Shown here: piece by piece, positions 1-62,614 of the stretch
Layout of the letters: each line of letters starts with the position of its first letter
How positions within the stretch are numbered: the stretch's first letter is position 1
Assembly (NCBI GenBank): GCA_030646955.1
Contig: JAUSKM010000033.1
Span: 1 to 62,614, forward strand
Reading direction: 5' to 3'
Length of the DNA stretch: 62,614 bases
From: a bacterium
Lineage (GTDB): Bacteria > Patescibacteriota > Patescibacteriia > JACPHY01
Translations under genes and position numbers: made by a program
Notes under the pieces: model-generated
Seen by the model: only the letters and a program-made list of their open reading frames with translations
Told to the model about the DNA's origin: nothing
Database searches by the model: none

Positions 1-1056
1 GAGCGGGCGCTGACGGCGGCGCTCCTCATTATCGTGTACTTCGGCATCGTGCAGACGGCGTGGTACATTGCATTCGGCGTTCCGTTGATAGGGCGCGTCC
101 TCTGGGAGCGGCCACTGGACCTCGGATTTGTCACGATCGCCGGCATTCCATTCTATCGCCTGCATTCGTTGGCCGGGGAGCCGCGCGATCTCGGAGCGTT
201 CCTCGTTGGCGCGATCCCGTTCTACCTGTATATACGGACAGCAGCGCAGCGGTGGACGGTATTTCTTAATGCTGCGGCGATGGTCGCGATATTTTTTTTG
301 ACGATGTCTACGACCGCGTACCTCGTCGGCGCCGTCACCATCGGCATCATTATTCTCGATACGCTCGTTCGTAAGCGGAGGCCAATCCGTCCTCGGCATA
401 TCGCGTACGGGTGCGCGACCATTGCCGTGGTCAGTGCGCTGATATACGGCCAGGTGGCGCAACTCCTGATGGTACGAACGTTCGCCATGGTTGGTGCCAT
501 CCAGGCACAGATCGCACTCCGTGAGATTCAGCCCATCGCAGCAGAGCAGGCAACGAATGTGGTCGCGCTGTACTACCTTCGTTCGCTTGTCGAAATGCCA
601 CTGCATATTGTGTTCTTTGGTGGTGGATACAGCAACTTCATAACGCCGACGGCGGGATTGATGCAGCGATACTTTGGACGCTCATTTGCAGCAGGAGACA
701 TCCCCACCGCTGACGCATTTGCGGTGAAGTTGCTCATCGAGGGCGGTTTGGTAGGCATCGGCCTCTATGTGGTACTGTTCATTACGATGCTGCGATGCAA
801 TGGGAGGCTTCTCGCACACTTTCGGGTCATTGGCGACCGTGAAGGCTATCGTCGAGCGGTGTTCCTCCGGTACGCATATATCGGGTTTTTCGTCGCGGGT
901 TCCTTGCAGACCTCCTACTTCGTTTTCATCGTCATGGGACTCATGATCGGTTGGGCAAATGAGGTGCTCCACGGCACGAAGCCGCATGGCGATCGGCACA
1001 CCATGGGGCTCCCCGCGCCTCCATTGCATGACTATGCTCCTGTTTCAGCGCGGTAA
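1..1056 (+). CDS. Polytopic membrane protein, O-antigen polymerase/ligase (Wzy/WaaL)-like; 5' end probably lies outside the window
   Basis: The frame is open from nt 1 with no upstream stop (track ORF 34..1056 starts at GTG). It has many hydrophobic segments plus one large loop, and it sits in a polysaccharide locus. The family assignment comes from topology and context only. Confidence 0.5.
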   Translation, partial: ERALTAALLIIVYFGIVQTAWYIAFGVPLIGRVLWERPLDLGFVTIAGIPFYRLHSLAGEPRDLGAFLVGAIPFYLYIRTAAQRWTVFLNAAAMVAIFFLTMSTTAYLVGAVTIGIIILDTLVRKRRPIRPRHIAYGCATIAVVSALIYGQVAQLLMVRTFAMVGAIQAQIALREIQPIAAEQATNVVALYYLRSLVEMPLHIVFFGGGYSNFITPTAGLMQRYFGRSFAAGDIPTADAFAVKLLIEGGLVGIGLYVVLFITMLRCNGRLLAHFRVIGDREGYRRAVFLRYAYIGFFVAGSLQTSYFVFIVMGLMIGWANEVLHGTKPHGDRHTMGLPAPPLHDYAPVSAR

Positions 1057-1879
1057 ATCGGCCGTGCGTCGGCTCCTCCTGCACTCACGCCTCGCATGGC
1101 TCTACGGCATGTGCGGTACGGTGTATGTTTCTTTGCGACAGCGGAAGGTTATCCGCATATATTCGAAACAAGGAATTTGGGTGCATCGTTTTCGGGACGG
1201 TGCGCTCACCGATCGGCACGTGAATCATCGTCTTTCCCTCCAACGGTACCTCCACGACGCGCGGGACTACTGGTCGTGGGTGTACACCCCACGCCACGGT
1301 GACATCGTGGTGGATATCGGTGCAGGAAAGGGAGAGGACGTACCGTACTTTGCGTGTGCAGTCGGACCGAGCGGTCGGGTACTCGCAGTAGAGGCGCATC
1401 CCGCAACATTTCAATGCGCCGCGGTGCTCTGCCGCGAAAATGGCTGGACGCACGTCACGCCGATCCACGCCGCGGTGTGCGATCGTACGGGGGATGTCAT
1501 CATAGACAATCCCGCGTCCGACATCATGAGTCGTCTCACGGCGTCCAACGATGGATTGCGCATCCCGGGATACACCCTTGATCGTCTCCTCGAGAACCAT
1601 GCAATCAAGAGAATCGATTTTCTCAAGATGAACATTGAGGGCGCGGAGCGCGACGCGCTGCGTGGAATGGAGCAGTGCCTTCCCAACATCCGTCGCCTCT
1701 GTATCTCCTGCCATGATTTTCTCGCAGATCGTCCGCATGGATCCGATGCGCTCCGCACGAAGTACGAGGTGAGCACATTCCTCCGCGATCGTGGATTTCG
1801 TATTGTATCGCGTGATGCCGATCCGCGGCCGTACATTCGTGATCAGGTCAACGCCATCAATGAGCGGTTCGACTCCTAG
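1028..1879 (+). CDS. FkbM-family SAM-dependent methyltransferase
   Basis: Track ORF 959..1879. The motif VVDIGAGKGEDVPYF...VLAVEAHPATF...IDFLKMNIEGAE is typical of the FkbM family. I moved the start to an internal Met (1028 or 1034) to limit overlap with the upstream gene; the start is uncertain. Confidence 0.7.
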   Translation: MTMLLFQRGKSAVRRLLLHSRLAWLYGMCGTVYVSLRQRKVIRIYSKQGIWVHRFRDGALTDRHVNHRLSLQRYLHDARDYWSWVYTPRHGDIVVDIGAGKGEDVPYFACAVGPSGRVLAVEAHPATFQCAAVLCRENGWTHVTPIHAAVCDRTGDVIIDNPASDIMSRLTASNDGLRIPGYTLDRLLENHAIKRIDFLKMNIEGAERDALRGMEQCLPNIRRLCISCHDFLADRPHGSDALRTKYEVSTFLRDRGFRIVSRDADPRPYIRDQVNAINERFDS

Positions 1880-2044
1880 AGCAGTATGCGGCATCGTGGA
1901 CGGTCAGTGCGCGCTCTGCGCATCATGGTGTTTCGGCCTTGGTTTCCCGCGGTTGCGGCGTTTGTCGCCGCATGGGCGCATCTGTGTCAGGGCGTCGATC
2001 GTATACTCGGGATACCGCAACGAACAACGCTCCATCTTCAGCAC

Positions 2045-2899
2045 ATGAACGGTTGGTCTATTGGTATTTACGCGGGAGCAACTCCGGTGACGCTCGCACC
2101 ACATCCAATGGTACGGAATCCGGTGCTGACCGTCCGGGATGTGCGCGACGTTCGCGCGGCATTTGTTGCTGATCCCTTCATGGTGCAGCACGAAGGTGCG
2201 TGGGTTCTTTTTTTCGAGGTTTTCAACGAGGCCGTGCGGCGCGGGGAGATTGCATACGCAACGAGTCGCGATGGTGTGCAGTGGCAGTATCAGCATGTGA
2301 TACTTCGAGAGTCATTCCACTTGTCCTATCCGTACGTCTTCTGGTGGAATGATGCGTTCTACATGGTTCCGGAAACCGCTGCTGCAGGTGAGGTTCGACT
2401 CTACCGTGCGCGGCGCTTTCCGGATATGTGGAGCGTCGTCGCGACGCTCCTTCCGTACGGCTACGTTGATAGTTCACTGGTGCAGCATGACGGGCGCTGG
2501 TGGATGTTCACTGCTGAAGCTGCGCGGAAAGATACACTGCGCCTCTACCATGCCCCTGCACCCATCGGTCCGTGGCAGGAGCATCCTGCGAGTCCTATCG
2601 TGCAGGGTGACCCGGGCCGCGCGCGTCCTGCAGGACGTGCCATCGTTCACGATGGGCGCATCCTACGCTTTGCACAGGATGCGAGCGAGCGGTACGGGAG
2701 GTGCGTCCGCACATTCGCGGTGACGACGCTCACCGCATCCTCGTACGAGGAGGTTGAACTCGGTGTGATCGCGGCCGCGAGTGGTAAGGGGTGGAACCGG
2801 AGAGGTATGCACACGGTAGATGTCCATGAGCAGCGCCCCGGGCAGTGGATTGCAGCGGTGGACGGTTTTGCGCGTGACTACCTTTTTATTTCCTACTGA
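2045..2899 (+). CDS. Beta-propeller glycoside-hydrolase-like protein of unknown function, of a kind common in polysaccharide loci
   Basis: Track ORF 1886..2899. The sequence from MNGWSIGIYAG...FVADPFMV...WVLFFE...SRDGVQW...YPYVF...FYMVPE resembles GH43/GH32-like propeller blades. The start could be 1886 or 2045. Confidence 0.4.
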   Translation: MNGWSIGIYAGATPVTLAPHPMVRNPVLTVRDVRDVRAAFVADPFMVQHEGAWVLFFEVFNEAVRRGEIAYATSRDGVQWQYQHVILRESFHLSYPYVFWWNDAFYMVPETAAAGEVRLYRARRFPDMWSVVATLLPYGYVDSSLVQHDGRWWMFTAEAARKDTLRLYHAPAPIGPWQEHPASPIVQGDPGRARPAGRAIVHDGRILRFAQDASERYGRCVRTFAVTTLTASSYEEVELGVIAAASGKGWNRRGMHTVDVHEQRPGQWIAAVDGFARDYLFISY

Positions 2900-2908
2900 G
2901 GACGATGT

Positions 2909-3661
2909 ATGCCGTGTATGGAGAGTCGACTTCGGGTGCTGGTGCGACGACACCCTGCCCTGCGGGTGTTTCTGCGGCGGTATTATCCGCCACGGAAGGC
3001 GTTGCGTCGCATCATGCGCCCGGCAATTCTGTGGCCACTGTTGCGGACCGTACGGCCAATCAGTGAGAAATACGGTATTGATCGCGGCGTGCCGGTTGAT
3101 CGATATTACATTGACGCCTTCCTTGCGGCGAACGCACATCACATCCGTGGTGTATGTTTGGAGGTAAAAGATGGCACCTATACGCAGCGGTACGGCGGTG
3201 ACATGGTTGATCGCGTTGACATTGTTGATAGTGACCGGAGCAACCCGCGCGCAACGATCTATGACGACCTCCGGCATCCTACGGTCCTTCGTGATGGGAT
3301 ATACGATTGCATCATCCTGACGCAGGTGCTCCAGTTCATTGATGATGTTGATGTCGCGCTGCGGGCGAGTGCGCGCCTCTTGAAACCGGGCGGGACGATG
3401 CTCGTCACGCTACCAGCACTGAGTCGCATCGATCTTGGTGGCGGGGTGGCTGGAGATTTTTGGAGATTTACCGTCGCGGGCGCTCGACAGCTCTTCGGGC
3501 GCCATTTCACCGTTGACCGCCTCGAGATCCGTTCATGGGGGAATGTCCTCGCGGGCGCTGCATTCTGGGTGGGATGCGCGCAGGAGGATTGCTCGCGTGC
3601 GAATCTTGATTACCAGGATGACCAATTTCCGGTCATCATTTCTGTCGTGGCGCGCGCGTGA
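2909..3661 (+). CDS. Class I SAM-dependent methyltransferase
   Basis: YDCIILTQVLQFIDDVDVALRASARLLKPGGTMLVTLP matches the Methyltransf_11/23 pattern. The stop overlaps the next gene's start. Confidence 0.7.
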   Translation: MPCMESRLRVLVRRHPALRVFLRRYYPPRKALRRIMRPAILWPLLRTVRPISEKYGIDRGVPVDRYYIDAFLAANAHHIRGVCLEVKDGTYTQRYGGDMVDRVDIVDSDRSNPRATIYDDLRHPTVLRDGIYDCIILTQVLQFIDDVDVALRASARLLKPGGTMLVTLPALSRIDLGGGVAGDFWRFTVAGARQLFGRHFTVDRLEIRSWGNVLAGAAFWVGCAQEDCSRANLDYQDDQFPVIISVVARA

Positions 3662-4812
3662 CCGCACCACCGGGATATCCTATGCGTCTTGCGATCGTGA
3701 ATTGGACGGGCGGCGGCATGAGTGGCGGGTATCGCGCGTACCTCCATAACGTGTTACCGCGTCTTGCAACACACTCCGAGGTCGAGTATGTGCACTGCAT
3801 GGGACCTGCAACACTCGAACTCCCCGCACTGTTCAGCGACGAGTCGCTTCCGCGCGTCAGTTTTTCGTCGTGCCACCCCTTTCGTATCATTGGACCACGG
3901 TCGAGCCGTTCGCTCACCGCGCAGCTGCAAACATTTCGTCCGGATGTTGTCTTCGTTCCTGTTGAGCGGTGCCTGACGTACCCCGACGCGCCAGTGGTTT
4001 CGATGGTGCAGAATATGGGACCGTTGATCCCGACGCGCTGGAAGAATCCTTGGAGCGAGCGTGTCCGGTATGTTGGTCAGCGCATGGAGGCGCGACGTGC
4101 GGTACGCGCCGCAGCGCACGTCATCGCGCCGACCGCATTCGTTAAAGAATTTCTCGTGCGCGCGTGGGACATCCCGGACCATCGCGTGAGCGTCTTGCAT
4201 TACGGCGCAGCGCTCCCGGTTCACGGCGGCGTGCAGCGGCCACTCACCATTCCTGAGGCATGGCGCAACTCCTTTGTCTTTACCGCGGGGTCTATCGAAC
4301 CGTACCGTGGCCTGGAGGATGCCCTCGGTTCGGTCGCGCTGCTGCGCGAGCAAGGGATACCGACGCGTCTTGTCATCGCAGGGAGTACGCGCGAGAATAT
4401 GCGTTCCTATGAGCGACGACTGCGGCGGTGGGTTGAACGCCGCGGACTCACGGAGTGTGTCCGGTGGGTTGGGCACCTCTCGACGCAGGAAATGGCATGG
4501 TGCTACACGTCATGCAGCATATTTATCATGACAAGCCGCGTGGAAACCTTCGCCATCATCGGCGCGGAAGCACTCGTCTATGGGTGTGTGTGCGTCGTCG
4601 CGGAGAACCCGCCATTCCCGGAGGTATTTGATGGTGCGGCGACGTATTACACTCCGGGGAACAGCGCATCGCTCGTTGCGGCCATTCGGGCCGTGATGCG
4701 ATGGAGTCCTGCCGAGCGCATGCAGGCATCTGAGCGCGCGAAGCAGCGTGCAGCGTCGTTTTCTTGGGATACACACGTTCAGCGGCTCGTTCGTTGCTTC
4801 GCGATGCTTTGA
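3658..4812 (+). CDS. GT4-family (GT-B) glycosyltransferase
   Basis: The C-terminal half has the Glycos_transf_1 pattern (FVFTAGSIEPYRGLEDAL...RLVIAGS...WVGHLSTQEM...SIFIMTSRVETFAIIGAEALVYG). There is a 4-nt overlap with the upstream gene. Confidence 0.8.
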   Translation: MTAPPGYPMRLAIVNWTGGGMSGGYRAYLHNVLPRLATHSEVEYVHCMGPATLELPALFSDESLPRVSFSSCHPFRIIGPRSSRSLTAQLQTFRPDVVFVPVERCLTYPDAPVVSMVQNMGPLIPTRWKNPWSERVRYVGQRMEARRAVRAAAHVIAPTAFVKEFLVRAWDIPDHRVSVLHYGAALPVHGGVQRPLTIPEAWRNSFVFTAGSIEPYRGLEDALGSVALLREQGIPTRLVIAGSTRENMRSYERRLRRWVERRGLTECVRWVGHLSTQEMAWCYTSCSIFIMTSRVETFAIIGAEALVYGCVCVVAENPPFPEVFDGAATYYTPGNSASLVAAIRAVMRWSPAERMQASERAKQRAASFSWDTHVQRLVRCFAML

Positions 4813-5177
4813 TGACCAGTCCGGAGGTGCGCACGGTGCACGAGGAATGCACCGTAGGTCACGACATGCACTGCGATAATCGCGCCGAGGATGTGCATTG
4901 CGGTCATGCGCTCCGTGAGCTCTTCCGTGAGGAAGATGGCGAAGGTGTTTACGGCGGTGGAGAGCAGGATAGCCGCGATGATCCGTTCGGTGCGGGTGGG
5001 GAGTTGGAGGAACGCGTGGACGAGGAAGGTTCCCGGGAGCACGAAGATGAATGGGGCGCTCACCATGAGGCGTAGCACGAGAATCAACGGGAGCCACAGA
5101 GCGAGGAGTGCAGAGATGATCGCGAGCAACGCGACGCCGATGCCGATGGTCGCAGTGGTGGTGCGCGGAGATGTCAT
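4779..5177 (-). CDS. Small 4-TM membrane protein, unknown function
   Basis: Track ORF 4779..5270. I chose the internal Met at 5177, just downstream of the stop of the 5185..6945 gene. Four clear hydrophobic helices are present. Confidence 0.45.
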   Translation of the reverse strand: MTSPRTTTATIGIGVALLAIISALLALWLPLILVLRLMVSAPFIFVLPGTFLVHAFLQLPTRTERIIAAILLSTAVNTFAIFLTEELTERMTAMHILGAIIAVHVVTYGAFLVHRAHLRTGHQSIAKQRTSR

Positions 5178-5184
5178 AGTGGTA

Positions 5185-6945
5185 CTAGGGAGCGTACGCA
5201 TCAGGAATGCCGCCTCCCCACAGGTCTGCGTATTGGCTGTACTTCCAGATATGCGGGCTGAACTGCACAATGTACGGACTCGTTTCGAGGAATGTGATCA
5301 TGGGGGATCCTGTGGCCTGCTCGAGGACGTGCCTGCCGACGAAGATGTAGATTGTGCTGTCCCCGTACATGCGCAGGAGATCGAGGCGCTTCGCGTCATC
5401 TTTCGTCGTCCAGAAGGTGGTCCACTGCGGGAGGTCCCAGAGATCCCACCGGAGCCACCCCGGTGCGATGGTGCGGTCGAACCCCGTGTATGCGTACGCC
5501 CATGGGGTGTAGAGTGAGGAGGTTACCATGACGTAGTTGTGCTCGCCGTCGCGGATGTGATGCTCCGGATCGTTCCGTGGGTGCAGTTGTGCGAGTTCCG
5601 CGGCCTCGTCGGCGTAGAGCTGTGGTTTCTGGTTCCAGACGATGAAGGCGAGCGAGAATGTCATGCCGAAGAGGAGGAGGCCGATCGTGACGCGCTCGAT
5701 TTTTCCGCGGCTGCCGTACTGCTCCATGAACCACGCGAGCGACGGCGCGGCGAGGACGAGGAGGAGGACATCGAAGAGGATGAGCGAGCGGTGTTGGTGG
5801 AGGAACGGGAAGCTCACGAGGAGGAAGAGCACCGCGAACGCCGTGATGAGGAGGTCGGGTGGAGACATGGCGCGGCGTCCGTTCCGCCAGATCGGGAGCA
5901 TGCGTACGCCACGGAGGAGGCCGATGAACGCGAACGGCAGGTAATAGAGCGCAGCGATCCGCGCTACGGCGAACGGGAGGAAAAGTCCCTTGAATCGGTC
6001 GATTTCCCAGGACTGTGCGGCTGTAGCAAACCCGCGGTATTGTAGGAGTACCTCGATGTATCCTTTGATCTCATCTGGGCTGCGTATGAGCACGACGGCG
6101 ACAAGCGCGACGATGCCGCTTACGGCGAGGAGGAGCACATCGCGCGGGATGCGCTGTCGGCGCACGATGGGAGTCACGATTGCGAGGAGTACATAGAGTG
6201 CGAATCCGCCGGCGAGCGGGATGGCGGTCGGGAGGTGGATAGATGTTGCGAAGACGGCGATGGGCAGTGCGAGCCACGAGCGGCGGAAGAAGAGCGCGAG
6301 TGCGAAAAGGAAGAATGGGAGCGCTTGGGATTGCTTGTAGAAGATCCACCAGAATGCGCTAAACTGGATGGTCGAGACGGCGAAGAGGAAGACACTGCAC
6401 GCGGCGACGCGGTGGGCGATACGCCGCGGAACGATGGTGGCGAGCAGGAGGTACAGCGCGCCGGCCGTGAGAAGCTGGTGGACGAGGTGGAGGAGGGTGA
6501 TCGTTTCGATGGCGCCGAGTCCGAGCGCGGCGAGCGGGAACCATGTCGCGTATGCGAGGTGTGAGCCAACCGCCGTACCGATGGTCTGTGCCGGGACGAT
6601 GAGGTTGAAGTACTCCCAGTAGAATCCGGTATCGTAGCCGAGTGGCGTCGCTCCGTAGCGGAGGAAGGGGACGATGCGTGATCCGAGGAGGAGGAGCAGC
6701 CCAAGGATGGCGAGCGCGGTGTACCACCATTCGGGTGTGCGCGTCGGGTGTCCCTTGGTGCGGAGGAGCGGGACGCGCGGCGGGACGAGGACGAAGAAGA
6801 GAAACGATGCGTAGAATAGGAACGCGATGAGCTCGCGAGCTGCGAGGAGTTGGACCGTTGCCGCCACGAGCACCGTGAGGTAGCTCAGGAAGAGCACCAC
6901 GAAGCGAATGGTGGGGGGGGTGAGGTGGCGAAGGATGGAATTCAC
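5185..6945 (-). CDS. Large polytopic membrane protein with a soluble C-terminal domain, GT-C-like (ArnT/PMT/oligosaccharyl-transferase architecture; speculative)
   Basis: 586 aa with at least 12 hydrophobic segments followed by a Trp/Tyr-rich soluble tail of about 130 aa. It lies in the polysaccharide locus. I cannot name a family motif. Confidence 0.45.
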   Translation of the reverse strand: MNSILRHLTPPTIRFVVLFLSYLTVLVAATVQLLAARELIAFLFYASFLFFVLVPPRVPLLRTKGHPTRTPEWWYTALAILGLLLLLGSRIVPFLRYGATPLGYDTGFYWEYFNLIVPAQTIGTAVGSHLAYATWFPLAALGLGAIETITLLHLVHQLLTAGALYLLLATIVPRRIAHRVAACSVFLFAVSTIQFSAFWWIFYKQSQALPFFLFALALFFRRSWLALPIAVFATSIHLPTAIPLAGGFALYVLLAIVTPIVRRQRIPRDVLLLAVSGIVALVAVVLIRSPDEIKGYIEVLLQYRGFATAAQSWEIDRFKGLFLPFAVARIAALYYLPFAFIGLLRGVRMLPIWRNGRRAMSPPDLLITAFAVLFLLVSFPFLHQHRSLILFDVLLLVLAAPSLAWFMEQYGSRGKIERVTIGLLLFGMTFSLAFIVWNQKPQLYADEAAELAQLHPRNDPEHHIRDGEHNYVMVTSSLYTPWAYAYTGFDRTIAPGWLRWDLWDLPQWTTFWTTKDDAKRLDLLRMYGDSTIYIFVGRHVLEQATGSPMITFLETSPYIVQFSPHIWKYSQYADLWGGGIPDAYAP

Positions 6946-7010
6946 AAGAAGCTTTGCTACGAGTTTCTGGATACCAGAGGCCGGACACCAGATGCGAGGA
7001 GTTTCGTGCT

Positions 7011-8243
7011 ATGCGTGTTCTCATTGTGTCACAATATTTCTGGCCTGAGGAGTTCCGCATCAATGATTGCGCGAGGGAACTCCAGCAGCGCGGCCACACG
7101 GTCGACGTGCTCACCGGCATCCCGAACTATCCGACCGGGCGTGTGTTCGACGGGTACCGGTGGTGGCAGTGTCGCCGTGAAACCTATGGGGGTGTGCGCG
7201 TGATCCGTGTCCCCTTGCTTCCGCGCGGACGGCGGCAGCCTTGGCGCCTTGTCGTGAACTACTGCTCGTTCGTGCTCGCGGGGAGTATCGGCGGCCCGTT
7301 TCATTGCCGCGGAAATTACGATGCCATCCTCGTCTACGAGCCCTCGCCGATCACCGTCTGCATTCCCGCCATTGCGATGCGGCGCATGAGCCGCGCCCCC
7401 ATTTTCCTCTGGGTCCAGGATCTCTGGCCCGAGAGTCTCGCTGCAACGGGTGCAGTGCGATCGAAACACCTCCTCGCGTTCGTCGAGCGGCTCACGCGGT
7501 GGATCTACCGTCGGTGCGATGTCATCCTCATCCAATCAAATGGATTTCGATCCCACACGCACCGGATGGGGAAGGGGGATGATGCCATTGTCTACCTTCC
7601 GAACTGGGCTGAAGACTGCTATCGGCCGATCGTCGTTCCCGATGATGCTCCCGAGCGGTTACTGGTCCCGCGCGATGCATTCGTGGTGCTCTTCGCGGGC
7701 AACATTGGCACCGCGCAGGGATTTGATATGATAGTCCATGCAGCCACGCTCCTTTGCGATGTGGCGGACGTACACTTTGTCATTCTCGGCGACGGGCGTG
7801 ATCGCGCCCGGATCGAGGCGGACGTGGTACAGCGGGGGTTGTCGGACCGCTTCCATTTTCTCGGGAGGCACCCGATGGAGGCCATGCCGCGTTTTTTTGC
7901 ACTCGCCGACGCGCTCCTCGTGACCCTGCGGCGCGATCCTATTTTCGCCTCCACGATCCCCGGAAAGGTGCAGTCGTACCTCGCGTGCGGACGTCCCATT
8001 ATCGCAGCGATCGATGGTGAAGGGAGTCGCATCGTGACCGAGGCAGGCGCCGGGATTGTATGTCCTGCCGAGGATGCACCGGCGCTCGCGAATGCCATCC
8101 GGCAGCTCCGTGCGCTACCACCCGCAGCGCGTGCGGCCATGGGCGCGTGCGGCCGCGCGTACGCCGAGCGCGAATTCGCCCGACCCGTCCTCATTGATCG
8201 TCTCGAGCAGGTACTCGGACAGCAACGGCACCCTGCGGCGTAA
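7011..8243 (+). CDS. WcaI-like GT4 glycosyltransferase
   Basis: The N-terminus MRVLIVSQYFWPEEFRINDCARELQQRGHTVDVLTGIPNYPTG is characteristic of WcaI-type enzymes. The C-terminal half is Glycos_transf_1-like. Start moved from 6954 to Met 7011. Confidence 0.8.
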   Translation: MRVLIVSQYFWPEEFRINDCARELQQRGHTVDVLTGIPNYPTGRVFDGYRWWQCRRETYGGVRVIRVPLLPRGRRQPWRLVVNYCSFVLAGSIGGPFHCRGNYDAILVYEPSPITVCIPAIAMRRMSRAPIFLWVQDLWPESLAATGAVRSKHLLAFVERLTRWIYRRCDVILIQSNGFRSHTHRMGKGDDAIVYLPNWAEDCYRPIVVPDDAPERLLVPRDAFVVLFAGNIGTAQGFDMIVHAATLLCDVADVHFVILGDGRDRARIEADVVQRGLSDRFHFLGRHPMEAMPRFFALADALLVTLRRDPIFASTIPGKVQSYLACGRPIIAAIDGEGSRIVTEAGAGIVCPAEDAPALANAIRQLRALPPAARAAMGACGRAYAEREFARPVLIDRLEQVLGQQRHPAA

Positions 8244-8247
8244 CCCT

Positions 8248-9171
8248 ATGCGTATTGCACTCACCGCACCTACCGGCATGCTCGGGAGCATGGTCTATCG
8301 TGAGCTCGCGGAGCACCATGATCTCGTCCTCGTTTACCAGGATGCGCGGAAGCTCCATGCGCTCGATGCTGCGTACGGTGGCGTTCAGCGTCATCGGGCG
8401 ATTGCGGCAGACCTTACGACACTCGCAGATGATTACCGTGCGGGTTTCTCCGGAGATTGTGCGGGGCCGCGCACGCAGGCGCTCCTCGATGCTATCGGTT
8501 CCGTGGACCTTTTCTTTCATTGCGCAGGCGTGACGAACCGTTACGCTGCCGAGCGTCCCCTCGAGACATTTTTTCTCAACAGCGCGCTCCCGCACCTTCT
8601 GAGTCGCATCTATCGCGAGCGGCTCGTGCACATCACCACGGATTGCGTCTACAGTGGCATTGCGGGTGCACCGTACGATGAGGACGCACTGAAAACACCA
8701 ACGGATTTCTACGGGCTCACGAAGTCGATCGGAGAACCGTCCGATATGTCGCTCGTGTTCCGTACGTCGTTCATCGGGCCGGAGATTTGTGACGGAGTTG
8801 CGCTCCTGTCGTGGTTTTTCGCACAAACAGACAAGACGATTCATGGGTATACGAATCACTGGTGGAATGGTATGACGACACTTGCGCTCGCGCGAATCTA
8901 CGCGCGCATCGCAGCGGACCGGAGCGCGTTTCCGGCAACCGGCCTTTTCCACCTCTTCGGGACGGATATCACGAAGCACGACCTCCTCGTTCAGTGTAAG
9001 GAGCGGTGGGGTGTCCGTGTGACCATCGAACCGAAGGAGGCGACACCGATTGACCGTCGCCTCGCGACGCAGTTTGACCTCTGCACGCAGCTCGCCATTC
9101 CGCCGCTCGACATGATGCTCGACGCTCTCGCTGCGTTCCCCATCATGCGGGAGCTCCCCACATATGCGTGA
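8248..9171 (+). CDS. NAD(P)-dependent sugar-nucleotide reductase/epimerase (RmlD-like; positional equivalent of FnlB/WbjC/CapF)
   Basis: The true start MRIALTAPTGMLGS lies 4 nt after the preceding stop. There is an SDR-like YGLTK motif. The gene sits next to FnlA- and FnlC-type genes. Confidence 0.6.
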   Translation: MRIALTAPTGMLGSMVYRELAEHHDLVLVYQDARKLHALDAAYGGVQRHRAIAADLTTLADDYRAGFSGDCAGPRTQALLDAIGSVDLFFHCAGVTNRYAAERPLETFFLNSALPHLLSRIYRERLVHITTDCVYSGIAGAPYDEDALKTPTDFYGLTKSIGEPSDMSLVFRTSFIGPEICDGVALLSWFFAQTDKTIHGYTNHWWNGMTTLALARIYARIAADRSAFPATGLFHLFGTDITKHDLLVQCKERWGVRVTIEPKEATPIDRRLATQFDLCTQLAIPPLDMMLDALAAFPIMRELPTYA

Positions 9172-10225
9172 CCCTGCAATCTCCGGCAAGACTATCCTCA
9201 TCACCGGCGGCACCGGCTCGTTCGGGAGTACGGTGACGCGCGTACTCCTCGCGAGCGAACCGGCGAAGGTCGTCATTTTCAGCCGGGACGAGAAGAAACA
9301 GTACGACATGCGGAACGCGTACCGCGATCCGCGCCTTGAGTTCCACATCGGCGACGTGCGCGATCCCGGGAGCGTCGATCGTGCCATGCACGGCGTTGAC
9401 CTCGTCTTCCACGCCGCCGCACTGAAGCAGGTGCCGACAGGGGAATTCTTCCCGATCGAGCTCGTGCGGACGAACATCCTCGGGAGTGCGAACGTCATGG
9501 AGGCAGCGATTGACCACGAGGCGTCCCGCGTCGTCATCCTGAGCACGGACAAAGCCGTCTACCCCATCAACGTCATGGGGATGACGAAGGCGCTCATGGA
9601 GAAGACAATGATTGCCAATGCGCGGCTCGCGCGGAACGGGACCGTGCTTTGCGGCGTGCGGTATGGGAATGTGATGTACTCGCGTGGGTCAGTCATTCCG
9701 CTGTTCGTAAACCAGGTAGCAGCCGGGCAGCCGCTCACCGTGACGAACCGGAAGATGACGCGCTTCATGATGCCGCTCTCCGATTGCGTCGAGCTCGTGC
9801 GATATGCGCTCGCGCATGGCGCGCAAGGAGACCTCTTCGTACGGAAGTCACCCGCGACGACCATCGAGACGGTTGCAGAGGCGGTTCAGACGATTTTTGC
9901 GCGCCCGGGGACCATCGAGGAGATCGGTGTGCGGGGAGGTGAGAAGATGCACGAGGTGCTCGTGTCCGCAGAGGAGCTCGCGCGCGCGGAAGATCGTGGG
10001 GCGTATTTCCGCATCCTCCCGGAGAGTCGGGACATCGACTACGAGCGCTACTTCACGAAAGGGAAGCTCCGCTTGATCGAGCGCGGGGGCTACGCGTCGG
10101 ACAGCACGGAACAGCTCTCGCTCGAGCAGACCGTTGCGCTCCTCCGCGCACTCCCGGAGCTCCAGCCAGCGCTCGCTGCCAACGCGGGAGCGCACCGCGC
10201 GAGCGTCGTCCTCGCGTATGCATGA
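9164..10225 (+). CDS. UDP-GlcNAc 4,6-dehydratase/5-epimerase, FnlA/WbjB/CapE type
   Basis: Diagnostic motifs are GKTILITGGTGSFG, FHIGDVRD, HAAALKQVP and STDKAVYPINVMGMTKALMEK. Length is about 350 aa. Confidence 0.85.
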   Translation: MRDPAISGKTILITGGTGSFGSTVTRVLLASEPAKVVIFSRDEKKQYDMRNAYRDPRLEFHIGDVRDPGSVDRAMHGVDLVFHAAALKQVPTGEFFPIELVRTNILGSANVMEAAIDHEASRVVILSTDKAVYPINVMGMTKALMEKTMIANARLARNGTVLCGVRYGNVMYSRGSVIPLFVNQVAAGQPLTVTNRKMTRFMMPLSDCVELVRYALAHGAQGDLFVRKSPATTIETVAEAVQTIFARPGTIEEIGVRGGEKMHEVLVSAEELARAEDRGAYFRILPESRDIDYERYFTKGKLRLIERGGYASDSTEQLSLEQTVALLRALPELQPALAANAGAHRASVVLAYA

Positions 10226-11375
10226 CGCTATGGCGCACGCGAATGATTTCACGGTCATGACGATCGTCGGGACGCGTCCCGAGATCATCAAGCTCTCCTG
10301 CGTCATGCGGGAGCTCGATTTGCATGTTCGCCATGTGCTCGTCCACACTGGCCAGAACTACGACTACGAGCTTAACGCGATATTTTTTAAGGAACTCGCA
10401 CTGCGCCCTCCGGACCACGTGCTCAACGTGGTGGGCGCGACACTTGCGGAGACCATTGGGAGCATCATCGCGAAGGCGGATGCGGTCATGGAGCGGGAGC
10501 GTCCAGATGCGGTACTCGTGTACGGGGATACGAACAGCTGTCTTTCCGTCATTGCGGCAAAGCGACGGAAGATTCCAATTTTCCACATGGAGGCGGGGAA
10601 CCGTTCGTTTGACATGCGGGTTCCGGAAGAGGTGAACCGGAAAATCGTCGACCACACGAGCGATGTAAACATGACGAACTCGGAGCACGCGCGCCACTAC
10701 CTTCTCGCCGAGGGTTTGCGTCCCGAGCTCGTCATAAAGACCGGTTCGCCGATGCAGGAAGTCCTCATGGAGTATCGCGAGCATATTGACCGATCGGACG
10801 TCCATGCGCGCCTCCGTGTCACTCCGCGGCAGTACATCGTTGTGAGCATGCATCGCGAGGAGAACGTCGATTCCGAGAAACACTTTGCACAGCTTCTCGA
10901 GACGCTCAACGCGATCGCGGCGTGTTTTGGGTTTCCGATCATCGTGTCCACCCACCCGCGCACGCGCAAGCAGCTCGACGCGCGCGGCGTGACGGCGATG
11001 GATTCGCGCATCCAGTTCCTCAAGCCACTCGGGCTGTTCGATTATGTGAAACTTCAGCAGGAGGCGTACTGCGTCGTCTCGGATTCTGGCACCATCACCG
11101 AGGAATCATCGCTCCTTCATTTCCCCGCCATCACCATCCGGCAAGCGCACGAGCGGCCCGAGGGGATGGACGAGGGGGTGCTTATTATGTCCGGCATCGC
11201 GGCGCCAGACGTGCTCCGTGCGATCGGTGTTGTTGTTGCACAGCACCGGCAGAACCCCACAGCGTTCCGGGTGGTTTCGGACTACGACGTTGACAACGTC
11301 TCGAAGAAGGTGGTGCGCATCATACTGAGCTATACCGGGTATGTGAACCGCATCGTCTGGCGCGTGGGGGAATAG
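10218..11375 (+). CDS. UDP-N-acetylglucosamine 2-epimerase (non-hydrolysing), FnlC/WbjD/CapG type
   Basis: MTIVGTRPEIIKLSCVMREL...HTGQNYDYELN...VLVYGDTNS...HMEAGNRSFD. The start is either 10218 (overlapping the upstream stop) or 10230. Confidence 0.85.
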   Translation: MHDAMAHANDFTVMTIVGTRPEIIKLSCVMRELDLHVRHVLVHTGQNYDYELNAIFFKELALRPPDHVLNVVGATLAETIGSIIAKADAVMERERPDAVLVYGDTNSCLSVIAAKRRKIPIFHMEAGNRSFDMRVPEEVNRKIVDHTSDVNMTNSEHARHYLLAEGLRPELVIKTGSPMQEVLMEYREHIDRSDVHARLRVTPRQYIVVSMHREENVDSEKHFAQLLETLNAIAACFGFPIIVSTHPRTRKQLDARGVTAMDSRIQFLKPLGLFDYVKLQQEAYCVVSDSGTITEESSLLHFPAITIRQAHERPEGMDEGVLIMSGIAAPDVLRAIGVVVAQHRQNPTAFRVVSDYDVDNVSKKVVRIILSYTGYVNRIVWRVGE

Positions 11376-11382
11376 TGATCGT

Positions 11383-12348
11383 ATGCGCGTGCTCGTGACA
11401 GGTGCCAACGGTTTCATCGGCCAGTGGGTTTGTCGTGCGCTTGCGGATGGGGGGATCGCTGTTCGTGGCGCCGTGCGGAGCGCGGACGTGCAGTGGGATA
11501 TCCCGCACGGCGCCGCGCGCAGCGATCGCGCAGTGGTGGGAGCGCTCTCCGATCGGACGGATTGGGGCGTGGCGCTCCGCGGCGTGGATAGTGTCGTACA
11601 TCTCGCCGCGCGCGTGCATGTCATGCGCGAGCGCGCGGACGATCCCCTCGCGGCGTTCCGGGCGGTGAACGTGGACGCGACGGTGCACCTCGCACGCTCC
11701 GCAGCTGCGCGCGGAGTGCGGCGGTTTGTGTATGTGAGCTCCGTGAAGGTACTCGGCGAGCGGACGGTCACACGGCCGTTCACGGAGCAGGATGTGCCGT
11801 ACCCCCGAGATCCCTACGCGCAGTCCAAGTGGGAAGCCGAGGAAGCGCTCGCCGTGATCGCAGAGAAAACGGGTCTCGAGCTCGTCATCGTTCGCTCCCC
11901 GCTTGTCTATGGCCCGGGCGTAGGCGGGAACTTTTTCCATCTCCTGCGCCTCGTGGATCGTGGGGTGCCGTTGCCGATCGCGCACATCGCGAATGAACGG
12001 AGTATGATCGGCGTACGGAACCTCGCGGATGTCCTCCGCCAGTGCGTCATGCATCCCTGCGCGGCCGGCGAGCGTTTCCTCGTGCGCGATACGGAGTCCG
12101 TGAGTACGCCGGAGCTCATCCGTCGCCTCGCAGCCGCGCTCGGGCGGCGGCCGCGCCTGTGGCCGTGCCCGCGCACGGTCCTCATGCTGCTCGCTGCCGT
12201 GACGGGGCGGCGGGCGGCGCTTCGACGCCTGACAGAGTCCCTCGCAATTGACGGTACGCATGTGTGTGCGACACTGGGATGGGTTCCACCGGTTGCCATG
12301 GAGGAGGAACTTCGTGCGACTGTTGCCGGGTATCGTCGGTTCGTATGA
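11383..12348 (+). CDS. NAD-dependent epimerase/dehydratase (CapN/WbjF/GalE-like)
   Basis: MRVLVTGANGFIGQWV Rossmann motif and a YAQSKWEAE catalytic YxxxK motif. Confidence 0.8.
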   Translation: MRVLVTGANGFIGQWVCRALADGGIAVRGAVRSADVQWDIPHGAARSDRAVVGALSDRTDWGVALRGVDSVVHLAARVHVMRERADDPLAAFRAVNVDATVHLARSAAARGVRRFVYVSSVKVLGERTVTRPFTEQDVPYPRDPYAQSKWEAEEALAVIAEKTGLELVIVRSPLVYGPGVGGNFFHLLRLVDRGVPLPIAHIANERSMIGVRNLADVLRQCVMHPCAAGERFLVRDTESVSTPELIRRLAAALGRRPRLWPCPRTVLMLLAAVTGRRAALRRLTESLAIDGTHVCATLGWVPPVAMEEELRATVAGYRRFV

Positions 12349-12920
12349 TGCCACTCCATACCAAGCGTGCGTTCGATCTCGTCCTCGCGAGCATCCTTCT
12401 CGTGCTTTTCGCAGTGCCGATGGCCGTTATTGCCATCCTCGTTCGCAGTACGTCGCGTGGCCCCGTACTCTACTGGTCGCGTCGTGTGGGGCGGGAGAAC
12501 GCCCCGTTTTCCATGCCGAAGTTTCGCACCATGCGCGTTGGTGCTCCGGTGGTTGCAACCCACCTCCTCACGAATCCCGGTCGTCACATTACGCGCATCG
12601 GACGCATCCTTCGCGCGACGAGCATCGATGAGCTTCCACAACTCTTTTCGATCATCGAGGGTCACATGAGCTTCGTGGGTCCGCGTCCGGCGCTGTGTAA
12701 CCAGGACGACCTCATTGCACTCCGGACGCAGCAGGGAGTCCACGAGCTGACTCCGGGTCTCACGGGGTGGGCGCAGATCAATGGGAGGGACGAGCTCGTC
12801 ATCCCCAAAAAAGTGGCGTACGATGCGTTCTACCGAACCCACCAATCATTCACCTTCGACCTCCGTATCCTCTGGCGGACGTGCGTCGTGGTGTTCACTC
12901 GCCGTGGCATCCAGCACTAG
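12345..12920 (+). CDS. Small monotopic phosphoglycosyl transferase (bacterial sugar transferase; PglC/CapM type), initiating enzyme
   Basis: KRAFDLVLASILLV...PVLYWSRRVGRENAPFSMPKFRTMR...DELPQLFSIIEGHMSFVGPRPAL. An ATGA overlap links it to the upstream stop. Confidence 0.85.
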   Translation: MMPLHTKRAFDLVLASILLVLFAVPMAVIAILVRSTSRGPVLYWSRRVGRENAPFSMPKFRTMRVGAPVVATHLLTNPGRHITRIGRILRATSIDELPQLFSIIEGHMSFVGPRPALCNQDDLIALRTQQGVHELTPGLTGWAQINGRDELVIPKKVAYDAFYRTHQSFTFDLRILWRTCVVVFTRRGIQH

Positions 12921-13087
12921 CAGTCAGAGATTTCTTGAAGCATTATTCGTATGCCTGCACACCATCATCTACGGCTGCACGCTGCGTTCGGAAACTTCGA
13001 GATTGCTCTGCTATTCTTTCGGTTCCATTACACGGTGTTCGCTCGTAGCTGATGGTTTTCGGCTGTACACTTATTTCGCAAGAGGGT

Positions 13088-14086
13088 ATGGATTACGTTG
13101 CAGACGAGAAAACGCTCGCGGATTACTGGAACGTCCTCGAGCGTCGTTGGTACATTTTGTTCGCGACCGCCATCCTCGCCATGGTCGGTACGTGGATATG
13201 GGTGCGCAGGCAACCCCCGCAGCCCTTCCCCTTTATCACGACGATTGAACTCGGGGAATCTATCGATACAAATGGGGTTGCCGCGAAAATGAGAGCGGAG
13301 TATATTCCTAGTGTATTGATCGAGGAGGCGAATCGGGATCTGTACAAGAACCAGAGGTATGCGGTCAATGTTGAGGCCGTGGAGGGAGAAAGCATCATTG
13401 CGCTCCGATCAGTCGGGGGAGAGGAGCAGGCCGCGAAGATTCTCAGCATCCACCAATCTTTAGTGGACAAACTCCTCAAAGATAGTGCACAGGCTGCAGC
13501 GAGTATTCGGAACGATCTCGAACGCAAGAAGTTCGATGCGGATCTCGCTCTTGGCGTTTTGCGGGACACAATGACGCATTTTCCCCAACAGGAGCGCGAT
13601 CTTGATGAGGAGGAGCGCATCGCGAGGCGGCATCTCGTGGAGCTCAAGGCGCTTCAGGAGACCTACCGGAACAATCGGACGCAGGTCATCCTCTTGGAAG
13701 CGTCACGCGATCCGGAGAGCCCGTCGCTCGCAACTGCACTCCTCCTCATTGACGCCACGATCGAGGCGAATGGGGAGAAGGTCCAGGTGCTCGAGCAACG
13801 CTTGGCCGGCGGATTTCCGCAAGAGCGTCGCTCGATCGCGGAGCGGCGCAGCAGTGTGCAGCGGGACATCGCTGGTCTCGAGCGTGACGTTGACGACATC
13901 CAGAGCCGCATCGATACTATCAAATATACGCAGGTACTCATTCCACCCTCGCGTTTCCTTCGGGTCGACCGTTCTTTCGTGTTCCGTGGTGTGGCCATCG
14001 CTGCGTTCGCCGGGCTTTTTGTCGGGGGTGTGATCGCTTTCTTCCTCGAGTTCATTCGCAACGCGAGGAAGCTACGCACCCACTAA
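13088..14086 (+). CDS. Wzz-like polysaccharide co-polymerase (chain-length determinant topology)
   Basis: It has an N-terminal TM (WYILFATAILAMVGTWIW), a long coiled-coil-like middle and a C-terminal TM (GVAIAAFAGLFVGGVIAFFLEF). The call rests on topology and context. The start is 13052 or 13088. Confidence 0.55.
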   Translation: MDYVADEKTLADYWNVLERRWYILFATAILAMVGTWIWVRRQPPQPFPFITTIELGESIDTNGVAAKMRAEYIPSVLIEEANRDLYKNQRYAVNVEAVEGESIIALRSVGGEEQAAKILSIHQSLVDKLLKDSAQAAASIRNDLERKKFDADLALGVLRDTMTHFPQQERDLDEEERIARRHLVELKALQETYRNNRTQVILLEASRDPESPSLATALLLIDATIEANGEKVQVLEQRLAGGFPQERRSIAERRSSVQRDIAGLERDVDDIQSRIDTIKYTQVLIPPSRFLRVDRSFVFRGVAIAAFAGLFVGGVIAFFLEFIRNARKLRTH

Positions 14087-14368
14087 GCATTCCCTCGAGA
14101 TTTCCCGTGCGTCATGCGATTCGTCTCGATTGGATCGTGCGCGTTTTTTTGCGTTTCCGCATCGTCTCTCATCTTTTCTATGCTTCAGCGTGCTGACGCC
14201 ATGCTGGGCGGTAGTGCGCGAGGAAGGGCGCAGCAGACGGGAAAGTGTATCCGGTGTTTTGTGGATGATGACATGCTGCGCGTCATCGCTTGACTACTCA
14301 CTCCCTCCGCGGTGTACTGGAGAATTGATAGATGTCCTCTGGTACACGGTGATCCTTGCGGTTCACGT

Positions 14369-16351
14369 ATGATATTTGATCGCAGTATCGGACATGCATT
14401 CGTCCGCCGGGCGCTCCGCCCCACGTGGGGGAAGAAGCTCGCTTTTTTTCTTACTGCAGATGCGGTGTTGGTCCTGCTGTCTCTCGTCGCAGCATTTCTC
14501 ATCCGGTTTGACTTCGACCTCGAGTCGCCGCACATTGCACTCGTACTTTCAACGTTGCCACTCGTGCTCTTTGCGAAGATCTCGTGTTTCGCGTTCTTCG
14601 GTTGTTACTCCATGAGCTGGCGGTATGTATCGCTGCGCGATCTCGCAAATATTTGTAAGGCGGCGCTCGCGGCGGAATCCGTGCTCGCAGTGATGTTCTA
14701 CGTCGTCCGCCTCGATGCATTTGTGGGATTCCCACGTGGCGCGCTCCTTATCGATGTGATCCTCACGATGGGGCTCATAGCGGGGTTACGTATTGCGAAG
14801 CGTTTCGTGATAGAGGTTACGCGCGGTGAGCGGTTTGCCACGCACGGGAAGCGGACAGTGATCATCGGTGCGGGGAATACCGGAGAGATGGTTCTTCGTG
14901 ACATGCGGCGCACGCAGATGCATCAGTACCAGCCCGTCGCTTTTCTTGACGATGATCTGCGACTCGTCGGCACGCGGCTTCATGGTGTACGGGTTCGCGG
15001 GACCGTGCATGATCTCGCCGCGGTCATTCGCGATCTTCGTGTCGAGGCAGTGATTGTTGCCATCCAGTCGCTCGGGCACCAGCAGCTCCGGAAGATTTAC
15101 GGAGAGGCGCGGAGGTGCGGTATCTCAGAAATAAAAATTGTGCCACGTCTCTACGATACGAATCGACCGCAGGTTCGTCTTGAGGCAATCGAGGATATCA
15201 AGATTGAAGATCTCATTCGGCGACAGGCAGTTCGCGTGGATGATGTAGGGATTCGCAGCACGATCGAGGGACGATGTGTTCTTATCACTGGCGCGGCAGG
15301 ATCCATTGGATCAGAGATCGTCCGCCAAATCTGTCGGTATCATCCGCGGATCGTTGTGTGTTTCGAGATAGACGAGACCGATCTCCATCACCTTCAGCTC
15401 CAGCTCGACCGGGAATTTCGGACGGTCGCGCGCCGCGTGCGATTTGTCGTTGGCGACATTCGTGATGCTGACCGTGTCGCTGAAGTGTTTGAGCGATACC
15501 GTCCGGATATCATATACCATGCGGCAGCATACAAGCACGTGCCCATGATGGAAGAGAACGTCGCAGAGGCAGTGAAGGTGAACATTGGGGGAACGTGGAT
15601 TGTCGCGGAGGCGGCACGGCGTGTGGGAGCATCGCGGTGCATCCTCATCTCCACAGATAAGGCAGTGCGTCCGACGAGTATCATGGGTGCGACGAAGCGC
15701 ATTGCGGAGCACGTTGCGCGTGCGTGCAGCGCCGCAGGCCCTACGTCGTTTGTCGCGGTGCGATTCGGAAATGTGCTGGGGAGTCGCGGGAGCGTTCTTC
15801 CTATTTTTCTGGAGCAGCTCGCACGTGGTGGACCATTGACCATTACCCATGCGGATATGCGGCGCTACTTCATGACCATTCCCGAAGCCGTTGCGCTGGT
15901 ACTTGAAGCGGGGGTACGCGGAAACGGTGGCGATACGCTCGTTCTCGATATGGGGGACCCCATCCGCATCGTAACGCTCGCCGAGGATCTCATTCGGCTG
16001 CATCATCTTCGACCGTATGAGGATATTGCCATTGAGTACATCGGCATGCGTCCCGGCGAGAAGCTGTTTGAGGAGCTGCTCACTGCGGAGGAGGGCACCA
16101 TGGCGACTGCACATGAAAAGATTTTCGTTGCACGATCGAGCACGCAGTATGTGCGCGAGGACATTGAAATACTCGTTCGGCAATTCGCGCAGCTCGCGCG
16201 ATTCCCGGATGTGGATGGTGCAGCAATCCGCAAGCTCCTACGGGAGCGAATTGAGTGGTACGATCCGGGCCGTGAGGGCGAGCATCGGCGTACGACGGTC
16301 GACGGCGTGCTGCCGGTGACGCCGGATGTTCGTGTCCATACGGATCCGTGA
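14369..16351 (+). CDS. Membrane-bound UDP-GlcNAc 4,6-dehydratase (CapD/WbpM/PglF family)
   Basis: Four N-terminal TM helices are followed by two Rossmann-like regions (VIIGAGNTGE; VLITGAAGSIGSE) and then HAAAYKHVPMME and STDKAVRPTSIMGATKRIAE. Confidence 0.85.
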   Translation: MIFDRSIGHAFVRRALRPTWGKKLAFFLTADAVLVLLSLVAAFLIRFDFDLESPHIALVLSTLPLVLFAKISCFAFFGCYSMSWRYVSLRDLANICKAALAAESVLAVMFYVVRLDAFVGFPRGALLIDVILTMGLIAGLRIAKRFVIEVTRGERFATHGKRTVIIGAGNTGEMVLRDMRRTQMHQYQPVAFLDDDLRLVGTRLHGVRVRGTVHDLAAVIRDLRVEAVIVAIQSLGHQQLRKIYGEARRCGISEIKIVPRLYDTNRPQVRLEAIEDIKIEDLIRRQAVRVDDVGIRSTIEGRCVLITGAAGSIGSEIVRQICRYHPRIVVCFEIDETDLHHLQLQLDREFRTVARRVRFVVGDIRDADRVAEVFERYRPDIIYHAAAYKHVPMMEENVAEAVKVNIGGTWIVAEAARRVGASRCILISTDKAVRPTSIMGATKRIAEHVARACSAAGPTSFVAVRFGNVLGSRGSVLPIFLEQLARGGPLTITHADMRRYFMTIPEAVALVLEAGVRGNGGDTLVLDMGDPIRIVTLAEDLIRLHHLRPYEDIAIEYIGMRPGEKLFEELLTAEEGTMATAHEKIFVARSSTQYVREDIEILVRQFAQLARFPDVDGAAIRKLLRERIEWYDPGREGEHRRTTVDGVLPVTPDVRVHTDP

Positions 16352-16352
16352 C

Positions 16353-17129
16353 ATGTTCCTCCTTCTGAAACTCCTTAAGCCCCTTGTGCTACCGCCGACG
16401 CTCATTGCGATCGGACTCACCGTCGCGCTCGTGTTTATCATGCGGCGCCGCAGGCGGTGGGGGATCGCTATTCTCGCGTGCACGTTCGGTGTGTATTATT
16501 TCCTTGCAATCGAACCGACGGCCGCCGCACTCGCGTGGACGCTCGAACGGCCGTACGTTGCCGCCGCGACCGCGCCGGCAGAGCGCGTGGACGCGATTGT
16601 GGTCCTAGGCGGCGGTGCGCGCGCTGAACCAATTCCTGAACTCGGCGGGTCGAGTTTCCGACGTTTATGGCGCGCCATCGCATACTACGATGATCTTGGC
16701 GGGCATGTGCCCATTGTCTACAGTGGCGGCTCCGGTGACCCGTTCGCGCGTGATGCGGTGGAGGCGGACATCGCACACCGTATTGCCATGCGCGCGGGCG
16801 TGAAGCAGACACAGATCCTCTTGGAGGAGGGTTCGCGGACGACGTATGAGAATGGCATCGCAACGCGTGCGCTGCTTGAAGAGCGCCTCCCGCATGCTCC
16901 GCAGCCGCGCATTGCGCTTGTCACTTCCGCATGGCATCTGCGGCGGGCGACCGGGGTATTTACAAAACTCGGCCTGGATGTCGTTCCTGTGCCAGCGGAT
17001 TTCATGAGCGGTGGATTTTCGTTGGATCCCTTGAGTTTTTTTCCAAGTGCATCGGCATTCTCGGATTCGGTGACGAGCATCCATGAGTGGGTAGGGATGG
17101 CCGGGTATCGTGTGCAGGGACGACTATGA
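16353..17129 (+). CDS. YdcF/DUF218 (ElyC/SanA-like) envelope protein
   Basis: There are N-terminal TM helices, and DAIVVLGGG...TSAWHLRRA is typical of DUF218. The chosen start is 2 nt after the upstream stop. Confidence 0.7.
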   Translation: MFLLLKLLKPLVLPPTLIAIGLTVALVFIMRRRRRWGIAILACTFGVYYFLAIEPTAAALAWTLERPYVAAATAPAERVDAIVVLGGGARAEPIPELGGSSFRRLWRAIAYYDDLGGHVPIVYSGGSGDPFARDAVEADIAHRIAMRAGVKQTQILLEEGSRTTYENGIATRALLEERLPHAPQPRIALVTSAWHLRRATGVFTKLGLDVVPVPADFMSGGFSLDPLSFFPSASAFSDSVTSIHEWVGMAGYRVQGRL

Positions 17130-17690
17130 TGTGTCCTCATGCTCACGCTGTCCGTCGCGGAAACCGTAGCGGTATTTTTCCGTTCTTGGTGGCCGGTAGT
17201 ATCTGCATGGTGTTTGTCTATTTACGGTCATGATGGGTGGAACGAGCATCGCACTCCCTGCAGTGAGGGGGGGCGGTCCACACGGCGGCATGAGCTCCTT
17301 GCGATGTATGGCCGGCCGCCGTACATTTTTACGGACTGGAGCGTCCGGCACGCGCAGTACATGCGTTTTTTGTTGTGTGATTCATTGGTGGGGCGCGTGA
17401 GCGGGTACTCCTGGCGGTATGATTTTTTGCACATGGTGCCAAGCAATATTGTGCGCATGCGCACTGCAGAAGGGGATCTGGAATGGGTAGGATGATGATG
17501 CATTGGATGCGGTGTAGTGTTTTATGGAGTTCGGGTGGTGGTCGCTAGGGGTTCGTTTATTGGTATGTTCATGCACAGTGACTGCAGGCGGCATTGGCGA
17601 TACACTTGATACGAAGGGCGTTCTTGGTCAGAGCGCCATGTGGATAACATTCCATCAGCATCGTGCCGATTTTGTGCGCGAGCAATATCT

Positions 17691-18938
17691 ATGAGCGAGC
17701 AACTCCGTGGGCTCGGTCGGAAGGTCACCGATCGGCTCAACAGCGAGAATGCGGCAGTAAGACGGCGATGGCAGGCCATCATCGGTGTAACGTTCATGTT
17801 CGTGTTCGTGGTTGCGTCCGTGGCGGTCAACCAGACCGTCCTCGCGCTCAACCAGGCGGCGGGAAATTACGGATACGTGTCCGGGACGTATGGGTATAAC
17901 GTGAGTGCAACATCGTCGGATGCGCTGCCTTCCGCTCCCACGTCGTTGGGATCGACCCCGACAGTGTCTGGTGCGACGGTGACGTGGACTGCGCCGACCA
18001 CGACAACGGACTCGACGTCGCTCGACAACTTGTCGAGCTACCGGATCCACTACAGCACGAGCTCGCTTTCATCGTGCTCCGGGGGTACTTCAACGACCTC
18101 GAGTAGTGCGAGTGCGACGCTTTCGAGCTTGAGCTCGAATACGGCATACTACGTTGCAGTGTGTGCAATCGATGGAAACAGCAACGAGTCATCGGCGCTC
18201 ACGGGTACGTTTACGACGGTTGCCGCGAGCAGCAGTGGCGGCGGCGGTGCAGGTGCGGGTGGTGTTTTCTCGGCGACACCCGCAACGCCTGCGACTGCAG
18301 CGACACCGGGGGTGACGCCTGCAGCGCCCGCAACGCCTGCGACGCCTTCGGCAGTGGCAGCGGATGGGGCAACGCTTGTTGCGCACCTCGTCACGCAGGG
18401 TCTCCAGGCATCCCGCAACATCGCGGCGGAGACGACCAACGCCACGAAGGTGGCCGCGAGCGCGAGCGAGTTCAAGGTGACGCTCGCGGGCGATGTGAAG
18501 ACGGTTGCAGCGAACTTCGTGACATACGGCACGAACGCGACCACGGTGAAGCTTGGGTCGGGTGAGCGCCTTGCGGTGATTCGCGACGTGCTCCAGACAC
18601 TCGGATCCACCGTACAGTCTGATGCGGGCAAGCTCCTGAAGGTTGTGGAGGAAATCTCCAGCGGGAACAAGCCATCCGTGCGCAACATCGTAAAGGAGCG
18701 CGAGCAGGTGGCGGCAGCGAAGCCGATCATCGTAAAGTTCCTCAATGGCCGTGAGCCGAACTTCAAGAATACGAAGGAGGACCTCGCATGGAACACGCTC
18801 CTCTACCGTGTCCGCTTCGAGCGGGATCTCGTGAAGGAGCGCGCAGGAATTGTGAAGTTCAAGGCAGACTTCAAGCGCATCCCCAAGACGCCGCTGGACT
18901 GGGCAGCAGTCCGCGCATGGGCCTACGCACTCAAGTAA
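17691..18938 (+). CDS. Membrane-anchored surface protein with one fibronectin type III-like domain and Ala/Thr/Pro low-complexity linkers
   Basis: The N-terminal anchor is IIGVTFMFVFVVASVAV. The FN3-like segment reads PTSLGSTPTVSGATVTWTAPT...YRIHYS...YYVAVCAIDGNSNES. An ATPATPATAATPG linker follows. Confidence 0.55.
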   Translation: MSEQLRGLGRKVTDRLNSENAAVRRRWQAIIGVTFMFVFVVASVAVNQTVLALNQAAGNYGYVSGTYGYNVSATSSDALPSAPTSLGSTPTVSGATVTWTAPTTTTDSTSLDNLSSYRIHYSTSSLSSCSGGTSTTSSSASATLSSLSSNTAYYVAVCAIDGNSNESSALTGTFTTVAASSSGGGGAGAGGVFSATPATPATAATPGVTPAAPATPATPSAVAADGATLVAHLVTQGLQASRNIAAETTNATKVAASASEFKVTLAGDVKTVAANFVTYGTNATTVKLGSGERLAVIRDVLQTLGSTVQSDAGKLLKVVEEISSGNKPSVRNIVKEREQVAAAKPIIVKFLNGREPNFKNTKEDLAWNTLLYRVRFERDLVKERAGIVKFKADFKRIPKTPLDWAAVRAWAYALK

Positions 18939-18959
18939 GCCACAGAACCGCTCTGGAAG

Positions 18960-18999
18960 CAGACCCTCCCAATCGGGAGGGTCTGCGCGTTTCTTTATT
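18960..18999 (+). terminator. Rho-independent terminator after the FN3 protein gene
   Basis: The stem is cagaccctccc/gggagggtctg with loop aatc. A T-rich tract (gtttctttatt) follows. Confidence 0.7.
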
Positions 19000-19054
19000 C
19001 CCCTCCCTCTCCGCGTACTCGGGGGAGAGGGAGGGTGAGGGAGGGAGAGGTGGG
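19000..19054. repeat. Repeat family A, copy 1: poly-pyrimidine/poly-purine hairpin element
   Basis: The sequence is cccctccctctcc-gcgtactcg-ggggagagggaggg followed by tgagggagggagaggtggg. Its reverse complement matches 26664..26715 apart from one base and the loop. Confidence 0.8.
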
Positions 19055-19138
19055 TACGATTCCGCATGTGCGATGGTGCAGAGCGTTGCGAGGATGGATG
19101 AGCGTTGGGGATGAGCATCCAAGGTACACTAATCGTGT

Positions 19139-20650
19139 ATGCTCCATACCCGTACCGTGATTGCCGCTTGCGTCGGATTCCTCACGGGTGTTGGCATTGC
19201 ATCGATCGCGTTTGCGTACGTGATTGTCCCATGGATCCCGATCGCCGTAGTCTGCAGCGCAGCAGCTCTCGCTGCGGCGATCGGGATGCGCGGTGCGCAT
19301 CGTCGGTTCGCCGTCGTAGCGATGAGTGCGCTGGTCTTCGGGATTGTGCGGTTTGCAATCGCGGTGCCGGTGCCCGCGGGTGCCGATGCGGATACGGTGG
19401 AAGGACGCGTAGTGCGCGTTGTGCCCGCGGGAGATGGTCGCATGCGCGTCGCAGTGCGCGATGCCGCGTATGATGCGCCGATTGTGGTCTCTCTGACGCG
19501 CAGCGATGTGCGATACGGTGATGTGATCCGTGTGTCGTGTGCGCCGCGCCAACCGCGATACCTGCGTGATCGGCTCACTGCCGCGGGCGAGTGCTGGGTG
19601 GGTGCATACGTGACGCCGCAGCTCCTCGCGCGGGGCGGCGGGAGCCCAACGCTCCGTGCGCTCGGCGCGCTCCGAGAGCGCTTCGCGGCAACGAACGCAG
19701 CTCACCTCACCGGCAATGCGCGCGCAGTCACCGCGAGTATTGCGCTTGGCGACCGCACCGCAACTACCGGCGCGCTCCTTGAGGCGTTCCGCACGACCGG
19801 CACGGTGCACGCGCTCGTCGTTTCCGGAGGGCATATGAGCATCATCGGTATGCTCCTCCTCGGCGCGCTTCGGCACATCCCCGTGCATCGGCGCACAGCG
19901 CTTCTCGCAACAGTCGCGATTCTTGCCGCGTTCGTTGTGATGGTAGGCGCAGATCCTTCCGCAGTCCGCGGCGCGCTCATGGCCGCTGCGCTCATTGCCG
20001 TGGAACTCTGCGGGCGCATTGCGAGCCGCGTCCGCATCCTCCTCCTCGTGGCGGTCGTGATGGTGGCTGTCCACCCGTACGTCCTTGCCTACGATCTCGG
20101 GTTTCAGCTCTCCTTCGCCGCTGTTGCCGGCATCGTGCTCCTCACGACAGTATTCGAACGTGCGCTCCCTGGCCGGCACGCGTGGGGGCGCGAGGTGCGT
20201 GCGGCGATCGCGGCATCCGCAGCGGCGACGATTGCCACCGCGCCGCTCCTCATCGGCGTTTTCGGCACATTCTCGATCATCGGAGTGCTCGCGAACGTCC
20301 CAGTCCTCCTTCTCCTCACGCCGCTCCTTGTCGCTGCGTTCGCCTTCCTTGGCCTCGGAACGCTCCTCCCGCCACTCGCGCCGCTCCTTGCGTGGCCGGC
20401 CGGCGCATTTGCGCACAGCGTCGCGTGGATCGTACAGCGCGCCGCGGCAATCCCGTGGGCGCAAGCGCATTTCGCCCCATGGGATTGGTGGTTCATTATT
20501 GGTTGCTACGCGTTCCTCGGCGCGTGCGTCATCGGGAGCATGCGGGCACGCGGAGAGCGCATCCTCTCGCCGTTTCGCGTACTCTCCGCTGACGCCGCGC
20601 TCCTCTCCGGCGCACCCGTACAGTGCGAGGAGCAAAGAATGAGAAGTTGA
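19139..20650 (+). CDS. comEC: ComEC/Rec2 DNA-uptake channel, membrane (Competence) domain only
   Basis: It is polytopic and carries FRTTGTVHALVVSGGHMSIIGMLL, the Competence-domain signature. It lacks the C-terminal MBL domain, which is encoded by the next ORF. Confidence 0.8.
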   Translation: MLHTRTVIAACVGFLTGVGIASIAFAYVIVPWIPIAVVCSAAALAAAIGMRGAHRRFAVVAMSALVFGIVRFAIAVPVPAGADADTVEGRVVRVVPAGDGRMRVAVRDAAYDAPIVVSLTRSDVRYGDVIRVSCAPRQPRYLRDRLTAAGECWVGAYVTPQLLARGGGSPTLRALGALRERFAATNAAHLTGNARAVTASIALGDRTATTGALLEAFRTTGTVHALVVSGGHMSIIGMLLLGALRHIPVHRRTALLATVAILAAFVVMVGADPSAVRGALMAAALIAVELCGRIASRVRILLLVAVVMVAVHPYVLAYDLGFQLSFAAVAGIVLLTTVFERALPGRHAWGREVRAAIAASAAATIATAPLLIGVFGTFSIIGVLANVPVLLLLTPLLVAAFAFLGLGTLLPPLAPLLAWPAGAFAHSVAWIVQRAAAIPWAQAHFAPWDWWFIIGCYAFLGACVIGSMRARGERILSPFRVLSADAALLSGAPVQCEEQRMRS

Positions 20651-20705
20651 GTAGCTCTGGAGTCATCCCGATCAACTGATACACCGTTCAACGGATCACC
20701 TCTCT

Positions 20706-21620
20706 ATGCAACGCGCTCCCTGGTCGCTCAAGCTCCTCGTGCCGCTCCTCGTCCTCATCGGCGCGGCGGTTCATGGCGCAGTGCGCGACACGTTCCCGGC
20801 ACGGGGAACCGAGGTGCCGCGCGTCGTGGTCCTTGATGTTGGGCAGGGCGATGCGATCCTCCTGGATGGTCCAGGCGACGGCGCGGAGGTGCTCATTGAC
20901 GGCGGGCCGGATGGGGATCGCATTATTGAGAAACTCGAGGAGTACCTGGGGCGTGATCGCACGCTGGATCTCGTGGTGCTCACGCACGCGCACGCAGATC
21001 ACGTTGCGGGTCTTGTCGAGGTGCTCCGGCGGTACGATGTACGTCAGGTGATGCTCACGGGCGCGGTGCACACGACGCAGACGCACGAGCGATTCCTGGA
21101 TGGGATTGCGCGCGATTACACCGCAGTGGTTCGCGGTATTGCCGGCGAACGGTTGGCGATTGGCCCGTTCACGCTCGACGTCCTCGCGCCACTGACCGAT
21201 CTCCAGGGTGTTCGCGTGGAGAACCTCAATAGCTCCTCCATCGTGCTCATGCTCACCGCAGATGCGGCGGACGGTCCGCATCGCATATTGCTGACCGGTG
21301 ATATGGAGGAGGACATCGAGGGGGCGCTGCTCGCTGCGTCTTGTGCAGCCGCATCGGAGCTCCCGTGTCCCGCGCTCGCTGCCGAGGTGCTCAAAGTTGG
21401 CCATCACGGCTCCGAGACCTCCTCCACGGAAGCGTTTCTTCGCGTGGTCGCACCGCAGCACGCGATCGTCTCTGTCGGCGCGCGCAATGACTATGGCCAC
21501 CCGCATCGACGCGCCCTCAAGCGTCTGGAGCGCATCGGTGCCTCGATCTGGCGTACGGATCGCGATGGCGATGTCGCCATTTCTTTCGGTGAGGACTTGC
21601 GCGTGATCGGGCAACACTGA
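20706..21620 (+). CDS. MBL-fold metallo-hydrolase corresponding to the ComEC C-terminal domain, encoded as a separate protein
   Basis: An N-terminal signal/anchor is followed by VVVLDVGQGDAILL, VLTHAHADHVAG and KVGHHGSETSS, which are ComEC-type beta-lactamase-fold motifs. Confidence 0.8.
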   Translation: MQRAPWSLKLLVPLLVLIGAAVHGAVRDTFPARGTEVPRVVVLDVGQGDAILLDGPGDGAEVLIDGGPDGDRIIEKLEEYLGRDRTLDLVVLTHAHADHVAGLVEVLRRYDVRQVMLTGAVHTTQTHERFLDGIARDYTAVVRGIAGERLAIGPFTLDVLAPLTDLQGVRVENLNSSSIVLMLTADAADGPHRILLTGDMEEDIEGALLAASCAAASELPCPALAAEVLKVGHHGSETSSTEAFLRVVAPQHAIVSVGARNDYGHPHRRALKRLERIGASIWRTDRDGDVAISFGEDLRVIGQH

Positions 21621-21690
21621 TACGCTGATGGTCGTACTGTCGTACTCATGAAGTAGGGAATCGTGTCTCGGTACCGGGGCACGCCATCGT

Positions 21691-22152
21691 ATGGAAAAAA
21701 CTGTCGTGCTCGTCAAGCCGGATGCGGTGCAGCGTGGACTCATCGGAGAAATTCTGCATCGGTTTGAGCGTAAGGGCCTCCAGGTCATTGGCATGAAGAT
21801 GCTCCGGCTCTCCGATCTCAAGGTGGAAGAGCACTACGCACATCACAAGGACAAGCCGTTCTTCGGCGGCTTGAAAGAGTTTATGCAAGCCGCGCCCATC
21901 GTGGCGATTGCGATTGAGGGAACGGATGCGATCGAGGCGGTGCGCATCATCGTGGGCCCCACGAAGGGCCGCGTGGCACCGGCAGGGAGTATTCGTGGTG
22001 ACTTTGCGATGTCCGTCCAGGAGAACCTCGTCCACGCATCCGATGCGCCCGAAACCGCCGCGGCAGAAATCGAGCGGTTTTTTGCCCAGGATGAGATTTT
22101 CGCTTACGAGCACGCCCCGCGGCCCTGGGTCTACGCTGCCGATGAGCGCTAG
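21691..22152 (+). CDS. ndk: Nucleoside-diphosphate kinase
   Basis: MEKTVVLVKPDAVQRGLIGEILHRFERKGL...GPTKGR...SIRGDF...NLVHASD. Confidence 0.95.
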   Translation: MEKTVVLVKPDAVQRGLIGEILHRFERKGLQVIGMKMLRLSDLKVEEHYAHHKDKPFFGGLKEFMQAAPIVAIAIEGTDAIEAVRIIVGPTKGRVAPAGSIRGDFAMSVQENLVHASDAPETAAAEIERFFAQDEIFAYEHAPRPWVYAADER

Positions 22153-22246
22153 ACGTGGCGTCCGGATACCTGTCGGAGCCCCGACGTATTGTGCCGTGAA
22201 CGTGCAGCGTTGGGGGCTTGCGGCTGGCGGTGTGTGGTTCTATACT

Positions 22247-22500
22247 GAAGGTGACTCCATTGCCTGTCGGAAAGGATCCGGGACAATCTCCGCTGTACGG
22301 GTGCACAATCCCAGACCGCTGTGGCGGAATGGGGAGCACCCACGCTCCCTGCACGCGCTTCGGGTTCCTACGGTACCCGGTCGGGAACCTACCACCATTG
22401 CCAGCCGTCGGTTGGCATTCGGAGGCAGGGAAACGGCTTGCGTGCGGTGGACGAGTTATTGCAGCCGGATCCTTCCCGGCAATTGGCGTGGAGTCACACG
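22247..22500 (+). ncRNA. Structured RNA with RNase P RNA-like closing helices (possible compact rnpB); the true ends may extend further
   Basis: There are three long-range pairings: gtgactcc (22251-58) with ggagtcac (22490-97), attgcc with ggcaat, and ggaaaggatccgg with ccggatccttcc with one bulged A. The last resembles P4 (consensus GGAAAGUCCGG / CCCGGCUU). The segments gggtgcacaa..accgc and ggacgagtta..cag resemble conserved rnpB stretches. No credible CDS covers the region. It was not verified with a covariance model. Confidence 0.5.
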
Positions 22501-22605
22501 GGGAGCAGGAGCGTGCGTACGGAGCGGCGGGAGGGATGTCCTGCGCCGCGGTCGTGCGCTCTCTGTGTTCTATGAGGGGTATACGGTTTTTTTGGAGCGT
22601 TCACT

Positions 22606-22678
22606 CGGGCCGTAGCGCAGCTGGTAGCGCGCATGCATGGGGTGCATGAGGCCGCGGGTTCGAGCCCCGCCGGCCCGA
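22606..22678 (+). tRNA. tRNA-Pro (anticodon GGG)
   Basis: Hand-folded cloverleaf: acceptor CGGGCCG/CGGCCCG with C1:G72 and A73 (Pro identity features), D arm GCGC/GCGC, anticodon stem CATGC/GCATG, loop AT-GGG-GT with G37, T arm GCGGG-TTCGAGC-CCCGC. CCA is not encoded. Confidence 0.9.
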
Positions 22679-22870
22679 GTGAGGGCTTGATGGCGCACGG
22701 TGGTTGACAGCACCCAGGTGAGATGCTACTCTGTTCATAGGATTGTGGACGGCGCCCGCCGGACGGGGCGCGTTTTTTGTTCTTTTGCAGTGCAGCAATG
22801 AGAGAAGGGGTACCGCATGGTGAGAAGAAGGCGAGCAGTACCACGGCGTCAGGGTGATGACAGGAAACCC

Positions 22871-23377
22871 ATGCGCACCGGAGACTTTCTGGTGCTCGGA
22901 GACCTCACGTACCAGCGCCACTGGAACGAGCGCAGCGAGCAGGTTGAGTCCCGTGCGTACATCGTGATTCGTGTCGGGAGGGAGGAGCACGAGTACATCG
23001 GCATTGGGCGTGCGTGCGAGGGAACCGTCACGGCAATCGAGCTTGCGCTCCGTGATGCGTTGGGCAGCGCGCGCGTCGAATTGCCGGTTGCCGAGCTGCT
23101 GGCGTTCGAGATGCACGTCGCCGTCGGGAAGACCGAGGCCAACGCATCGGTCACTGCCACCGCGCACGTGCGGCTCGGCGACTGGCACGGGCGCGTGCAG
23201 GTGGACCACCCGGACGCCGCAACTGCCGGCGCATACCTCCTGTTTGACGCGTACGACCGGCTGCTCTACAAGCAATGGTTCGAGCGTCTGTCGATTGCTC
23301 GCATGCGGCCGGAGGACGTCGCGCACCTGCAGCCGCAGGAAGAGAGCCGCGAGCCGGAAGAGCAGCTCCTCGTCTGA
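22871..23377 (+). CDS. Hypothetical protein; the core weakly resembles a stand-alone LeuA-type regulatory (LeuA_dimer-like) domain
   Basis: Track ORF 22817..23377. The core is YIVIRVGREEHEYIGIGRACEGTVTAIELALRDALG and the tail is acidic. Both the start and the family are uncertain. Confidence 0.4.
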   Translation: MRTGDFLVLGDLTYQRHWNERSEQVESRAYIVIRVGREEHEYIGIGRACEGTVTAIELALRDALGSARVELPVAELLAFEMHVAVGKTEANASVTATAHVRLGDWHGRVQVDHPDAATAGAYLLFDAYDRLLYKQWFERLSIARMRPEDVAHLQPQEESREPEEQLLV

Positions 23378-23416
23378 ACGAGCGTTCGTTGTGGTGCGTG
23401 CTACGAGTCAACGCGA

Positions 23417-23443
23417 GAACCCCCGATCCAAGATCGGGGGTTC
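23417..23443. terminator. Bidirectional hairpin between convergent genes
   Basis: A perfect 12-bp stem gaacccccgatc/gatcgggggttc with loop caa lies between the 23377 stop (+) and the rpmB stop (-). Confidence 0.7.
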
Positions 23444-23463
23444 TGCTCATTCCATCGCGTCGC

Positions 23464-23646
23464 TTACACCTTCGCGAGATTCTTTTTGTGCGTACGCAGG
23501 CAGCGAGTGCAGATACGCTTTCGCAGGCCATCCAGTTTCTTTTGGATGAGGTTGATGCCGAAGGTTCGCTTCGTCTTCATGTTGGAGTGGCTCACGTTGT
23601 TGCCGCTCTTTGCTCCGCGGTGGCAGAGATCGCATCGTCTGGCCAT
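23464..23646 (-). CDS. rpmB: 50S ribosomal protein L28
   Basis: MARRCDLCHRGAKSGNNVSHSNMKTKRTFGINL matches the L28 N-terminal pattern. Length is 60 aa. Confidence 0.9.
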   Translation of the reverse strand: MARRCDLCHRGAKSGNNVSHSNMKTKRTFGINLIQKKLDGLRKRICTRCLRTHKKNLAKV

Positions 23647-23728
23647 AGTCGAGGGTTCAATAACGCATTGTCCAGGAATAATGCTACACTACCAGCAATA
23701 CGGGCGTTGTCAAATGACCTGATGTTCC

Positions 23729-24367
23729 ATGCCTATTTCGCTCATCCTCCAGCAGCCCGCCGTTGGCGCCGCATGGGTTGCGGCCATTCTTGTCGCGCTC
23801 GCAATCCACGAGTTCTCGCACGCGCTCGTGGGGACGCTGCTGGGTGATTCTACGGCCAAGCAGGAGGGTCGGTTGACCCTCAATCCGCTCGCACATGTGG
23901 ATCCGTTGGGATTCCTCATGCTCCTCTTCGTGGGGTTCGGATGGGGGCGGCCGGTACCGTTTGATCCGTCCCAGCTCCGCTACCGCACCTGGGGACCGGC
24001 GCTCGTCGCAATGGCGGGACCAGCCATGAATCTCCTTGGCGTGCTCGTGTGTGGCACGCTCCTCGCCGTTTTGGATCGGTACGCGCCCCTGCCGCCGAAT
24101 AATTTGTTTATCTTCTTCCTCGCATTCGCGTTTCAGATGAACATCGTGCTCATGCTCTTTAATCTCATTCCAATCCCGCCGCTCGACGGCTCCAAGGTGC
24201 TCCTCGCGGCACTGGATCGGCCGCAGTACGACCGCGCGCGTTTCCTCCTGGAGACCCGGGGGCCGATGATTTTGCTCGGCATCATCATCCTGGATTCCTT
24301 CGCGGGCGGTATTGTCTTCAGTCGCCTCTTCCGTGGCGCCATGGATTGGATTGTGGGCTTGTTCTAG
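23729..24367 (+). CDS. Site-2 protease family (peptidase M50) zinc metalloprotease
   Basis: An HEFSHAL (HExxH) motif sits in a TM helix. LNPLAHVDPLG and FNLIPIPPLDGSKV are M50 motifs. Confidence 0.85.
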   Translation: MPISLILQQPAVGAAWVAAILVALAIHEFSHALVGTLLGDSTAKQEGRLTLNPLAHVDPLGFLMLLFVGFGWGRPVPFDPSQLRYRTWGPALVAMAGPAMNLLGVLVCGTLLAVLDRYAPLPPNNLFIFFLAFAFQMNIVLMLFNLIPIPPLDGSKVLLAALDRPQYDRARFLLETRGPMILLGIIILDSFAGGIVFSRLFRGAMDWIVGLF

Positions 24368-24404
24368 CAAGATCGACGTATCGCGAAGCGGGGAAATTCC
24401 CCGC

Positions 24405-24432
24405 TTGACTGCGTTTCCCGTGTTGATACCGT
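24405..24432 (+). promoter_or_regulatory. Candidate sigma-70-type promoter of groES-groEL
   Basis: TTGACT-N16-TACCGT lies 15 nt upstream of the CIRCE element. Confidence 0.45.
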
Positions 24433-24446
24433 TGTGGATAGAACGT

Positions 24447-24473
24447 TTAGCACTCTTGGGTCGAGAGCGCTAA
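24447..24473 (+). promoter_or_regulatory. CIRCE operator (HrcA binding site)
   Basis: TTAGCACTC-ttgggtcga-GAGCGCTAA compared with the consensus TTAGCACTC-N9-GAGTGCTAA has one mismatch. It lies about 95 nt upstream of groES. Confidence 0.85.
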
Positions 24474-24567
24474 ACAGTTTTGTTTGGGTAATAATCGCAC
24501 AGAATACGGAACGGAGTCATGGAACCAATGTGGTTCCCTGCGCATCGTTCCCTGGTTCTTGGCTCGT

Positions 24568-26507
<1,940 letters not shown>

Positions 26508-26526
26508 GCCGCCTTTAGTCCGTACA

Positions 26527-26568
26527 ACAATGCATCGCGCATTCTTTGCGCGATGCATTGTATTTTTT
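26527..26568 (+). terminator. Rho-independent terminator of groEL
   Basis: A 15-bp perfect stem acaatgcatcgcgca/tgcgcgatgcattgt with loop ttctt is followed by attttttg. Confidence 0.85.
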
Positions 26569-26626
26569 GAGGAACTCAGCGAGCCGCGGGTGTATGTTTG
26601 CAGGCGGCTCCATATCTGTTTCCGAT

Positions 26627-26716
26627 CCTCCCCCTCTCCATGTCCATGGAGGTGGGGATCTATCCACCTCTCCCTCCCTAACCCTCCCTCTCCCCTGGAA
26701 GCGGAGAGGGAGGGGA
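26627..26716. repeat. Repeat family A, copy 2 (inverted relative to copy 1) plus an adjacent related hairpin
   Basis: 26664..26715 (ccacctctccctccctaaccctccctctcccc-tggaa-gcggagagggagggg) is nearly identical to the reverse complement of 19000..19054. Upstream of it lies the hairpin cccctctccatg-tc-catggaggtgggg. Confidence 0.8.
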
Positions 26717-26789
26717 GTTGACTGTGTATCGAACATGTAAAGCTGCAGGACGGACATCAGTATTTTTTTTGCTCGATTGAGCGAAGCAC

Positions 26790-26820
26790 TTGACAATCGC
26801 CTGAAAATAAGGTATATAAT
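26790..26820 (+). promoter_or_regulatory. Near-consensus sigma-70 promoter
   Basis: TTGACA-N17-TATATA, with TATAAT shifted by 2 nt. It lies about 65 nt upstream of an AGGAGG Shine-Dalgarno and the 26886 start. Confidence 0.6.
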
Positions 26821-26885
26821 ATAGTCAGCATGGAGATGCTGGCGTAGGACCTTCACAACCGAAAGAGAAGAAAGAGGAGGTGTGC

Positions 26886-28781
26886 GTGAGCATACTGTTC
26901 GGTATCCTGATCTGCGGACTGATCGTCATCGGCGTCGTGCTCGCGATCGTCGCCGGAGCGGTGGTGCTCGGCAAAGCGTGGGATGCGGCAACGCGTCCAC
27001 GCGACGAAGAGGAAGCGTCTGCGGATGCACACGATGTGGACTGGGAGATCCCGCTCATCCCGCGGTTCCGGCTGTGCTCGTGGTACGGACGGCTCCTGCT
27101 CGCTGCCTACGGAAGCGACCGCGGGTGGTTGCTCGCATTGCGTCTCGTCCGCATCGGACGGGAGCAGCGGGATTACTACGGTGTGGGAGCGGACCTCGAG
27201 GAGGAGGCACTGGCGTCGCGAACGTTCGCGCTCGCGCGGCAGATGGCCCTGCGGCCGCCGCAGACGGAGCCGTTCGTGGACAACGGGCGCCCCATCTCGG
27301 TCTGCCCGACGTTCTGGAAGATCATCGTCGCGAGCTACGTGTACGTGACGTGGTCGTTCCTGCGGTGGGTGGCGCGTAAGGTGCTGCAGCTGTTGCAGGT
27401 GGCAGGCGAGCACGGCATCACGCGTTGGCGTGTTGCCGCGGTGACAGCCGTCGTCGCCCTCGCTGCCTTCGCGCACGTCGCGCCGTCGTACTACTACGCG
27501 TACGCGTTGCCGCGCATCGAGCGGGAGGCGGCAGACGACGCATGGGCGCGGCAGCAGGCGCTGTGGAGCGAGCAATCGGATGCGGCGTATGCGGCCGAGA
27601 CGGCGCGCGTTCGCGCGGAAGTTCCCGCGTTCGTGGATGCGTACGTGCCGTATGTCCGGCGGCTGGCGGCCGAGATCGAGGCCGTGCGCGCCGATGCGTG
27701 CGGTGCGAACGTCTGGGAGTTCCAGGAGCGGTACCGCAGCGACAACGTGCGTCCCGCGATCGTCTGCTTCACGCGGCCGTTCGATTGGGCGCTCGATGTG
27801 TTTCTGCTCAACCAGAAGTTTGGGCGGCCCATGGAGTTCCTCGGGTACACGCACCTCCGCAATGAGTGGGGCGGGTACGAGCTCGATGCATACGACGATG
27901 CGCCGGTGTGGTGGTTCGCACTCACCGGGGATCACCATCCGCTCGCCAACGCCGATGCGGCGCACTGGAGGATGTTTCGCGAGCTGCTCCCGCAGCGCTT
28001 CATCGAGGAGCGCGTTCGTGAGGACGAGATCGTCGTCGCGTACGATTGGCTCTCGGAGATCATCGAGGAACAGGAGGAGGTGCTCGCGCGGCAAGAGCGC
28101 GAGCACAGGCAGCAGAGACACGCGCAGCGCGTGGCCGAGAGGCGCGCGGCGATGATGCTGTTCCCAGAAGTCGTCGCGGCACGCGTGCACCTCGCACGGC
28201 TCGATGGAGATCCGATGGTGATCGCGTACGCGATCACCGAACGCTACCGGTGCTTCTTGCAAAGTACGGGGTACTGGTACTTCAGCGGTCGGGCTTTGAA
28301 CGGCGATTACCCGGATGATGCCTTCTGCGCTGCGATTGGTACGGGGTACGAGGATGCATATCTCGCCGGAACCGCGGCACTCGGGGCGCTCGATGACGAG
28401 CGCAACAACGCCGGCAAGGCGTTTGCCGGTGCCATCGAAGGCGCGACGCGCATGCGATCGGCCGCGGCGTTCATTGTGCTGTGCATCCTCCTTGTGCTCC
28501 TCAACCGGACGTATGCCGGCGCGATGGTCCGCGCGTTCGCCAGCGGCATCGCCGAGGGCTTCGTGTGGCTCGTCGGCATCGCAACGGTGCCCGCTTGGGG
28601 CCTCGTGGCGTCGCTCGTCTGGCTCGTCGTCAGCTTCGCGCCTTCCGTCGCTCGCGCCGTTTCCGATTGGTGGCGCAAGCACATCGCCCCGCCCGTCGCG
28701 GACACATGGAAGCTTGCCGCCGGGTTCGCCCGCGCGAAGTGGCACGATCGCCTCTGCCCGCCCATCGAGTGGCAGCGCTAG
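26886..28781 (+). CDS. Orphan multi-pass membrane protein, unknown function
   Basis: Track ORF 26880..28781. I prefer the in-frame GTG at 26886, 5 nt after AGGAGG. It has an N-terminal TM, two further TMs near residues 150-215, a large Trp/Tyr/Arg-rich soluble region and three C-terminal TMs. No family motif was recognised. Confidence 0.55.
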   Translation: MSILFGILICGLIVIGVVLAIVAGAVVLGKAWDAATRPRDEEEASADAHDVDWEIPLIPRFRLCSWYGRLLLAAYGSDRGWLLALRLVRIGREQRDYYGVGADLEEEALASRTFALARQMALRPPQTEPFVDNGRPISVCPTFWKIIVASYVYVTWSFLRWVARKVLQLLQVAGEHGITRWRVAAVTAVVALAAFAHVAPSYYYAYALPRIEREAADDAWARQQALWSEQSDAAYAAETARVRAEVPAFVDAYVPYVRRLAAEIEAVRADACGANVWEFQERYRSDNVRPAIVCFTRPFDWALDVFLLNQKFGRPMEFLGYTHLRNEWGGYELDAYDDAPVWWFALTGDHHPLANADAAHWRMFRELLPQRFIEERVREDEIVVAYDWLSEIIEEQEEVLARQEREHRQQRHAQRVAERRAAMMLFPEVVAARVHLARLDGDPMVIAYAITERYRCFLQSTGYWYFSGRALNGDYPDDAFCAAIGTGYEDAYLAGTAALGALDDERNNAGKAFAGAIEGATRMRSAAAFIVLCILLVLLNRTYAGAMVRAFASGIAEGFVWLVGIATVPAWGLVASLVWLVVSFAPSVARAVSDWWRKHIAPPVADTWKLAAGFARAKWHDRLCPPIEWQR

Positions 28782-28795
28782 GCTGTCGTGATATC

Positions 28796-28828
28796 CAAGA
28801 CCGGTCTCCCCTCATGGGAGACCGGTCT
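28796..28828 (+). terminator. Hairpin terminator
   Basis: A 14-bp stem aagaccggtctccc/gggagaccggtctt with loop ctcat. The T tract is weak. Confidence 0.6.
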
Positions 28829-28860
28829 TCTCATTGTGCGATGTGGTACACTGTGGATGT

Positions 28861-30273
28861 ATGTCATCCACAAAGCGCACAAAGATTGTTGCGACGATTG
28901 GTCCGGCGTCGGAGCAGGTGGCGATCCTCACGCAGCTCGTTGCTGCGGGCATGAACGTGTGTCGTCTCAACATGTCACACGGAACGCACGCGTGGCATGC
29001 GGCGGCGGTTGCGCGTATTCGCAAAGTTGCCAAGCAGACCGGGGAGCCGCTGGCGATTCTGGCAGACCTTCAGGGGCCAAAGATCCGCGTGGGCGAGCTG
29101 CCGGAAGCCGGTGTCACGTTGACACAGGGAAAGCCGGTGACGTTCACCACCGGCACGACGCGTTTTGATGGGCGAAAGATTCCGTTGACGCACCGCGCGC
29201 TCCATGCGGACGTGCGACCGGGCCAGCGCATCCTCCTGGATGATGGACTGATCGAGGTACTCGTCGCAAAAGTGCGGGAACGCGATATCCTGTGCACGGT
29301 GGTGACGGGCGGCGTGCTTACGTCGCATAAGGGTATGAATCTCCCGGAGACGCGGCTGCGCGCGCCGGCGATGTCGCCGAAGGATCGGCAGGACGCCGCG
29401 TTTGCAGTGGAACATGGCGCGGATTGGATCGCACTTTCGTTTGTGCGCGAGGCAAAGGATGTACTCCAGCTGCGCCGGCTCGTTCGGCAGTTGGGCGGCA
29501 ATCAGAAGATCATCGTGAAGATTGAGAAGCCGGAAGCCATCGAGCATTTTGATGCGATCCTCGCCGCGGCAGACGGCATCATGGTAGCGCGTGGCGATCT
29601 GGGCGTGGAGCTGCCGGCGGAGGAGGTGCCCATTCATCAGAAGACCATGATTGAGGCGACGCGCGCGGCGGGAAAGCCCGTCGTCGTTGCCACGCAGATG
29701 CTGGACTCTATGATCCGCAACCCGCGTCCGACGCGTGCGGAAGTTTCAGATGTCGCGAATGCGATTTTGGATCATACAGATGCCATTATGCTCTCCGGAG
29801 AGAGTGCAACAGGGAAGTACCCGGTGGAAGCGGTTACGATGATGCGGCGCATCGCGGAGGAGGTGGAACCCACGGCGCTTGACGATATCACGCCGGCGCT
29901 CGCCCCGCGTGGGCGATGGGATCCCGCAGACGTTGTGGCAGAGTCCGCGGCGCTCCTGGCCGCGCATATCCCGCAGGTTGCGGGCATCCTCGTTGCGACA
30001 TCCACCGGCCGCACGGCGCGTCGCGTCGCACGGTTCCGTCCGCAGCTCCCCATCTTTGCCGCAGCACCAGAGGAGCAGGTGGTACGGCAGCTTAATCTTT
30101 CGTACGGCGTGATCCCGCTGCGCGTGCCAATGTGCGAAGGTGCGGTGTTCCTCCGGCACGCCCGCGCTGCACTGGTGAAACGCGCACACATCGCGGCGGA
30201 CGCGAAGCTCATCATGGTGACGGGGGAGCCCTGGGGGCAACCCGGCAGCACGAATCGCATTGCGGTGGTGTGA
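28861..30273 (+). CDS. pyk: Pyruvate kinase
   Basis: KIVATIGPAS, MNVCRLNMSHG, KIEKPEAI and MVARGDLGVE motifs. Start moved from 28834 to MSSTKRTKIV. Confidence 0.95.
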   Translation: MSSTKRTKIVATIGPASEQVAILTQLVAAGMNVCRLNMSHGTHAWHAAAVARIRKVAKQTGEPLAILADLQGPKIRVGELPEAGVTLTQGKPVTFTTGTTRFDGRKIPLTHRALHADVRPGQRILLDDGLIEVLVAKVRERDILCTVVTGGVLTSHKGMNLPETRLRAPAMSPKDRQDAAFAVEHGADWIALSFVREAKDVLQLRRLVRQLGGNQKIIVKIEKPEAIEHFDAILAAADGIMVARGDLGVELPAEEVPIHQKTMIEATRAAGKPVVVATQMLDSMIRNPRPTRAEVSDVANAILDHTDAIMLSGESATGKYPVEAVTMMRRIAEEVEPTALDDITPALAPRGRWDPADVVAESAALLAAHIPQVAGILVATSTGRTARRVARFRPQLPIFAAAPEEQVVRQLNLSYGVIPLRVPMCEGAVFLRHARAALVKRAHIAADAKLIMVTGEPWGQPGSTNRIAVV

Positions 30274-30284
30274 GTCCTCTTTCC

Positions 30285-30315
30285 GTCATTGCGAGGAGTA
30301 TTCGACGTGGCAATC
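30285..30315. repeat. Repeat family B, solitary arm
   Basis: gtcattgcgaggagtattcgacgtggcaatc matches the reverse complement of the 3' arm of the 50284..50373 element, with 2 mismatches in 31 nt. Confidence 0.75.
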
Positions 30316-30337
30316 TTACACGGCGTGAAGGCAGTGC

Positions 30338-31837
30338 ATGCGTGGTATGGCGGCACTCACGGAAAACCAAACGAAGTATCGAAGCGTTCCGATGTTGCGA
30401 TCTGTCGGCGGGAGCATACCGCGCGACGTGCTTGGGATCATTCCCGAGCTTGTTGCGCGGACGACGCGGATGGTTCCATTTGCGTGGACATCGGGCGGCG
30501 TGAAGGTTGCAATGGAGGATCCGTACGATACGGCGCTGCACCACATCATCGAAAAGCGCGTTGGCGTTCCTGTCATCCCGCATGCCGCATCCGTTGATGC
30601 GCTTGACGGTGCGCTCGCGCAGTACGGCGTTGATTCGCGTGATGACGTGCGCATGTTACTCCGTGATGCGCGTGCAGATGATGCAATTGATGCACTCGTG
30701 CGTTACGCACAAGCAAATGATGCTGCGGATATCGTGATGGTGTTCCGGCGCGATGGTGCTGCGATCTCTGCGCGTGTTGATGGTTTCCTCGTGCCAGTGC
30801 TCACGGCACCGGCGAGCGCTGGCATCCTCTTGCTCGCGGCGTTGCGGCAGCGGATAGGTCAGCCGCATCACATGCACCGCGCCGCGCACCGGGGAACGTT
30901 CCGCGTCGCGCAAGGACGTACGAAGAGCACGGATGATTCCATTGCGGTACGTTGCGCCGTGATGCCCGCACATGATGGGGAGCGCGCGGTGCTCTGCATC
31001 GCCAATGCCGCGTTGCGACAGCAGTCGATTGAGACGCTCGGGTGGCCAGCACATGTCCTCGCTATTGTTCGTCGGGCGCTCATGCGCTCCTCGGGACTCA
31101 CGGTGATTGTCGGACCGCCCGGTGCAGGTAAAACCACGGCGTTGTATGCGCTCGTTCGGCTCCTCGCGCGTGATGGAACTAGTACTGCCGCAGTGGAGGA
31201 GCGGATCGCGTGCGATCTTGAAGGCGTCCAGCAGTTGGAGGCGCAGCGCGGGGCAATGACTGAAGCGCTCCGCGCGATCCTTCGTGAGAGCCCCGCAGTT
31301 ATTGCGGTGGATGCGCTTGATGATCCTGAGGCAGTCGCGATGGCGCTGCATGCTGCGCTCGCGGGACGGCGCGTCATTGCAACAATGGATGTTCCAGATG
31401 CGGCGACGGCGCAGCAGCGACTCCGTGCGGCACATGTCAGCAGTCACGTACTTGCCGCCGTGCCGTACGTCATTGTTGTGCAGCGGCTGGTGCGTGCCGC
31501 ATGCCCCGCGTGCGTTGTCGCGCGACACCTCACGGAAACGGAGCAGCGGGTGCTCGCCGCGGATGCGGAGGCGATGACTGTCTTCGAGGCGATGGAGGGC
31601 GTTGTGATGCAAACGACCGTCGTACCCAGCGTCAGGGGTTGTGATGCATGTGGGTACACCGGGTATCGGGGTTTCGCGTGCATCGCTGAAGCGCTGGATT
31701 CGCGTGCCGTAGACCAGGGTGTGGATGCGCCGCGCGCGTCGTTGCTCGCCGCTGGCATGTCGCGTGCGCTCGCGCATGAGACGACGCTTCAGGAAGTGCT
31801 TCGTGTGTGTCGATCAGGGGATCGGTGTGCGGCGTGA
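30338..31837 (+). CDS. GspE/PilB-family secretion ATPase homologue, divergent and possibly non-catalytic
   Basis: It has an N-terminal T2SSE_N-like domain, a Walker A (GPPGAGKTT) and a tetracysteine motif (CPAC...CDACGYTGYRGF). The positions of the Asp box, Walker B and His box are degenerate (VEERIA, VIAVDALDD, VIATMDVPD). Confidence 0.65.
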   Translation: MRGMAALTENQTKYRSVPMLRSVGGSIPRDVLGIIPELVARTTRMVPFAWTSGGVKVAMEDPYDTALHHIIEKRVGVPVIPHAASVDALDGALAQYGVDSRDDVRMLLRDARADDAIDALVRYAQANDAADIVMVFRRDGAAISARVDGFLVPVLTAPASAGILLLAALRQRIGQPHHMHRAAHRGTFRVAQGRTKSTDDSIAVRCAVMPAHDGERAVLCIANAALRQQSIETLGWPAHVLAIVRRALMRSSGLTVIVGPPGAGKTTALYALVRLLARDGTSTAAVEERIACDLEGVQQLEAQRGAMTEALRAILRESPAVIAVDALDDPEAVAMALHAALAGRRVIATMDVPDAATAQQRLRAAHVSSHVLAAVPYVIVVQRLVRAACPACVVARHLTETEQRVLAADAEAMTVFEAMEGVVMQTTVVPSVRGCDACGYTGYRGFACIAEALDSRAVDQGVDAPRASLLAAGMSRALAHETTLQEVLRVCRSGDRCAA

Positions 31838-32269
31838 TCACGGGGACGGCTGCATGCGTGCAGCGCACTGCGTACACGTGCCGAAGAATTCAAGCGCGTG
31901 GCGCTCGATGCTGGCGAACTGCGTCGCGTCGGCCAGGACGCGGTGCGCGAGGCGATCCACGGTGCAGCGTGCAACGTCCGCAACGCGGCCGCAGCCCGTG
32001 CAGACGAGGTGATGGTGGTCGTCTGATGCGATCTCGTAGTGCGCGTGATCATGCTCGAGGTTCACGCGACGGATGATCCCGGCCGTCGTGAGTTGCTGGA
32101 GCGCGCGGTAGAGTGTTGCTTGGTCCAAGGCGCCCCGGAGACGCTGTGCGAGTGTGGGGACGGAGACCGGGCGCGCCGCACGCGCGAGCGCGCCGAGTAG
32201 CGCGATGCGCGCTGGTGTTGCGCGGAGACCGGCAGCGCGGAGGAGTGCGGACGTCTGTGCAGCGGTCAT
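31838..32269 (-). CDS. zur: Fur-family metalloregulator, probably Zur
   Basis: It has a winged-helix N-terminus, HHHLVCTGCG and CTQC metal sites, and is divergent from znuACB. Confidence 0.8.
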   Translation of the reverse strand: MTAAQTSALLRAAGLRATPARIALLGALARAARPVSVPTLAQRLRGALDQATLYRALQQLTTAGIIRRVNLEHDHAHYEIASDDHHHLVCTGCGRVADVARCTVDRLAHRVLADATQFASIERHALEFFGTCTQCAARMQPSP

Positions 32270-32342
32270 ATGGCTCTACTGTGCCACATGCCGCGGCGTT
32301 TTGCAACGGTGTTTGACGGTGCGTGGTAGGCGAGGGATGCTG

Positions 32343-32365
32343 TACATGCGAATTATTTGCATGTA
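32343..32365. promoter_or_regulatory. Candidate Zur/Fur-type operator in the zur-znuA divergent region
   Basis: The inverted repeat TACATGC-gaattattt-GCATGTA with an AT-rich centre is the only strong palindrome in the 109-bp intergenic region. Confidence 0.4.
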
Positions 32366-32378
32366 GATTTTTGGATCT

Positions 32379-33323
32379 ATGCGGCAATTCCGGGTATTCT
32401 TCGCGGTGTGCGTTGTGGTGCTCACGGTGGGTGCCCTGGTCATTGTTTGGCAGCGGAGTGAAACTTCGCGTATTGATGACGGGCGCGTCCACATCGCTGC
32501 AAGCTTCTATCCGCTCGCGGAATTCGCGCGGCAGGTGGGGGGTGATGCCGTGACCGTCGAGACGCTCACGCCCGCGGGCGTAGAGCCGCATGATGTTGAG
32601 CCGACGCCGCGACAGGTTGCAGGCGCGCTGGATGCCGATCTTCTGCTCGTCAATGGTGGCATTGATGCGTGGGCAGTCGGACTCATCCCTGCGGCGGAAG
32701 CTCGTGGTGCCGCGACACTTGCAATGAGCGAGGTGGTGGGCGGCTTGCTTCCTGCAATTGCGGACGAGCATGATGAAGAGGACGGGGATGCGGAGGTATT
32801 CGATCCGCATTTCTGGCTGAGTCCCGTCCATGCGCAGCGAGCAGTGACGGCGATCCTTGATACGCTTGTCGAGATTGATGAAGATCGCGCGGAGCAGTAT
32901 CGGACGAATGCGACTGCGTACCTCGGCACGCTTGCCGCGCTCGACCATGCGTACGCGGATGGGCTCGCGCAGTGCGAGCGGCGCGTCGTGGTCGCTTCGC
33001 ACGCGTCACCCGCGTACCTCGCTGCTGCGTACGATTTTGAGCTGCTCCCGATCGCGGGCCGCTCACCGGACGCGGAGCCATCTGCGGGCGCGCTCGCAAC
33101 GCTTGCACGGGTGGCGCGCTCGCGTGGCGTTCGGCATATTTTCTTTGAGACGCTCGCAAGTCCGGCGCTGGCAGAGACGCTCGCGCGTGAAATCGGTGCA
33201 CAGACGCTCGTATTCAATCCGCTTGAGGGACTCACAGACGCGGAGATCGCGGCAGGCGAGTCGTACGTTTCGATTATGCAGGAGAATCTTGCGAATCTTC
33301 GCACCGCCATGGCATGTCCGTAA
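32379..33323 (+). CDS. znuA: Zinc ABC transporter substrate-binding protein (TroA/ZnuA family)
   Basis: It has a signal/anchor and a cluster-9 SBP pattern (ASFYPLAEFA...EPHDVEPTP...DPHFWLSP). An acidic/His loop DEHDEEDGD is present. Confidence 0.85.
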   Translation: MRQFRVFFAVCVVVLTVGALVIVWQRSETSRIDDGRVHIAASFYPLAEFARQVGGDAVTVETLTPAGVEPHDVEPTPRQVAGALDADLLLVNGGIDAWAVGLIPAAEARGAATLAMSEVVGGLLPAIADEHDEEDGDAEVFDPHFWLSPVHAQRAVTAILDTLVEIDEDRAEQYRTNATAYLGTLAALDHAYADGLAQCERRVVVASHASPAYLAAAYDFELLPIAGRSPDAEPSAGALATLARVARSRGVRHIFFETLASPALAETLAREIGAQTLVFNPLEGLTDAEIAAGESYVSIMQENLANLRTAMACP

Positions 33324-34072
33324 CACAACCCGCTATTGCCGCTGAACACCTGACGCTCCAACGCGGTGGCGAAACTATCTGCGAGGACTTTTCGTTTTCC
33401 ATTACCGCGGGTGCGTACGTTGCGGTTATCGGGCCCAACGGCGGGGGCAAAACAACATTGCTCCGCGCGATCCTCGGGCTTACGGCGCCCACAATCGGCA
33501 CCGTACAGCTCTTTGGGGCGCCGGCGTCTGATGCGCGCGTTCGTCGGCGCGTCGGCTACGTTGCGCAGCGCGGGGGTTCCATTGACCCGCAATTCCCCGC
33601 GACCGTGCGAGAGATCGTCGCGGCTGGGCGCGCGCAATACGGCGGCCTGTTGCGACGGTTGACGGACGAGGATCATCGCGCGATTGCAGATGCGCTCGAT
33701 CGCATGGGTATTGCGCGGCTGCAGGAGCGGCCGCTGGGCACACTCTCCGGCGGGGAACGGCAGCGGGCGCTCCTCGCCCGCGCACTTGCGGCTCGGCCGG
33801 ACCTCTTGGCGCTGGATGAGCCGATTGATGGTTTGGATCCCGCATCGCGGGAGGAATTCTACGCGGCACTGCGCGCGATTCATGACGAAGGGACAACAAT
33901 CCTGTTCGTCACGCATGACGTGCACCGCATTGTCCAAGAGGCCGATACGGCAATTTGTTTGCGTCACGAGTTGGTCTGCCATGGCGCGCATGCGTGCCAC
34001 ATCGGCGGTACGGAATTGCGCAACATCGTGCACCGGAGTCAGGACGAGCTCGCAGAACATCACAGCGTATGA
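33314..34072 (+). CDS. znuC: Zinc ABC transporter ATP-binding protein
   Basis: Walker A GPNGGGKTT, signature LSGGERQR, Walker B LLALDEP. Confidence 0.9.
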   Translation: MSVTQPAIAAEHLTLQRGGETICEDFSFSITAGAYVAVIGPNGGGKTTLLRAILGLTAPTIGTVQLFGAPASDARVRRRVGYVAQRGGSIDPQFPATVREIVAAGRAQYGGLLRRLTDEDHRAIADALDRMGIARLQERPLGTLSGGERQRALLARALAARPDLLALDEPIDGLDPASREEFYAALRAIHDEGTTILFVTHDVHRIVQEADTAICLRHELVCHGAHACHIGGTELRNIVHRSQDELAEHHSV

Positions 34073-34899
34073 CCAATGGCATCTTTGACTTCCTGGCGTT
34101 TGACTTCATGGTCCGCGCGCTCCTGGCGGGGATCGTCCTGGCGTTTGTTGCGCCGACCATTGGCATGTTCTTCGTCGTGCGACGATACGCGGTGATGGCG
34201 GACACGCTCGCGCACATCTCGCTCGCCGGCATTGCCGGGGGACTCTACGTCGGTATCGCGCCGGTGTGGGCTGCACTCCTTGCGTGTGCGCTTGCCGCGT
34301 TGGGTATTGAGCGTCTACGCGAGCAGCGAGTTCTTGCGCCGGACGCGATCATGACGCTGTTCCTCTTTGGCGGCCTCGCGCTCGGTGTCGTGCTCCTGGG
34401 CCTGCGGCCAGCAATCGGCGTGAGCGTGGCAAGTTTTCTCTTTGGGAGCATTTTGACGGTAACCGACGGGTCGCTCACCGCAATCGCAATCATCGGTGCA
34501 TGTACATTCCTCATCACCGTGCTGCTCTGGCGTGCGCTCTTCACGGTTTCCCTCGATGAAGATGTCGCGCGCGCGGGCGGCTTGCCCGTACGGTTCATCA
34601 ACCGTACACTCGCGGTACTAGGAGCTGCGACCATTGCGATCTCCATCAACGTCGTCGGCCTCCTCCTCATCGGCGCACTCATGGTGATTCCCGTGCTCGC
34701 CGCCATGCAGTTTCGCGTTGGATTCCGCGCGACGTGGGCCATCGCACTCGCCGTCGCGGTTCTGTCCGTCGTGATTGGCCTCATGATGTCCTTCTCGCTG
34801 AACCTCGCGAGCGGCGCCACGATCGTCCTCATCACCGTTTTTGCATTCCTCGCGTCGCTCGTCCTCTCGAGATTCGCCGCGAAGGCGCTGCGTTCCTGA
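34069..34899 (+). CDS. znuB: Zinc ABC transporter permease
   Basis: MTNGIFDFLAFDFMVRALLAG is an ABC-3 family start, and the protein is polytopic. An ATGA overlap links it to znuC. Start moved from 33955. Confidence 0.85.
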   Translation: MTNGIFDFLAFDFMVRALLAGIVLAFVAPTIGMFFVVRRYAVMADTLAHISLAGIAGGLYVGIAPVWAALLACALAALGIERLREQRVLAPDAIMTLFLFGGLALGVVLLGLRPAIGVSVASFLFGSILTVTDGSLTAIAIIGACTFLITVLLWRALFTVSLDEDVARAGGLPVRFINRTLAVLGAATIAISINVVGLLLIGALMVIPVLAAMQFRVGFRATWAIALAVAVLSVVIGLMMSFSLNLASGATIVLITVFAFLASLVLSRFAAKALRS

Positions 34900-34962
34900 T
34901 CAGGAACGCGTTCATCCATTTGGAATGGGCGCTGCTCGTGTGTCGTGGTACGATGGCTCACT

Positions 34963-36063
34963 ATGATGCGACGATCCATGGCATTGTTTGCGCTTCTTGC
35001 AATTGCGTCGCTGGGTGTTGCGGGTCCGGTTGCAGCACAGGAAGGGGATACTGTTTCGGAGCAGGGGACGCTCATGGAGGAGGTGATAGACGAGTCCGTG
35101 CTCGGGGTGGTGCGTGAGGTGGCGCAGGGTGGAACGGAAGGCCAGCAGCTCGACGTGGAGGTGCTGGAAGGGTCAGCACGCGGGCGCCGGATCACGCTGG
35201 AGTTCCACGGGCCGGAGCTTGCGGCGGGCGACCAGCTGTTCGTGCGACGACTCGTCACGCTGGATGGCGAGGAGCATTTTCAGGTGGAGGAGATTGACCG
35301 TCGGGGGACATTGCTCGCGTTTGCGGCGCTGTTCGTCCTCGCGGTGCTCGCGCTCGGGCGCTGGCAGGGTGTGCGAGCGCTCGCGAGTTTGGGATTGAGT
35401 ATCGCCGCAATTGTCGGCATCCTTGTTCCGCGAATCCTCGACGGCGCATCGCCGGTCCTCTGGGGGTCGCTGGTCGCGATTGGTATCCTCCTTGTCTCTA
35501 TCGCGCTGACGCACGGTATTAACCGGGCGTCATTTGCGGCATTCCTGGGTACCGCAGGCGCCGTCGGGCTCACGACATTCCTCGCGACCATCGCGGTTGC
35601 GGCGGCCAAATTCTCCGGGCTTGCGAATGATGCGTCGTTCTACCTCGATATTGAGACCGGCGGCGCCATTGATCTACGCGGGCTGTTGCTCGCGGCGATT
35701 ATCATCGGTACCGTCGGCGTACTCGACGACGTTGCCGTGACGCAGGCGGCGGCGGTGGAGGAGCTGCACGACGCATCGCCCACGATCGCGTCGCGGGAGC
35801 TCTTCCGGCGGGCGATGCGCATCGGTCGCGAGCATGTGGGCGCGCTCGTGAACACGCTCGCGCTCGCGTACGCCGGCGCCGCGCTCCCGCTCCTGCTCCT
35901 CTTCCGCGGCGCGCTCGACCCGCTCGGCACCATCGTCAACCGCGAAATGTTCGCCGCCGAAATCATCCGCACCGTCATCGGCTCCATCGGCGTCATCACC
36001 GCCGTCCCCCTCGCCACCGGCTTTGCCGTTCTCTTCGTACACCGGAAACGGACGCGATCATAG
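34963..36063 (+). CDS. YibE/F-family membrane protein
   Basis: A signal peptide and soluble N-domain are followed by multiple TMs typical of YibE/F. The start is one of Met 34963, 34966 or 34978. Confidence 0.65.
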   Translation: MMRRSMALFALLAIASLGVAGPVAAQEGDTVSEQGTLMEEVIDESVLGVVREVAQGGTEGQQLDVEVLEGSARGRRITLEFHGPELAAGDQLFVRRLVTLDGEEHFQVEEIDRRGTLLAFAALFVLAVLALGRWQGVRALASLGLSIAAIVGILVPRILDGASPVLWGSLVAIGILLVSIALTHGINRASFAAFLGTAGAVGLTTFLATIAVAAAKFSGLANDASFYLDIETGGAIDLRGLLLAAIIIGTVGVLDDVAVTQAAAVEELHDASPTIASRELFRRAMRIGREHVGALVNTLALAYAGAALPLLLLFRGALDPLGTIVNREMFAAEIIRTVIGSIGVITAVPLATGFAVLFVHRKRTRS

Positions 36064-36071
36064 CAAGATGC

Positions 36072-36674
36072 ATGAACGTGCATCTCTCTACGTCAGGATC
36101 CTTGTTCGCCCGACACGCGCTCCTGTTCGCGTTGCGGATCGCGCGTGGGAGCATTGTTGCACCCGGCTACCTGCTCCAGGCAGCGGCCTCCATCTTTGGC
36201 ATCGTCGGGGTGCTCATGCTCGCCGGCGCATGGCGCGAGGGACTTGATGATGTCATCTTGACCGCCATCATTCGCATCTTTGGCGTGCGTGATGGCCGAT
36301 ACGCGTGGGATGCAGACGATGTCGTCGCATTCGGAGCAATAATCACCCTTGTATTCGGCATCATCGTTGCAGTCGTGCGGAGTGTACGTGCGCGCACGAT
36401 CGTGCTCCCCACTCGTCCTCGTCTTCGTACGACCGCCCGCTTCGTCTGCGTGAATACGGTCATCAGTTACACGCTCTTCACCGTCGGTGGCAACATCGCC
36501 ATGCAGGAACCCCTCGGATACACCGTGCCCATCATCATAGCCGTCTCGACGATCATCATCTCCCTTGGTGCGTTCGGAGCCGATGCGTTCCTTGGCTTCC
36601 TTCAACAGCATGTTGCCACGCCGTCGTCTACACACCACCCCCGGGATTCCGAAACCGGTACCGCGAAGCAGTAA
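36072..36674 (+). CDS. Hypothetical polytopic membrane protein
   Basis: 200 aa with 5-6 hydrophobic segments. No motif was recognised. Confidence 0.5.
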   Translation: MNVHLSTSGSLFARHALLFALRIARGSIVAPGYLLQAAASIFGIVGVLMLAGAWREGLDDVILTAIIRIFGVRDGRYAWDADDVVAFGAIITLVFGIIVAVVRSVRARTIVLPTRPRLRTTARFVCVNTVISYTLFTVGGNIAMQEPLGYTVPIIIAVSTIIISLGAFGADAFLGFLQQHVATPSSTHHPRDSETGTAKQ

Positions 36675-36740
36675 CGAGGTGCGGGTCTGCATTGAAATGG
36701 TGGTTCGATGATTGTTCTCTTTGCGACGCAGCTACCAAAC

Positions 36741-36771
36741 AAAGAACGCTTCCTTACAGGAAGCGTTCTTT
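36741..36771 (+). terminator. Rho-independent terminator
   Basis: A 13-bp stem aaagaacgcttcc/ggaagcgttcttt with loop ttaca. The 3' arm ends in ttt. Confidence 0.7.
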
Positions 36772-36775
36772 GATA

Positions 36776-36801
36776 CGGGCCGGACGGGACGGTGTTCGAA
36801 C
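36776..36801. repeat. Distal att-like direct repeat (partial copy of the tRNA-Asp 3' end)
   Basis: cgggccggacggga (36776-89) plus ttcgaac (36795-801) equals 41858..41878 except for a 5-nt insertion (cggtg). Confidence 0.65.
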
Positions 36802-37037
36802 AGGACTCCTGCAGGAAATTGCCGAATGGGCTGGAGTCGTGTGGAACGTGGAGGTGTGGGCACGGCAGGCGCAGGGATTACTCGTGGGAGTTTAGAAATC
36901 GAGCGAAAGCGGAGGCCGATACCGTTGGCGGATTCCGGAGCTTGAAATTTCAGTGTTTGATGAGTGGCGCAGAATTTTGGATTCCTCAGTTTCGGCAGAG
37001 ATCTGCAGGGTGTGATATACTTTCCACAGATAGTGTT

Positions 37038-37547
37038 ATGTCTCTCAACCAAGCAAAATACAATTCAAAGAAATTCAAAGAGCTGGTGCTTTATGTGGCC
37101 CAGCAATTTGGTGGCGAGATTAGAGGAAAGAAGCGACTGGCAAAGCTCCTCTACTTTGTTGACTTTGATTTTTTTGAGAAGTACGAGAAACCAGTGACGG
37201 GAAGCGTTTATCGTGCTCTGCCAATGGGTCCTTTTCCGGTCGAATTCCCTGAAGCTATCCGTGAACTAGAGAGTGATGGTTCGCTTTCGACACGCGCTGA
37301 CCAAGAGTGGGGTGAGGGGTACGAACCGACCGTTGTTTACCAAGCAAAACGTGAACCCGACCTCTCCGTTTTTTCGAAGGATGAGGTCGCGATGGTGGAT
37401 CGTGTCATCGGGAAGTACCGTAATCTCACCGGAACAGAGCTTGAGACGCTATCGCATTCGCAGGCCCCATTCGTCGGAACAAAGCCGGGAGAGGACATTG
37501 CCTACGAGCTCTCCTTCTACCGGGAAACCGACTTCAATGATGTTTAG
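37038..37547 (+). CDS. Panacea-domain (DUF4065, SocA-like) antitoxin candidate
   Basis: KKRLAKLLYFVDFDFFEKYEKPVTGSVYRALPMGPFP...LSHSQAPF is the DUF4065 signature. Start moved from 36792 to Met 37038. Confidence 0.8.
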   Translation: MSLNQAKYNSKKFKELVLYVAQQFGGEIRGKKRLAKLLYFVDFDFFEKYEKPVTGSVYRALPMGPFPVEFPEAIRELESDGSLSTRADQEWGEGYEPTVVYQAKREPDLSVFSKDEVAMVDRVIGKYRNLTGTELETLSHSQAPFVGTKPGEDIAYELSFYRETDFNDV

Positions 37548-37908
37548 TGTTGCTCGCCATTCAGCATTTGAGAAGGAGTTCCATGTCCTGTCAAAACGAC
37601 ACGGTCATTTTTTGGATAGGGCCATCGAATCATTCGAGCGTCTCTGTGAGAAACAGTTTGATCCCGTGAGCCCTGTACAGGTGATAGGTCCCGGGAAGTT
37701 GCACATAGTAGTGCAGTATGAGACGTATACGATTCGGAAGGTCGAACTTGCAGTTCCTACGCTGCGCAAGAATCAGTCGCCACGCGTTTGGTTTGCGCTC
37801 TGCGGAACGTCAATGTACTACCTCTGCATCGGAGTGCACGGAGACAACTACAGCGACAATGACATGGACAGAGTCGCCAAAGAGCGTGCGACAGATTTTT
37901 TTAGTTAA
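37537..37908 (+). CDS. Toxin candidate partnered with the Panacea antitoxin; RelE/ParE-like features
   Basis: Its start overlaps the antitoxin stop by 11 nt (ATGATG at 37537). Length is 123 aa. SAFEKEFHVLSKRHGHFLDRAIESFERL and RVWFAL...YYLCIGVHGD resemble the RelE/ParE/HigB layout, but the similarity is weak. Confidence 0.55.
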   Translation: MMFSVARHSAFEKEFHVLSKRHGHFLDRAIESFERLCEKQFDPVSPVQVIGPGKLHIVVQYETYTIRKVELAVPTLRKNQSPRVWFALCGTSMYYLCIGVHGDNYSDNDMDRVAKERATDFFS

Positions 37909-37920
37909 ATTTGTCGGTTG

Positions 37921-37953
37921 CACAAACTCCGCCCTACTAGGGCGGAGTTTGTG
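37921..37953. terminator. Bidirectional hairpin
   Basis: A 14-bp perfect stem cacaaactccgccc/gggcggagtttgtg with loop tacta. It lies between the toxin gene and the minus-strand remnant. Confidence 0.7.
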
Positions 37954-37964
37954 TTTGAGTTACT

Positions 37965-38202
37965 TTATTTCACCACATCGAACAACTTTTTCGGATCATC
38001 AAGCACCTTGAACTCCCAGATGCCGAAGTTGCCGTCGTTATTGACGGCTTGGATCCATTCTTCGGCGGCGGCCCATTTGGCTTTGTCCTGATCGCGGACT
38101 TGTTCCTTCACCTCTAAGAGTATGTGGCGGTCGTTCTCGAAACGGATGAGGAGGTCGGGGTAGTAGGCGTGAATCTGCCCCTGCCAGAGGTAGTAGATTT
38201 TT
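37965..38202 (-). pseudogene. Remnant of the C-terminus of a restriction-endonuclease/helicase-type protein (PD-(D/E)xK-like)
   Basis: The open frame has no start codon: KIYYLWQGQIHAYYPDLLIRFENDRHILLEVKEQVRDQDKAKWAAAEEWIQAVNNDGNFGIWEFKVLDDPKKLFDVVK*. The Y-PD(L/F)...LEVK core and the W..AVN..G.FG.W tail are typical of Res-type enzyme C-termini. A TAA stop lies immediately upstream. Confidence 0.5.
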
Positions 38203-38280
38203 TAAGACACGATCCGTCCTTTGACGTTGTTGCTCCTTTGTGCTAAGAACTACGGAAGCCCGTGATTAGCGCAAAGAAAT

Positions 38281-38712
38281 ATGTCTCGTATATCAACAAG
38301 AAGATTGGTGGTGATCCTCCTGTTTTTGTCCGTTTTTGCAGGAGCTGGTTGTCAGACGACCAGCCAAGCCGAGAATGTTGCTCCTGCGCGCAGTGCCCAA
38401 GCGGTGAGCATAGAGAGGCCCGCTGTCACCACTGTCATCAACACGGCACCATCCCAGGGGGCGCTCATTGTCCCGAGGGAGATGGCTCCGACTCCGAGTT
38501 GGCAACATGATCTTCCAGACAACAGCGTTGAGGATCTTCCCGCTCCTAGGGGGAAATACAAAAACGCTGATGGTCTCAATGTCCCGCGTCCTTACGTTGC
38601 GCCATCTGCACCCGTTGGTGCTTCAGCTCGATGTCGTGATGGAACGTACAGCTTCAGCCAGAATCGCAGAGGAACGTGCTCGCATCATGGAGGTGTTGCG
38701 GAGTGGCTTTGA
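38281..38712 (+). CDS. Lipoprotein with a C-terminal DUF3761 domain
   Basis: The lipobox is LSVFAGAGC. The C-terminus CRDGTYSFSQNRRGTCSHHGGVAEW matches the DUF3761 motif. Confidence 0.75.
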   Translation: MSRISTRRLVVILLFLSVFAGAGCQTTSQAENVAPARSAQAVSIERPAVTTVINTAPSQGALIVPREMAPTPSWQHDLPDNSVEDLPAPRGKYKNADGLNVPRPYVAPSAPVGASARCRDGTYSFSQNRRGTCSHHGGVAEWL

Positions 38713-38721
38713 TAATTGGCG

Positions 38722-41505
38722 CTACCTGAATAAGTTTGCAAACCAGCGAAATAGCCGCTTCCACCATGATGGTTTTGTCTCCGAGACCGCTTCATTGGTC
38801 TCTGTGGTGGAAGCATCTTGTATTGCGTCTTGGTGAGGATCCGCCTGCTCAGGTTCGATGACGATTGATTCCTCCGGAGCACTGTTCGGTTGTTGTTGGG
38901 TCCTTACATTTTCTGTGTCCGTGACCGGTGGCAGCTCCCTAGCTGGCGGTGGTCCAACGAGGTCCCCTGACTTGTTTGTTTTGGGGATGAATAGCTCAAG
39001 CGAATCAAGTTTGTTGAGGTCGATGTCTTCAAGGACAGATACTCTCGAGTACCTGTTGTTCATCGTGTCTCCTTGAGCGAGTGGCGCGTTGTTCGTCCAC
39101 GCATTGATCGTGTTTATTGAGAGAATGTACCCGAGCGCGTTTAGTTCACCCTTGACGACCGCTGACGGGATACCGATGTATGAGCCATCGCGAAGATACG
39201 CGCCACCTCCGGAGTTGCCGTGTTCAAGTATTGTGGTGGTTTTGAGGTATGCCCCGTCAGTACCACTGAAATCGCCACTCGTATACGTGAGCTTCGTGCC
39301 GAATTTCGCAGGAAATCCGTATGCGGCGATGTCGGAACCCAGTCGCGGGTTTTTGTTGCCCCTAGCTACATCGATGCTAGACAGCGGTCTGTTTTGTGGG
39401 TTCCTGAGCTTCAACAACGCAACATCTTGGCTCGGTGAGACTCTCACAATGTCCGCAATGTGTCTCTCTCCGAAGTACGGTTCGTCGTTGAAATCATTGA
39501 TGAACCCCACAAGACATCCGAGCGTCCCCGCTACCACATGCTTGTTCGTTAGAATCGCTCCACTCGAATCGATGACCGTCCCCGAGCCCTGACTTGCTTG
39601 ACGATAATTAACTGGGCAGAGCAATTTTACGGTTGCCTTGACGATTGTATCCTGACCAGTCACTTCTCCGTTTTGTGGAGGTTGTTGTGCGGGTCGGCTC
39701 GGTGTCTCACAGTATTGCGCAGTAGTAGGAGGTGCGGTCTCTGCGCTTGGGCAGTCGAATGACTTTAAACAGTTTCGATTTTGTATCCCCGAAAGAGAGC
39801 ATTCGCTCCAACCACCGCATGTCCACACGTCCGCATTACATGCTGGCTGCGGAGGAGTGCACGCTTGCACCGTCGCGGGTGAGGGAGTCGCGATGATTTG
39901 GCAATCAAATGTTTTGGTGCATGTTCGATTTTGAATACCGCGTCCCGAACATTCGTTCCAGTCATCACAAGACCATGTATCGACAGTGCATGTCGATTGT
40001 GGAGGTGTGCAGTTTTGCGAGGTTGCCGGTGATGGAGTTTCTGCGGTAGGACAATCAAATTTTTTGACACAACTTCTTGTTTGCGTTCCGTATGATGAGC
40101 ATTGATTCCAATCGCTACATGACCAAGTGTCAGTAGAGCATGGTGGAACGTAAGTACACGATTGAGACAACAGAGGATTGCCGCCGACGCATCCTGTCGG
40201 CGATGAAGAAATGACGCTTCTTGTTTGTTGCCCTGACGGAGAACATGCCGACCAATTGGAGTATGCCCACGCAGCGCATGTCGACACCCTAGCTCCAAGT
40301 ATCGTAATTGGAAAGGAATTACTATTGTTTTGTTCAGGGATGGAGATCACCAAGGGAACTTCCTGCCTGATCCTTGTTGAATTATCTTTGACTAGACTCG
40401 GGTCAACAATCCGTATTCGAATTTTTGTATCTGTCCAGCTGATCAAAAAACCCTTTCCTTGGGACTGACCATCAATAAAGACACCTGCCCCCGGCGATGC
40501 GACAAGACCGTCACCAATAATTGTTCTATCCCCGAATCCAGTACCAATAATATCAACCTCTTGATTAAAGTATGCGGAGGCGGGATTGATTGAATTAATT
40601 TTTGGGACTGGCGGCGTACAGCTTTGCTGTAATATTGGATTGCCGCCCGCGCATCCTTCAGGCGATGAGGAAATTATTGTTCGTGATTGCTGCCCATTCA
40701 TTGAGCAAGCATCCCAGCTTGAGTACGTCCATGAGGCGCAAATCGGCGGGGTGTAGGTACAGGATTGTGATGTCGTAGGAGCGGAAACGCCACCCTCGCA
40801 ATCAGAATTTTTACCACACGTTCTCGCCTGTGTTCCTGATGGAGCACATGCGCTCCAGTTCTCGCAAGAGTAGTCGTTTGCCGTACAGGCAGTAGTGCAC
40901 GATTGGGTGAGCACCGGCTCACCGCCAGTACAGCCGTTTGGAGAGGAAGAGAGAACTGTTCTTGTTTGCTGGTTATTGGTACACGCACTCCATTCGGAGT
41001 ACGTAAGGGTAATGCAGGTAGGAGGCGGTGGAACGTAAGTGGCTAGAGTGCCGCGTGTGCAGATTCCTTGATTGTCGGACGCAGAAGCGTACTTCCTTAA
41101 AATGACGTAGGAGCCCAAAGTGCTGCCAGACCCAGGAGCAATCTCAAATTGAATTTCGTTGTCACTCCATGAAAGGAGTCCGAATGGCGTATCATTCACG
41201 CCATCTATTGATCCGCGCCCCCGATAAACCATGAGCACCCCATTATCAGTCGGAACGTAGAGCATCTCGGGGATAGAATCGTCGATGTTCCTGTCGCCAA
41301 ATCCTGTTCCCAGGATCTTCACAACGTCGCCACGAGTAGTCAGGTTCGATGGGGTGAACTCTGATCCAGCAAGGCATCCTGTTGTTTGAAAATCGGTAGC
41401 GGAGTAGGAGCTAGTTGCCGCACGAGCGGACGTAGCACTCGCGAAGAAAATCAACAGGAAGACAACGACGGGCAAGTATTTTTTGATTCTCATATTCATG
41501 TGCAT
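38722..41505 (-). CDS. Secreted trypsin-like (S1/Trypsin_2) serine protease with two IPT/TIG-like segments and seven Cys/Trp TSR-like repeats
   Basis: The signal peptide is KKYLPVVVFLLIFFASATSARA. The triad motifs are TNKHVV (His codon 39538-40), DVALLKL (Asp 39424-26) and GNSGGG (Ser 39211-13). The repeats lie at about 39700..41020. Confidence 0.8.
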   Translation of the reverse strand: MHMNMRIKKYLPVVVFLLIFFASATSARAATSSYSATDFQTTGCLAGSEFTPSNLTTRGDVVKILGTGFGDRNIDDSIPEMLYVPTDNGVLMVYRGRGSIDGVNDTPFGLLSWSDNEIQFEIAPGSGSTLGSYVILRKYASASDNQGICTRGTLATYVPPPPTCITLTYSEWSACTNNQQTRTVLSSSPNGCTGGEPVLTQSCTTACTANDYSCENWSACAPSGTQARTCGKNSDCEGGVSAPTTSQSCTYTPPICASWTYSSWDACSMNGQQSRTIISSSPEGCAGGNPILQQSCTPPVPKINSINPASAYFNQEVDIIGTGFGDRTIIGDGLVASPGAGVFIDGQSQGKGFLISWTDTKIRIRIVDPSLVKDNSTRIRQEVPLVISIPEQNNSNSFPITILGARVSTCAAWAYSNWSACSPSGQQTRSVISSSPTGCVGGNPLLSQSCTYVPPCSTDTWSCSDWNQCSSYGTQTRSCVKKFDCPTAETPSPATSQNCTPPQSTCTVDTWSCDDWNECSGRGIQNRTCTKTFDCQIIATPSPATVQACTPPQPACNADVWTCGGWSECSLSGIQNRNCLKSFDCPSAETAPPTTAQYCETPSRPAQQPPQNGEVTGQDTIVKATVKLLCPVNYRQASQGSGTVIDSSGAILTNKHVVAGTLGCLVGFINDFNDEPYFGERHIADIVRVSPSQDVALLKLRNPQNRPLSSIDVARGNKNPRLGSDIAAYGFPAKFGTKLTYTSGDFSGTDGAYLKTTTILEHGNSGGGAYLRDGSYIGIPSAVVKGELNALGYILSINTINAWTNNAPLAQGDTMNNRYSRVSVLEDIDLNKLDSLELFIPKTNKSGDLVGPPPARELPPVTDTENVRTQQQPNSAPEESIVIEPEQADPHQDAIQDASTTETNEAVSETKPSWWKRLFRWFANLFR

Positions 41506-41825
41506 TATTACAATAATTTGCTTGTTGTAGTAAGTCCTATCTGCCTTTGACCCTCAGAAAGTCAATCTAGTCGGGGAGAGCACAAAGCCCCCCGCCAGCC
41601 AGACGACCTTTCGGTCGCCCATGCCCTTTCGGGCATGACCATCCCTGGATGGCTGAACGAGGGGTTCAGTACCAGGGATGGATTTGGATTGCCATGCCGT
41701 CCTATGAGGACGGTTTAGGCACGGGTTCAATTGGTGAACAAGGAGCAATCCCGCGCTTCGGGACTACAAACCCATCGTATCAAAAAACAGCAGCAATCAA
41801 CCAATGATGCAATGCGCACACAACG

Positions 41826-41852
41826 CAAAACGCGCCCCCTTGCGGGGACGCG
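41826..41852 (-). terminator. Hairpin with T-run downstream of tRNA-Asp
   Basis: On the minus strand, cgcgtcccc-gcaa-gggggcgcg (one mismatch) is followed by ttttgcg. Confidence 0.55.
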
Positions 41853-41857
41853 CTTTG

Positions 41858-41933
41858 CGGGCCGGACGGGATTCGAACCCGCGATCTTCGCCGTGACAGG
41901 GCGACGCGTTGAACCGGGCTACGCTACCGGCCC
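41858..41933 (-). tRNA. tRNA-Asp (anticodon GTC)
   Basis: Hand-folded: acceptor GGGCCGG/CCGGCCC, discriminator G, D arm GCGT/ACGC, anticodon stem TCGCC/GGCGA, loop CT-GTC-AC, T arm GCGGG-TTCGAAT-CCCGT. CCA is not encoded. Confidence 0.9.
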
Positions 41934-42175
41934 AGATGGGCTATACGAGGGCTGGCGCTTGGGGCGTCAACCCGTGGAATCATCGTAGTACGAAAAGGCG
42001 GGGGCTGTCCAGAGCAAGGCGTCATTGCGGGCCAAGTTCGCGAGGGCGCGGTAATCCGGATTTTCCGTTGAGTGAATGGGTGGGTATGTGAGATTGCTTC
42101 GGGTACTCGCAATGACGGGAGGCAATTGGAAAGGCGGCCCCGGGGAGGGGGCCGCCTTGCTTGTGGCCGCGGCTG

Positions 42176-42949
42176 CTAGGGGCAGCCGGGAATTCTGAGG
42201 TTTGGCATGCGCGCGCGCATGCTCGCGCAGGTGGGGTTGGCAGGTCCGGACGGCTGGCCGGCGTGGGCCTCCAGCCGATCGGCGAGGTCCATGTACCGCT
42301 GCTCCGTGTACGCGCGGGCCACTTGCCCGGTCTGCGCGATGTCGGACGTGTGCCCGTCCAGGCGCTCCCCGTGTTCGTTCAGGCGGGTCTCGTGCTCGTC
42401 CAGGCGTTCGTCCTGATCGTCCTCGTGCAGCGCGCTCGAGTCCGTCGTCGCCGTTGCGGGCTCCGACGGCTTTGTGACGACCATGGCCACGAGGCCGATG
42501 ATCCCGAGCATGCCGAGCAGCATCAGAAACACCGTGGCCAGAGGCCATACGAGGCCCGTTCCGCCACCTCCGCGCTGCGCGTGCGGGGCGAAGAAGGGGA
42601 TCTCGATCGTCGGCGGTCCGTCGAGCTGGGGCGGCGGGGGAGCTGCGACCACGACCGCGGTCGTGGATGCGTGGCCCGTCGCCGCACGCACATCGATGGC
42701 GCCGGATCGCTTCGGGCGCACCTGCGCGATGACGTATCCTGCCTGGGGGGTCCCCACGGCGCCCGTGTACCGGGTGACGCCGTTCGTCCCGTCATCGAAG
42801 ATCGCGTCCGATGCGTTGACCTCCATCCGGACGGGGACGTTTGGGACGGGGTTGCCCGTCGGGTCCGTCACCTGGAAGATGATCGGCTCGGACAGGACGC
42901 CCTCGACGGCGTCCACGCGGCCGTTTCCCTGCACCTTGATGGTCGTCAT
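42176..42949 (-). CDS. Ig-like (Big-type) domain protein with a central TM helix and a His/Glu/Asp-rich coiled C-terminal tail
   Basis: An AGGAGA Shine-Dalgarno lies upstream. The beta-rich N-domain reads IIFQVTDPTGNPVPNVPVRMEVN...GYVIAQVRP, the TM is LATVFLMLLGMLGIIGLVAMVV, and the tail has ERLDEHETRLNEHGERLDGH repeats. There is no signal peptide. Confidence 0.6.
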   Translation of the reverse strand: MTTIKVQGNGRVDAVEGVLSEPIIFQVTDPTGNPVPNVPVRMEVNASDAIFDDGTNGVTRYTGAVGTPQAGYVIAQVRPKRSGAIDVRAATGHASTTAVVVAAPPPPQLDGPPTIEIPFFAPHAQRGGGGTGLVWPLATVFLMLLGMLGIIGLVAMVVTKPSEPATATTDSSALHEDDQDERLDEHETRLNEHGERLDGHTSDIAQTGQVARAYTEQRYMDLADRLEAHAGQPSGPANPTCASMRARMPNLRIPGCP

Positions 42950-42968
42950 CGTTTCTCCTTTCTCCTTT

Positions 42969-43412
42969 CTAGTTGATGCGCCGGAAGACGAAGCGGGGGA
43001 ACTGCTGACAGGTGGCCTGCTGGGGAACGTAGACCACGGGAATCTCGACGACGTTTCCGCCGCCGCCCACCTGCGCCATCTGTCCCTCCACGGTGATGGT
43101 GAACCAGGTGTCCAGCATCGCCGTGCCGCCGCCCGCCCCCGCTCCGATGATGCGGGCGCGGATCTGGAACGTGCGACCCTCGGCCTGCTGGGTGGGGGTC
43201 ACGCTGCACCGCGCGAAACCCTCCTGCTGGGTGTAGACGACGCCGGGCTGCGTACCGCCCTGCCCGAGCACTGCCATGTCCTGCACCTGGCACTCGAACG
43301 TCGTCATGACGTTTGGCTGCGGCGCGCCGTTGTGCGTGACTTGCACCACCAGCTCTACCGCCCTGCCGACCGGGGTCGTGAAGCGATCCGCACTGTTGGG
43401 GGAGACCTGCAT
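42969..43412 (-). CDS. Small Ig-like (Big-type) domain protein
   Basis: AGGAGG lies 5 nt upstream of the ATG. VELVVQVTHNGAPQPNVMTTFECQV...FQIRARII is a beta-sandwich-like pattern. Confidence 0.55.
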   Translation of the reverse strand: MQVSPNSADRFTTPVGRAVELVVQVTHNGAPQPNVMTTFECQVQDMAVLGQGGTQPGVVYTQQEGFARCSVTPTQQAEGRTFQIRARIIGAGAGGGTAMLDTWFTITVEGQMAQVGGGGNVVEIPVVYVPQQATCQQFPRFVFRRIN

Positions 43413-43421
43413 GTGATCCTC

Positions 43422-43874
43422 CTAGAAGTCCGTGCTGCGCACGGGCCGGAAATCGGGTTCGGGTTCTTGGTTACGATCCGTGCTGCGCACGGGCCGGAAA
43501 CCGGGTTCGGGTTCCTGATGAGGGTTGGTGATGCTCACCGCCGGGGCGGCCGCGAGGGACGCCACGGAGGGGGGTGCGATCTCCTGCCTTTTGACGACGG
43601 TCGGCGGAGCGATCTCGTCCGTCTGATGATTGGGCGGCAATTCCGCCTCTTCCGGCGCGCGGGTGGCGAGATCGGGCTCGCCTTCTCCCTCGGGCGCCTC
43701 ATCCTCGTCGTACGGGTCGTTGGTTTCTTCCTCGGTCCCGTCGCCTTCGTCCAAGGAATCATCGTCATCCGCCGTTGCGCCGTCGGGGGGCGGTGTCACA
43801 TCGGTCTTCTCTTCTTTTCTGCCTCCGCCTCTCAAGATGTCGGCGAGGGGATCGGCATCGTCGTCTGTTGCCAT
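43422..43874 (-). CDS. Highly acidic, probably disordered protein with a C-terminal tandem repeat
   Basis: The start is MATDDDADPL, preceded by AGGAGG 6 nt upstream (track ORF start 43934 rejected). The protein is Asp/Glu/Pro-rich. The C-terminal QEPEPxFRPVRSTD occurs twice. Confidence 0.55.
   Translation of the reverse strand: MATDDDADPLADILRGGGRKEEKTDVTPPPDGATADDDDSLDEGDGTEEETNDPYDEDEAPEGEGEPDLATRAPEEAELPPNHQTDEIAPPTVVKRQEIAPPSVASLAAAPAVSITNPHQEPEPGFRPVRSTDRNQEPEPDFRPVRSTDF
43429..43517. repeat. Tandem direct repeat, 2 copies of 41 nt with a 48-nt period
   Basis: tccgtgctgcgcacgggccggaaa[t/c]cgggttcgggttc[t/c]tg occurs at 43429-69 and 43477-517. It encodes the repeated C-terminal peptide of the acidic protein. 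Confidence 0.85.
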
Positions 43875-44161
43875 GAGCAACCTCCTGTTGTGTGGTTCGG
43901 TTGGGAAAGGTCGGTCATTCCAGCTCCAGAGCATCTCACTTCCCGCGCGGACGTGAGGAGGAGTTTGTCCGATTGGGCAGCAAGACGCTCTGGAGCAAGA
44001 ATGTGCATTCGCTAATGCTCAAAAACATTATCATGGATGGCATGATTTGTCAAGTTTTTATGACGTTTTATTGGTTTACGTAAAGAAAATACTAGAAAAT
44101 TGGCCTAACGTAAATGAAAAATAGATATTGAATTCAGTTTTCTATATCCAGACAATCGTAC

Positions 44162-44190
44162 TTGACATTTTACGATAAAAACGCTACGCT
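44162..44190 (+). promoter_or_regulatory. Candidate promoter of the SLT/giant-protein operon
   Basis: TTGACA-N17-TACGCT sits in an AT-rich divergent intergenic region, about 60 nt upstream of the 44250 start. Confidence 0.45.
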
Positions 44191-44249
44191 GATGGGAAGC
44201 TCTTTCCATCCAAACATTGCTATGCGCCCAAATAGGGCGGGGAGGTTCC

Positions 44250-45506
44250 ATGGTTTGGCTTTTGGTGTCCGTGCTCTTGGTGCTCCTGGCGGCCGGCATC
44301 GTGGTCTACCTGGTCCTGCATCCGGGGACGTTCAGTCGGATGGGGCAGCGACGTCGAGCACGGAGGAATCTCAAGCAGATCCGGGCGCAGTTTGCGCCAA
44401 CGCAGGTGCCGGTGCGGCAATTGGTGCGCACCGGACCGCCGCGGGTGCAGCTCCACAACCTGTACGATGACCTTCATCCGCCGCGGTATCGGGGCGGAGG
44501 TGCGTCGAGCGGGATCCATCGCATCGTGGATTGGATCTTCCGCGGCTCCGTCTACGTGCTGACGACGCTCGTGGTGCTGACGGGTGCGCTCATCGTGGGG
44601 CTCGGCCTCATCTCGGCGGATCTGCCGATGGCGGTGTGGATGATGGTGTGGTCCATCCTCATCCTCATCGCAGTTGCGGTAGGTGTGCTGCTCATCCTCG
44701 GAATGCGGCTGGTGCAGTCCGGCATCGGTGATGGGTGGTGGGGAACGTTCGCGCGCCTCATTGCATCCATCGCGCTCGTCTGCATCCTTGCGCTCATCGC
44801 GCCGATCGCATGGGCGGGGATCGCCGATGCGGGTACGGGTGCGGCTGCCGCAGCAGTGGTGCTTCCACCGGCACCGGTAGGACTCTCGCCGGCAGCGGTA
44901 CAGGGGCGCACGCAGGCCATCGCAGCGGCATATGAGGGGATTCGCAACGATCCAGATACCTTCGCCATCGCGGCGGATGTATTTCGGTACCGTACGCTCG
45001 TGGACAAGTATGCGGCGGACTACGACCTCGATCCGCTGCGCGTGGCGGCGATGATTGCGCAGGAGTCGGCCGGCGATCCAGATGCGATGAGTTCGGCAGG
45101 TGCGTTGGGGCTCATGCAGCTCATGCCGAAGACCGCCCTGGAGTTCGGCTCGACATCGTGCGGCTTGACGCATCGCATGCTCCGGCGGCAGCCCCAGGCG
45201 AACATCTGCACCGGAACGGCATACTACCGGCACTGCACCGGGGTGTTCCGCGGAGATGGTGAGACCGCGCTTGCCGCATACAATGCCGGAGAACATCGCG
45301 TGCAATCCGCATTCGAAAAGCACGGTAATCCCACGGCAAGCTTCTGGACGCATCTCGATACCGGCGCGCTCCCGCAGGAGACCCGCGATTACGTGCCGCG
45401 GGTGCTCGCGTGGGAAATGGCACTGCGCTTCCTGGAGCGCAACCCCGATGCGCCGCTCCCGCCGCTCGCGCATGCGGCACCGGATGGCGCTCGCACGAGC
45501 GCGTGA
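44250..45506 (+). CDS. Membrane-anchored lytic transglycosylase (SLT/GH23 domain)
   Basis: GGAGG lies 4 nt upstream of ATG 44250. Several N-terminal TMs are present. The SLT motifs are AAMIAQESAGDPDAMSSAGALGLMQLMP...AAYNAGEHRV. Confidence 0.8.
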   Translation: MVWLLVSVLLVLLAAGIVVYLVLHPGTFSRMGQRRRARRNLKQIRAQFAPTQVPVRQLVRTGPPRVQLHNLYDDLHPPRYRGGGASSGIHRIVDWIFRGSVYVLTTLVVLTGALIVGLGLISADLPMAVWMMVWSILILIAVAVGVLLILGMRLVQSGIGDGWWGTFARLIASIALVCILALIAPIAWAGIADAGTGAAAAAVVLPPAPVGLSPAAVQGRTQAIAAAYEGIRNDPDTFAIAADVFRYRTLVDKYAADYDLDPLRVAAMIAQESAGDPDAMSSAGALGLMQLMPKTALEFGSTSCGLTHRMLRRQPQANICTGTAYYRHCTGVFRGDGETALAAYNAGEHRVQSAFEKHGNPTASFWTHLDTGALPQETRDYVPRVLAWEMALRFLERNPDAPLPPLAHAAPDGARTSA

Positions 45507-45512
45507 CATGAC

Positions 45513-45550
45513 AGACGCCCGAACCACTATGGTTCGGGCGTCTCCTTTTT
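45513..45550 (+). terminator. Rho-independent terminator or attenuator after the SLT gene
   Basis: A 13-bp stem agacgcccgaacc/ggttcgggcgtct with loop actat is followed by cctttttgg. Confidence 0.75.
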
Positions 45551-45585
45551 GGTACAGTGATGGTACAAGAGTTGTGCACAGTGCT

Positions 45586-45921
45586 ATGGCTGATACCCAG
45601 CAACCAGCTGATCCAGTGGGGCAGTACATCGCTACGCTTCTGGATGCGGCAAAACTTGACGCGTTACCGGACGGAGCGCGCGAGCAGATGGAAATTGCGT
45701 TGCGCGATCAGGTGCAGCGGCGCATCGGCGTGCTCGCCGTGCGGGAGCTGGACGCAGATGGTTTGGATGCAATGCGCGTGTTCCTGGAGCGTGAGACACC
45801 GCCGGAGCAAAAGGAGCTTGAGGAATTCTTCGCGTCGCGCATTCCGGATTTCGCGCAGAAGTTGGAGCGTGAGCTCGATATATTTGCGCAGGAGTTCGTG
45901 ACGGCCGCGCTCGCTGCGTAG
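45586..45921 (+). CDS. Small acidic helical protein, unknown function
   Basis: MADTQQPADPVGQYIATLLDAAKLDALPDGAREQMEIALRDQV... is the only plausible start in the 45256..45921 frame downstream of the terminator. Confidence 0.5.
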   Translation: MADTQQPADPVGQYIATLLDAAKLDALPDGAREQMEIALRDQVQRRIGVLAVRELDADGLDAMRVFLERETPPEQKELEEFFASRIPDFAQKLERELDIFAQEFVTAALAA

Positions 45922-45925
45922 TGCT

Positions 45926-46099
45926 ATGCCAGAAGATATTGAGCAGCGCCTCATCGCGCTCAAGCAGTTTGCGGATGCAGCGCTCGCCAACATCCAGCGG
46001 CTCTCGCATGAGCAGCAGGGTATCTTGCGTGACGCATTGGAGCGCGTACGGACGGAAGAAATCGAGGAGGTTCGTCGGAAGCTTTCTGATGCAGCATAA
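45926..46099 (+). CDS. 57-aa coiled-coil protein (below the ORF-track size cutoff)
   Basis: MPEDIEQRLIALKQFADAALANIQRLSHEQQGILRDALERVRTEEIEEVRRKLSDAA. The start is 4 nt after the upstream stop, and the stop is 3 nt before the giant ORF start. Confidence 0.5.
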   Translation: MPEDIEQRLIALKQFADAALANIQRLSHEQQGILRDALERVRTEEIEEVRRKLSDAA

Positions 46100-46102
46100 C
46101 GT

Positions 46103-49100
46103 ATGAGTACGGCACGCGATGAACGCAAACGGACGGAGGACGAAGCGCCAAGTGAGCGCTTGGCGGACGGCGTTGCGTTGGAGAAGCTGATCACACAGCT
46201 TCGCGATACCGTTGTCCTTGCGCAAACGCATGTTTTGAATATCCATGAGGCACGCGAACGCATCGAGCAATTGATTGACCAGCATCCGTACGTGTTGCCG
46301 GAAGAAGGGCGCACGAGGTTGGATCAAATCAAAGCAGAAGCGGAAGATGATCTACATACACTGCAGGCGCGCATGGATGAGGAGTTGCCTCTGCTGGAGG
46401 GCGCTGATCTGGAAGCGGTGACGGATGATGCTCCGGTGTCAAAGAGTTTCGCGGACGTGGAGCCGATGGGGGTTCCGCAATTTGCGTCTGGTGATGCTGC
46501 AATTCAGGAGCAGGGTGATGCGAGCGAATCGTACGGGCTTCCAAGTGCCATGAGTCGCGTGCTCATGGATGCACGTCATGCTATTGATCAGGCGCAGGAT
46601 GTGAAAACGGTGCTGGAATTGTGCGCGTCATACGAGAAAGAATTGCAGCAATTGGTGGAGCGAGAAGATCATGATTTTCCTGGGGCTGACGCGCCGCACT
46701 ACGCACAGCGAGCGGTGGAGCGTTTGGGGTTATATGCGACTGATCGTTTGACACGGTTGCATCCAGCCAATTCTCCAAAGCGTGCTGCAGATCGAGCGGC
46801 GGAGCGCGGCACAGGCGCGTTAGAGGAGCATGCTCCGTCGGCCCTTTTTACCGCGTTACTGCAAAAGATCCGCAAAGAAATAGCTGATGCGCGGGACGAT
46901 GTCAGTGGCGAACGTTTGGAGGAGCGCGTTGCTGATCTCATCTACGCGTTTCCGCGTGACCTCACCCCCACGGAAGCAGCGGAGCTCGATTTTATACAGA
47001 CACGAGCGTACAGCGGATCATCGGAACGCGGGAGGGATACGCATGATGTTGCGGGCGATGTCCCGGGAGATGTCGTGAGTATTGGCGCAGCGGAAGTGCG
47101 TGGGACGGATTTCGATTTTCCGTCGTTGGACGCGGCGGTGGCGGATACCGCGGGGCCGGAGGCGGTGCGATACGCGACGGCGGAGCAGATTGAGCACAAT
47201 CAAGAGCTTGTGGACGCCGTTTCGGTGCTCGCGGCTGTCGCGGCAGACGTTGCGGGTGGCCTGCGAGAGGGGAACGTACAAGATGCGCTTGCGCATATCG
47301 CGCGCGAGTTGAATATTCCGGCATCGGAGGTGGAGGCGGTGTTGGCGGAGCAGCATCTGCTCCTGGTGCAGGACGCACAACGCGATGTGTTGGCGGGACG
47401 TGCGCCGCAGCTGGACACAAAGACGGACAAGGCGAAGTTCGCAATGAAGACGCTCGCGAAAATCGGCGCGTATGCGGGCGCGGGCGTGCTCTTGGCATCG
47501 GCTGCGGCTTCCGGCGGCATGACCGTGGCGTTGGGCGGCGGAGCAATTGCGCTCACGCGTATGTTGGGTATTGCGCGCAGTGGGCGGAAGATTCAGGAAG
47601 AAGTGCAGGGGCGTCTGCAAGCGGTGGATGTGCTGCTGCGCACCGATGCGTACGAGCCGTCGCGTCTACGCATTGAGCAGGCGATTGCGGCGCACCTCGC
47701 GGAACGGAAGCGTAGGGCGCTTGGCATGCCGGAGGACCCACGCCGTACGCTCATCGAGGCAGACGCTACGCTCACCGAAGCAGAACGCGAGCAGACACTG
47801 CACGCATATGGTGCATTGCAGGGCGTTGACGCAGGCACCCGGGCGAAGGAGGATGCGCTGACCGATGCCATGCAAGAGGCCGCGGAGCAAGATGCTACAA
47901 CCGTAAAGAAGCTGAACGCATTTGCGCGGCTGGGGAAGACGACAGGCGACGTGCTCAAGCAGTTCTGGCGCGGCGGCGATACTACAGATGAGAAAATGCT
48001 CACCGCTGGCGTGTTTGGCATGGCTGGCGCAATCGCGTACGAAATACCGGTGGTGCGCAACGTCCTCGGCGCGTACGGCGGGGCGAAGGCAATGGAAGCG
48101 ATCCAGAAGATGCGCGGGAAGCGCGCGAGCGTTGTGGGTCGCATCGCAGGCGCAATTGCGGGTGCACTGGCTCCAGAGGCGATCCGCTACGTTGCGGGGA
48201 GTGGGATTGCGCACGGCGCGTCATCGGTTGAGCATGCAACGGCCGAGCAACCCGTCGCACCTGCGCCGGACGCGGAATCGGGCGCAGGGCATGCGCCAGC
48301 GGTTCATGATACAGAACCTTCTGCTAAGGATATTGCGGAGCTTGATGCAATTGCGTATCGGCGGTTGGCGATCGTGCACGCGGAACAGCCCGGGGATGGG
48401 TGGACGCACGTCCGAGCGCGAGAGATTTACGCCCAGGAGCATCCGGAAATGCGCGCGCATGAGGTGGTCGCGAAGATGGAAGATCACAAGCAGATGATCG
48501 CGGAGCTGCGCCGCGCGCATGGCGAGGCGTATGCGGCGGATCCCAAGAATTGGGATTCCGAGCGTGCGTTTGATCTTGATGCCATTCTCCAGGCAAAGCG
48601 CGATGCGGTTGAGGCGGGGAATCTTACTACTGATTGGAAGCCGGAAGGAGCGGGGGATGGCGAGGAGTATGTCACACGCCATACACCGGATGCCCTGCGT
48701 CTGCAGGGCGAGCAATTCATGCCGATGCTTGAGGCCATGCGCCAAGGAGCGGGGCCGTTGCAGGCATTTATTGATAACGACTATCAACAATTCACGGATT
48801 ATCCGGACACGCGGAGCTACGGTGTTGCACTGGTAGCTGCCGAGCAGCGCCTGACAGCGCTCGAGCGCACGATCGAATCGCTCCCCGCGGGTGAGTCCCG
48901 CAACGCGCTCGCAAAAGAGCTGCGTGGCTATCGGCCGTGGATCAATCACTACGTTGGGGTTCTGCGGGGATCGGGATGGACAGACGAAGCGTTGGGTATC
49001 AATCAGCCGGAAGTCCCGCCGTTGCCGCCTGTTGAGGATATTGTTTCGTCTCCAGCGACAGCAGGAGATGTTACTCCCGTAGCGGCTGTTGTAATTGACG

Positions 49101-50245
49101 ATACTGCTGACGCGTCGGATTTGGATGAAGAGCCGGAAACGGAAGTGGAGTCGCCTGCGGAGGTGCGCGCCGACGTACCTGATCAATTTGCGGATGTGCA
49201 GCCGATAAACGACAGCTCTCCGTTTGAGGCAGTGCAGCGTCGTGCACTGCGCGTCGGTGCATATGAAACGTATCGCGAAGGTTTGCAGGACGCGAACATA
49301 CGCTTGAGTGAGGGGGAGGCGACGTTTGGGGCAAACCGCATGCTCATATATGCGCGCAATCTGGATCAGATGCTCATGGAGCAGACGCAGAACGTTCGCG
49401 TTCTATGGGAAAATCGTATAGCGGCAGGTGATTATGCACGTGTTGTGCATGGAGCGGCGCAAACTTCCCCAGACATGTACGCGCGCAATCTGGAGGAGTT
49501 CAAAACGCAATTCCCCGGTGTCTTGCGGGAGGGTCGTATCACGCAGTACGAGAATAATATTGCGCAACTGCGAACGCTCCTCGGGCAGGCACAGGAGGCG
49601 GGCAATGGGCACGTTGCAGGTGCGGAACCAGTTCAAACCGTGCCGCTGGATGCGCTTGTTGGCGGTACTGCCCCCGTTGAGCAGCAGGTGCGTCCTTCGG
49701 CATCGCCGCCAGATGATTTACCAGTTGTCATTTTGGAAGCAGACAAGCCGGTCTCTGCGGATGGGGAGTACGCCGGAGAGCAGGATGATGATGCGAACGG
49801 ATTTGACGACGTGGTTGCAGGAGACGACGCGGAATTCAAAGCGGCAGCAGCCGCCGAGACGGCAAAGCAAGCCGAGAGCGAAGTACAGACCGTCCGCGAA
49901 GTGCAGGAGCGGTGGGGTAATACTTTTACGCCAACGAAAGGCGGACAAGGTATCCTCTATCGTATGCCAGGAAGCGAAACTTCAATCACATTGGGGGATA
50001 TTCGCGCAATGGAGGATCGTTCTGTGCGCGAAGTACTCATGGACGTAGCCAAGTCCGGTATTTCCGATGGGCGAAAGCAATTTGGAAAAATGCTCTTTGA
50101 TGGACTTGCCGCAAAGCACCCGGAATGGATTTTAGGTCCACACGCGCCGACGCTTGACGAGATTATGGACGGTCTCGGAAGAACCAAGAACGCGAGACTC
50201 GTAGCGTATCTGCAAATGAATCCGCAGCTGCTGGGCAGTCCGTGA
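46103..50245 (+). CDS. Giant (1380 aa) acidic, largely helical protein with two Gly/Ala-rich membrane-like segments; unknown function
   Basis: It is the longest ORF in the window. The hydrophobic segments are IGAYAGAGVLLASAAASGGMTVALGGGAIAL and LTAGVFGMAGAIAYEIPVV...IAGAIAGALAP. No family motif was recognised. Confidence 0.7.
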   Translation: MSTARDERKRTEDEAPSERLADGVALEKLITQLRDTVVLAQTHVLNIHEARERIEQLIDQHPYVLPEEGRTRLDQIKAEAEDDLHTLQARMDEELPLLEGADLEAVTDDAPVSKSFADVEPMGVPQFASGDAAIQEQGDASESYGLPSAMSRVLMDARHAIDQAQDVKTVLELCASYEKELQQLVEREDHDFPGADAPHYAQRAVERLGLYATDRLTRLHPANSPKRAADRAAERGTGALEEHAPSALFTALLQKIRKEIADARDDVSGERLEERVADLIYAFPRDLTPTEAAELDFIQTRAYSGSSERGRDTHDVAGDVPGDVVSIGAAEVRGTDFDFPSLDAAVADTAGPEAVRYATAEQIEHNQELVDAVSVLAAVAADVAGGLREGNVQDALAHIARELNIPASEVEAVLAEQHLLLVQDAQRDVLAGRAPQLDTKTDKAKFAMKTLAKIGAYAGAGVLLASAAASGGMTVALGGGAIALTRMLGIARSGRKIQEEVQGRLQAVDVLLRTDAYEPSRLRIEQAIAAHLAERKRRALGMPEDPRRTLIEADATLTEAEREQTLHAYGALQGVDAGTRAKEDALTDAMQEAAEQDATTVKKLNAFARLGKTTGDVLKQFWRGGDTTDEKMLTAGVFGMAGAIAYEIPVVRNVLGAYGGAKAMEAIQKMRGKRASVVGRIAGAIAGALAPEAIRYVAGSGIAHGASSVEHATAEQPVAPAPDAESGAGHAPAVHDTEPSAKDIAELDAIAYRRLAIVHAEQPGDGWTHVRAREIYAQEHPEMRAHEVVAKMEDHKQMIAELRRAHGEAYAADPKNWDSERAFDLDAILQAKRDAVEAGNLTTDWKPEGAGDGEEYVTRHTPDALRLQGEQFMPMLEAMRQGAGPLQAFIDNDYQQFTDYPDTRSYGVALVAAEQRLTALERTIESLPAGESRNALAKELRGYRPWINHYVGVLRGSGWTDEALGINQPEVPPLPPVEDIVSSPATAGDVTPVAAVVIDDTADASDLDEEPETEVESPAEVRADVPDQFADVQPINDSSPFEAVQRRALRVGAYETYREGLQDANIRLSEGEATFGANRMLIYARNLDQMLMEQTQNVRVLWENRIAAGDYARVVHGAAQTSPDMYARNLEEFKTQFPGVLREGRITQYENNIAQLRTLLGQAQEAGNGHVAGAEPVQTVPLDALVGGTAPVEQQVRPSASPPDDLPVVILEADKPVSADGEYAGEQDDDANGFDDVVAGDDAEFKAAAAAETAKQAESEVQTVREVQERWGNTFTPTKGGQGILYRMPGSETSITLGDIRAMEDRSVREVLMDVAKSGISDGRKQFGKMLFDGLAAKHPEWILGPHAPTLDEIMDGLGRTKNARLVAYLQMNPQLLGSP

Positions 50246-50283
50246 GATACAAAGCAGAGACCGTAGAAAAAGTGCGTAAGCAG

Positions 50284-50373
50284 TGTCATTGCGAGCCCGA
50301 ATCTGTGAGGGCGTGGCAATCCCGGTCACTCGGTTGAGCGGGATTGCCACGTCGAGGACTCCTCGCAATGACA
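50284..50373. repeat. Repeat family B, complete palindromic element
   Basis: Outer arms tgtcattgcgag/ctcgcaatgaca and inner arms cgtggcaatcccg/cgggattgccacg form a hairpin of about 90 nt between the giant ORF and rplT. Confidence 0.8.
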
Positions 50374-50453
50374 GCGCGTGGGTGTTTTTCTACACTCTCA
50401 AAGCAACACAACACCCCCGATTGCAATCGGGGGTGTTGTGTTTGGAGTAGCTA

Positions 50454-50792
50454 TTACGCTTTCACTACCTTCGTAAACGTCTCGGGGTGGTTAGCGGCAA
50501 GATCGGCGAGCACTTTGCGGTCCAGCTCGACGTTGCGGCGCTTGAGGTCCGCGATGAGCTTGCTGTACGTCGTGCCGTTGAGACGCGCGGCGGCGTTGAC
50601 GCGGATGTTCCAGAGGCCGCGCATGACGCGCTTCTTCTTCTTACGATCCCGGTACGCGTGCTGGCCTGCCTTCAGGACTGCGGTGGAGGCCACCCGCATC
50701 TGCGACTTACGACCCCACATGTACCCCTTGGTTTTCTTCAGGAGCGCGCGGCGCCGTTTCACGTGCAATGTTCCTCGTTTGACTCGGGGCAT
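50454..50792 (-). CDS. rplT: 50S ribosomal protein L20
   Basis: MPRVKRGTLHVKRRRALLKKTKGYMWGRK...AYRDRKKKKR. Confidence 0.95.
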   Translation of the reverse strand: MPRVKRGTLHVKRRRALLKKTKGYMWGRKSQMRVASTAVLKAGQHAYRDRKKKKRVMRGLWNIRVNAAARLNGTTYSKLIADLKRRNVELDRKVLADLAANHPETFTKVVKA

Positions 50793-50876
50793 ATATGGGT
50801 GTCAAGAAGCATGGGACATGGAACATGGAACGAGCGCGGCTCTGCGTCTCCTGTTTCTTGTCCGTTGTTCCTTGTT

Positions 50877-51071
50877 CTATGCGTACGGCATCTGCCGTCG
50901 TGCGGTTTTGGCGAGCGTGGGATCAAAGATGACATCGCGGCGCTTATTGAGGCGGGTCTTGGCGGATTCACGCGCGTTGAAGTGATCCTGGCCGGACTTG
51001 CGCTTCAGGAGTTTGTGCTTCTTCACCGTGATGCGCTTCACGGTCGCTTTGTGGGTCTTGAGCTTGGACAT
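50877..51071 (-). CDS. rpmI: 50S ribosomal protein L35
   Basis: MSKLKTHKATVKRITVKKHKLLKRKSGQDHF. Confidence 0.9.
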   Translation of the reverse strand: MSKLKTHKATVKRITVKKHKLLKRKSGQDHFNARESAKTRLNKRRDVIFDPTLAKTARRQMPYA

Positions 51072-51097
51072 AAAAGCAATCTTCGTGCAAAAACACC

Positions 51098-51748
51098 TTA
51101 CTTCGTTTGTGGTGCATTGTCCAGTTTTGGTTCCGACTCTTTCATTTCTTCCTCTTCCTCCTCTTGCGGCGATCCAGTTCCTCCCTCTTTTCGCTTGCCG
51201 CCGATGACGAGGGAGTTGCGGCCACCTTGGATGGAGAGCGGCTGGTCAATCGTGATATCGTATTCCTTCTTCATGTCCTCCACGAACGCCATGATGACCT
51301 CGCGTACCTGTGCGTGGAACCGGCGCTCGCGGCCGCGCAGGATGATGTCCACCGATACCTTGTTCCCTTGATCAAAGAAGCGTTTCGCCTGCTTCATGCG
51401 CGCTTGGCGATCATGCTCCCCAATGCGCAGCGAGAGACGAACGCCCTTCACCTCCACACGCTTCGCGTTCGCTTTTTGTGCCTTGCGCTGCTTCTCCTGC
51501 TCGTATCGGAATTGCTTGAAATCCAGGAAGCGACACACGGGCGGCTGCGCGCTTGGGTTTACCTCCACCAGATCGAACCCGCGCTCCTTTGCGGTGGCAA
51601 GCGCCTGCTCTATGGTGAGTACGCCCATGTTGCTGCCCTCCTCATCCACCACCCGTACTTCAGGCACGCGAATCCGATCGTTCGCCCGGAATGTCTGGCG
51701 CTCGATCAGTTCCTGTCGTTGAAAACGTCGGTGGCGGTGAATGCGCAC
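51098..51748 (-). CDS. infC: Translation initiation factor IF-3, with an acidic C-terminal extension
   Basis: NDRIRVPEVRVVDEEGSNMGVLTIEQALATAKERGFDLVEVNP...KEIRLSLRIGEHD-like core. The start is uncertain (GTG 51748 or ATT 51742). Confidence 0.9.
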   Translation of the reverse strand: MRIHRHRRFQRQELIERQTFRANDRIRVPEVRVVDEEGSNMGVLTIEQALATAKERGFDLVEVNPSAQPPVCRFLDFKQFRYEQEKQRKAQKANAKRVEVKGVRLSLRIGEHDRQARMKQAKRFFDQGNKVSVDIILRGRERRFHAQVREVIMAFVEDMKKEYDITIDQPLSIQGGRNSLVIGGKRKEGGTGSPQEEEEEEMKESEPKLDNAPQTK

Positions 51749-51765
51749 AGTGTAATTGCCAATTA

Positions 51766-52164
51766 TGGAGGTGGGGGGAGTTGAACCCCCGTGTGGTGCA
51801 TGCGTTGACCAATTCCTTCTCCAGGCACAGTCCTGTTCATGATGTCTCGCGTGCGCTTAAACAGGACAAAACGCGCACGTGATGAGCCCCGATGTCATCT
51901 CGATCCGCCGACGAGGCGCACAGCAGATCCAGCTCGATGATATTGCACCCGAGGTGTGCCTATCGAGCATGGGCACATCGGATGGGCAGTGCGGTTAGGC
52001 GACTGCCGAAGCGAGCGTCGGCATACGGAACGCATTGCGAACCGCATCCTTCACCCGGCTGAAAGCGTTGACACTTGCTTTCTTGTTCGCGGGATTTACG
52101 AGGCAGCGAACAACCCTCGGCCTGCTGGATTTGGAACGAATACCCATCGAATCCCGTCACCCCC
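51766..52164 (-). ncRNA. ssrA: tmRNA (SsrA)
   Basis: The 5' end GGGGGTGACGGGATTCGA pairs with the 3' end CACCTCC-A, giving a G3:U70 wobble. The T arm is GGGGG-TTCAACT-CCCCC. An internal open frame ends in ...LASAVA-TAA. It lies immediately downstream of smpB. CCA is not encoded. Confidence 0.85.
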
Positions 52165-52272
52165 GAATCGCGCCAGAACGCACGATAGCGGACATCGTAC
52201 ATCTCAAAAAGACGCGCCGGTGCGCGCTAGTTCTATTGTGGCGGAGGTTTGGCAATCCGTCAAGCATCGGCA

Positions 52273-52716
52273 TCACGCCATCCGCGCGCGGCGCATGCGG
52301 CGTTCGTCTTCGCGGCGTTTGATGGTCTCGCGTTTCTCAAACTGCCGCTTGCCGCGGGCGAGGGCAATTTCTGCTTTGACGAGGCCGCGTTTCTCGTACA
52401 GGCGCAGGGGAATGATCGTGAGGCGGTCGGATTGCTGCTTGCCAACGAGCCGCCGGAGGTCGCGGCGGTGGAGGAGGAGGCGGCGTGTACGGGTGGGATC
52501 GTAGTCCGGAAGCGCGGCCGCTTTCGCATATCGTCCGATAAACGCGTTGGTGAGCCACGCCTCACTGCTGCGGAGGTGCACGAAACTCCCCGTGAGCTTC
52601 GCATGGCCGGTTTTTGCGGCCTTCACTTCGTGGCCAAGCAACTCAATCCCCACCTCGATGGTTTCGAGGATCTCGTAGTCGTAGTGTGCCTTCTTATTGG
52701 TGGCGAGCGTTTTCAT
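52273..52716 (-). CDS. smpB: SsrA-binding protein SmpB
   Basis: NKKAHYDYEILETIEVGIELLGHEVK...LYEKRGLVKAEIALARGK. Confidence 0.95.
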   Translation of the reverse strand: MKTLATNKKAHYDYEILETIEVGIELLGHEVKAAKTGHAKLTGSFVHLRSSEAWLTNAFIGRYAKAAALPDYDPTRTRRLLLHRRDLRRLVGKQQSDRLTIIPLRLYEKRGLVKAEIALARGKRQFEKRETIKRREDERRMRRARMA

Positions 52717-52869
52717 GGGTAGCGAGTACGATGGAGATCATCGGAATACGTTGGCTTCTACTTCCCGGGGTCTTCATGGGGATGGGCGATACTGGACGGC
52801 AGCGTGCATTCTCGCAGCACGCACTGACGGCCATCACTCTATAGAGTATACTGTGGATAGTAGCTCCCT

Positions 52870-53898
52870 ATGAATGTTGGCGCAAAAACTGAGATCACCG
52901 TGCGTACGGTCACACTCGTGAAGATTGTCGCCGTGGGCTTGCTCGCGGCGGCGCTGTTCTGGCTGCGCGATATCGCCGCGCTCGTGTTGGTTGCCGTATT
53001 TTTGGCGGTACTCATCAGTCCCGTCGCGGATCTCTGTGAGCGGCACCGGCTGCCACGCGCGCTCGGTGTGGGCGCCGTGTACCTTATCTTCTTCGCGGTG
53101 CTCGGACTCCTTTTCACGATGCTCGCGCAGCCCATCATCTACGAGGCGCGCGGTCTCGCATCGTCGCTCCCCGAGGCGTGGGGGCGCGTGGTCGAGGTAG
53201 TCCGATCGCTTCAGGCGTTCTCTGTGGAGCACGGACTTGCAGAGAAGCTCACGCAGTTTGCGTCAGGACTGGAAGGGCGAGTCACGTCCGGAATTTTCGG
53301 CGTGCTCGCAGGCGCATTCGGCGGCGCGCTCTCCTTCGTCCTCGTTCTCGTCCTCACATTCTATTTTTCCATGTACGCCACTGCGGTGCGCCGGTCGCTC
53401 ATCGGGCTTGCATCAGCGCGCTGGCAGCCGTTCCTCGTTGGCGTCGTGCCACGCATTGAGCGAAAGATGGGATCCTGGCTCCGCGGCCTTCTGGCACTGG
53501 CGGTTATCATGGGCTTCTTTGTGTTCGTCGGCCTCACGATTCTCCGCGTGGAGTACGCGGTGCTCATTGCGCTCCTCACGGCGTTCGCCGAGGTGATGCC
53601 GTACGTAGGGCCGATCATCGCGCTCGTTGTGGCAGTGGGACTCACGCTCCTCCAGTCACCGGCCAAGGCGCTCGTCGTCCTCGTTTTTTTCCTTGTGCTC
53701 CAGCAGATTGAAAATAATCTCCTTGTTCCCAAGATCATGCATCGCGCGGTCGGCGTGCATCCGGTCATCTCGCTCATTGCGATCCTCATCGGCGCAAAGA
53801 TCGGCGGCGTTGCGGGCGCACTCCTTGCCATCCCCATCGCTGCAGGACTCATGACCTTTTTTGAGGAGTACGGCCGTGAGCGGCGTGCGCAGCAGTAG
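52870..53898 (+). CDS. AI-2E family transporter (PerM/UPF0118)
   Basis: It has 7-8 TMs and the typical C-terminal motif LVPKIMHRAVGVHPVISLIAILIGAKIGGVAGALLAIPIAA. Confidence 0.8.
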   Translation: MNVGAKTEITVRTVTLVKIVAVGLLAAALFWLRDIAALVLVAVFLAVLISPVADLCERHRLPRALGVGAVYLIFFAVLGLLFTMLAQPIIYEARGLASSLPEAWGRVVEVVRSLQAFSVEHGLAEKLTQFASGLEGRVTSGIFGVLAGAFGGALSFVLVLVLTFYFSMYATAVRRSLIGLASARWQPFLVGVVPRIERKMGSWLRGLLALAVIMGFFVFVGLTILRVEYAVLIALLTAFAEVMPYVGPIIALVVAVGLTLLQSPAKALVVLVFFLVLQQIENNLLVPKIMHRAVGVHPVISLIAILIGAKIGGVAGALLAIPIAAGLMTFFEEYGRERRAQQ

Positions 53899-53934
53899 GG
53901 AAGGAAGGCGCTGGAGGTCGCGCCGATATCCGGT

Positions 53935-54642
53935 GTGCATCGAACGAGGATCAGCCAGGACAACCAGCGCATGGCGGAGCTGCATACAGGACTGCGCGAT
54001 GCGGTGGTACAGGATGCGCGTCGTGGTGCATTTCGTCGGCGTGTGCGACGTGCGGCACTCTCCATGCTTGGCTGTCTTGGGGTGTCGCTCGTCGCACTCG
54101 GACTCCTTGCATTCGGCGGCGCGTACGTCGTGGCACGTTCCGGGCTGGTGGAGGTACCGGTACTCTCCGCGCGGATCACGCACGAGCGCGCACCGCGGCG
54201 GATTGTTGTGCCCATCACCGTATCCCTCGAGGCGCTTCTCTCGCACGCGGCTGGTTCCATGCGCGATGGCGTGATGGCGGTGCAGGTGGATGAGCGTGCG
54301 CTCACGGGCCTGCTCCGCGCGGCGCTTCATGGCAACAGCGGCGTGCCTGCGGGCATGGCGGAGAGCACGCAAATAACCGTGGACGGAGATCTTGAGCTGT
54401 TCGCGCGCGCGGCACTGGTTGGAGATACGCAGACAACAATCCTCGTGCGCGGCGTGCCGGAGGTGTCTGAGGGTCGTCTGCAGCTGGCCGTCCGCGAGGC
54501 AGTTGTTGGCACGATACGCATACCGCCAGCGCTTGCGCAGCGTGTGCTGAACAACCTCTTGGCGCGACAGGATCTCCCGATCGCGATCGAGGGGATCGAG
54601 GTGGGGGAGCGCGCACTCACGGTGCGCGTCCGCAGGCCGTAG
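53935..54642 (+). CDS. Hypothetical single-pass membrane protein
   Basis: An Arg-rich N-terminus is followed by the TM MLGCLGVSLVALGLLAFGGAYVV and then a beta-rich domain. The start could be 53971. Confidence 0.5.
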   Translation: MHRTRISQDNQRMAELHTGLRDAVVQDARRGAFRRRVRRAALSMLGCLGVSLVALGLLAFGGAYVVARSGLVEVPVLSARITHERAPRRIVVPITVSLEALLSHAAGSMRDGVMAVQVDERALTGLLRAALHGNSGVPAGMAESTQITVDGDLELFARAALVGDTQTTILVRGVPEVSEGRLQLAVREAVVGTIRIPPALAQRVLNNLLARQDLPIAIEGIEVGERALTVRVRRP

Positions 54643-54671
54643 CCGGGTATCGTCACAATCACGCGCATCCC

Positions 54672-55346
54672 ATGCGGTATCGCAGCACATCATGGCAACT
54701 GACGGGTGCCGGAGTCCTCCTTGCATGTGCGGGGGTACTTGGGTTACTGATGCCACGCGCGCTGCCAATCGCATGCGCGCTTGCAACAATTTCCGCCGTC
54801 GTCGGAACGCTTTGTTCACCAAATGCGCACTGGCGATCGGTGGTTCGTCACGCGCTGCTCGCAGTGACCGCATTCGCATACCCCTTCTTCTTTGGCGGAC
54901 AGTTTTTGCCATGGGTATTCACGGCGCTCCATCTGACGCTTATCGCGGCAGCGTGGGCGCGCGCGCTTGCCGGACGGCAGCACTTCGTCCTCCCGCAAGC
55001 GCTCGCCGCGGCGTTCGGCATTGCCGTGCTTGCTTCTGCGACGCAATTTTTCTTTCCCGCATCAGCGCGCATCGTCGCGTTGAGTGCGGTTGCTACATTT
55101 GCGGTGCTCCTGGTTGTCAGCATGCCGCGGTTTGGTGCCAGCGCATTTCCGTTGCCGCTGACGTGTGCCGCTGCGCTCGTGCTCTCCGAGGCGTTGGTGC
55201 TGCTGCGGTTCCTGCCGACACACTGGATGATCAATGCGGCGGTGCTGGGCGCTATCGCAGGCGCTGCGCTTGCATCGCGTCGAACTCCTCGTGCAGCATT
55301 CTCCGGCCTCATTGTCGTCCTGCTTCTCTTTGGCGTGATACAGTAG
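54672..55346 (+). CDS. Hypothetical polytopic membrane protein
   Basis: 224 aa with about 7 hydrophobic segments. Confidence 0.5.
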   Translation: MRYRSTSWQLTGAGVLLACAGVLGLLMPRALPIACALATISAVVGTLCSPNAHWRSVVRHALLAVTAFAYPFFFGGQFLPWVFTALHLTLIAAAWARALAGRQHFVLPQALAAAFGIAVLASATQFFFPASARIVALSAVATFAVLLVVSMPRFGASAFPLPLTCAAALVLSEALVLLRFLPTHWMINAAVLGAIAGAALASRRTPRAAFSGLIVVLLLFGVIQ

Positions 55347-55358
55347 CCGCAAGATTGT

Positions 55359-56555
55359 ATGTTGCAACGCACCAAGCATCCATCAACACCGTCCGATGCC
55401 ATAGCAACGCCGCTAGAGCGTTCCGCGGCGCGCGCGGGGCGATCTGGTTGGATCGCGTTCACCGGCATCGTGGCGTTGCTTGCGGGTATTGCTGGCGGAC
55501 TCATCGGGATGACCTTTCTCGTCCCGGTGCCGCAATCTGTTGGCGCACCTCCCGTTGTTGGGAGGACGCGCGGCGATAACGCGCGCATAGGATTTCCAGC
55601 AATTGCCCCGCTTGCGGCGGCGGTTGTGGAACTTTTTGATGCGCAGCAAGCGGCGACGCTTGGCGATCGTGTTGGGCGCGGTGTCACCCTGACCAGCGAT
55701 GGGTGGATCGTGACGGTTCGCGGCGCACTGCCTCCAGCAAAACGCGGGAGCGTGCCGGCGGCTGCGGGACGCGATCGGGTGCTGCACGCGGCGGTACGTG
55801 CGGCTTTTGATCCGCTTTCGGATCTCGTATTTCTCCGGACGCCCACGCTTGCAGCTTCTGTGATCCCGCTGTGTACGGATTGCGCCCTTGCGCCAGGCAC
55901 TCCGCTGTTCGCGCCCACGGAAGACGGCGGACTCACGGCACTACGTCTGCGCGCGCGGCACGTCCGTCGCGGAGCGGGGATACTGCGTTCTTCAGATCAA
56001 TGGGAGACGCTCCTTGCGTTTGACGGATCAGCGCGATTAGCTCCGGGAACGCCGATCGTGAACACAGACGGCGCGCTTGTCGGCCTGGTGCTGGCGGACG
56101 ATGTGGCGATCCCCGTGGATGCGATTGCCTCAGCGCTCCCGCAACTCTTCCGGGGCGGCACGGTGATACGCAATGGACTTGGCGTGACGTACCGCGATCG
56201 GGCAGAGTTGGTGATGCGCGGTGATGGCAGCGCCGCTGCTCCTGATGGCGCAGAGATCGCCGTACCACTCCGTGGAACCGCGTTTGCCGCCGGAAGTCCG
56301 CTTGCTGGCCGCGTTGAGATTGGAACGGTGGTGCGTGCGGTGGGCGGAGATCCGTTGACGGCACGGAGGTTTTTGGCCGAGTTACTCCAGGAGTATCCAC
56401 TTGGCGCGTCGGTATCGCTCGTCATGTCGCGTCCACGCGTTGGTGATGGAGCTGCCACAGAGACGATCGAGGTGCCGCTCATGCAGGTTACTGGAGAGAC
56501 CATGACGTACGCCGCTTCCGCGGAGCAGCCGCGCGGCAGCGCTGCGGGGGGTTGA
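55359..56555 (+). CDS. HtrA/DegP-like protein with a PDZ-like C-terminus, catalytic His and Ser apparently absent
   Basis: A TM anchor is followed by GRGVTLTSDGWIVTVRG (His position lost), DLVFLRT (Asp kept) and LAPGTPIVNTDGALVGLV in place of GNSGGPL. A PDZ-like segment follows. Confidence 0.55.
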   Translation: MLQRTKHPSTPSDAIATPLERSAARAGRSGWIAFTGIVALLAGIAGGLIGMTFLVPVPQSVGAPPVVGRTRGDNARIGFPAIAPLAAAVVELFDAQQAATLGDRVGRGVTLTSDGWIVTVRGALPPAKRGSVPAAAGRDRVLHAAVRAAFDPLSDLVFLRTPTLAASVIPLCTDCALAPGTPLFAPTEDGGLTALRLRARHVRRGAGILRSSDQWETLLAFDGSARLAPGTPIVNTDGALVGLVLADDVAIPVDAIASALPQLFRGGTVIRNGLGVTYRDRAELVMRGDGSAAAPDGAEIAVPLRGTAFAAGSPLAGRVEIGTVVRAVGGDPLTARRFLAELLQEYPLGASVSLVMSRPRVGDGAATETIEVPLMQVTGETMTYAASAEQPRGSAAGG

Positions 56556-56601
56556 CGGACATCCGAGGTTCTGCTACGGTCGTTTTGTATATCACTACCC
56601 T

Positions 56602-57204
56602 ATGTCCCACAGCATCACTCGATTCATCGCGCACAACCGGCGGTACGCGCTCGGCGTTGCGCTTGCGGGCGGCGCGATCGCGTTGGTCTTCTCGTTGGTC
56701 CAGCCGCTTGCGTACCGCGCGACGATGCGGCTCCTCATCATTCAGGCGACCTCGCCGACGCTGGATGCGTACACGGCGGTGAAATCGTCGGAGAAGGTGG
56801 GGCGCAACCTCGGGCACGTCATCGCATCGTCCTCATTCCTGGACCGCGTGCTCCAGGTAAACCCGGAGATTGATCGCGCCGCATTCCCGGAGAACGAGCG
56901 CGCGCGGCGTCGGGCATGGGGGCGAACGGTGGAGTCCTCGGTGGCTGCAGAGTCCAGCATTATGGAGGTGCGTGTGTACCACGAGCGACAGGCGCAGGCC
57001 GTGGCGATTGCGGATGGGATTGGGAGCGTACTGGTACGAGACGCAAAGGATTACACTGGCAGTCGCGATATCACCGTGCGCGTCATTGATTCGCCGCTCA
57101 TCTCGCGGTTTCCCGTCCGGCCCAACATTGCCCTCAACGTGCTCCTCGGCTTCCTCTTCGGCGCTGCGTTGGCGCTTGCCCAGCGGTACCTCTTTTCGCG
57201 GTAA
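56602..57204 (+). CDS. Short Wzz/CapA/YveK-like polysaccharide co-polymerase (PCP-2b-like)
   Basis: It has an N-terminal TM, a loop of about 130 aa, and PVRPNIALNVLLGFLFGAALALA, the conserved Pro-rich motif plus C-terminal TM. Confidence 0.6.
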   Translation: MSHSITRFIAHNRRYALGVALAGGAIALVFSLVQPLAYRATMRLLIIQATSPTLDAYTAVKSSEKVGRNLGHVIASSSFLDRVLQVNPEIDRAAFPENERARRRAWGRTVESSVAAESSIMEVRVYHERQAQAVAIADGIGSVLVRDAKDYTGSRDITVRVIDSPLISRFPVRPNIALNVLLGFLFGAALALAQRYLFSR

Positions 57205-57342
57205 CGACGGCCTCTTTGGTAGGATTCCTCCACGTCCGTACGGATGTGGGGGAATTCTGTTTCATCACCCACGCTTCATGTTGGGCGAGCATACTGATTC
57301 TATGCGCAGGAATTTCGCTTTATTGAGCGACGTTGAAAGCGC

Positions 57343-57371
57343 TTGACAGTGGAGGATGACTGTGCTACGGT
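57343..57371 (+). promoter_or_regulatory. Candidate promoter of the secreted-protein cluster
   Basis: TTGACA-N17-TACGGT, followed by a leader of about 125 nt with two 7-bp hairpins (57422-40 and 57454-75). Confidence 0.4.
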
Positions 57372-57495
57372 AATGCATCGCGACAGTGAGGCAAGATGTG
57401 CTCGCTTTCGCGGTGTGTTCCGTGAAGGGTGGTCCTTCACAACTGAAAACCATGGGACGCGTCGAAAGGCGTCCCCAAGCGCAGGAGGAAAAGTC

Positions 57496-58386
57496 ATGCG
57501 CAAGAAGGGTGTGTGGGGGAGTTACCCCCGCTTCGTCGCAGGAGTCGCCGTACTGGCGGCCTGCATGTTCACCGTTCCGGCGATCGCCAACGGCGATCCG
57601 ACGGGGGCCTACAGGGGCCCTCCGGGAGGCGGCTCGGCCGCGCTCAACAAGACGGTCACCGGGGAGTTGGTGCGGCAGGTGCCCGTGGGTGTTCGCGGGA
57701 CCGACGACATCAGGCGGGAGCTCGTCCGCGTCCTCACGGACGCGGGGACGGAGCGGGTCAAGCTGTTCCAGGTCGAGTGCGGCCTGGAGGCATTCGGAAA
57801 CGTGACCGGACCCAAGACCCAGGTGTGCCTGGGCGCCGTCGCGCAGGCCGTCGAGGACGCGCGTGCGGCGGGCGGTTCCGGCAGCGGCATCGGAAGCGGT
57901 CGTGGCGGTTCGGGCGGCGGTGGGCGGGGGCTGCCGATGGTCAGCCGCGCCACGCAGGAGCTGCTGTGCCCGCCCCTCACGCAGGGACGGGTGACGCTGA
58001 ACCCGCCCGGGCAGGACCCGGGGATGTACCTGGCGTGCGGGACCAGTGCCTACTATCGGCTGCCGGAGAACTGCGGCGAGTCCGACCTGGAGGTGGTGGT
58101 CGCGCAGGGCGTGGACGGTGGCGTGCTTCGGGACGAAGATGACAACGCGATCATCAACTGCGTGCGTGCCGGCACCGCGCTGGGTTCCTCCTGGATCGGT
58201 CTCCCGGAGTCGGACGCACCGGCTCCCCAGCCGGACTGGTGGTCGAAGAACTGGGGCTGGGTGGTCGGCGGCGGTGTGGTGACGGCGGTCGCGGCGGTGG
58301 TCGCCGTGGTGGCCTACAGCGAGTGGCAACAAGACCACACAACCTACGTGCTCCAGCAGGGAGCGCCGGCAGGAGGTGCACGATGA
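57496..58386 (+). CDS. Secreted Cys-containing protein with a Gly-rich linker and a C-terminal TM anchor
   Basis: AGGAGG lies 8 nt upstream of ATG 57496. The signal peptide is FVAGVAVLAACMFTVPAIA. The Gly-rich linker is GGSGSGIGSGRGGSGGGG. The C-terminal TM is WVVGGGVVTAVAAVVAVVAY. Confidence 0.6.
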   Translation: MRKKGVWGSYPRFVAGVAVLAACMFTVPAIANGDPTGAYRGPPGGGSAALNKTVTGELVRQVPVGVRGTDDIRRELVRVLTDAGTERVKLFQVECGLEAFGNVTGPKTQVCLGAVAQAVEDARAAGGSGSGIGSGRGGSGGGGRGLPMVSRATQELLCPPLTQGRVTLNPPGQDPGMYLACGTSAYYRLPENCGESDLEVVVAQGVDGGVLRDEDDNAIINCVRAGTALGSSWIGLPESDAPAPQPDWWSKNWGWVVGGGVVTAVAAVVAVVAYSEWQQDHTTYVLQQGAPAGGAR

Positions 58387-58964
58387 GGCTCGAGACGACG
58401 CAGTGGTTCCTGGTCTGTCTCCTCGCCGCGGCGCTGGTCGCCTGCGGACAGGACACGGTTCCGATCTGGACCGGCGACGACGATGCCGCCAGCGACGATG
58501 ACGACACCGGCAACAGCGACGACGACGCGGTGAGCGACGACGATGACGACACGGACGATGACCTGTCGTTCGACTGCGAGGACTCGGACGAGGTGGAGAT
58601 CACCTGCACGTACCCGAGCTCGTTCGAGGGCATCACGCGCGTTCGCGGGTGCCACAACTTCATCGGACAGAGCGCGAGCGACCAGACGTGGAACTGCACC
58701 TCCTGGCAGGAGGGCCGCACGTTCCGTGCCTGTGCGCACGCCGACACGGTGCGGCTCGCCAAGCGTGAGCAATGCGAGGGTGGCGTGTGCGGTCTCTGGC
58801 TCTCCGTGGAGGCCAACGAGACCAACACCAACCATCTGTGTCGAGGTGCGGCTGGCAGCCAGATGTCGGCGGCCTGCACCGTGGACGACCACATGTCCGT
58901 GGACGTGACCATGGCCGACATGAACAACGGGCAGACCGGATGCCACGGCTACCTGCGGAACTGA
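58383..58964 (+). CDS. Lipoprotein with an acidic Asp-rich linker and a Cys-rich domain
   Basis: An ATGA overlap links it to the upstream stop. The lipobox is LAAALVAC. The acidic linker is DDDAASDDDDTGNSDDDAVSDDDDDTDDD. Ten Cys residues follow. Confidence 0.6.
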   Translation: MRLETTQWFLVCLLAAALVACGQDTVPIWTGDDDAASDDDDTGNSDDDAVSDDDDDTDDDLSFDCEDSDEVEITCTYPSSFEGITRVRGCHNFIGQSASDQTWNCTSWQEGRTFRACAHADTVRLAKREQCEGGVCGLWLSVEANETNTNHLCRGAAGSQMSAACTVDDHMSVDVTMADMNNGQTGCHGYLRN

Positions 58965-59004
58965 CCGCATGACCGCATGACCGTGGTGACGAGTGTGTGA
59001 CAGA

Positions 59005-59039
59005 GAGGCGGTCCCTTCCGGGACCGCCTCCTTCTTTTT
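59005..59039 (+). terminator. Rho-independent terminator
   Basis: An 11-bp stem gaggcggtccc/gggaccgcctc with loop ttcc is followed by cttcttttt. Confidence 0.8.
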
Positions 59040-59082
59040 CACCTCACGGCGCAGGTTTGGAAGAACAACGGATTTCATGCTC

Positions 59083-59120
59083 CTCCCCCTCCCGCTGGGA
59101 GGGGGAGCTAGAGGGGGTAG
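59083..59120. repeat. Repeat family A-like element, copy 3 (divergent)
   Basis: ctccccctccc-gct-gggagggggag followed by ctagagggggtagg. It has the same architecture and the same post-terminator position as copies 1 and 2. Confidence 0.6.
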
Positions 59121-59256
59121 GCGATGCTCGGTTGAGCGATACATTTTCTTCTTATCCTCCGCGCTCTGGCGGACGCAGACGAGCGGGAGTGGAGGGGCGT
59201 GGGGGGTGCGTTCATCCACTTTTCACACTGTTTCTGCTGCAATAAACGTGAAAACC

Positions 59257-59285
59257 TTGACAGGAAGCCATTTCCGTGCTACTCT
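59257..59285 (+). promoter_or_regulatory. Candidate promoter
   Basis: TTGACA-N17-TACTCT lies about 90 nt upstream of GTG 59375. Confidence 0.45.
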
Positions 59286-59374
59286 GAAAAGTCGCATGGT
59301 TGTGGCTTGCCACGGGCGACAGCACTGGAACCTTCCCAAAAAACCCGCTGAATGTTGCGGGAGAGGAGTAAGAC

Positions 59375-61015
59375 GTGAAGCAGCAGAGCATGATCCTGGC
59401 CGCGCTGGTCGTGGCGTTCTTGGGCGCCTCCTGCAAGGAGCGTACCGTTCTGTTGGGAACGCTGGGGAGCGAGAGCTTCTCGGCGGACACCGACGACGAC
59501 AGCGCCACGGACGACGATGCCGCCTCGGCGGACGACGACGCGGGCGGTTGCACGTTCAATGCGGACTGCGACGACGGCGAGGTGTGCGACGCCGCGACGG
59601 CCGCCTGCGTGGCGGTCCCCGGTGCCTCCACCGATGACGACGCCTCGGACGACGACGCGGCCAGCGACGACGATACCGTCGCGTGTGGCGGCGAGGTGTG
59701 TCTGGACGGCGTGGACAACGACTGCGATGGCGTGGCGGACGAGGGATGCCCCGGCGACGGCACGGTGCACGCGGCCGATGCCGACGACGACAGCGCCTCG
59801 GATGACGATGCCGCCTCCGGCGACGACGATACCGCCGCGACCGACGACGACAGCGCCTCGGACGATGATGCGGCCGGCGACGACGACGCGGCTCCCGCGG
59901 GCGAGATCTGCGACGGCAGCGACAACGATGGCGATGGCGTGACGGACGAAGGATGTCCGGATGCCGGCGACGACGACACCGCGGACGCGGATGACGATGC
60001 TTCCGGCGACGATGACGCCGCATCCGACGACGACAGCGCCACGGACGACGACAGCGCCACGGACGACGACGCGGCCGGCGACGACGACGCGGCTGCTGGC
60101 TGCACGAGCAACGCCGACTGTGCGGAGGACGAGTCGTGCCTGCCGGCGGGCGATGTGCCCTTCACATGCACGCCCGACGCGGACCGCGACACCGTCGCGG
60201 ACGCGGACGACAACTGCCCGAACGCCGCCAACTTCGACCAGGCCGATGTGGACGAGGACGGCACGGGCAACATCTGCGACAGCGAGGAGTGCGACGGCGA
60301 GGACAACGACGGCGATGGCGATGCGGACGAGGGCGACCCGTGCAACTGGCCGTCCACCGGTCGCATGTGCCTGGCCGATGCCTGTACGCCCGACGCGGAC
60401 CGCGACACCGTCGCGGACGCGGACGACAACTGTCCCGCCTCGGCCAACGTCGATCAGGCGGACGCGGACGAGGACGGCACCGGTGACGAGTGCGAGACGG
60501 TGGAGCCCGCCGGGGACGACGACGCGGCAGGCGACGACGATGCCGCCTCGGACGACGATTCCACGGGTGACGACGACGCTTCCGGGGACGACGATTCCAC
60601 GGGTGACGACGATACCGCGGACGAGGATCTGGTCCTCACGTGCGCCTTCACGGTGCCGACCACCGATCCGCTGACCGGCGATTCGCTCCCGCCCCCGGAT
60701 GCCAGCGCGCGGTTCTGTGCAAGCTTCGTGGCGCCCGGCGTCCCGTGGCGGTGCGCGCTCACGCCGCTCCCCGGCGATCGCATCGTGCGCGTGACGTACA
60801 CGGTCACGCCCGACGTGCACTACGGGAACTACTGCTCGTCGTCCTGCGATAGCGCCGATGACGGTGTTTGGATGTTCGTCATGGATTCCATGGGCGTGCT
60901 CCAACAGCGCGTGACCATGACGTGCAACGTGAACGGCACGAGCGTGTCGCCCACGCTCGCGGAGAACCCGCAGCACACGGGCGGCAATGCCCGCCTGGAC
61001 CTCACGGGCCTCTAG
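59375..61015 (+). CDS. Hyper-acidic lipoprotein with DDDxxxDDD tracts, two CxDGxDNDCDGxxDEGCP motifs and two thrombospondin type-3-like Ca-binding repeats
   Basis: A GGAGAGGAG Shine-Dalgarno precedes the GTG start. The lipobox is FLGASC. The motifs are CLDGVDNDCDGVADEGCP and CDGSDNDGDGVTDEGCP, plus DADRDTVADADDNCPNAANFDQADVDEDGTGNIC and a second copy. The C-terminal domain of about 130 aa is non-repetitive and contains Cys. Confidence 0.7.
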   Translation: MKQQSMILAALVVAFLGASCKERTVLLGTLGSESFSADTDDDSATDDDAASADDDAGGCTFNADCDDGEVCDAATAACVAVPGASTDDDASDDDAASDDDTVACGGEVCLDGVDNDCDGVADEGCPGDGTVHAADADDDSASDDDAASGDDDTAATDDDSASDDDAAGDDDAAPAGEICDGSDNDGDGVTDEGCPDAGDDDTADADDDASGDDDAASDDDSATDDDSATDDDAAGDDDAAAGCTSNADCAEDESCLPAGDVPFTCTPDADRDTVADADDNCPNAANFDQADVDEDGTGNICDSEECDGEDNDGDGDADEGDPCNWPSTGRMCLADACTPDADRDTVADADDNCPASANVDQADADEDGTGDECETVEPAGDDDAAGDDDAASDDDSTGDDDASGDDDSTGDDDTADEDLVLTCAFTVPTTDPLTGDSLPPPDASARFCASFVAPGVPWRCALTPLPGDRIVRVTYTVTPDVHYGNYCSSSCDSADDGVWMFVMDSMGVLQQRVTMTCNVNGTSVSPTLAENPQHTGGNARLDLTGL

Positions 61016-61029
61016 GCCCCCGGTCTGAA

Positions 61030-61068
61030 GACCCCCGCAGCATCACGCTGCGGGGGTCACTCATTTTA
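61030..61068 (+). terminator. Rho-independent terminator
   Basis: Stem gacccccgcagc/gctgcgggggtc with loop atcac, followed by actcatttt. Confidence 0.7.
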
Positions 61069-61171
61069 CGCGCAACAAAGCGGCTGTTTGACTTCTTGGA
61101 GGTTGTATGCTACGGTTCCGTGAAGCTCATTGCAAATAAAGACTAGATGACAATGTAGGGAGGTGTCTATC

Positions 61172-62614
61172 ATGCGAACGTTCGTAGTAGGGGCAATGCT
61201 TGCGCTCTGTTGCGGTGCGCTTCCCGCGTATGCGCAGCAGAAGATTCCGGGCCGCACCGCAGGGACCGGCACACAGCGGTTCCAGCAAGCGCTCCACGAG
61301 GCCGCGCGCGAGCGTCGTCTGGTGGAGGAGATGGATCGGCGTCCTGCCGAGAACATCGCAGACAAGCAGGTGGTCACCGCGTGCCATCGTCAGTACCTCG
61401 CGCTCTGGGAGCAGTACGGCGTCCAGCAGCGCGTCGAGCACATGGCGCCGCAACAGGAGACGACGATCCGCGCATCCGCGGATGATCTTGAAGCGCTCTG
61501 GGGCATCGCGCTCTGCACCGATGCGCACGCGCGTCTCATTGAGGATAATGAGACGCGGCACGATCGCACGCTGCATGCCGCGTGGCTCTACAGTCGGTAC
61601 GACGAGCTGGAGCATCGCACCGCAGCGCAGTTTCGCAATCGCGTTGTCGCCGCACGCATCGCCGCGGAGCTGATTCCGCAAGGGAAGGACGTCGTGCAGG
61701 CAGCCCTTCCAGCCGATGCAGGTGCGTTGGACGATGATGCGGCAGCCGTGGAGCGGACAACGCAGCTTGCGGTGCTGCAGGAGCAGATGGATCGTGTGCG
61801 TGCACAGCGCGCAGCGCAGGACTACCGTGCCTGCAGTGCAACGTATGCGTCGCTCGGTAAGCGATACGGAGTAGACCGTGCCGCGGCACGTATTGCCCGC
61901 GATCGCGATGAGTTCCGTCGCCGCTACGCGTCCAACGATGCCGCGCGGGGTGCCGATTCGACGACGTACGCGATGGTGGATCCCGCGGTCGCCGCGACGT
62001 TCGATCTCGTTTGGGGCACGGCAGTGTGCGAGCACGGCGTTGCGTTGGAGCTCATCGATGCCGGCGCAGGAGGCATGTTCGATCCGAACTTTCCCGAAGC
62101 GATCGAGCGTCTGGAGCGCGCGCGTGATCGGTACGAGCAGTACGTACAGCTCGAGTTCCGTCGCGAGCAACGGCAACGTGTGGGTGCGGCGCACGCGAAG
62201 TACGAGAAGGTCTCGGTGTTGCTCGACGAGCTTCAGCACCAGTCAGATCCGTTGTTCCGTCCTCGCGGGGAAGCATTGCCGGTCGCAGACGGGCTCCGTG
62301 CTCCGGCATCCCCGGAGGATCGTCCGCCCATCGTGCCCGAGCCGGACCGAACGCCCGTATCGGCCGACGTGCAGCTTGCGACGCGTCGCTCCGATGTGGC
62401 ACTCGCGGAAGTGGTTGGGGTGGCATTGGAGGAAGCGCCAGCGCGTACGCCTGCGGCACCGTATCATCCTGCGGAGCGGAGCGGAGATCCCGATGCCGAT
62501 GGGGATCCCAGCGCCCCCGAGCTGACTCCGGAGGAGGACGCGCAGGACGAACCGCGATATCGCGTCGTGTACGAACATTCGCTCATCTGTGGTGCGTACT
62601 ACATGCTGCATGCC
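61172..62614 (+). CDS. Secreted protein with an internally duplicated Cys-containing module; 3' end lies outside the window
   Basis: It is absent from the ORF track because it has no stop in the window. GGGAGG lies 6 nt upstream of ATG 61172. The signal peptide is MRTFVVGAMLALCCGALPAYA. The frame stays open for 481 codons to the window end. Confidence 0.65.
   Translation, partial: MRTFVVGAMLALCCGALPAYAQQKIPGRTAGTGTQRFQQALHEAARERRLVEEMDRRPAENIADKQVVTACHRQYLALWEQYGVQQRVEHMAPQQETTIRASADDLEALWGIALCTDAHARLIEDNETRHDRTLHAAWLYSRYDELEHRTAAQFRNRVVAARIAAELIPQGKDVVQAALPADAGALDDDAAAVERTTQLAVLQEQMDRVRAQRAAQDYRACSATYASLGKRYGVDRAAARIARDRDEFRRRYASNDAARGADSTTYAMVDPAVAATFDLVWGTAVCEHGVALELIDAGAGGMFDPNFPEAIERLERARDRYEQYVQLEFRREQRQRVGAAHAKYEKVSVLLDELQHQSDPLFRPRGEALPVADGLRAPASPEDRPPIVPEPDRTPVSADVQLATRRSDVALAEVVGVALEEAPARTPAAPYHPAERSGDPDADGDPSAPELTPEEDAQDEPRYRVVYEHSLICGAYYMLHA

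Follow-up and report, generated by a model that had tools for sequence, protein, structure and literature searches.

A conserved three-gene unit encoding a giant acidic helical protein in Patescibacteria, and a separately transcribed lytic transglycosylase gene beside it

Small partner proteins encoded directly 5' of a large client are known from VirE1-VirE2 of Agrobacterium, from class II T3SS chaperones with their translocators, and from gpG/gpGT with the tape-measure protein. The unit described here resembles these chaperone-client pairs in that small acidic helical proteins are coupled to a giant protein with segments too weak for ordinary co-translational insertion. It shares no sequence or fold similarity with them, however, and the window contains neither a TPR fold nor a frameshift signal nor a linked machine; the likeness is one of layout only. 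In a further group of described systems, the VirB1-like hydrolases of monoderm T4SS (TraG of pIP501, PrgK of pCF10), the enzyme is a membrane-anchored transglycosylase, as is the SLT protein encoded beside the unit. VirB1 homologues of Patescibacteria carry M23 or LysM domains (PMC12102498), and the SLT orthologue of the related locus L001 carries Peptidase_M23; outside Paceibacteria, VirB1 homologues are mostly unassociated with virB4 (PMC12102498). Unlike the VirB1-like hydrolases, the SLT protein is accompanied by no VirB4, VirB6 or pilin gene in the scanned parts of the window (the whole stretch of 62,614 nucleotides analysed), and its NCBIfam matches are to generic SLT only.

The three-gene operon of the window, whose organism is Uhrbacteria-like, is the local copy of a unit found throughout Patescibacteria (CPR bacteria). 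This unit is single-copy and lineage-wide, has retained its gene order over very deep divergence, and its giant product ranks among the largest proteins of these tiny genomes. A large part of bacterial diversity belongs to Patescibacteria, which live attached to other cells; to our knowledge, few of the proteins behind this lifestyle are known. The giant family is new to the literature and undescribed, and the novelty lies in the family as a whole, not in the window copy. The window locus contributes a third conserved component, the ~57-aa gene, and defines the architecture of the core, HTH-like domain included; it also shows the adjoining wall hydrolase to be a lineage-specific neighbour rather than a core part. 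The analysis further provides one case of the unit directly adjoining T4SS genes, radA and recG. Were the unit T4SS cargo or a host-membrane inserter, it would bear on the question of what is transported by the essential T4SS of Patescibacteria.

Two transcription units at the locus

The SLT gene, a hairpin, and ORFs of 111, 57 and 1380 aa were all found in the order and at the positions given in the initial annotation, and the 1380-aa ORF indeed starts 3 nt past the 57-aa stop codon (46099 to 46103).

44250..45506, + strand: SLT lytic transglycosylase, 418 aa (ATG start; Pfam SLT match and catalytic motifs)
45513..45553, + strand: intrinsic terminator (14-bp stem with 9 G-C pairs, 3-nt loop, T-run)
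45586..45921, + strand: operon gene 1, 111-aa acidic helical protein, DUF5663-like (pI 4.3)
45926..46099, + strand: operon gene 2, 57-aa helical protein (pI 5.0)
46103..50245, + strand: operon gene 3, 1380-aa acidic protein (pI 4.7)

The locus comprises two transcription units rather than one module. The first consists of the gene for a membrane-anchored lytic transglycosylase and a terminator of its own, the second is an operon of the genes for the DUF5663-like 111-aa protein, the 57-aa helical protein and the 1380-aa protein. An alternative TTG start at 44217 would extend the SLT protein to 429 aa. Four TM helices (KD 19-residue peaks of 3.0, 1.65, 3.0 and 2.6) precede its C-terminal SLT domain, which matched Pfam SLT (PF01464 / GH23) with an E value of 6e-24 and 84.3 bits versus a cut-off of 21.3. 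The translation contains ESAGDP, with the catalytic Glu in the E-S motif, as well as GLMQLMP and AYNAGEHRV; the score above the cut-off together with the E-S, GLMQ and AYNAG motifs assigns the protein to the family-1 lytic transglycosylases. Domain-level NCBIfam matches to Slt70, MltD and BB0259-type transglycosylases all fell under the family cut-offs, and the best PHROGs matches of the SLT domain were lytic tail proteins. Assignment of the enzyme as a T4SS-associated VirB1-like hydrolase was not supported, as a Pfam scan of 44 window ORFs detected no VirB4 or mating-pair-formation cluster. The same scan revealed no T4SS family (VirB4, VirB6 and pilin included), and the scanned parts of the 62-kb window contained no secretion-machine genes.

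The terminator hairpin (45513-45543; fold of -38 kcal/mol, z -3.6) starts 7 nt past the SLT stop codon and is followed by CCTTTTTGG. A TG-extended -10-like element, TGGTACAGT, follows at about 45549-45557. Terminators were found at the equivalent positions of L001 (8973-9005), followed by the promoter-like TGGTATACT, and of L002 (4485-4511), followed by TTGACA-18-TATACT (11/12 matches). A terminator and a promoter-like element thus divide the SLT gene from the operon in all three SLT-bearing loci.

The SLT gene adjoins the unit in 3 of 12 loci (the window, L001 and L002); SLT orthologues 5' of the three-gene unit occur only in L001 and L002, both from high-GC relatives. In seven of the ten independent loci with a readable upstream side no SLT gene lies beside the giant gene, and this includes L015, although its downstream housekeeping synteny matches that of the window. 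The adjacency is therefore lineage-specific and could reflect inherited gene order alone. In agreement, the window, L001 and L002 share extended synteny on both sides (AI-2E transporter 71-81% identical), so that the position of the SLT gene may simply be inherited; the SLT domains themselves are only 30-45% identical. The SLT gene is thus a separate transcription unit, a neighbour of the conserved module and not a member of it. Of the module envisaged in the initial annotation, the two small proteins and the giant stand as a conserved unit whose genes are kept together in related genomes, whereas the SLT gene, adjacent only in the three loci named, was not shown to belong. The suggestion that a PilB-like ATPase (30338-31837, 14 kb away) and divergent Ig-like genes might be related to it gained no support either: nothing ties them to the unit.

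The operon genes are separated by 4 nt (111-aa to 57-aa) and 3 nt (57-aa to giant) in the window, and stop and start codons overlap in the L001 copy, which together indicates translational coupling. Homologues of all three ORFs occur in the same order in other genomes; they are therefore more than chance ORFs. The large + strand ORFs on either side (42474-44015 and 50487-51371) are antisense shadows, and the true neighbours are minus-strand genes. The unit is surrounded by the housekeeping genes rplT-rpmI-infC, tmRNA and smpB and lies outside any mobile element.

Conservation of the unit and its small proteins

An exhaustive HMMER search retrieved 21 representatives of the giant at E ≤ 1e-3, all of 978-2405 aa and all matched over the same core. 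In this core of ~450 aa, a helical HTH-like domain is joined by a hairpin rich in Gly/Ala and by two further segments of weak hydrophobicity; the N- and C-termini of the giants vary. It was defined (alignment A2) by a fixed order of HTH-like domain, K...Y.G.G hairpin, helical spacer, H3 motif (TAGVF..AG.LARE.P.VRN.L.AY.G.KAGE) and R.AGA..GA. The window giant has this core and is a member of an unnamed Patescibacteria family of giants (family core HMM, E 5e-86), with 47% identity to the L001 orthologue over residues 351-731. The giant, for which lack of conservation or frameshifts in relatives had been considered, is conserved, with one frameshifted copy in the relative L003. Neither the protein family databases Pfam, NCBIfam and PHROGs, nor searches of PDB by sequence and by fold, nor the phage and plasmid collections, nor the literature gave a match to it, and relatives of the unit were absent from 2.9 million viral contigs, 50,697 phage genomes and the plasmid collections. 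The initial annotation, which could name no motif in the giant and proposed a remote-homology search, was borne out on this point.

Conservation of the unit was evaluated in the window, L001, L002, L004 (= L007), L006, L008, L010, L011, L012, L013, L014, L015 and L016. A DUF5663 gene adjoins the homologous giant gene on the same strand in all 12 independent loci holding both, upstream of it in 11 and downstream in L012. Between the two, 9 of 12 loci have a gene of 47-66 aa, and seven of these nine (window included) match a common HMM; the intervening gene is absent in L006 and L014, and none was identified in L012. In L012, which comes from a 640-kb Patescibacteria contig, TraC-like, DUF87/VirB4-like and two T4SS_pilin genes immediately precede the giant and DUF5663 genes, and the pair sits between radA and recG. 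This is the only one of the 12 loci in which T4SS genes adjoin the unit; most copies are surrounded by genes for ribosomal proteins and translation, and the nearest 8-10 kb hold no T4SS gene.

The 111-aa protein aligned to positions 3-84 of the 84 of Pfam DUF5663 (PF18908) with an E value of 0.004 and 18.3 bits, which is under the gathering threshold of 23.7. Its L001 counterpart (61% identity) carries a precomputed PF18908 annotation, and the homologues in L006, L012, L014 and L016 have unqualified PF18908 matches. A local HMM built from five loci detected the protein family in 10 loci (E 1e-32 to 1e-50). A DUF5663 homology is supported through these annotated relatives despite the sub-threshold Pfam score. 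DUF5663 is a family of small proteins without assigned function or structure, and no paper mentioning it was found. The 57-aa protein shows the conserved pattern L-S-x-EQQ-x-L...IExVR. Its homologues occupy the same slot in L001, L002, L004/L007, L008, L010 and L011 (local HMM, E 1e-5 to 1e-28), and called genes of 47-65 aa fill it in L013, L015 and L016.

Domains and hydrophobic segments of the giant protein

The giant contains 16.8% D+E and 15.4% Ala and has no signal peptide. As the initial annotation had it, the protein is helical and acidic: DSSP of the AlphaFold model gave nearly all helix over residues 330-1380, interrupted by disordered Pro/Asp/Glu-rich linkers at about residues 967-1076 and 1170-1240. 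The models are poor overall, with a mean pLDDT of about 52, and confidence is low in the regions that contain the hydrophobic segments. Its sub-features are as follows.

46103..46400, + strand: residues 1-99, N-terminal M-x-x-A-(E/D)-D-R motif followed by a conserved helical hairpin
47147..47389, + strand: residues 349-429, small helical domain with HTH-like motif IARELNIPASEVEAVL (pLDDT 75-89)
47450..47578, + strand: residues 450-492, Gly/Ala-rich hairpin H1-H2 with Lys/Arg on both flanks
47993..48217, + strand: residues 631-705, segments H3 and H4, from family alignments
48368..48652, + strand: residues 756-850, GDGWTH... domain just past a Pro/acidic linker
49340..49612, + strand: residues 1080-1170, helical bundle between disordered linkers (pLDDT 80-90)
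49955..50236, + strand: residues 1285-1378, C-terminal domain common with the Candidatus Uhrbacteria relative L003

The N-terminal motif and hairpin align across seven high-GC family members, and residues 1-124 are 31% identical to L001 (BLAST); residues 1-99 are a candidate docking site for the small partners. The HTH-like domain is one of three confidently modelled stretches. Its family profile gave matches at one site, all of them weak: homeodomains, the sigma factors SigA and RpoD, a TetR regulator, and a CAP repeat protein of designed sequence, for which the E value of 5e-6 was spread over five motif repeats; weak Pfam HTH matches were obtained at the corresponding site of L001. Residues 673-844 are 41% identical to L002, and many members have a related (I/V)xxGDGxTxxxxRQL...FGxxGD domain after H4. 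LysM was not supported as an identity of this domain, since ten family segments searched at E ≤ 10 yielded one partial 14-residue match (E 0.013) and the window segment none. Foldseek on the bundle of residues 1080-1170 returned generic three-helix bundles only (E > 0.2). The C-terminal domain, modelled with moderate confidence (pLDDT 55-65), is 27% identical to L003 over 94 aa (tblastn, E 5.5e-6).

The two mid-protein Gly/Ala-rich hydrophobic stretches of the initial annotation were located at residues of about 450-492 and 631-705. In the first, which has a KD 19-residue maximum of 1.4-1.5, Y457, G461, G472 and R486 are invariant or nearly so in 22 members. In the second, H3 bears the most conserved motif of the family (TAGVF..AG..A.E.P.VRN.L.AY.G.K), with A645, P649 and G660 invariant across 22 members, and the short H4 reads AGAxAGA. 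Missing from the window and L001 giants is a helical segment of ~110-130 aa (ARAQLLD...NP.EY) that parts H3 from H4 in other members.

In the window protein the hydrophobic segments peak at KD values of 1.3-1.5 (family range 0.8-1.9), as compared with 2-3 for the helices of AI-2E, ABC-3, YibE/F, ComEC and SLT proteins of the same window and with a benchmark for classical polytopic proteins of ~20-residue helices at or above about 1.6-2. The charge distribution around them is consistent with the positive-inside rule: mean K+R values were 3.8 before H1 and 4.6 after H2, and in 15 residues 4.8 before H4 versus 0.6 after it (17 members). This asymmetry agrees with a hairpin that has both ends inside and a last helix that runs from inside to outside. 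An FtsK_gamma domain located N-terminal to the core in the member P0026 fits a cytoplasmic N-terminal part, and Pro/acidic linkers follow H4 in the window giant and other members. With only 13-17 residues, H4 is too short for a standard membrane helix, which makes an extracellular C-terminus uncertain. C-terminal glycosyltransferase domains, which would call for a C-terminus in the cytoplasm, were seen in none of 22 family members. The weakly hydrophobic segments could instead be buried helices in a soluble protein.

Possible roles of the unit

The reading we favour, with a probability of roughly 0.45, is that small cytoplasmic partners escort a membrane-inserting envelope protein, encoded in an operon separate from the SLT unit. 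The giant would be synthesised in the cytoplasm without a signal peptide, and its long acidic helical N-terminal part, including the HTH-like domain, would remain intracellular. Three or four marginally hydrophobic Gly/Ala-rich segments would put it into a membrane, and the fast-evolving C-terminal half, connected via Pro/acidic linkers, may serve each lineage as its specific working end and would most likely face outwards. The small acidic helical proteins, both translationally coupled to the giant, would be putative chaperones or assembly subunits that bind it in the cytoplasm and prevent its weakly hydrophobic segments from becoming insoluble before they insert. The analysis demonstrates the gene order, the conservation of the unit, the separate transcription signals, the weak hydrophobicity and the charge asymmetry; that the giant enters a membrane, how it is oriented there, that the small proteins are its partners and that the unit acts in the envelope or in contact with a host is inferred.

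It appears unlikely that the relaxase-less T4SS of Patescibacteria exports the giant as a substrate or employs it as a membrane-inserting translocator, with the DUF5663 and 57-aa proteins as secretion chaperones and the hairpins entering the host membrane, in the manner of VirE1-VirE2 or of type III translocators and their chaperones. Proteins that are held in solution until they insert, such as T3SS translocators and VirE2, typically combine marginal hydrophobicity with small acidic partners, as the giant does; its lack of a signal peptide and quickly varying termini would also suit such a role. We know of no secretion signal for the Patescibacteria T4SS. The position of the unit in L012, directly behind TraC-like, DUF87/VirB4-like and T4SS_pilin genes and between radA and recG, matches the ABY1-class T4SS neighbourhood described in PMC12102498. 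However, T4SS genes are adjacent in this 1 of 12 loci and absent from the scanned parts of the 62-kb window, most copies lie among translation genes with none within 8-10 kb, and for a single-copy gene found throughout the lineage, a conserved housekeeping synteny suggests a core component rather than an effector. The extended version, in which the DUF5663, ~57-aa and giant proteins are T4SS cargo or a membrane-piercing translocator, the small proteins keep glycine-zipper hairpins soluble, the giant enters the host envelope and the SLT enzyme (with or without M23) opens the wall in the Uhrbacteria-like lineage, is quite improbable.

A dedicated envelope-spanning machine formed or fed by the SLT enzyme, the two small proteins and the giant, with the SLT enzyme opening the peptidoglycan, is very unlikely. 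The SLT gene lies directly 5' in three genomes despite the low identity of the SLT domains (30-45%), and the SLT-Peptidase_M23 fusion of L001 has the layout of wall hydrolases of monoderm T4SS and phage tails (PMC12102498). Against this stand the terminator and promoter-like element between the units (3/3 loci), an adjacency that may be inherited given the two-sided synteny and 71-81% AI-2E identity, the seven other readable loci without an SLT gene beside the module, including L015 with the same downstream synteny, and the lack of an ATPase, channel or pilin gene in the unit. An SLT-dependent machine is thus not supported.

Little probability likewise attaches to the giant being a membrane-tethered nucleic-acid scaffold at the cytoplasmic face (e.g. 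for DNA uptake or segregation) that acts via its HTH-like domain with the small proteins as subunits. The family-wide motif does belong to a domain that is modelled with confidence and immediately precedes the first hairpin, an FtsK_gamma winged helix scores above the Pfam cut-off in one member, and the L012 pair sits between radA and recG. Yet the 'recognition' helix is acidic (SEVEAVLAEQ), all HTH matches are weak, the best E value (5e-6) being summed over five copies of a designed motif, a single member of the 22 has FtsK_gamma, and the strongly acidic character of the whole giant (pI 4.7) would be unusual in a DNA binder.

Descent from a domesticated phage tail, with a tape-measure-like protein, two small chaperones (cf. 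gpG/gpGT) and a tail lysin (SLT with or without M23), is largely refuted and extremely improbable: two small acidic genes do precede a very long helical protein with Gly-rich segments, with a transglycosylase/M23 gene nearby and lytic tail proteins as top PHROGs matches of the SLT domain, but neither the giant nor either small protein matched PHROGs, no relatives were found in the viral contigs and phage genomes searched, and no other phage gene occurs in any of the 12 loci, the neighbourhood being conserved housekeeping (rplT, rpmI, infC, tmRNA, smpB).

Relative to L001, the 111-aa small partner is better conserved (61% identity) than the giant (47% in the core and 31% overall).

Gene layout and predicted transcription units

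The DUF5663-like 111-aa gene, the 57-aa gene and the gene for the acidic 1380-aa protein (the giant) are a conserved three-gene unit of Patescibacteria. The unit is not described in the literature, and the kind of system is new to it, the window copy being a further example. The layout reported in the initial annotation, from a gene with a lytic transglycosylase (SLT) domain through a hairpin to the giant ORF, was recovered in full:

44250..45506, plus strand: SLT-domain protein (Pfam SLT, E = 6e-24; ESAGDP, GLMQLMP and AYNAGEHRV motifs)
45513-45553: 14-bp G+C-rich hairpin with T-run, 3' of the SLT gene
45586..45921, plus strand: 111-aa acidic ORF
45926..46099, plus strand: 57-aa ORF
46103..50245, plus strand: giant, 1380-aa ORF

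The intergenic gaps amounted to 4 nt (111-aa/57-aa) and 3 nt (57-aa/giant). The SLT protein, with four strongly hydrophobic helices N-terminal of its SLT domain in Kyte–Doolittle (KD) 19-residue hydropathy plots, is an ordinary family-1 lytic transglycosylase. Downstream of its stop codon, a 12- to 14-bp G+C-rich hairpin with a T-run was present in all three SLT-bearing loci, followed by a promoter-like element: TGGTACAGT in the window, TGGTATACT in L001 and TTGACA-18-TATACT in L002, the latter two being loci of relatives. Thus, the SLT gene is predicted to be a separate transcription unit, and the DUF5663 gene, the 57-aa gene and the giant gene to form an operon of their own. The runs holding the sequence are DNA only, from groundwater metagenomes.

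DUF5663 is the sole named family touched by the unit, via the 111-aa protein and at a score below threshold. Neither the giant nor the 57-aa protein gave a match in Pfam, NCBIfam or PHROGs, in line with the earlier remark that the giant holds no nameable motif. Its acidic and mostly helical character was borne out as well (pI 4.7; Asp+Glu 16.8%; Ala 15.4%), with AlphaFold secondary structure over residues 330-1380 being nearly all helix with two long disordered linkers. The two Gly/Ala-rich hydrophobic stretches previously noted were located at residues of about 450-492 (hairpin H1-H2) and 631-705 (segments H3 and H4); a signal peptide was not found on the giant.

Conservation of the family core and of gene order

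The giant is conserved in relatives. With residues 181-1380 of it as query, an exhaustive HMMER search (cut-off E ≤ 1e-3) identified 21 representatives of 978-2405 aa, all matching one central region, and the named members are all "Patescibacteria group bacterium". Word-index searches, which were dominated by low-complexity candidates and gave only 2-3 proteins each, yielded one close relative, on contig L001. A Pfam domain shared among the 22 family members was not found. The alignments defined a family core about 450 aa long, on either side of which the terminal regions were not alignable family-wide.

Elements of the family core
1: helical domain with terminal ...TGL..E.I... motif
2: K...Y.G.G hairpin
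3: helical spacer with KQ.QIDG
4: RGGET..EK..TAGVF..AG.LARE.P.VRN.L.AY.G.KAGE, the best-conserved family motif
5: ARAQLLD...NP.EY helical segment
6: short R.AGA..GA segment

Element 5 (roughly 110-130 aa, between H3 and H4) is deleted in the giants of the window (47993-48217) and of L001 and kept in all other members. One copy changes frame: in L003 (Candidatus Uhrbacteria MAG JACPHY010000013.1, 1-2622), the giant gene shifts between about 700 and 870, so that the TAGVF motif and all that follows it read in a different frame from the N-terminal part of the core. Either the assembly contains an indel here or the gene is a pseudogene.

Loci were gathered by several routes and scored with local HMMs; a narrow-pattern scan of genome contigs gave two loci only. 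In total, 12 independent loci contained both genes (L007 duplicates L004), in addition to the cut contigs L003, L005 and L009. The DUF5663 gene adjoined a homologous giant gene on the same strand in all 12 loci, upstream in 11 and downstream in L012, and a gene of 47-66 aa lay between them in nine. The intervening genes of six loci and the window matched one HMM (E values of 1e-5 to 1e-28); L006 and L014 lack such a gene, and in L012 none was recognised. An adjacent SLT gene was observed in three (window, L001 and L002) of the ten loci with a readable upstream side. In L001 the same four genes as in the window follow one another, with the SLT domain fused to Peptidase_M23, a DUF5663 protein of 113 aa, a 55-aa gene and a giant of 1110 aa. 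Of the adjacency proposed in the initial annotation, the linkage of the small proteins to the giant is supported and that of the SLT gene is not. The distant low-GC relative L015 (39% identity to the window in the AI-2E transporter) keeps the downstream rplT-rpmI-infC-smpB-AI-2E-protease synteny and carries lgt upstream where the window has the SLT gene, indicating that the position of the unit is old and that the SLT neighbour is later and lineage-specific.

L002 (CAZPCZ010000020.1) is labelled 'uncultured Gammaproteobacteria' and displays the full order of SLT, DUF5663, 57-aa and giant genes together with Patescibacteria-type synteny; the taxon label is probably a binning error.

Features of the giant and possible functions

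PDB profile searches with the giant core returned noise only, and Foldseek searches of PDB with two AlphaFold models had no hits at E ≤ 0.001 (best hits E > 3 for the core model, generic helical bundles only for the model of the C-terminal half). Thus, no known fold was identified with these models, which are of low overall confidence (mean pLDDT 51.5 and 51.9). Common to the high-GC members are a helical hairpin and, at the N-terminus, an M-x-x-A-E-D-R motif. The hydrophobic segments of the giant reached KD peaks of 1.3-1.5, compared with 2-3 for the transporter and SLT helices of the window. Lys and Arg are concentrated ahead of H1, behind H2 and ahead of H4 and are almost missing after H4, downstream of which Pro/acidic linkers follow. 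Taken as a whole, the pattern is compatible with an N-terminus in the cell interior, a hairpin with both ends on the inner side and a final segment that leads out; the low hydrophobicity is just as compatible with an initially soluble protein that becomes inserted at a later stage. The domain after H4 starts with GDGWTH in the window giant and reads GDGxTxxxxRQL...FGxxGD in other members; its assignment as LysM was rejected, not being supported by the Pfam LysM scan.

In the reading we prefer, at a probability of about 0.45, the small cytoplasmic partners would escort or assemble the giant, which would be a membrane-inserting envelope protein with a variable C-terminal half. The inference draws on the linkage and close packing of the genes, on the small partner being the better conserved, and on the charge pattern and low hydrophobicity of the giant. 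The VirE1/VirE2 chaperone-client pair, type III secretion translocators with their chaperones and tape-measure chaperones resemble the unit in layout only.

That the giant is a cargo of a type IV secretion system (T4SS) is unlikely, with its soluble-then-inserting character and one locus in favour. In L012 (GCA_028716665.1, 640-kb contig, 779-18083), the giant gene comes first and the DUF5663 gene after it. This pair is located in the interval from radA to recG and immediately follows TraC-like, DUF87/VirB4-like and two T4SS_pilin genes. A T4SS-radA-recG neighbourhood is typical of class ABY1 (PMC12102498). L012 stands alone among the loci collected in having a T4SS-linked copy; for the other 11 of the 12, no T4SS genes were found within 10 kb, which argues against this reading. 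The initial annotation had joined the SLT protein, the small proteins and the giant into one envelope-spanning machine, a proposal now improbable given the terminators after the SLT gene, the restriction of SLT adjacency to a clade and the missing machine genes.

As a minor option of low probability, the giant may be a nucleic-acid-handling scaffold. P0026, a 2141-aa protein whose family also includes the L011 gene at 9548-15958, contains an FtsK_gamma winged-helix at residues 724-775, N-terminal of the core (35.6 bits, Pfam cut-off 30.6). Residues 349-429 of the giant are one of three confidently modelled stretches (pLDDT 75-89), and their family profile gave weak one-site matches to helix-turn-helix (HTH) proteins, namely sigma factors, homeodomains, a TetR regulator and a designed CAP repeat protein; DNA binding is doubtful because the would-be recognition helix is acidic. 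A phage-tail remnant is highly improbable, as viral contigs, phage genomes and plasmids contained zero relatives. Functions outside these five readings hold the small remainder of the probability.

Surroundings in the window

The window represents unremarkable chromosomal DNA from a Patescibacteria bacterium of high G+C content (about 60%), which is probably Uhrbacteria-like; among labelled sequences, the one closest to the giant C-terminus comes from a Candidatus Uhrbacteria MAG. The SLT gene and the unit are flanked by minus-strand genes, those downstream being followed by an AI-2E transporter and a trypsin-like protease:

42176-43934, minus strand: three genes upstream, one with a weak Ig-like (Big_1) match
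50454-50792, minus strand: rplT
50877-51071, minus strand: rpmI
51098-51748, minus strand: infC
51763-52164, minus strand: tmRNA
52273-52716, minus strand: smpB, adjoining the tmRNA

The plus-strand ORFs at 42474-44015 and 50487-51371 were discarded as neighbour genes, being antisense shadows, typical of high-GC DNA, of the real minus-strand genes. The rest of the window encodes polysaccharide synthesis, ComEC, GroEL, pyruvate kinase, a PilB-like ATPase and a zinc ABC transporter; the ORFs scanned included no type IV secretion gene. ComEC appears to be split over two adjoining ORFs (19139-20650 and 20706-21620), with the Competence domain in one and the metallo-beta-lactamase domain in the other.

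Between 36000 and 42000, the G+C content is 0.51-0.53 versus 0.60-0.66 in the flanks. This stretch contains:

36792-37547: SocA/Panacea antitoxin-like gene
38281-38712: DUF3761 gene
38722-41505: 927-aa TIG and trypsin-like protease

As it ends at a tRNA-Asp and is of lower G+C, it may be an acquired island. A LOOT RNA (Rfam RF03000, 78 bits, cut-off 46) and the tRNA-Asp beside it, with the coordinates 41602-41721 and 41857-41933 on the minus strand, separate the protease gene from the Ig-like genes.
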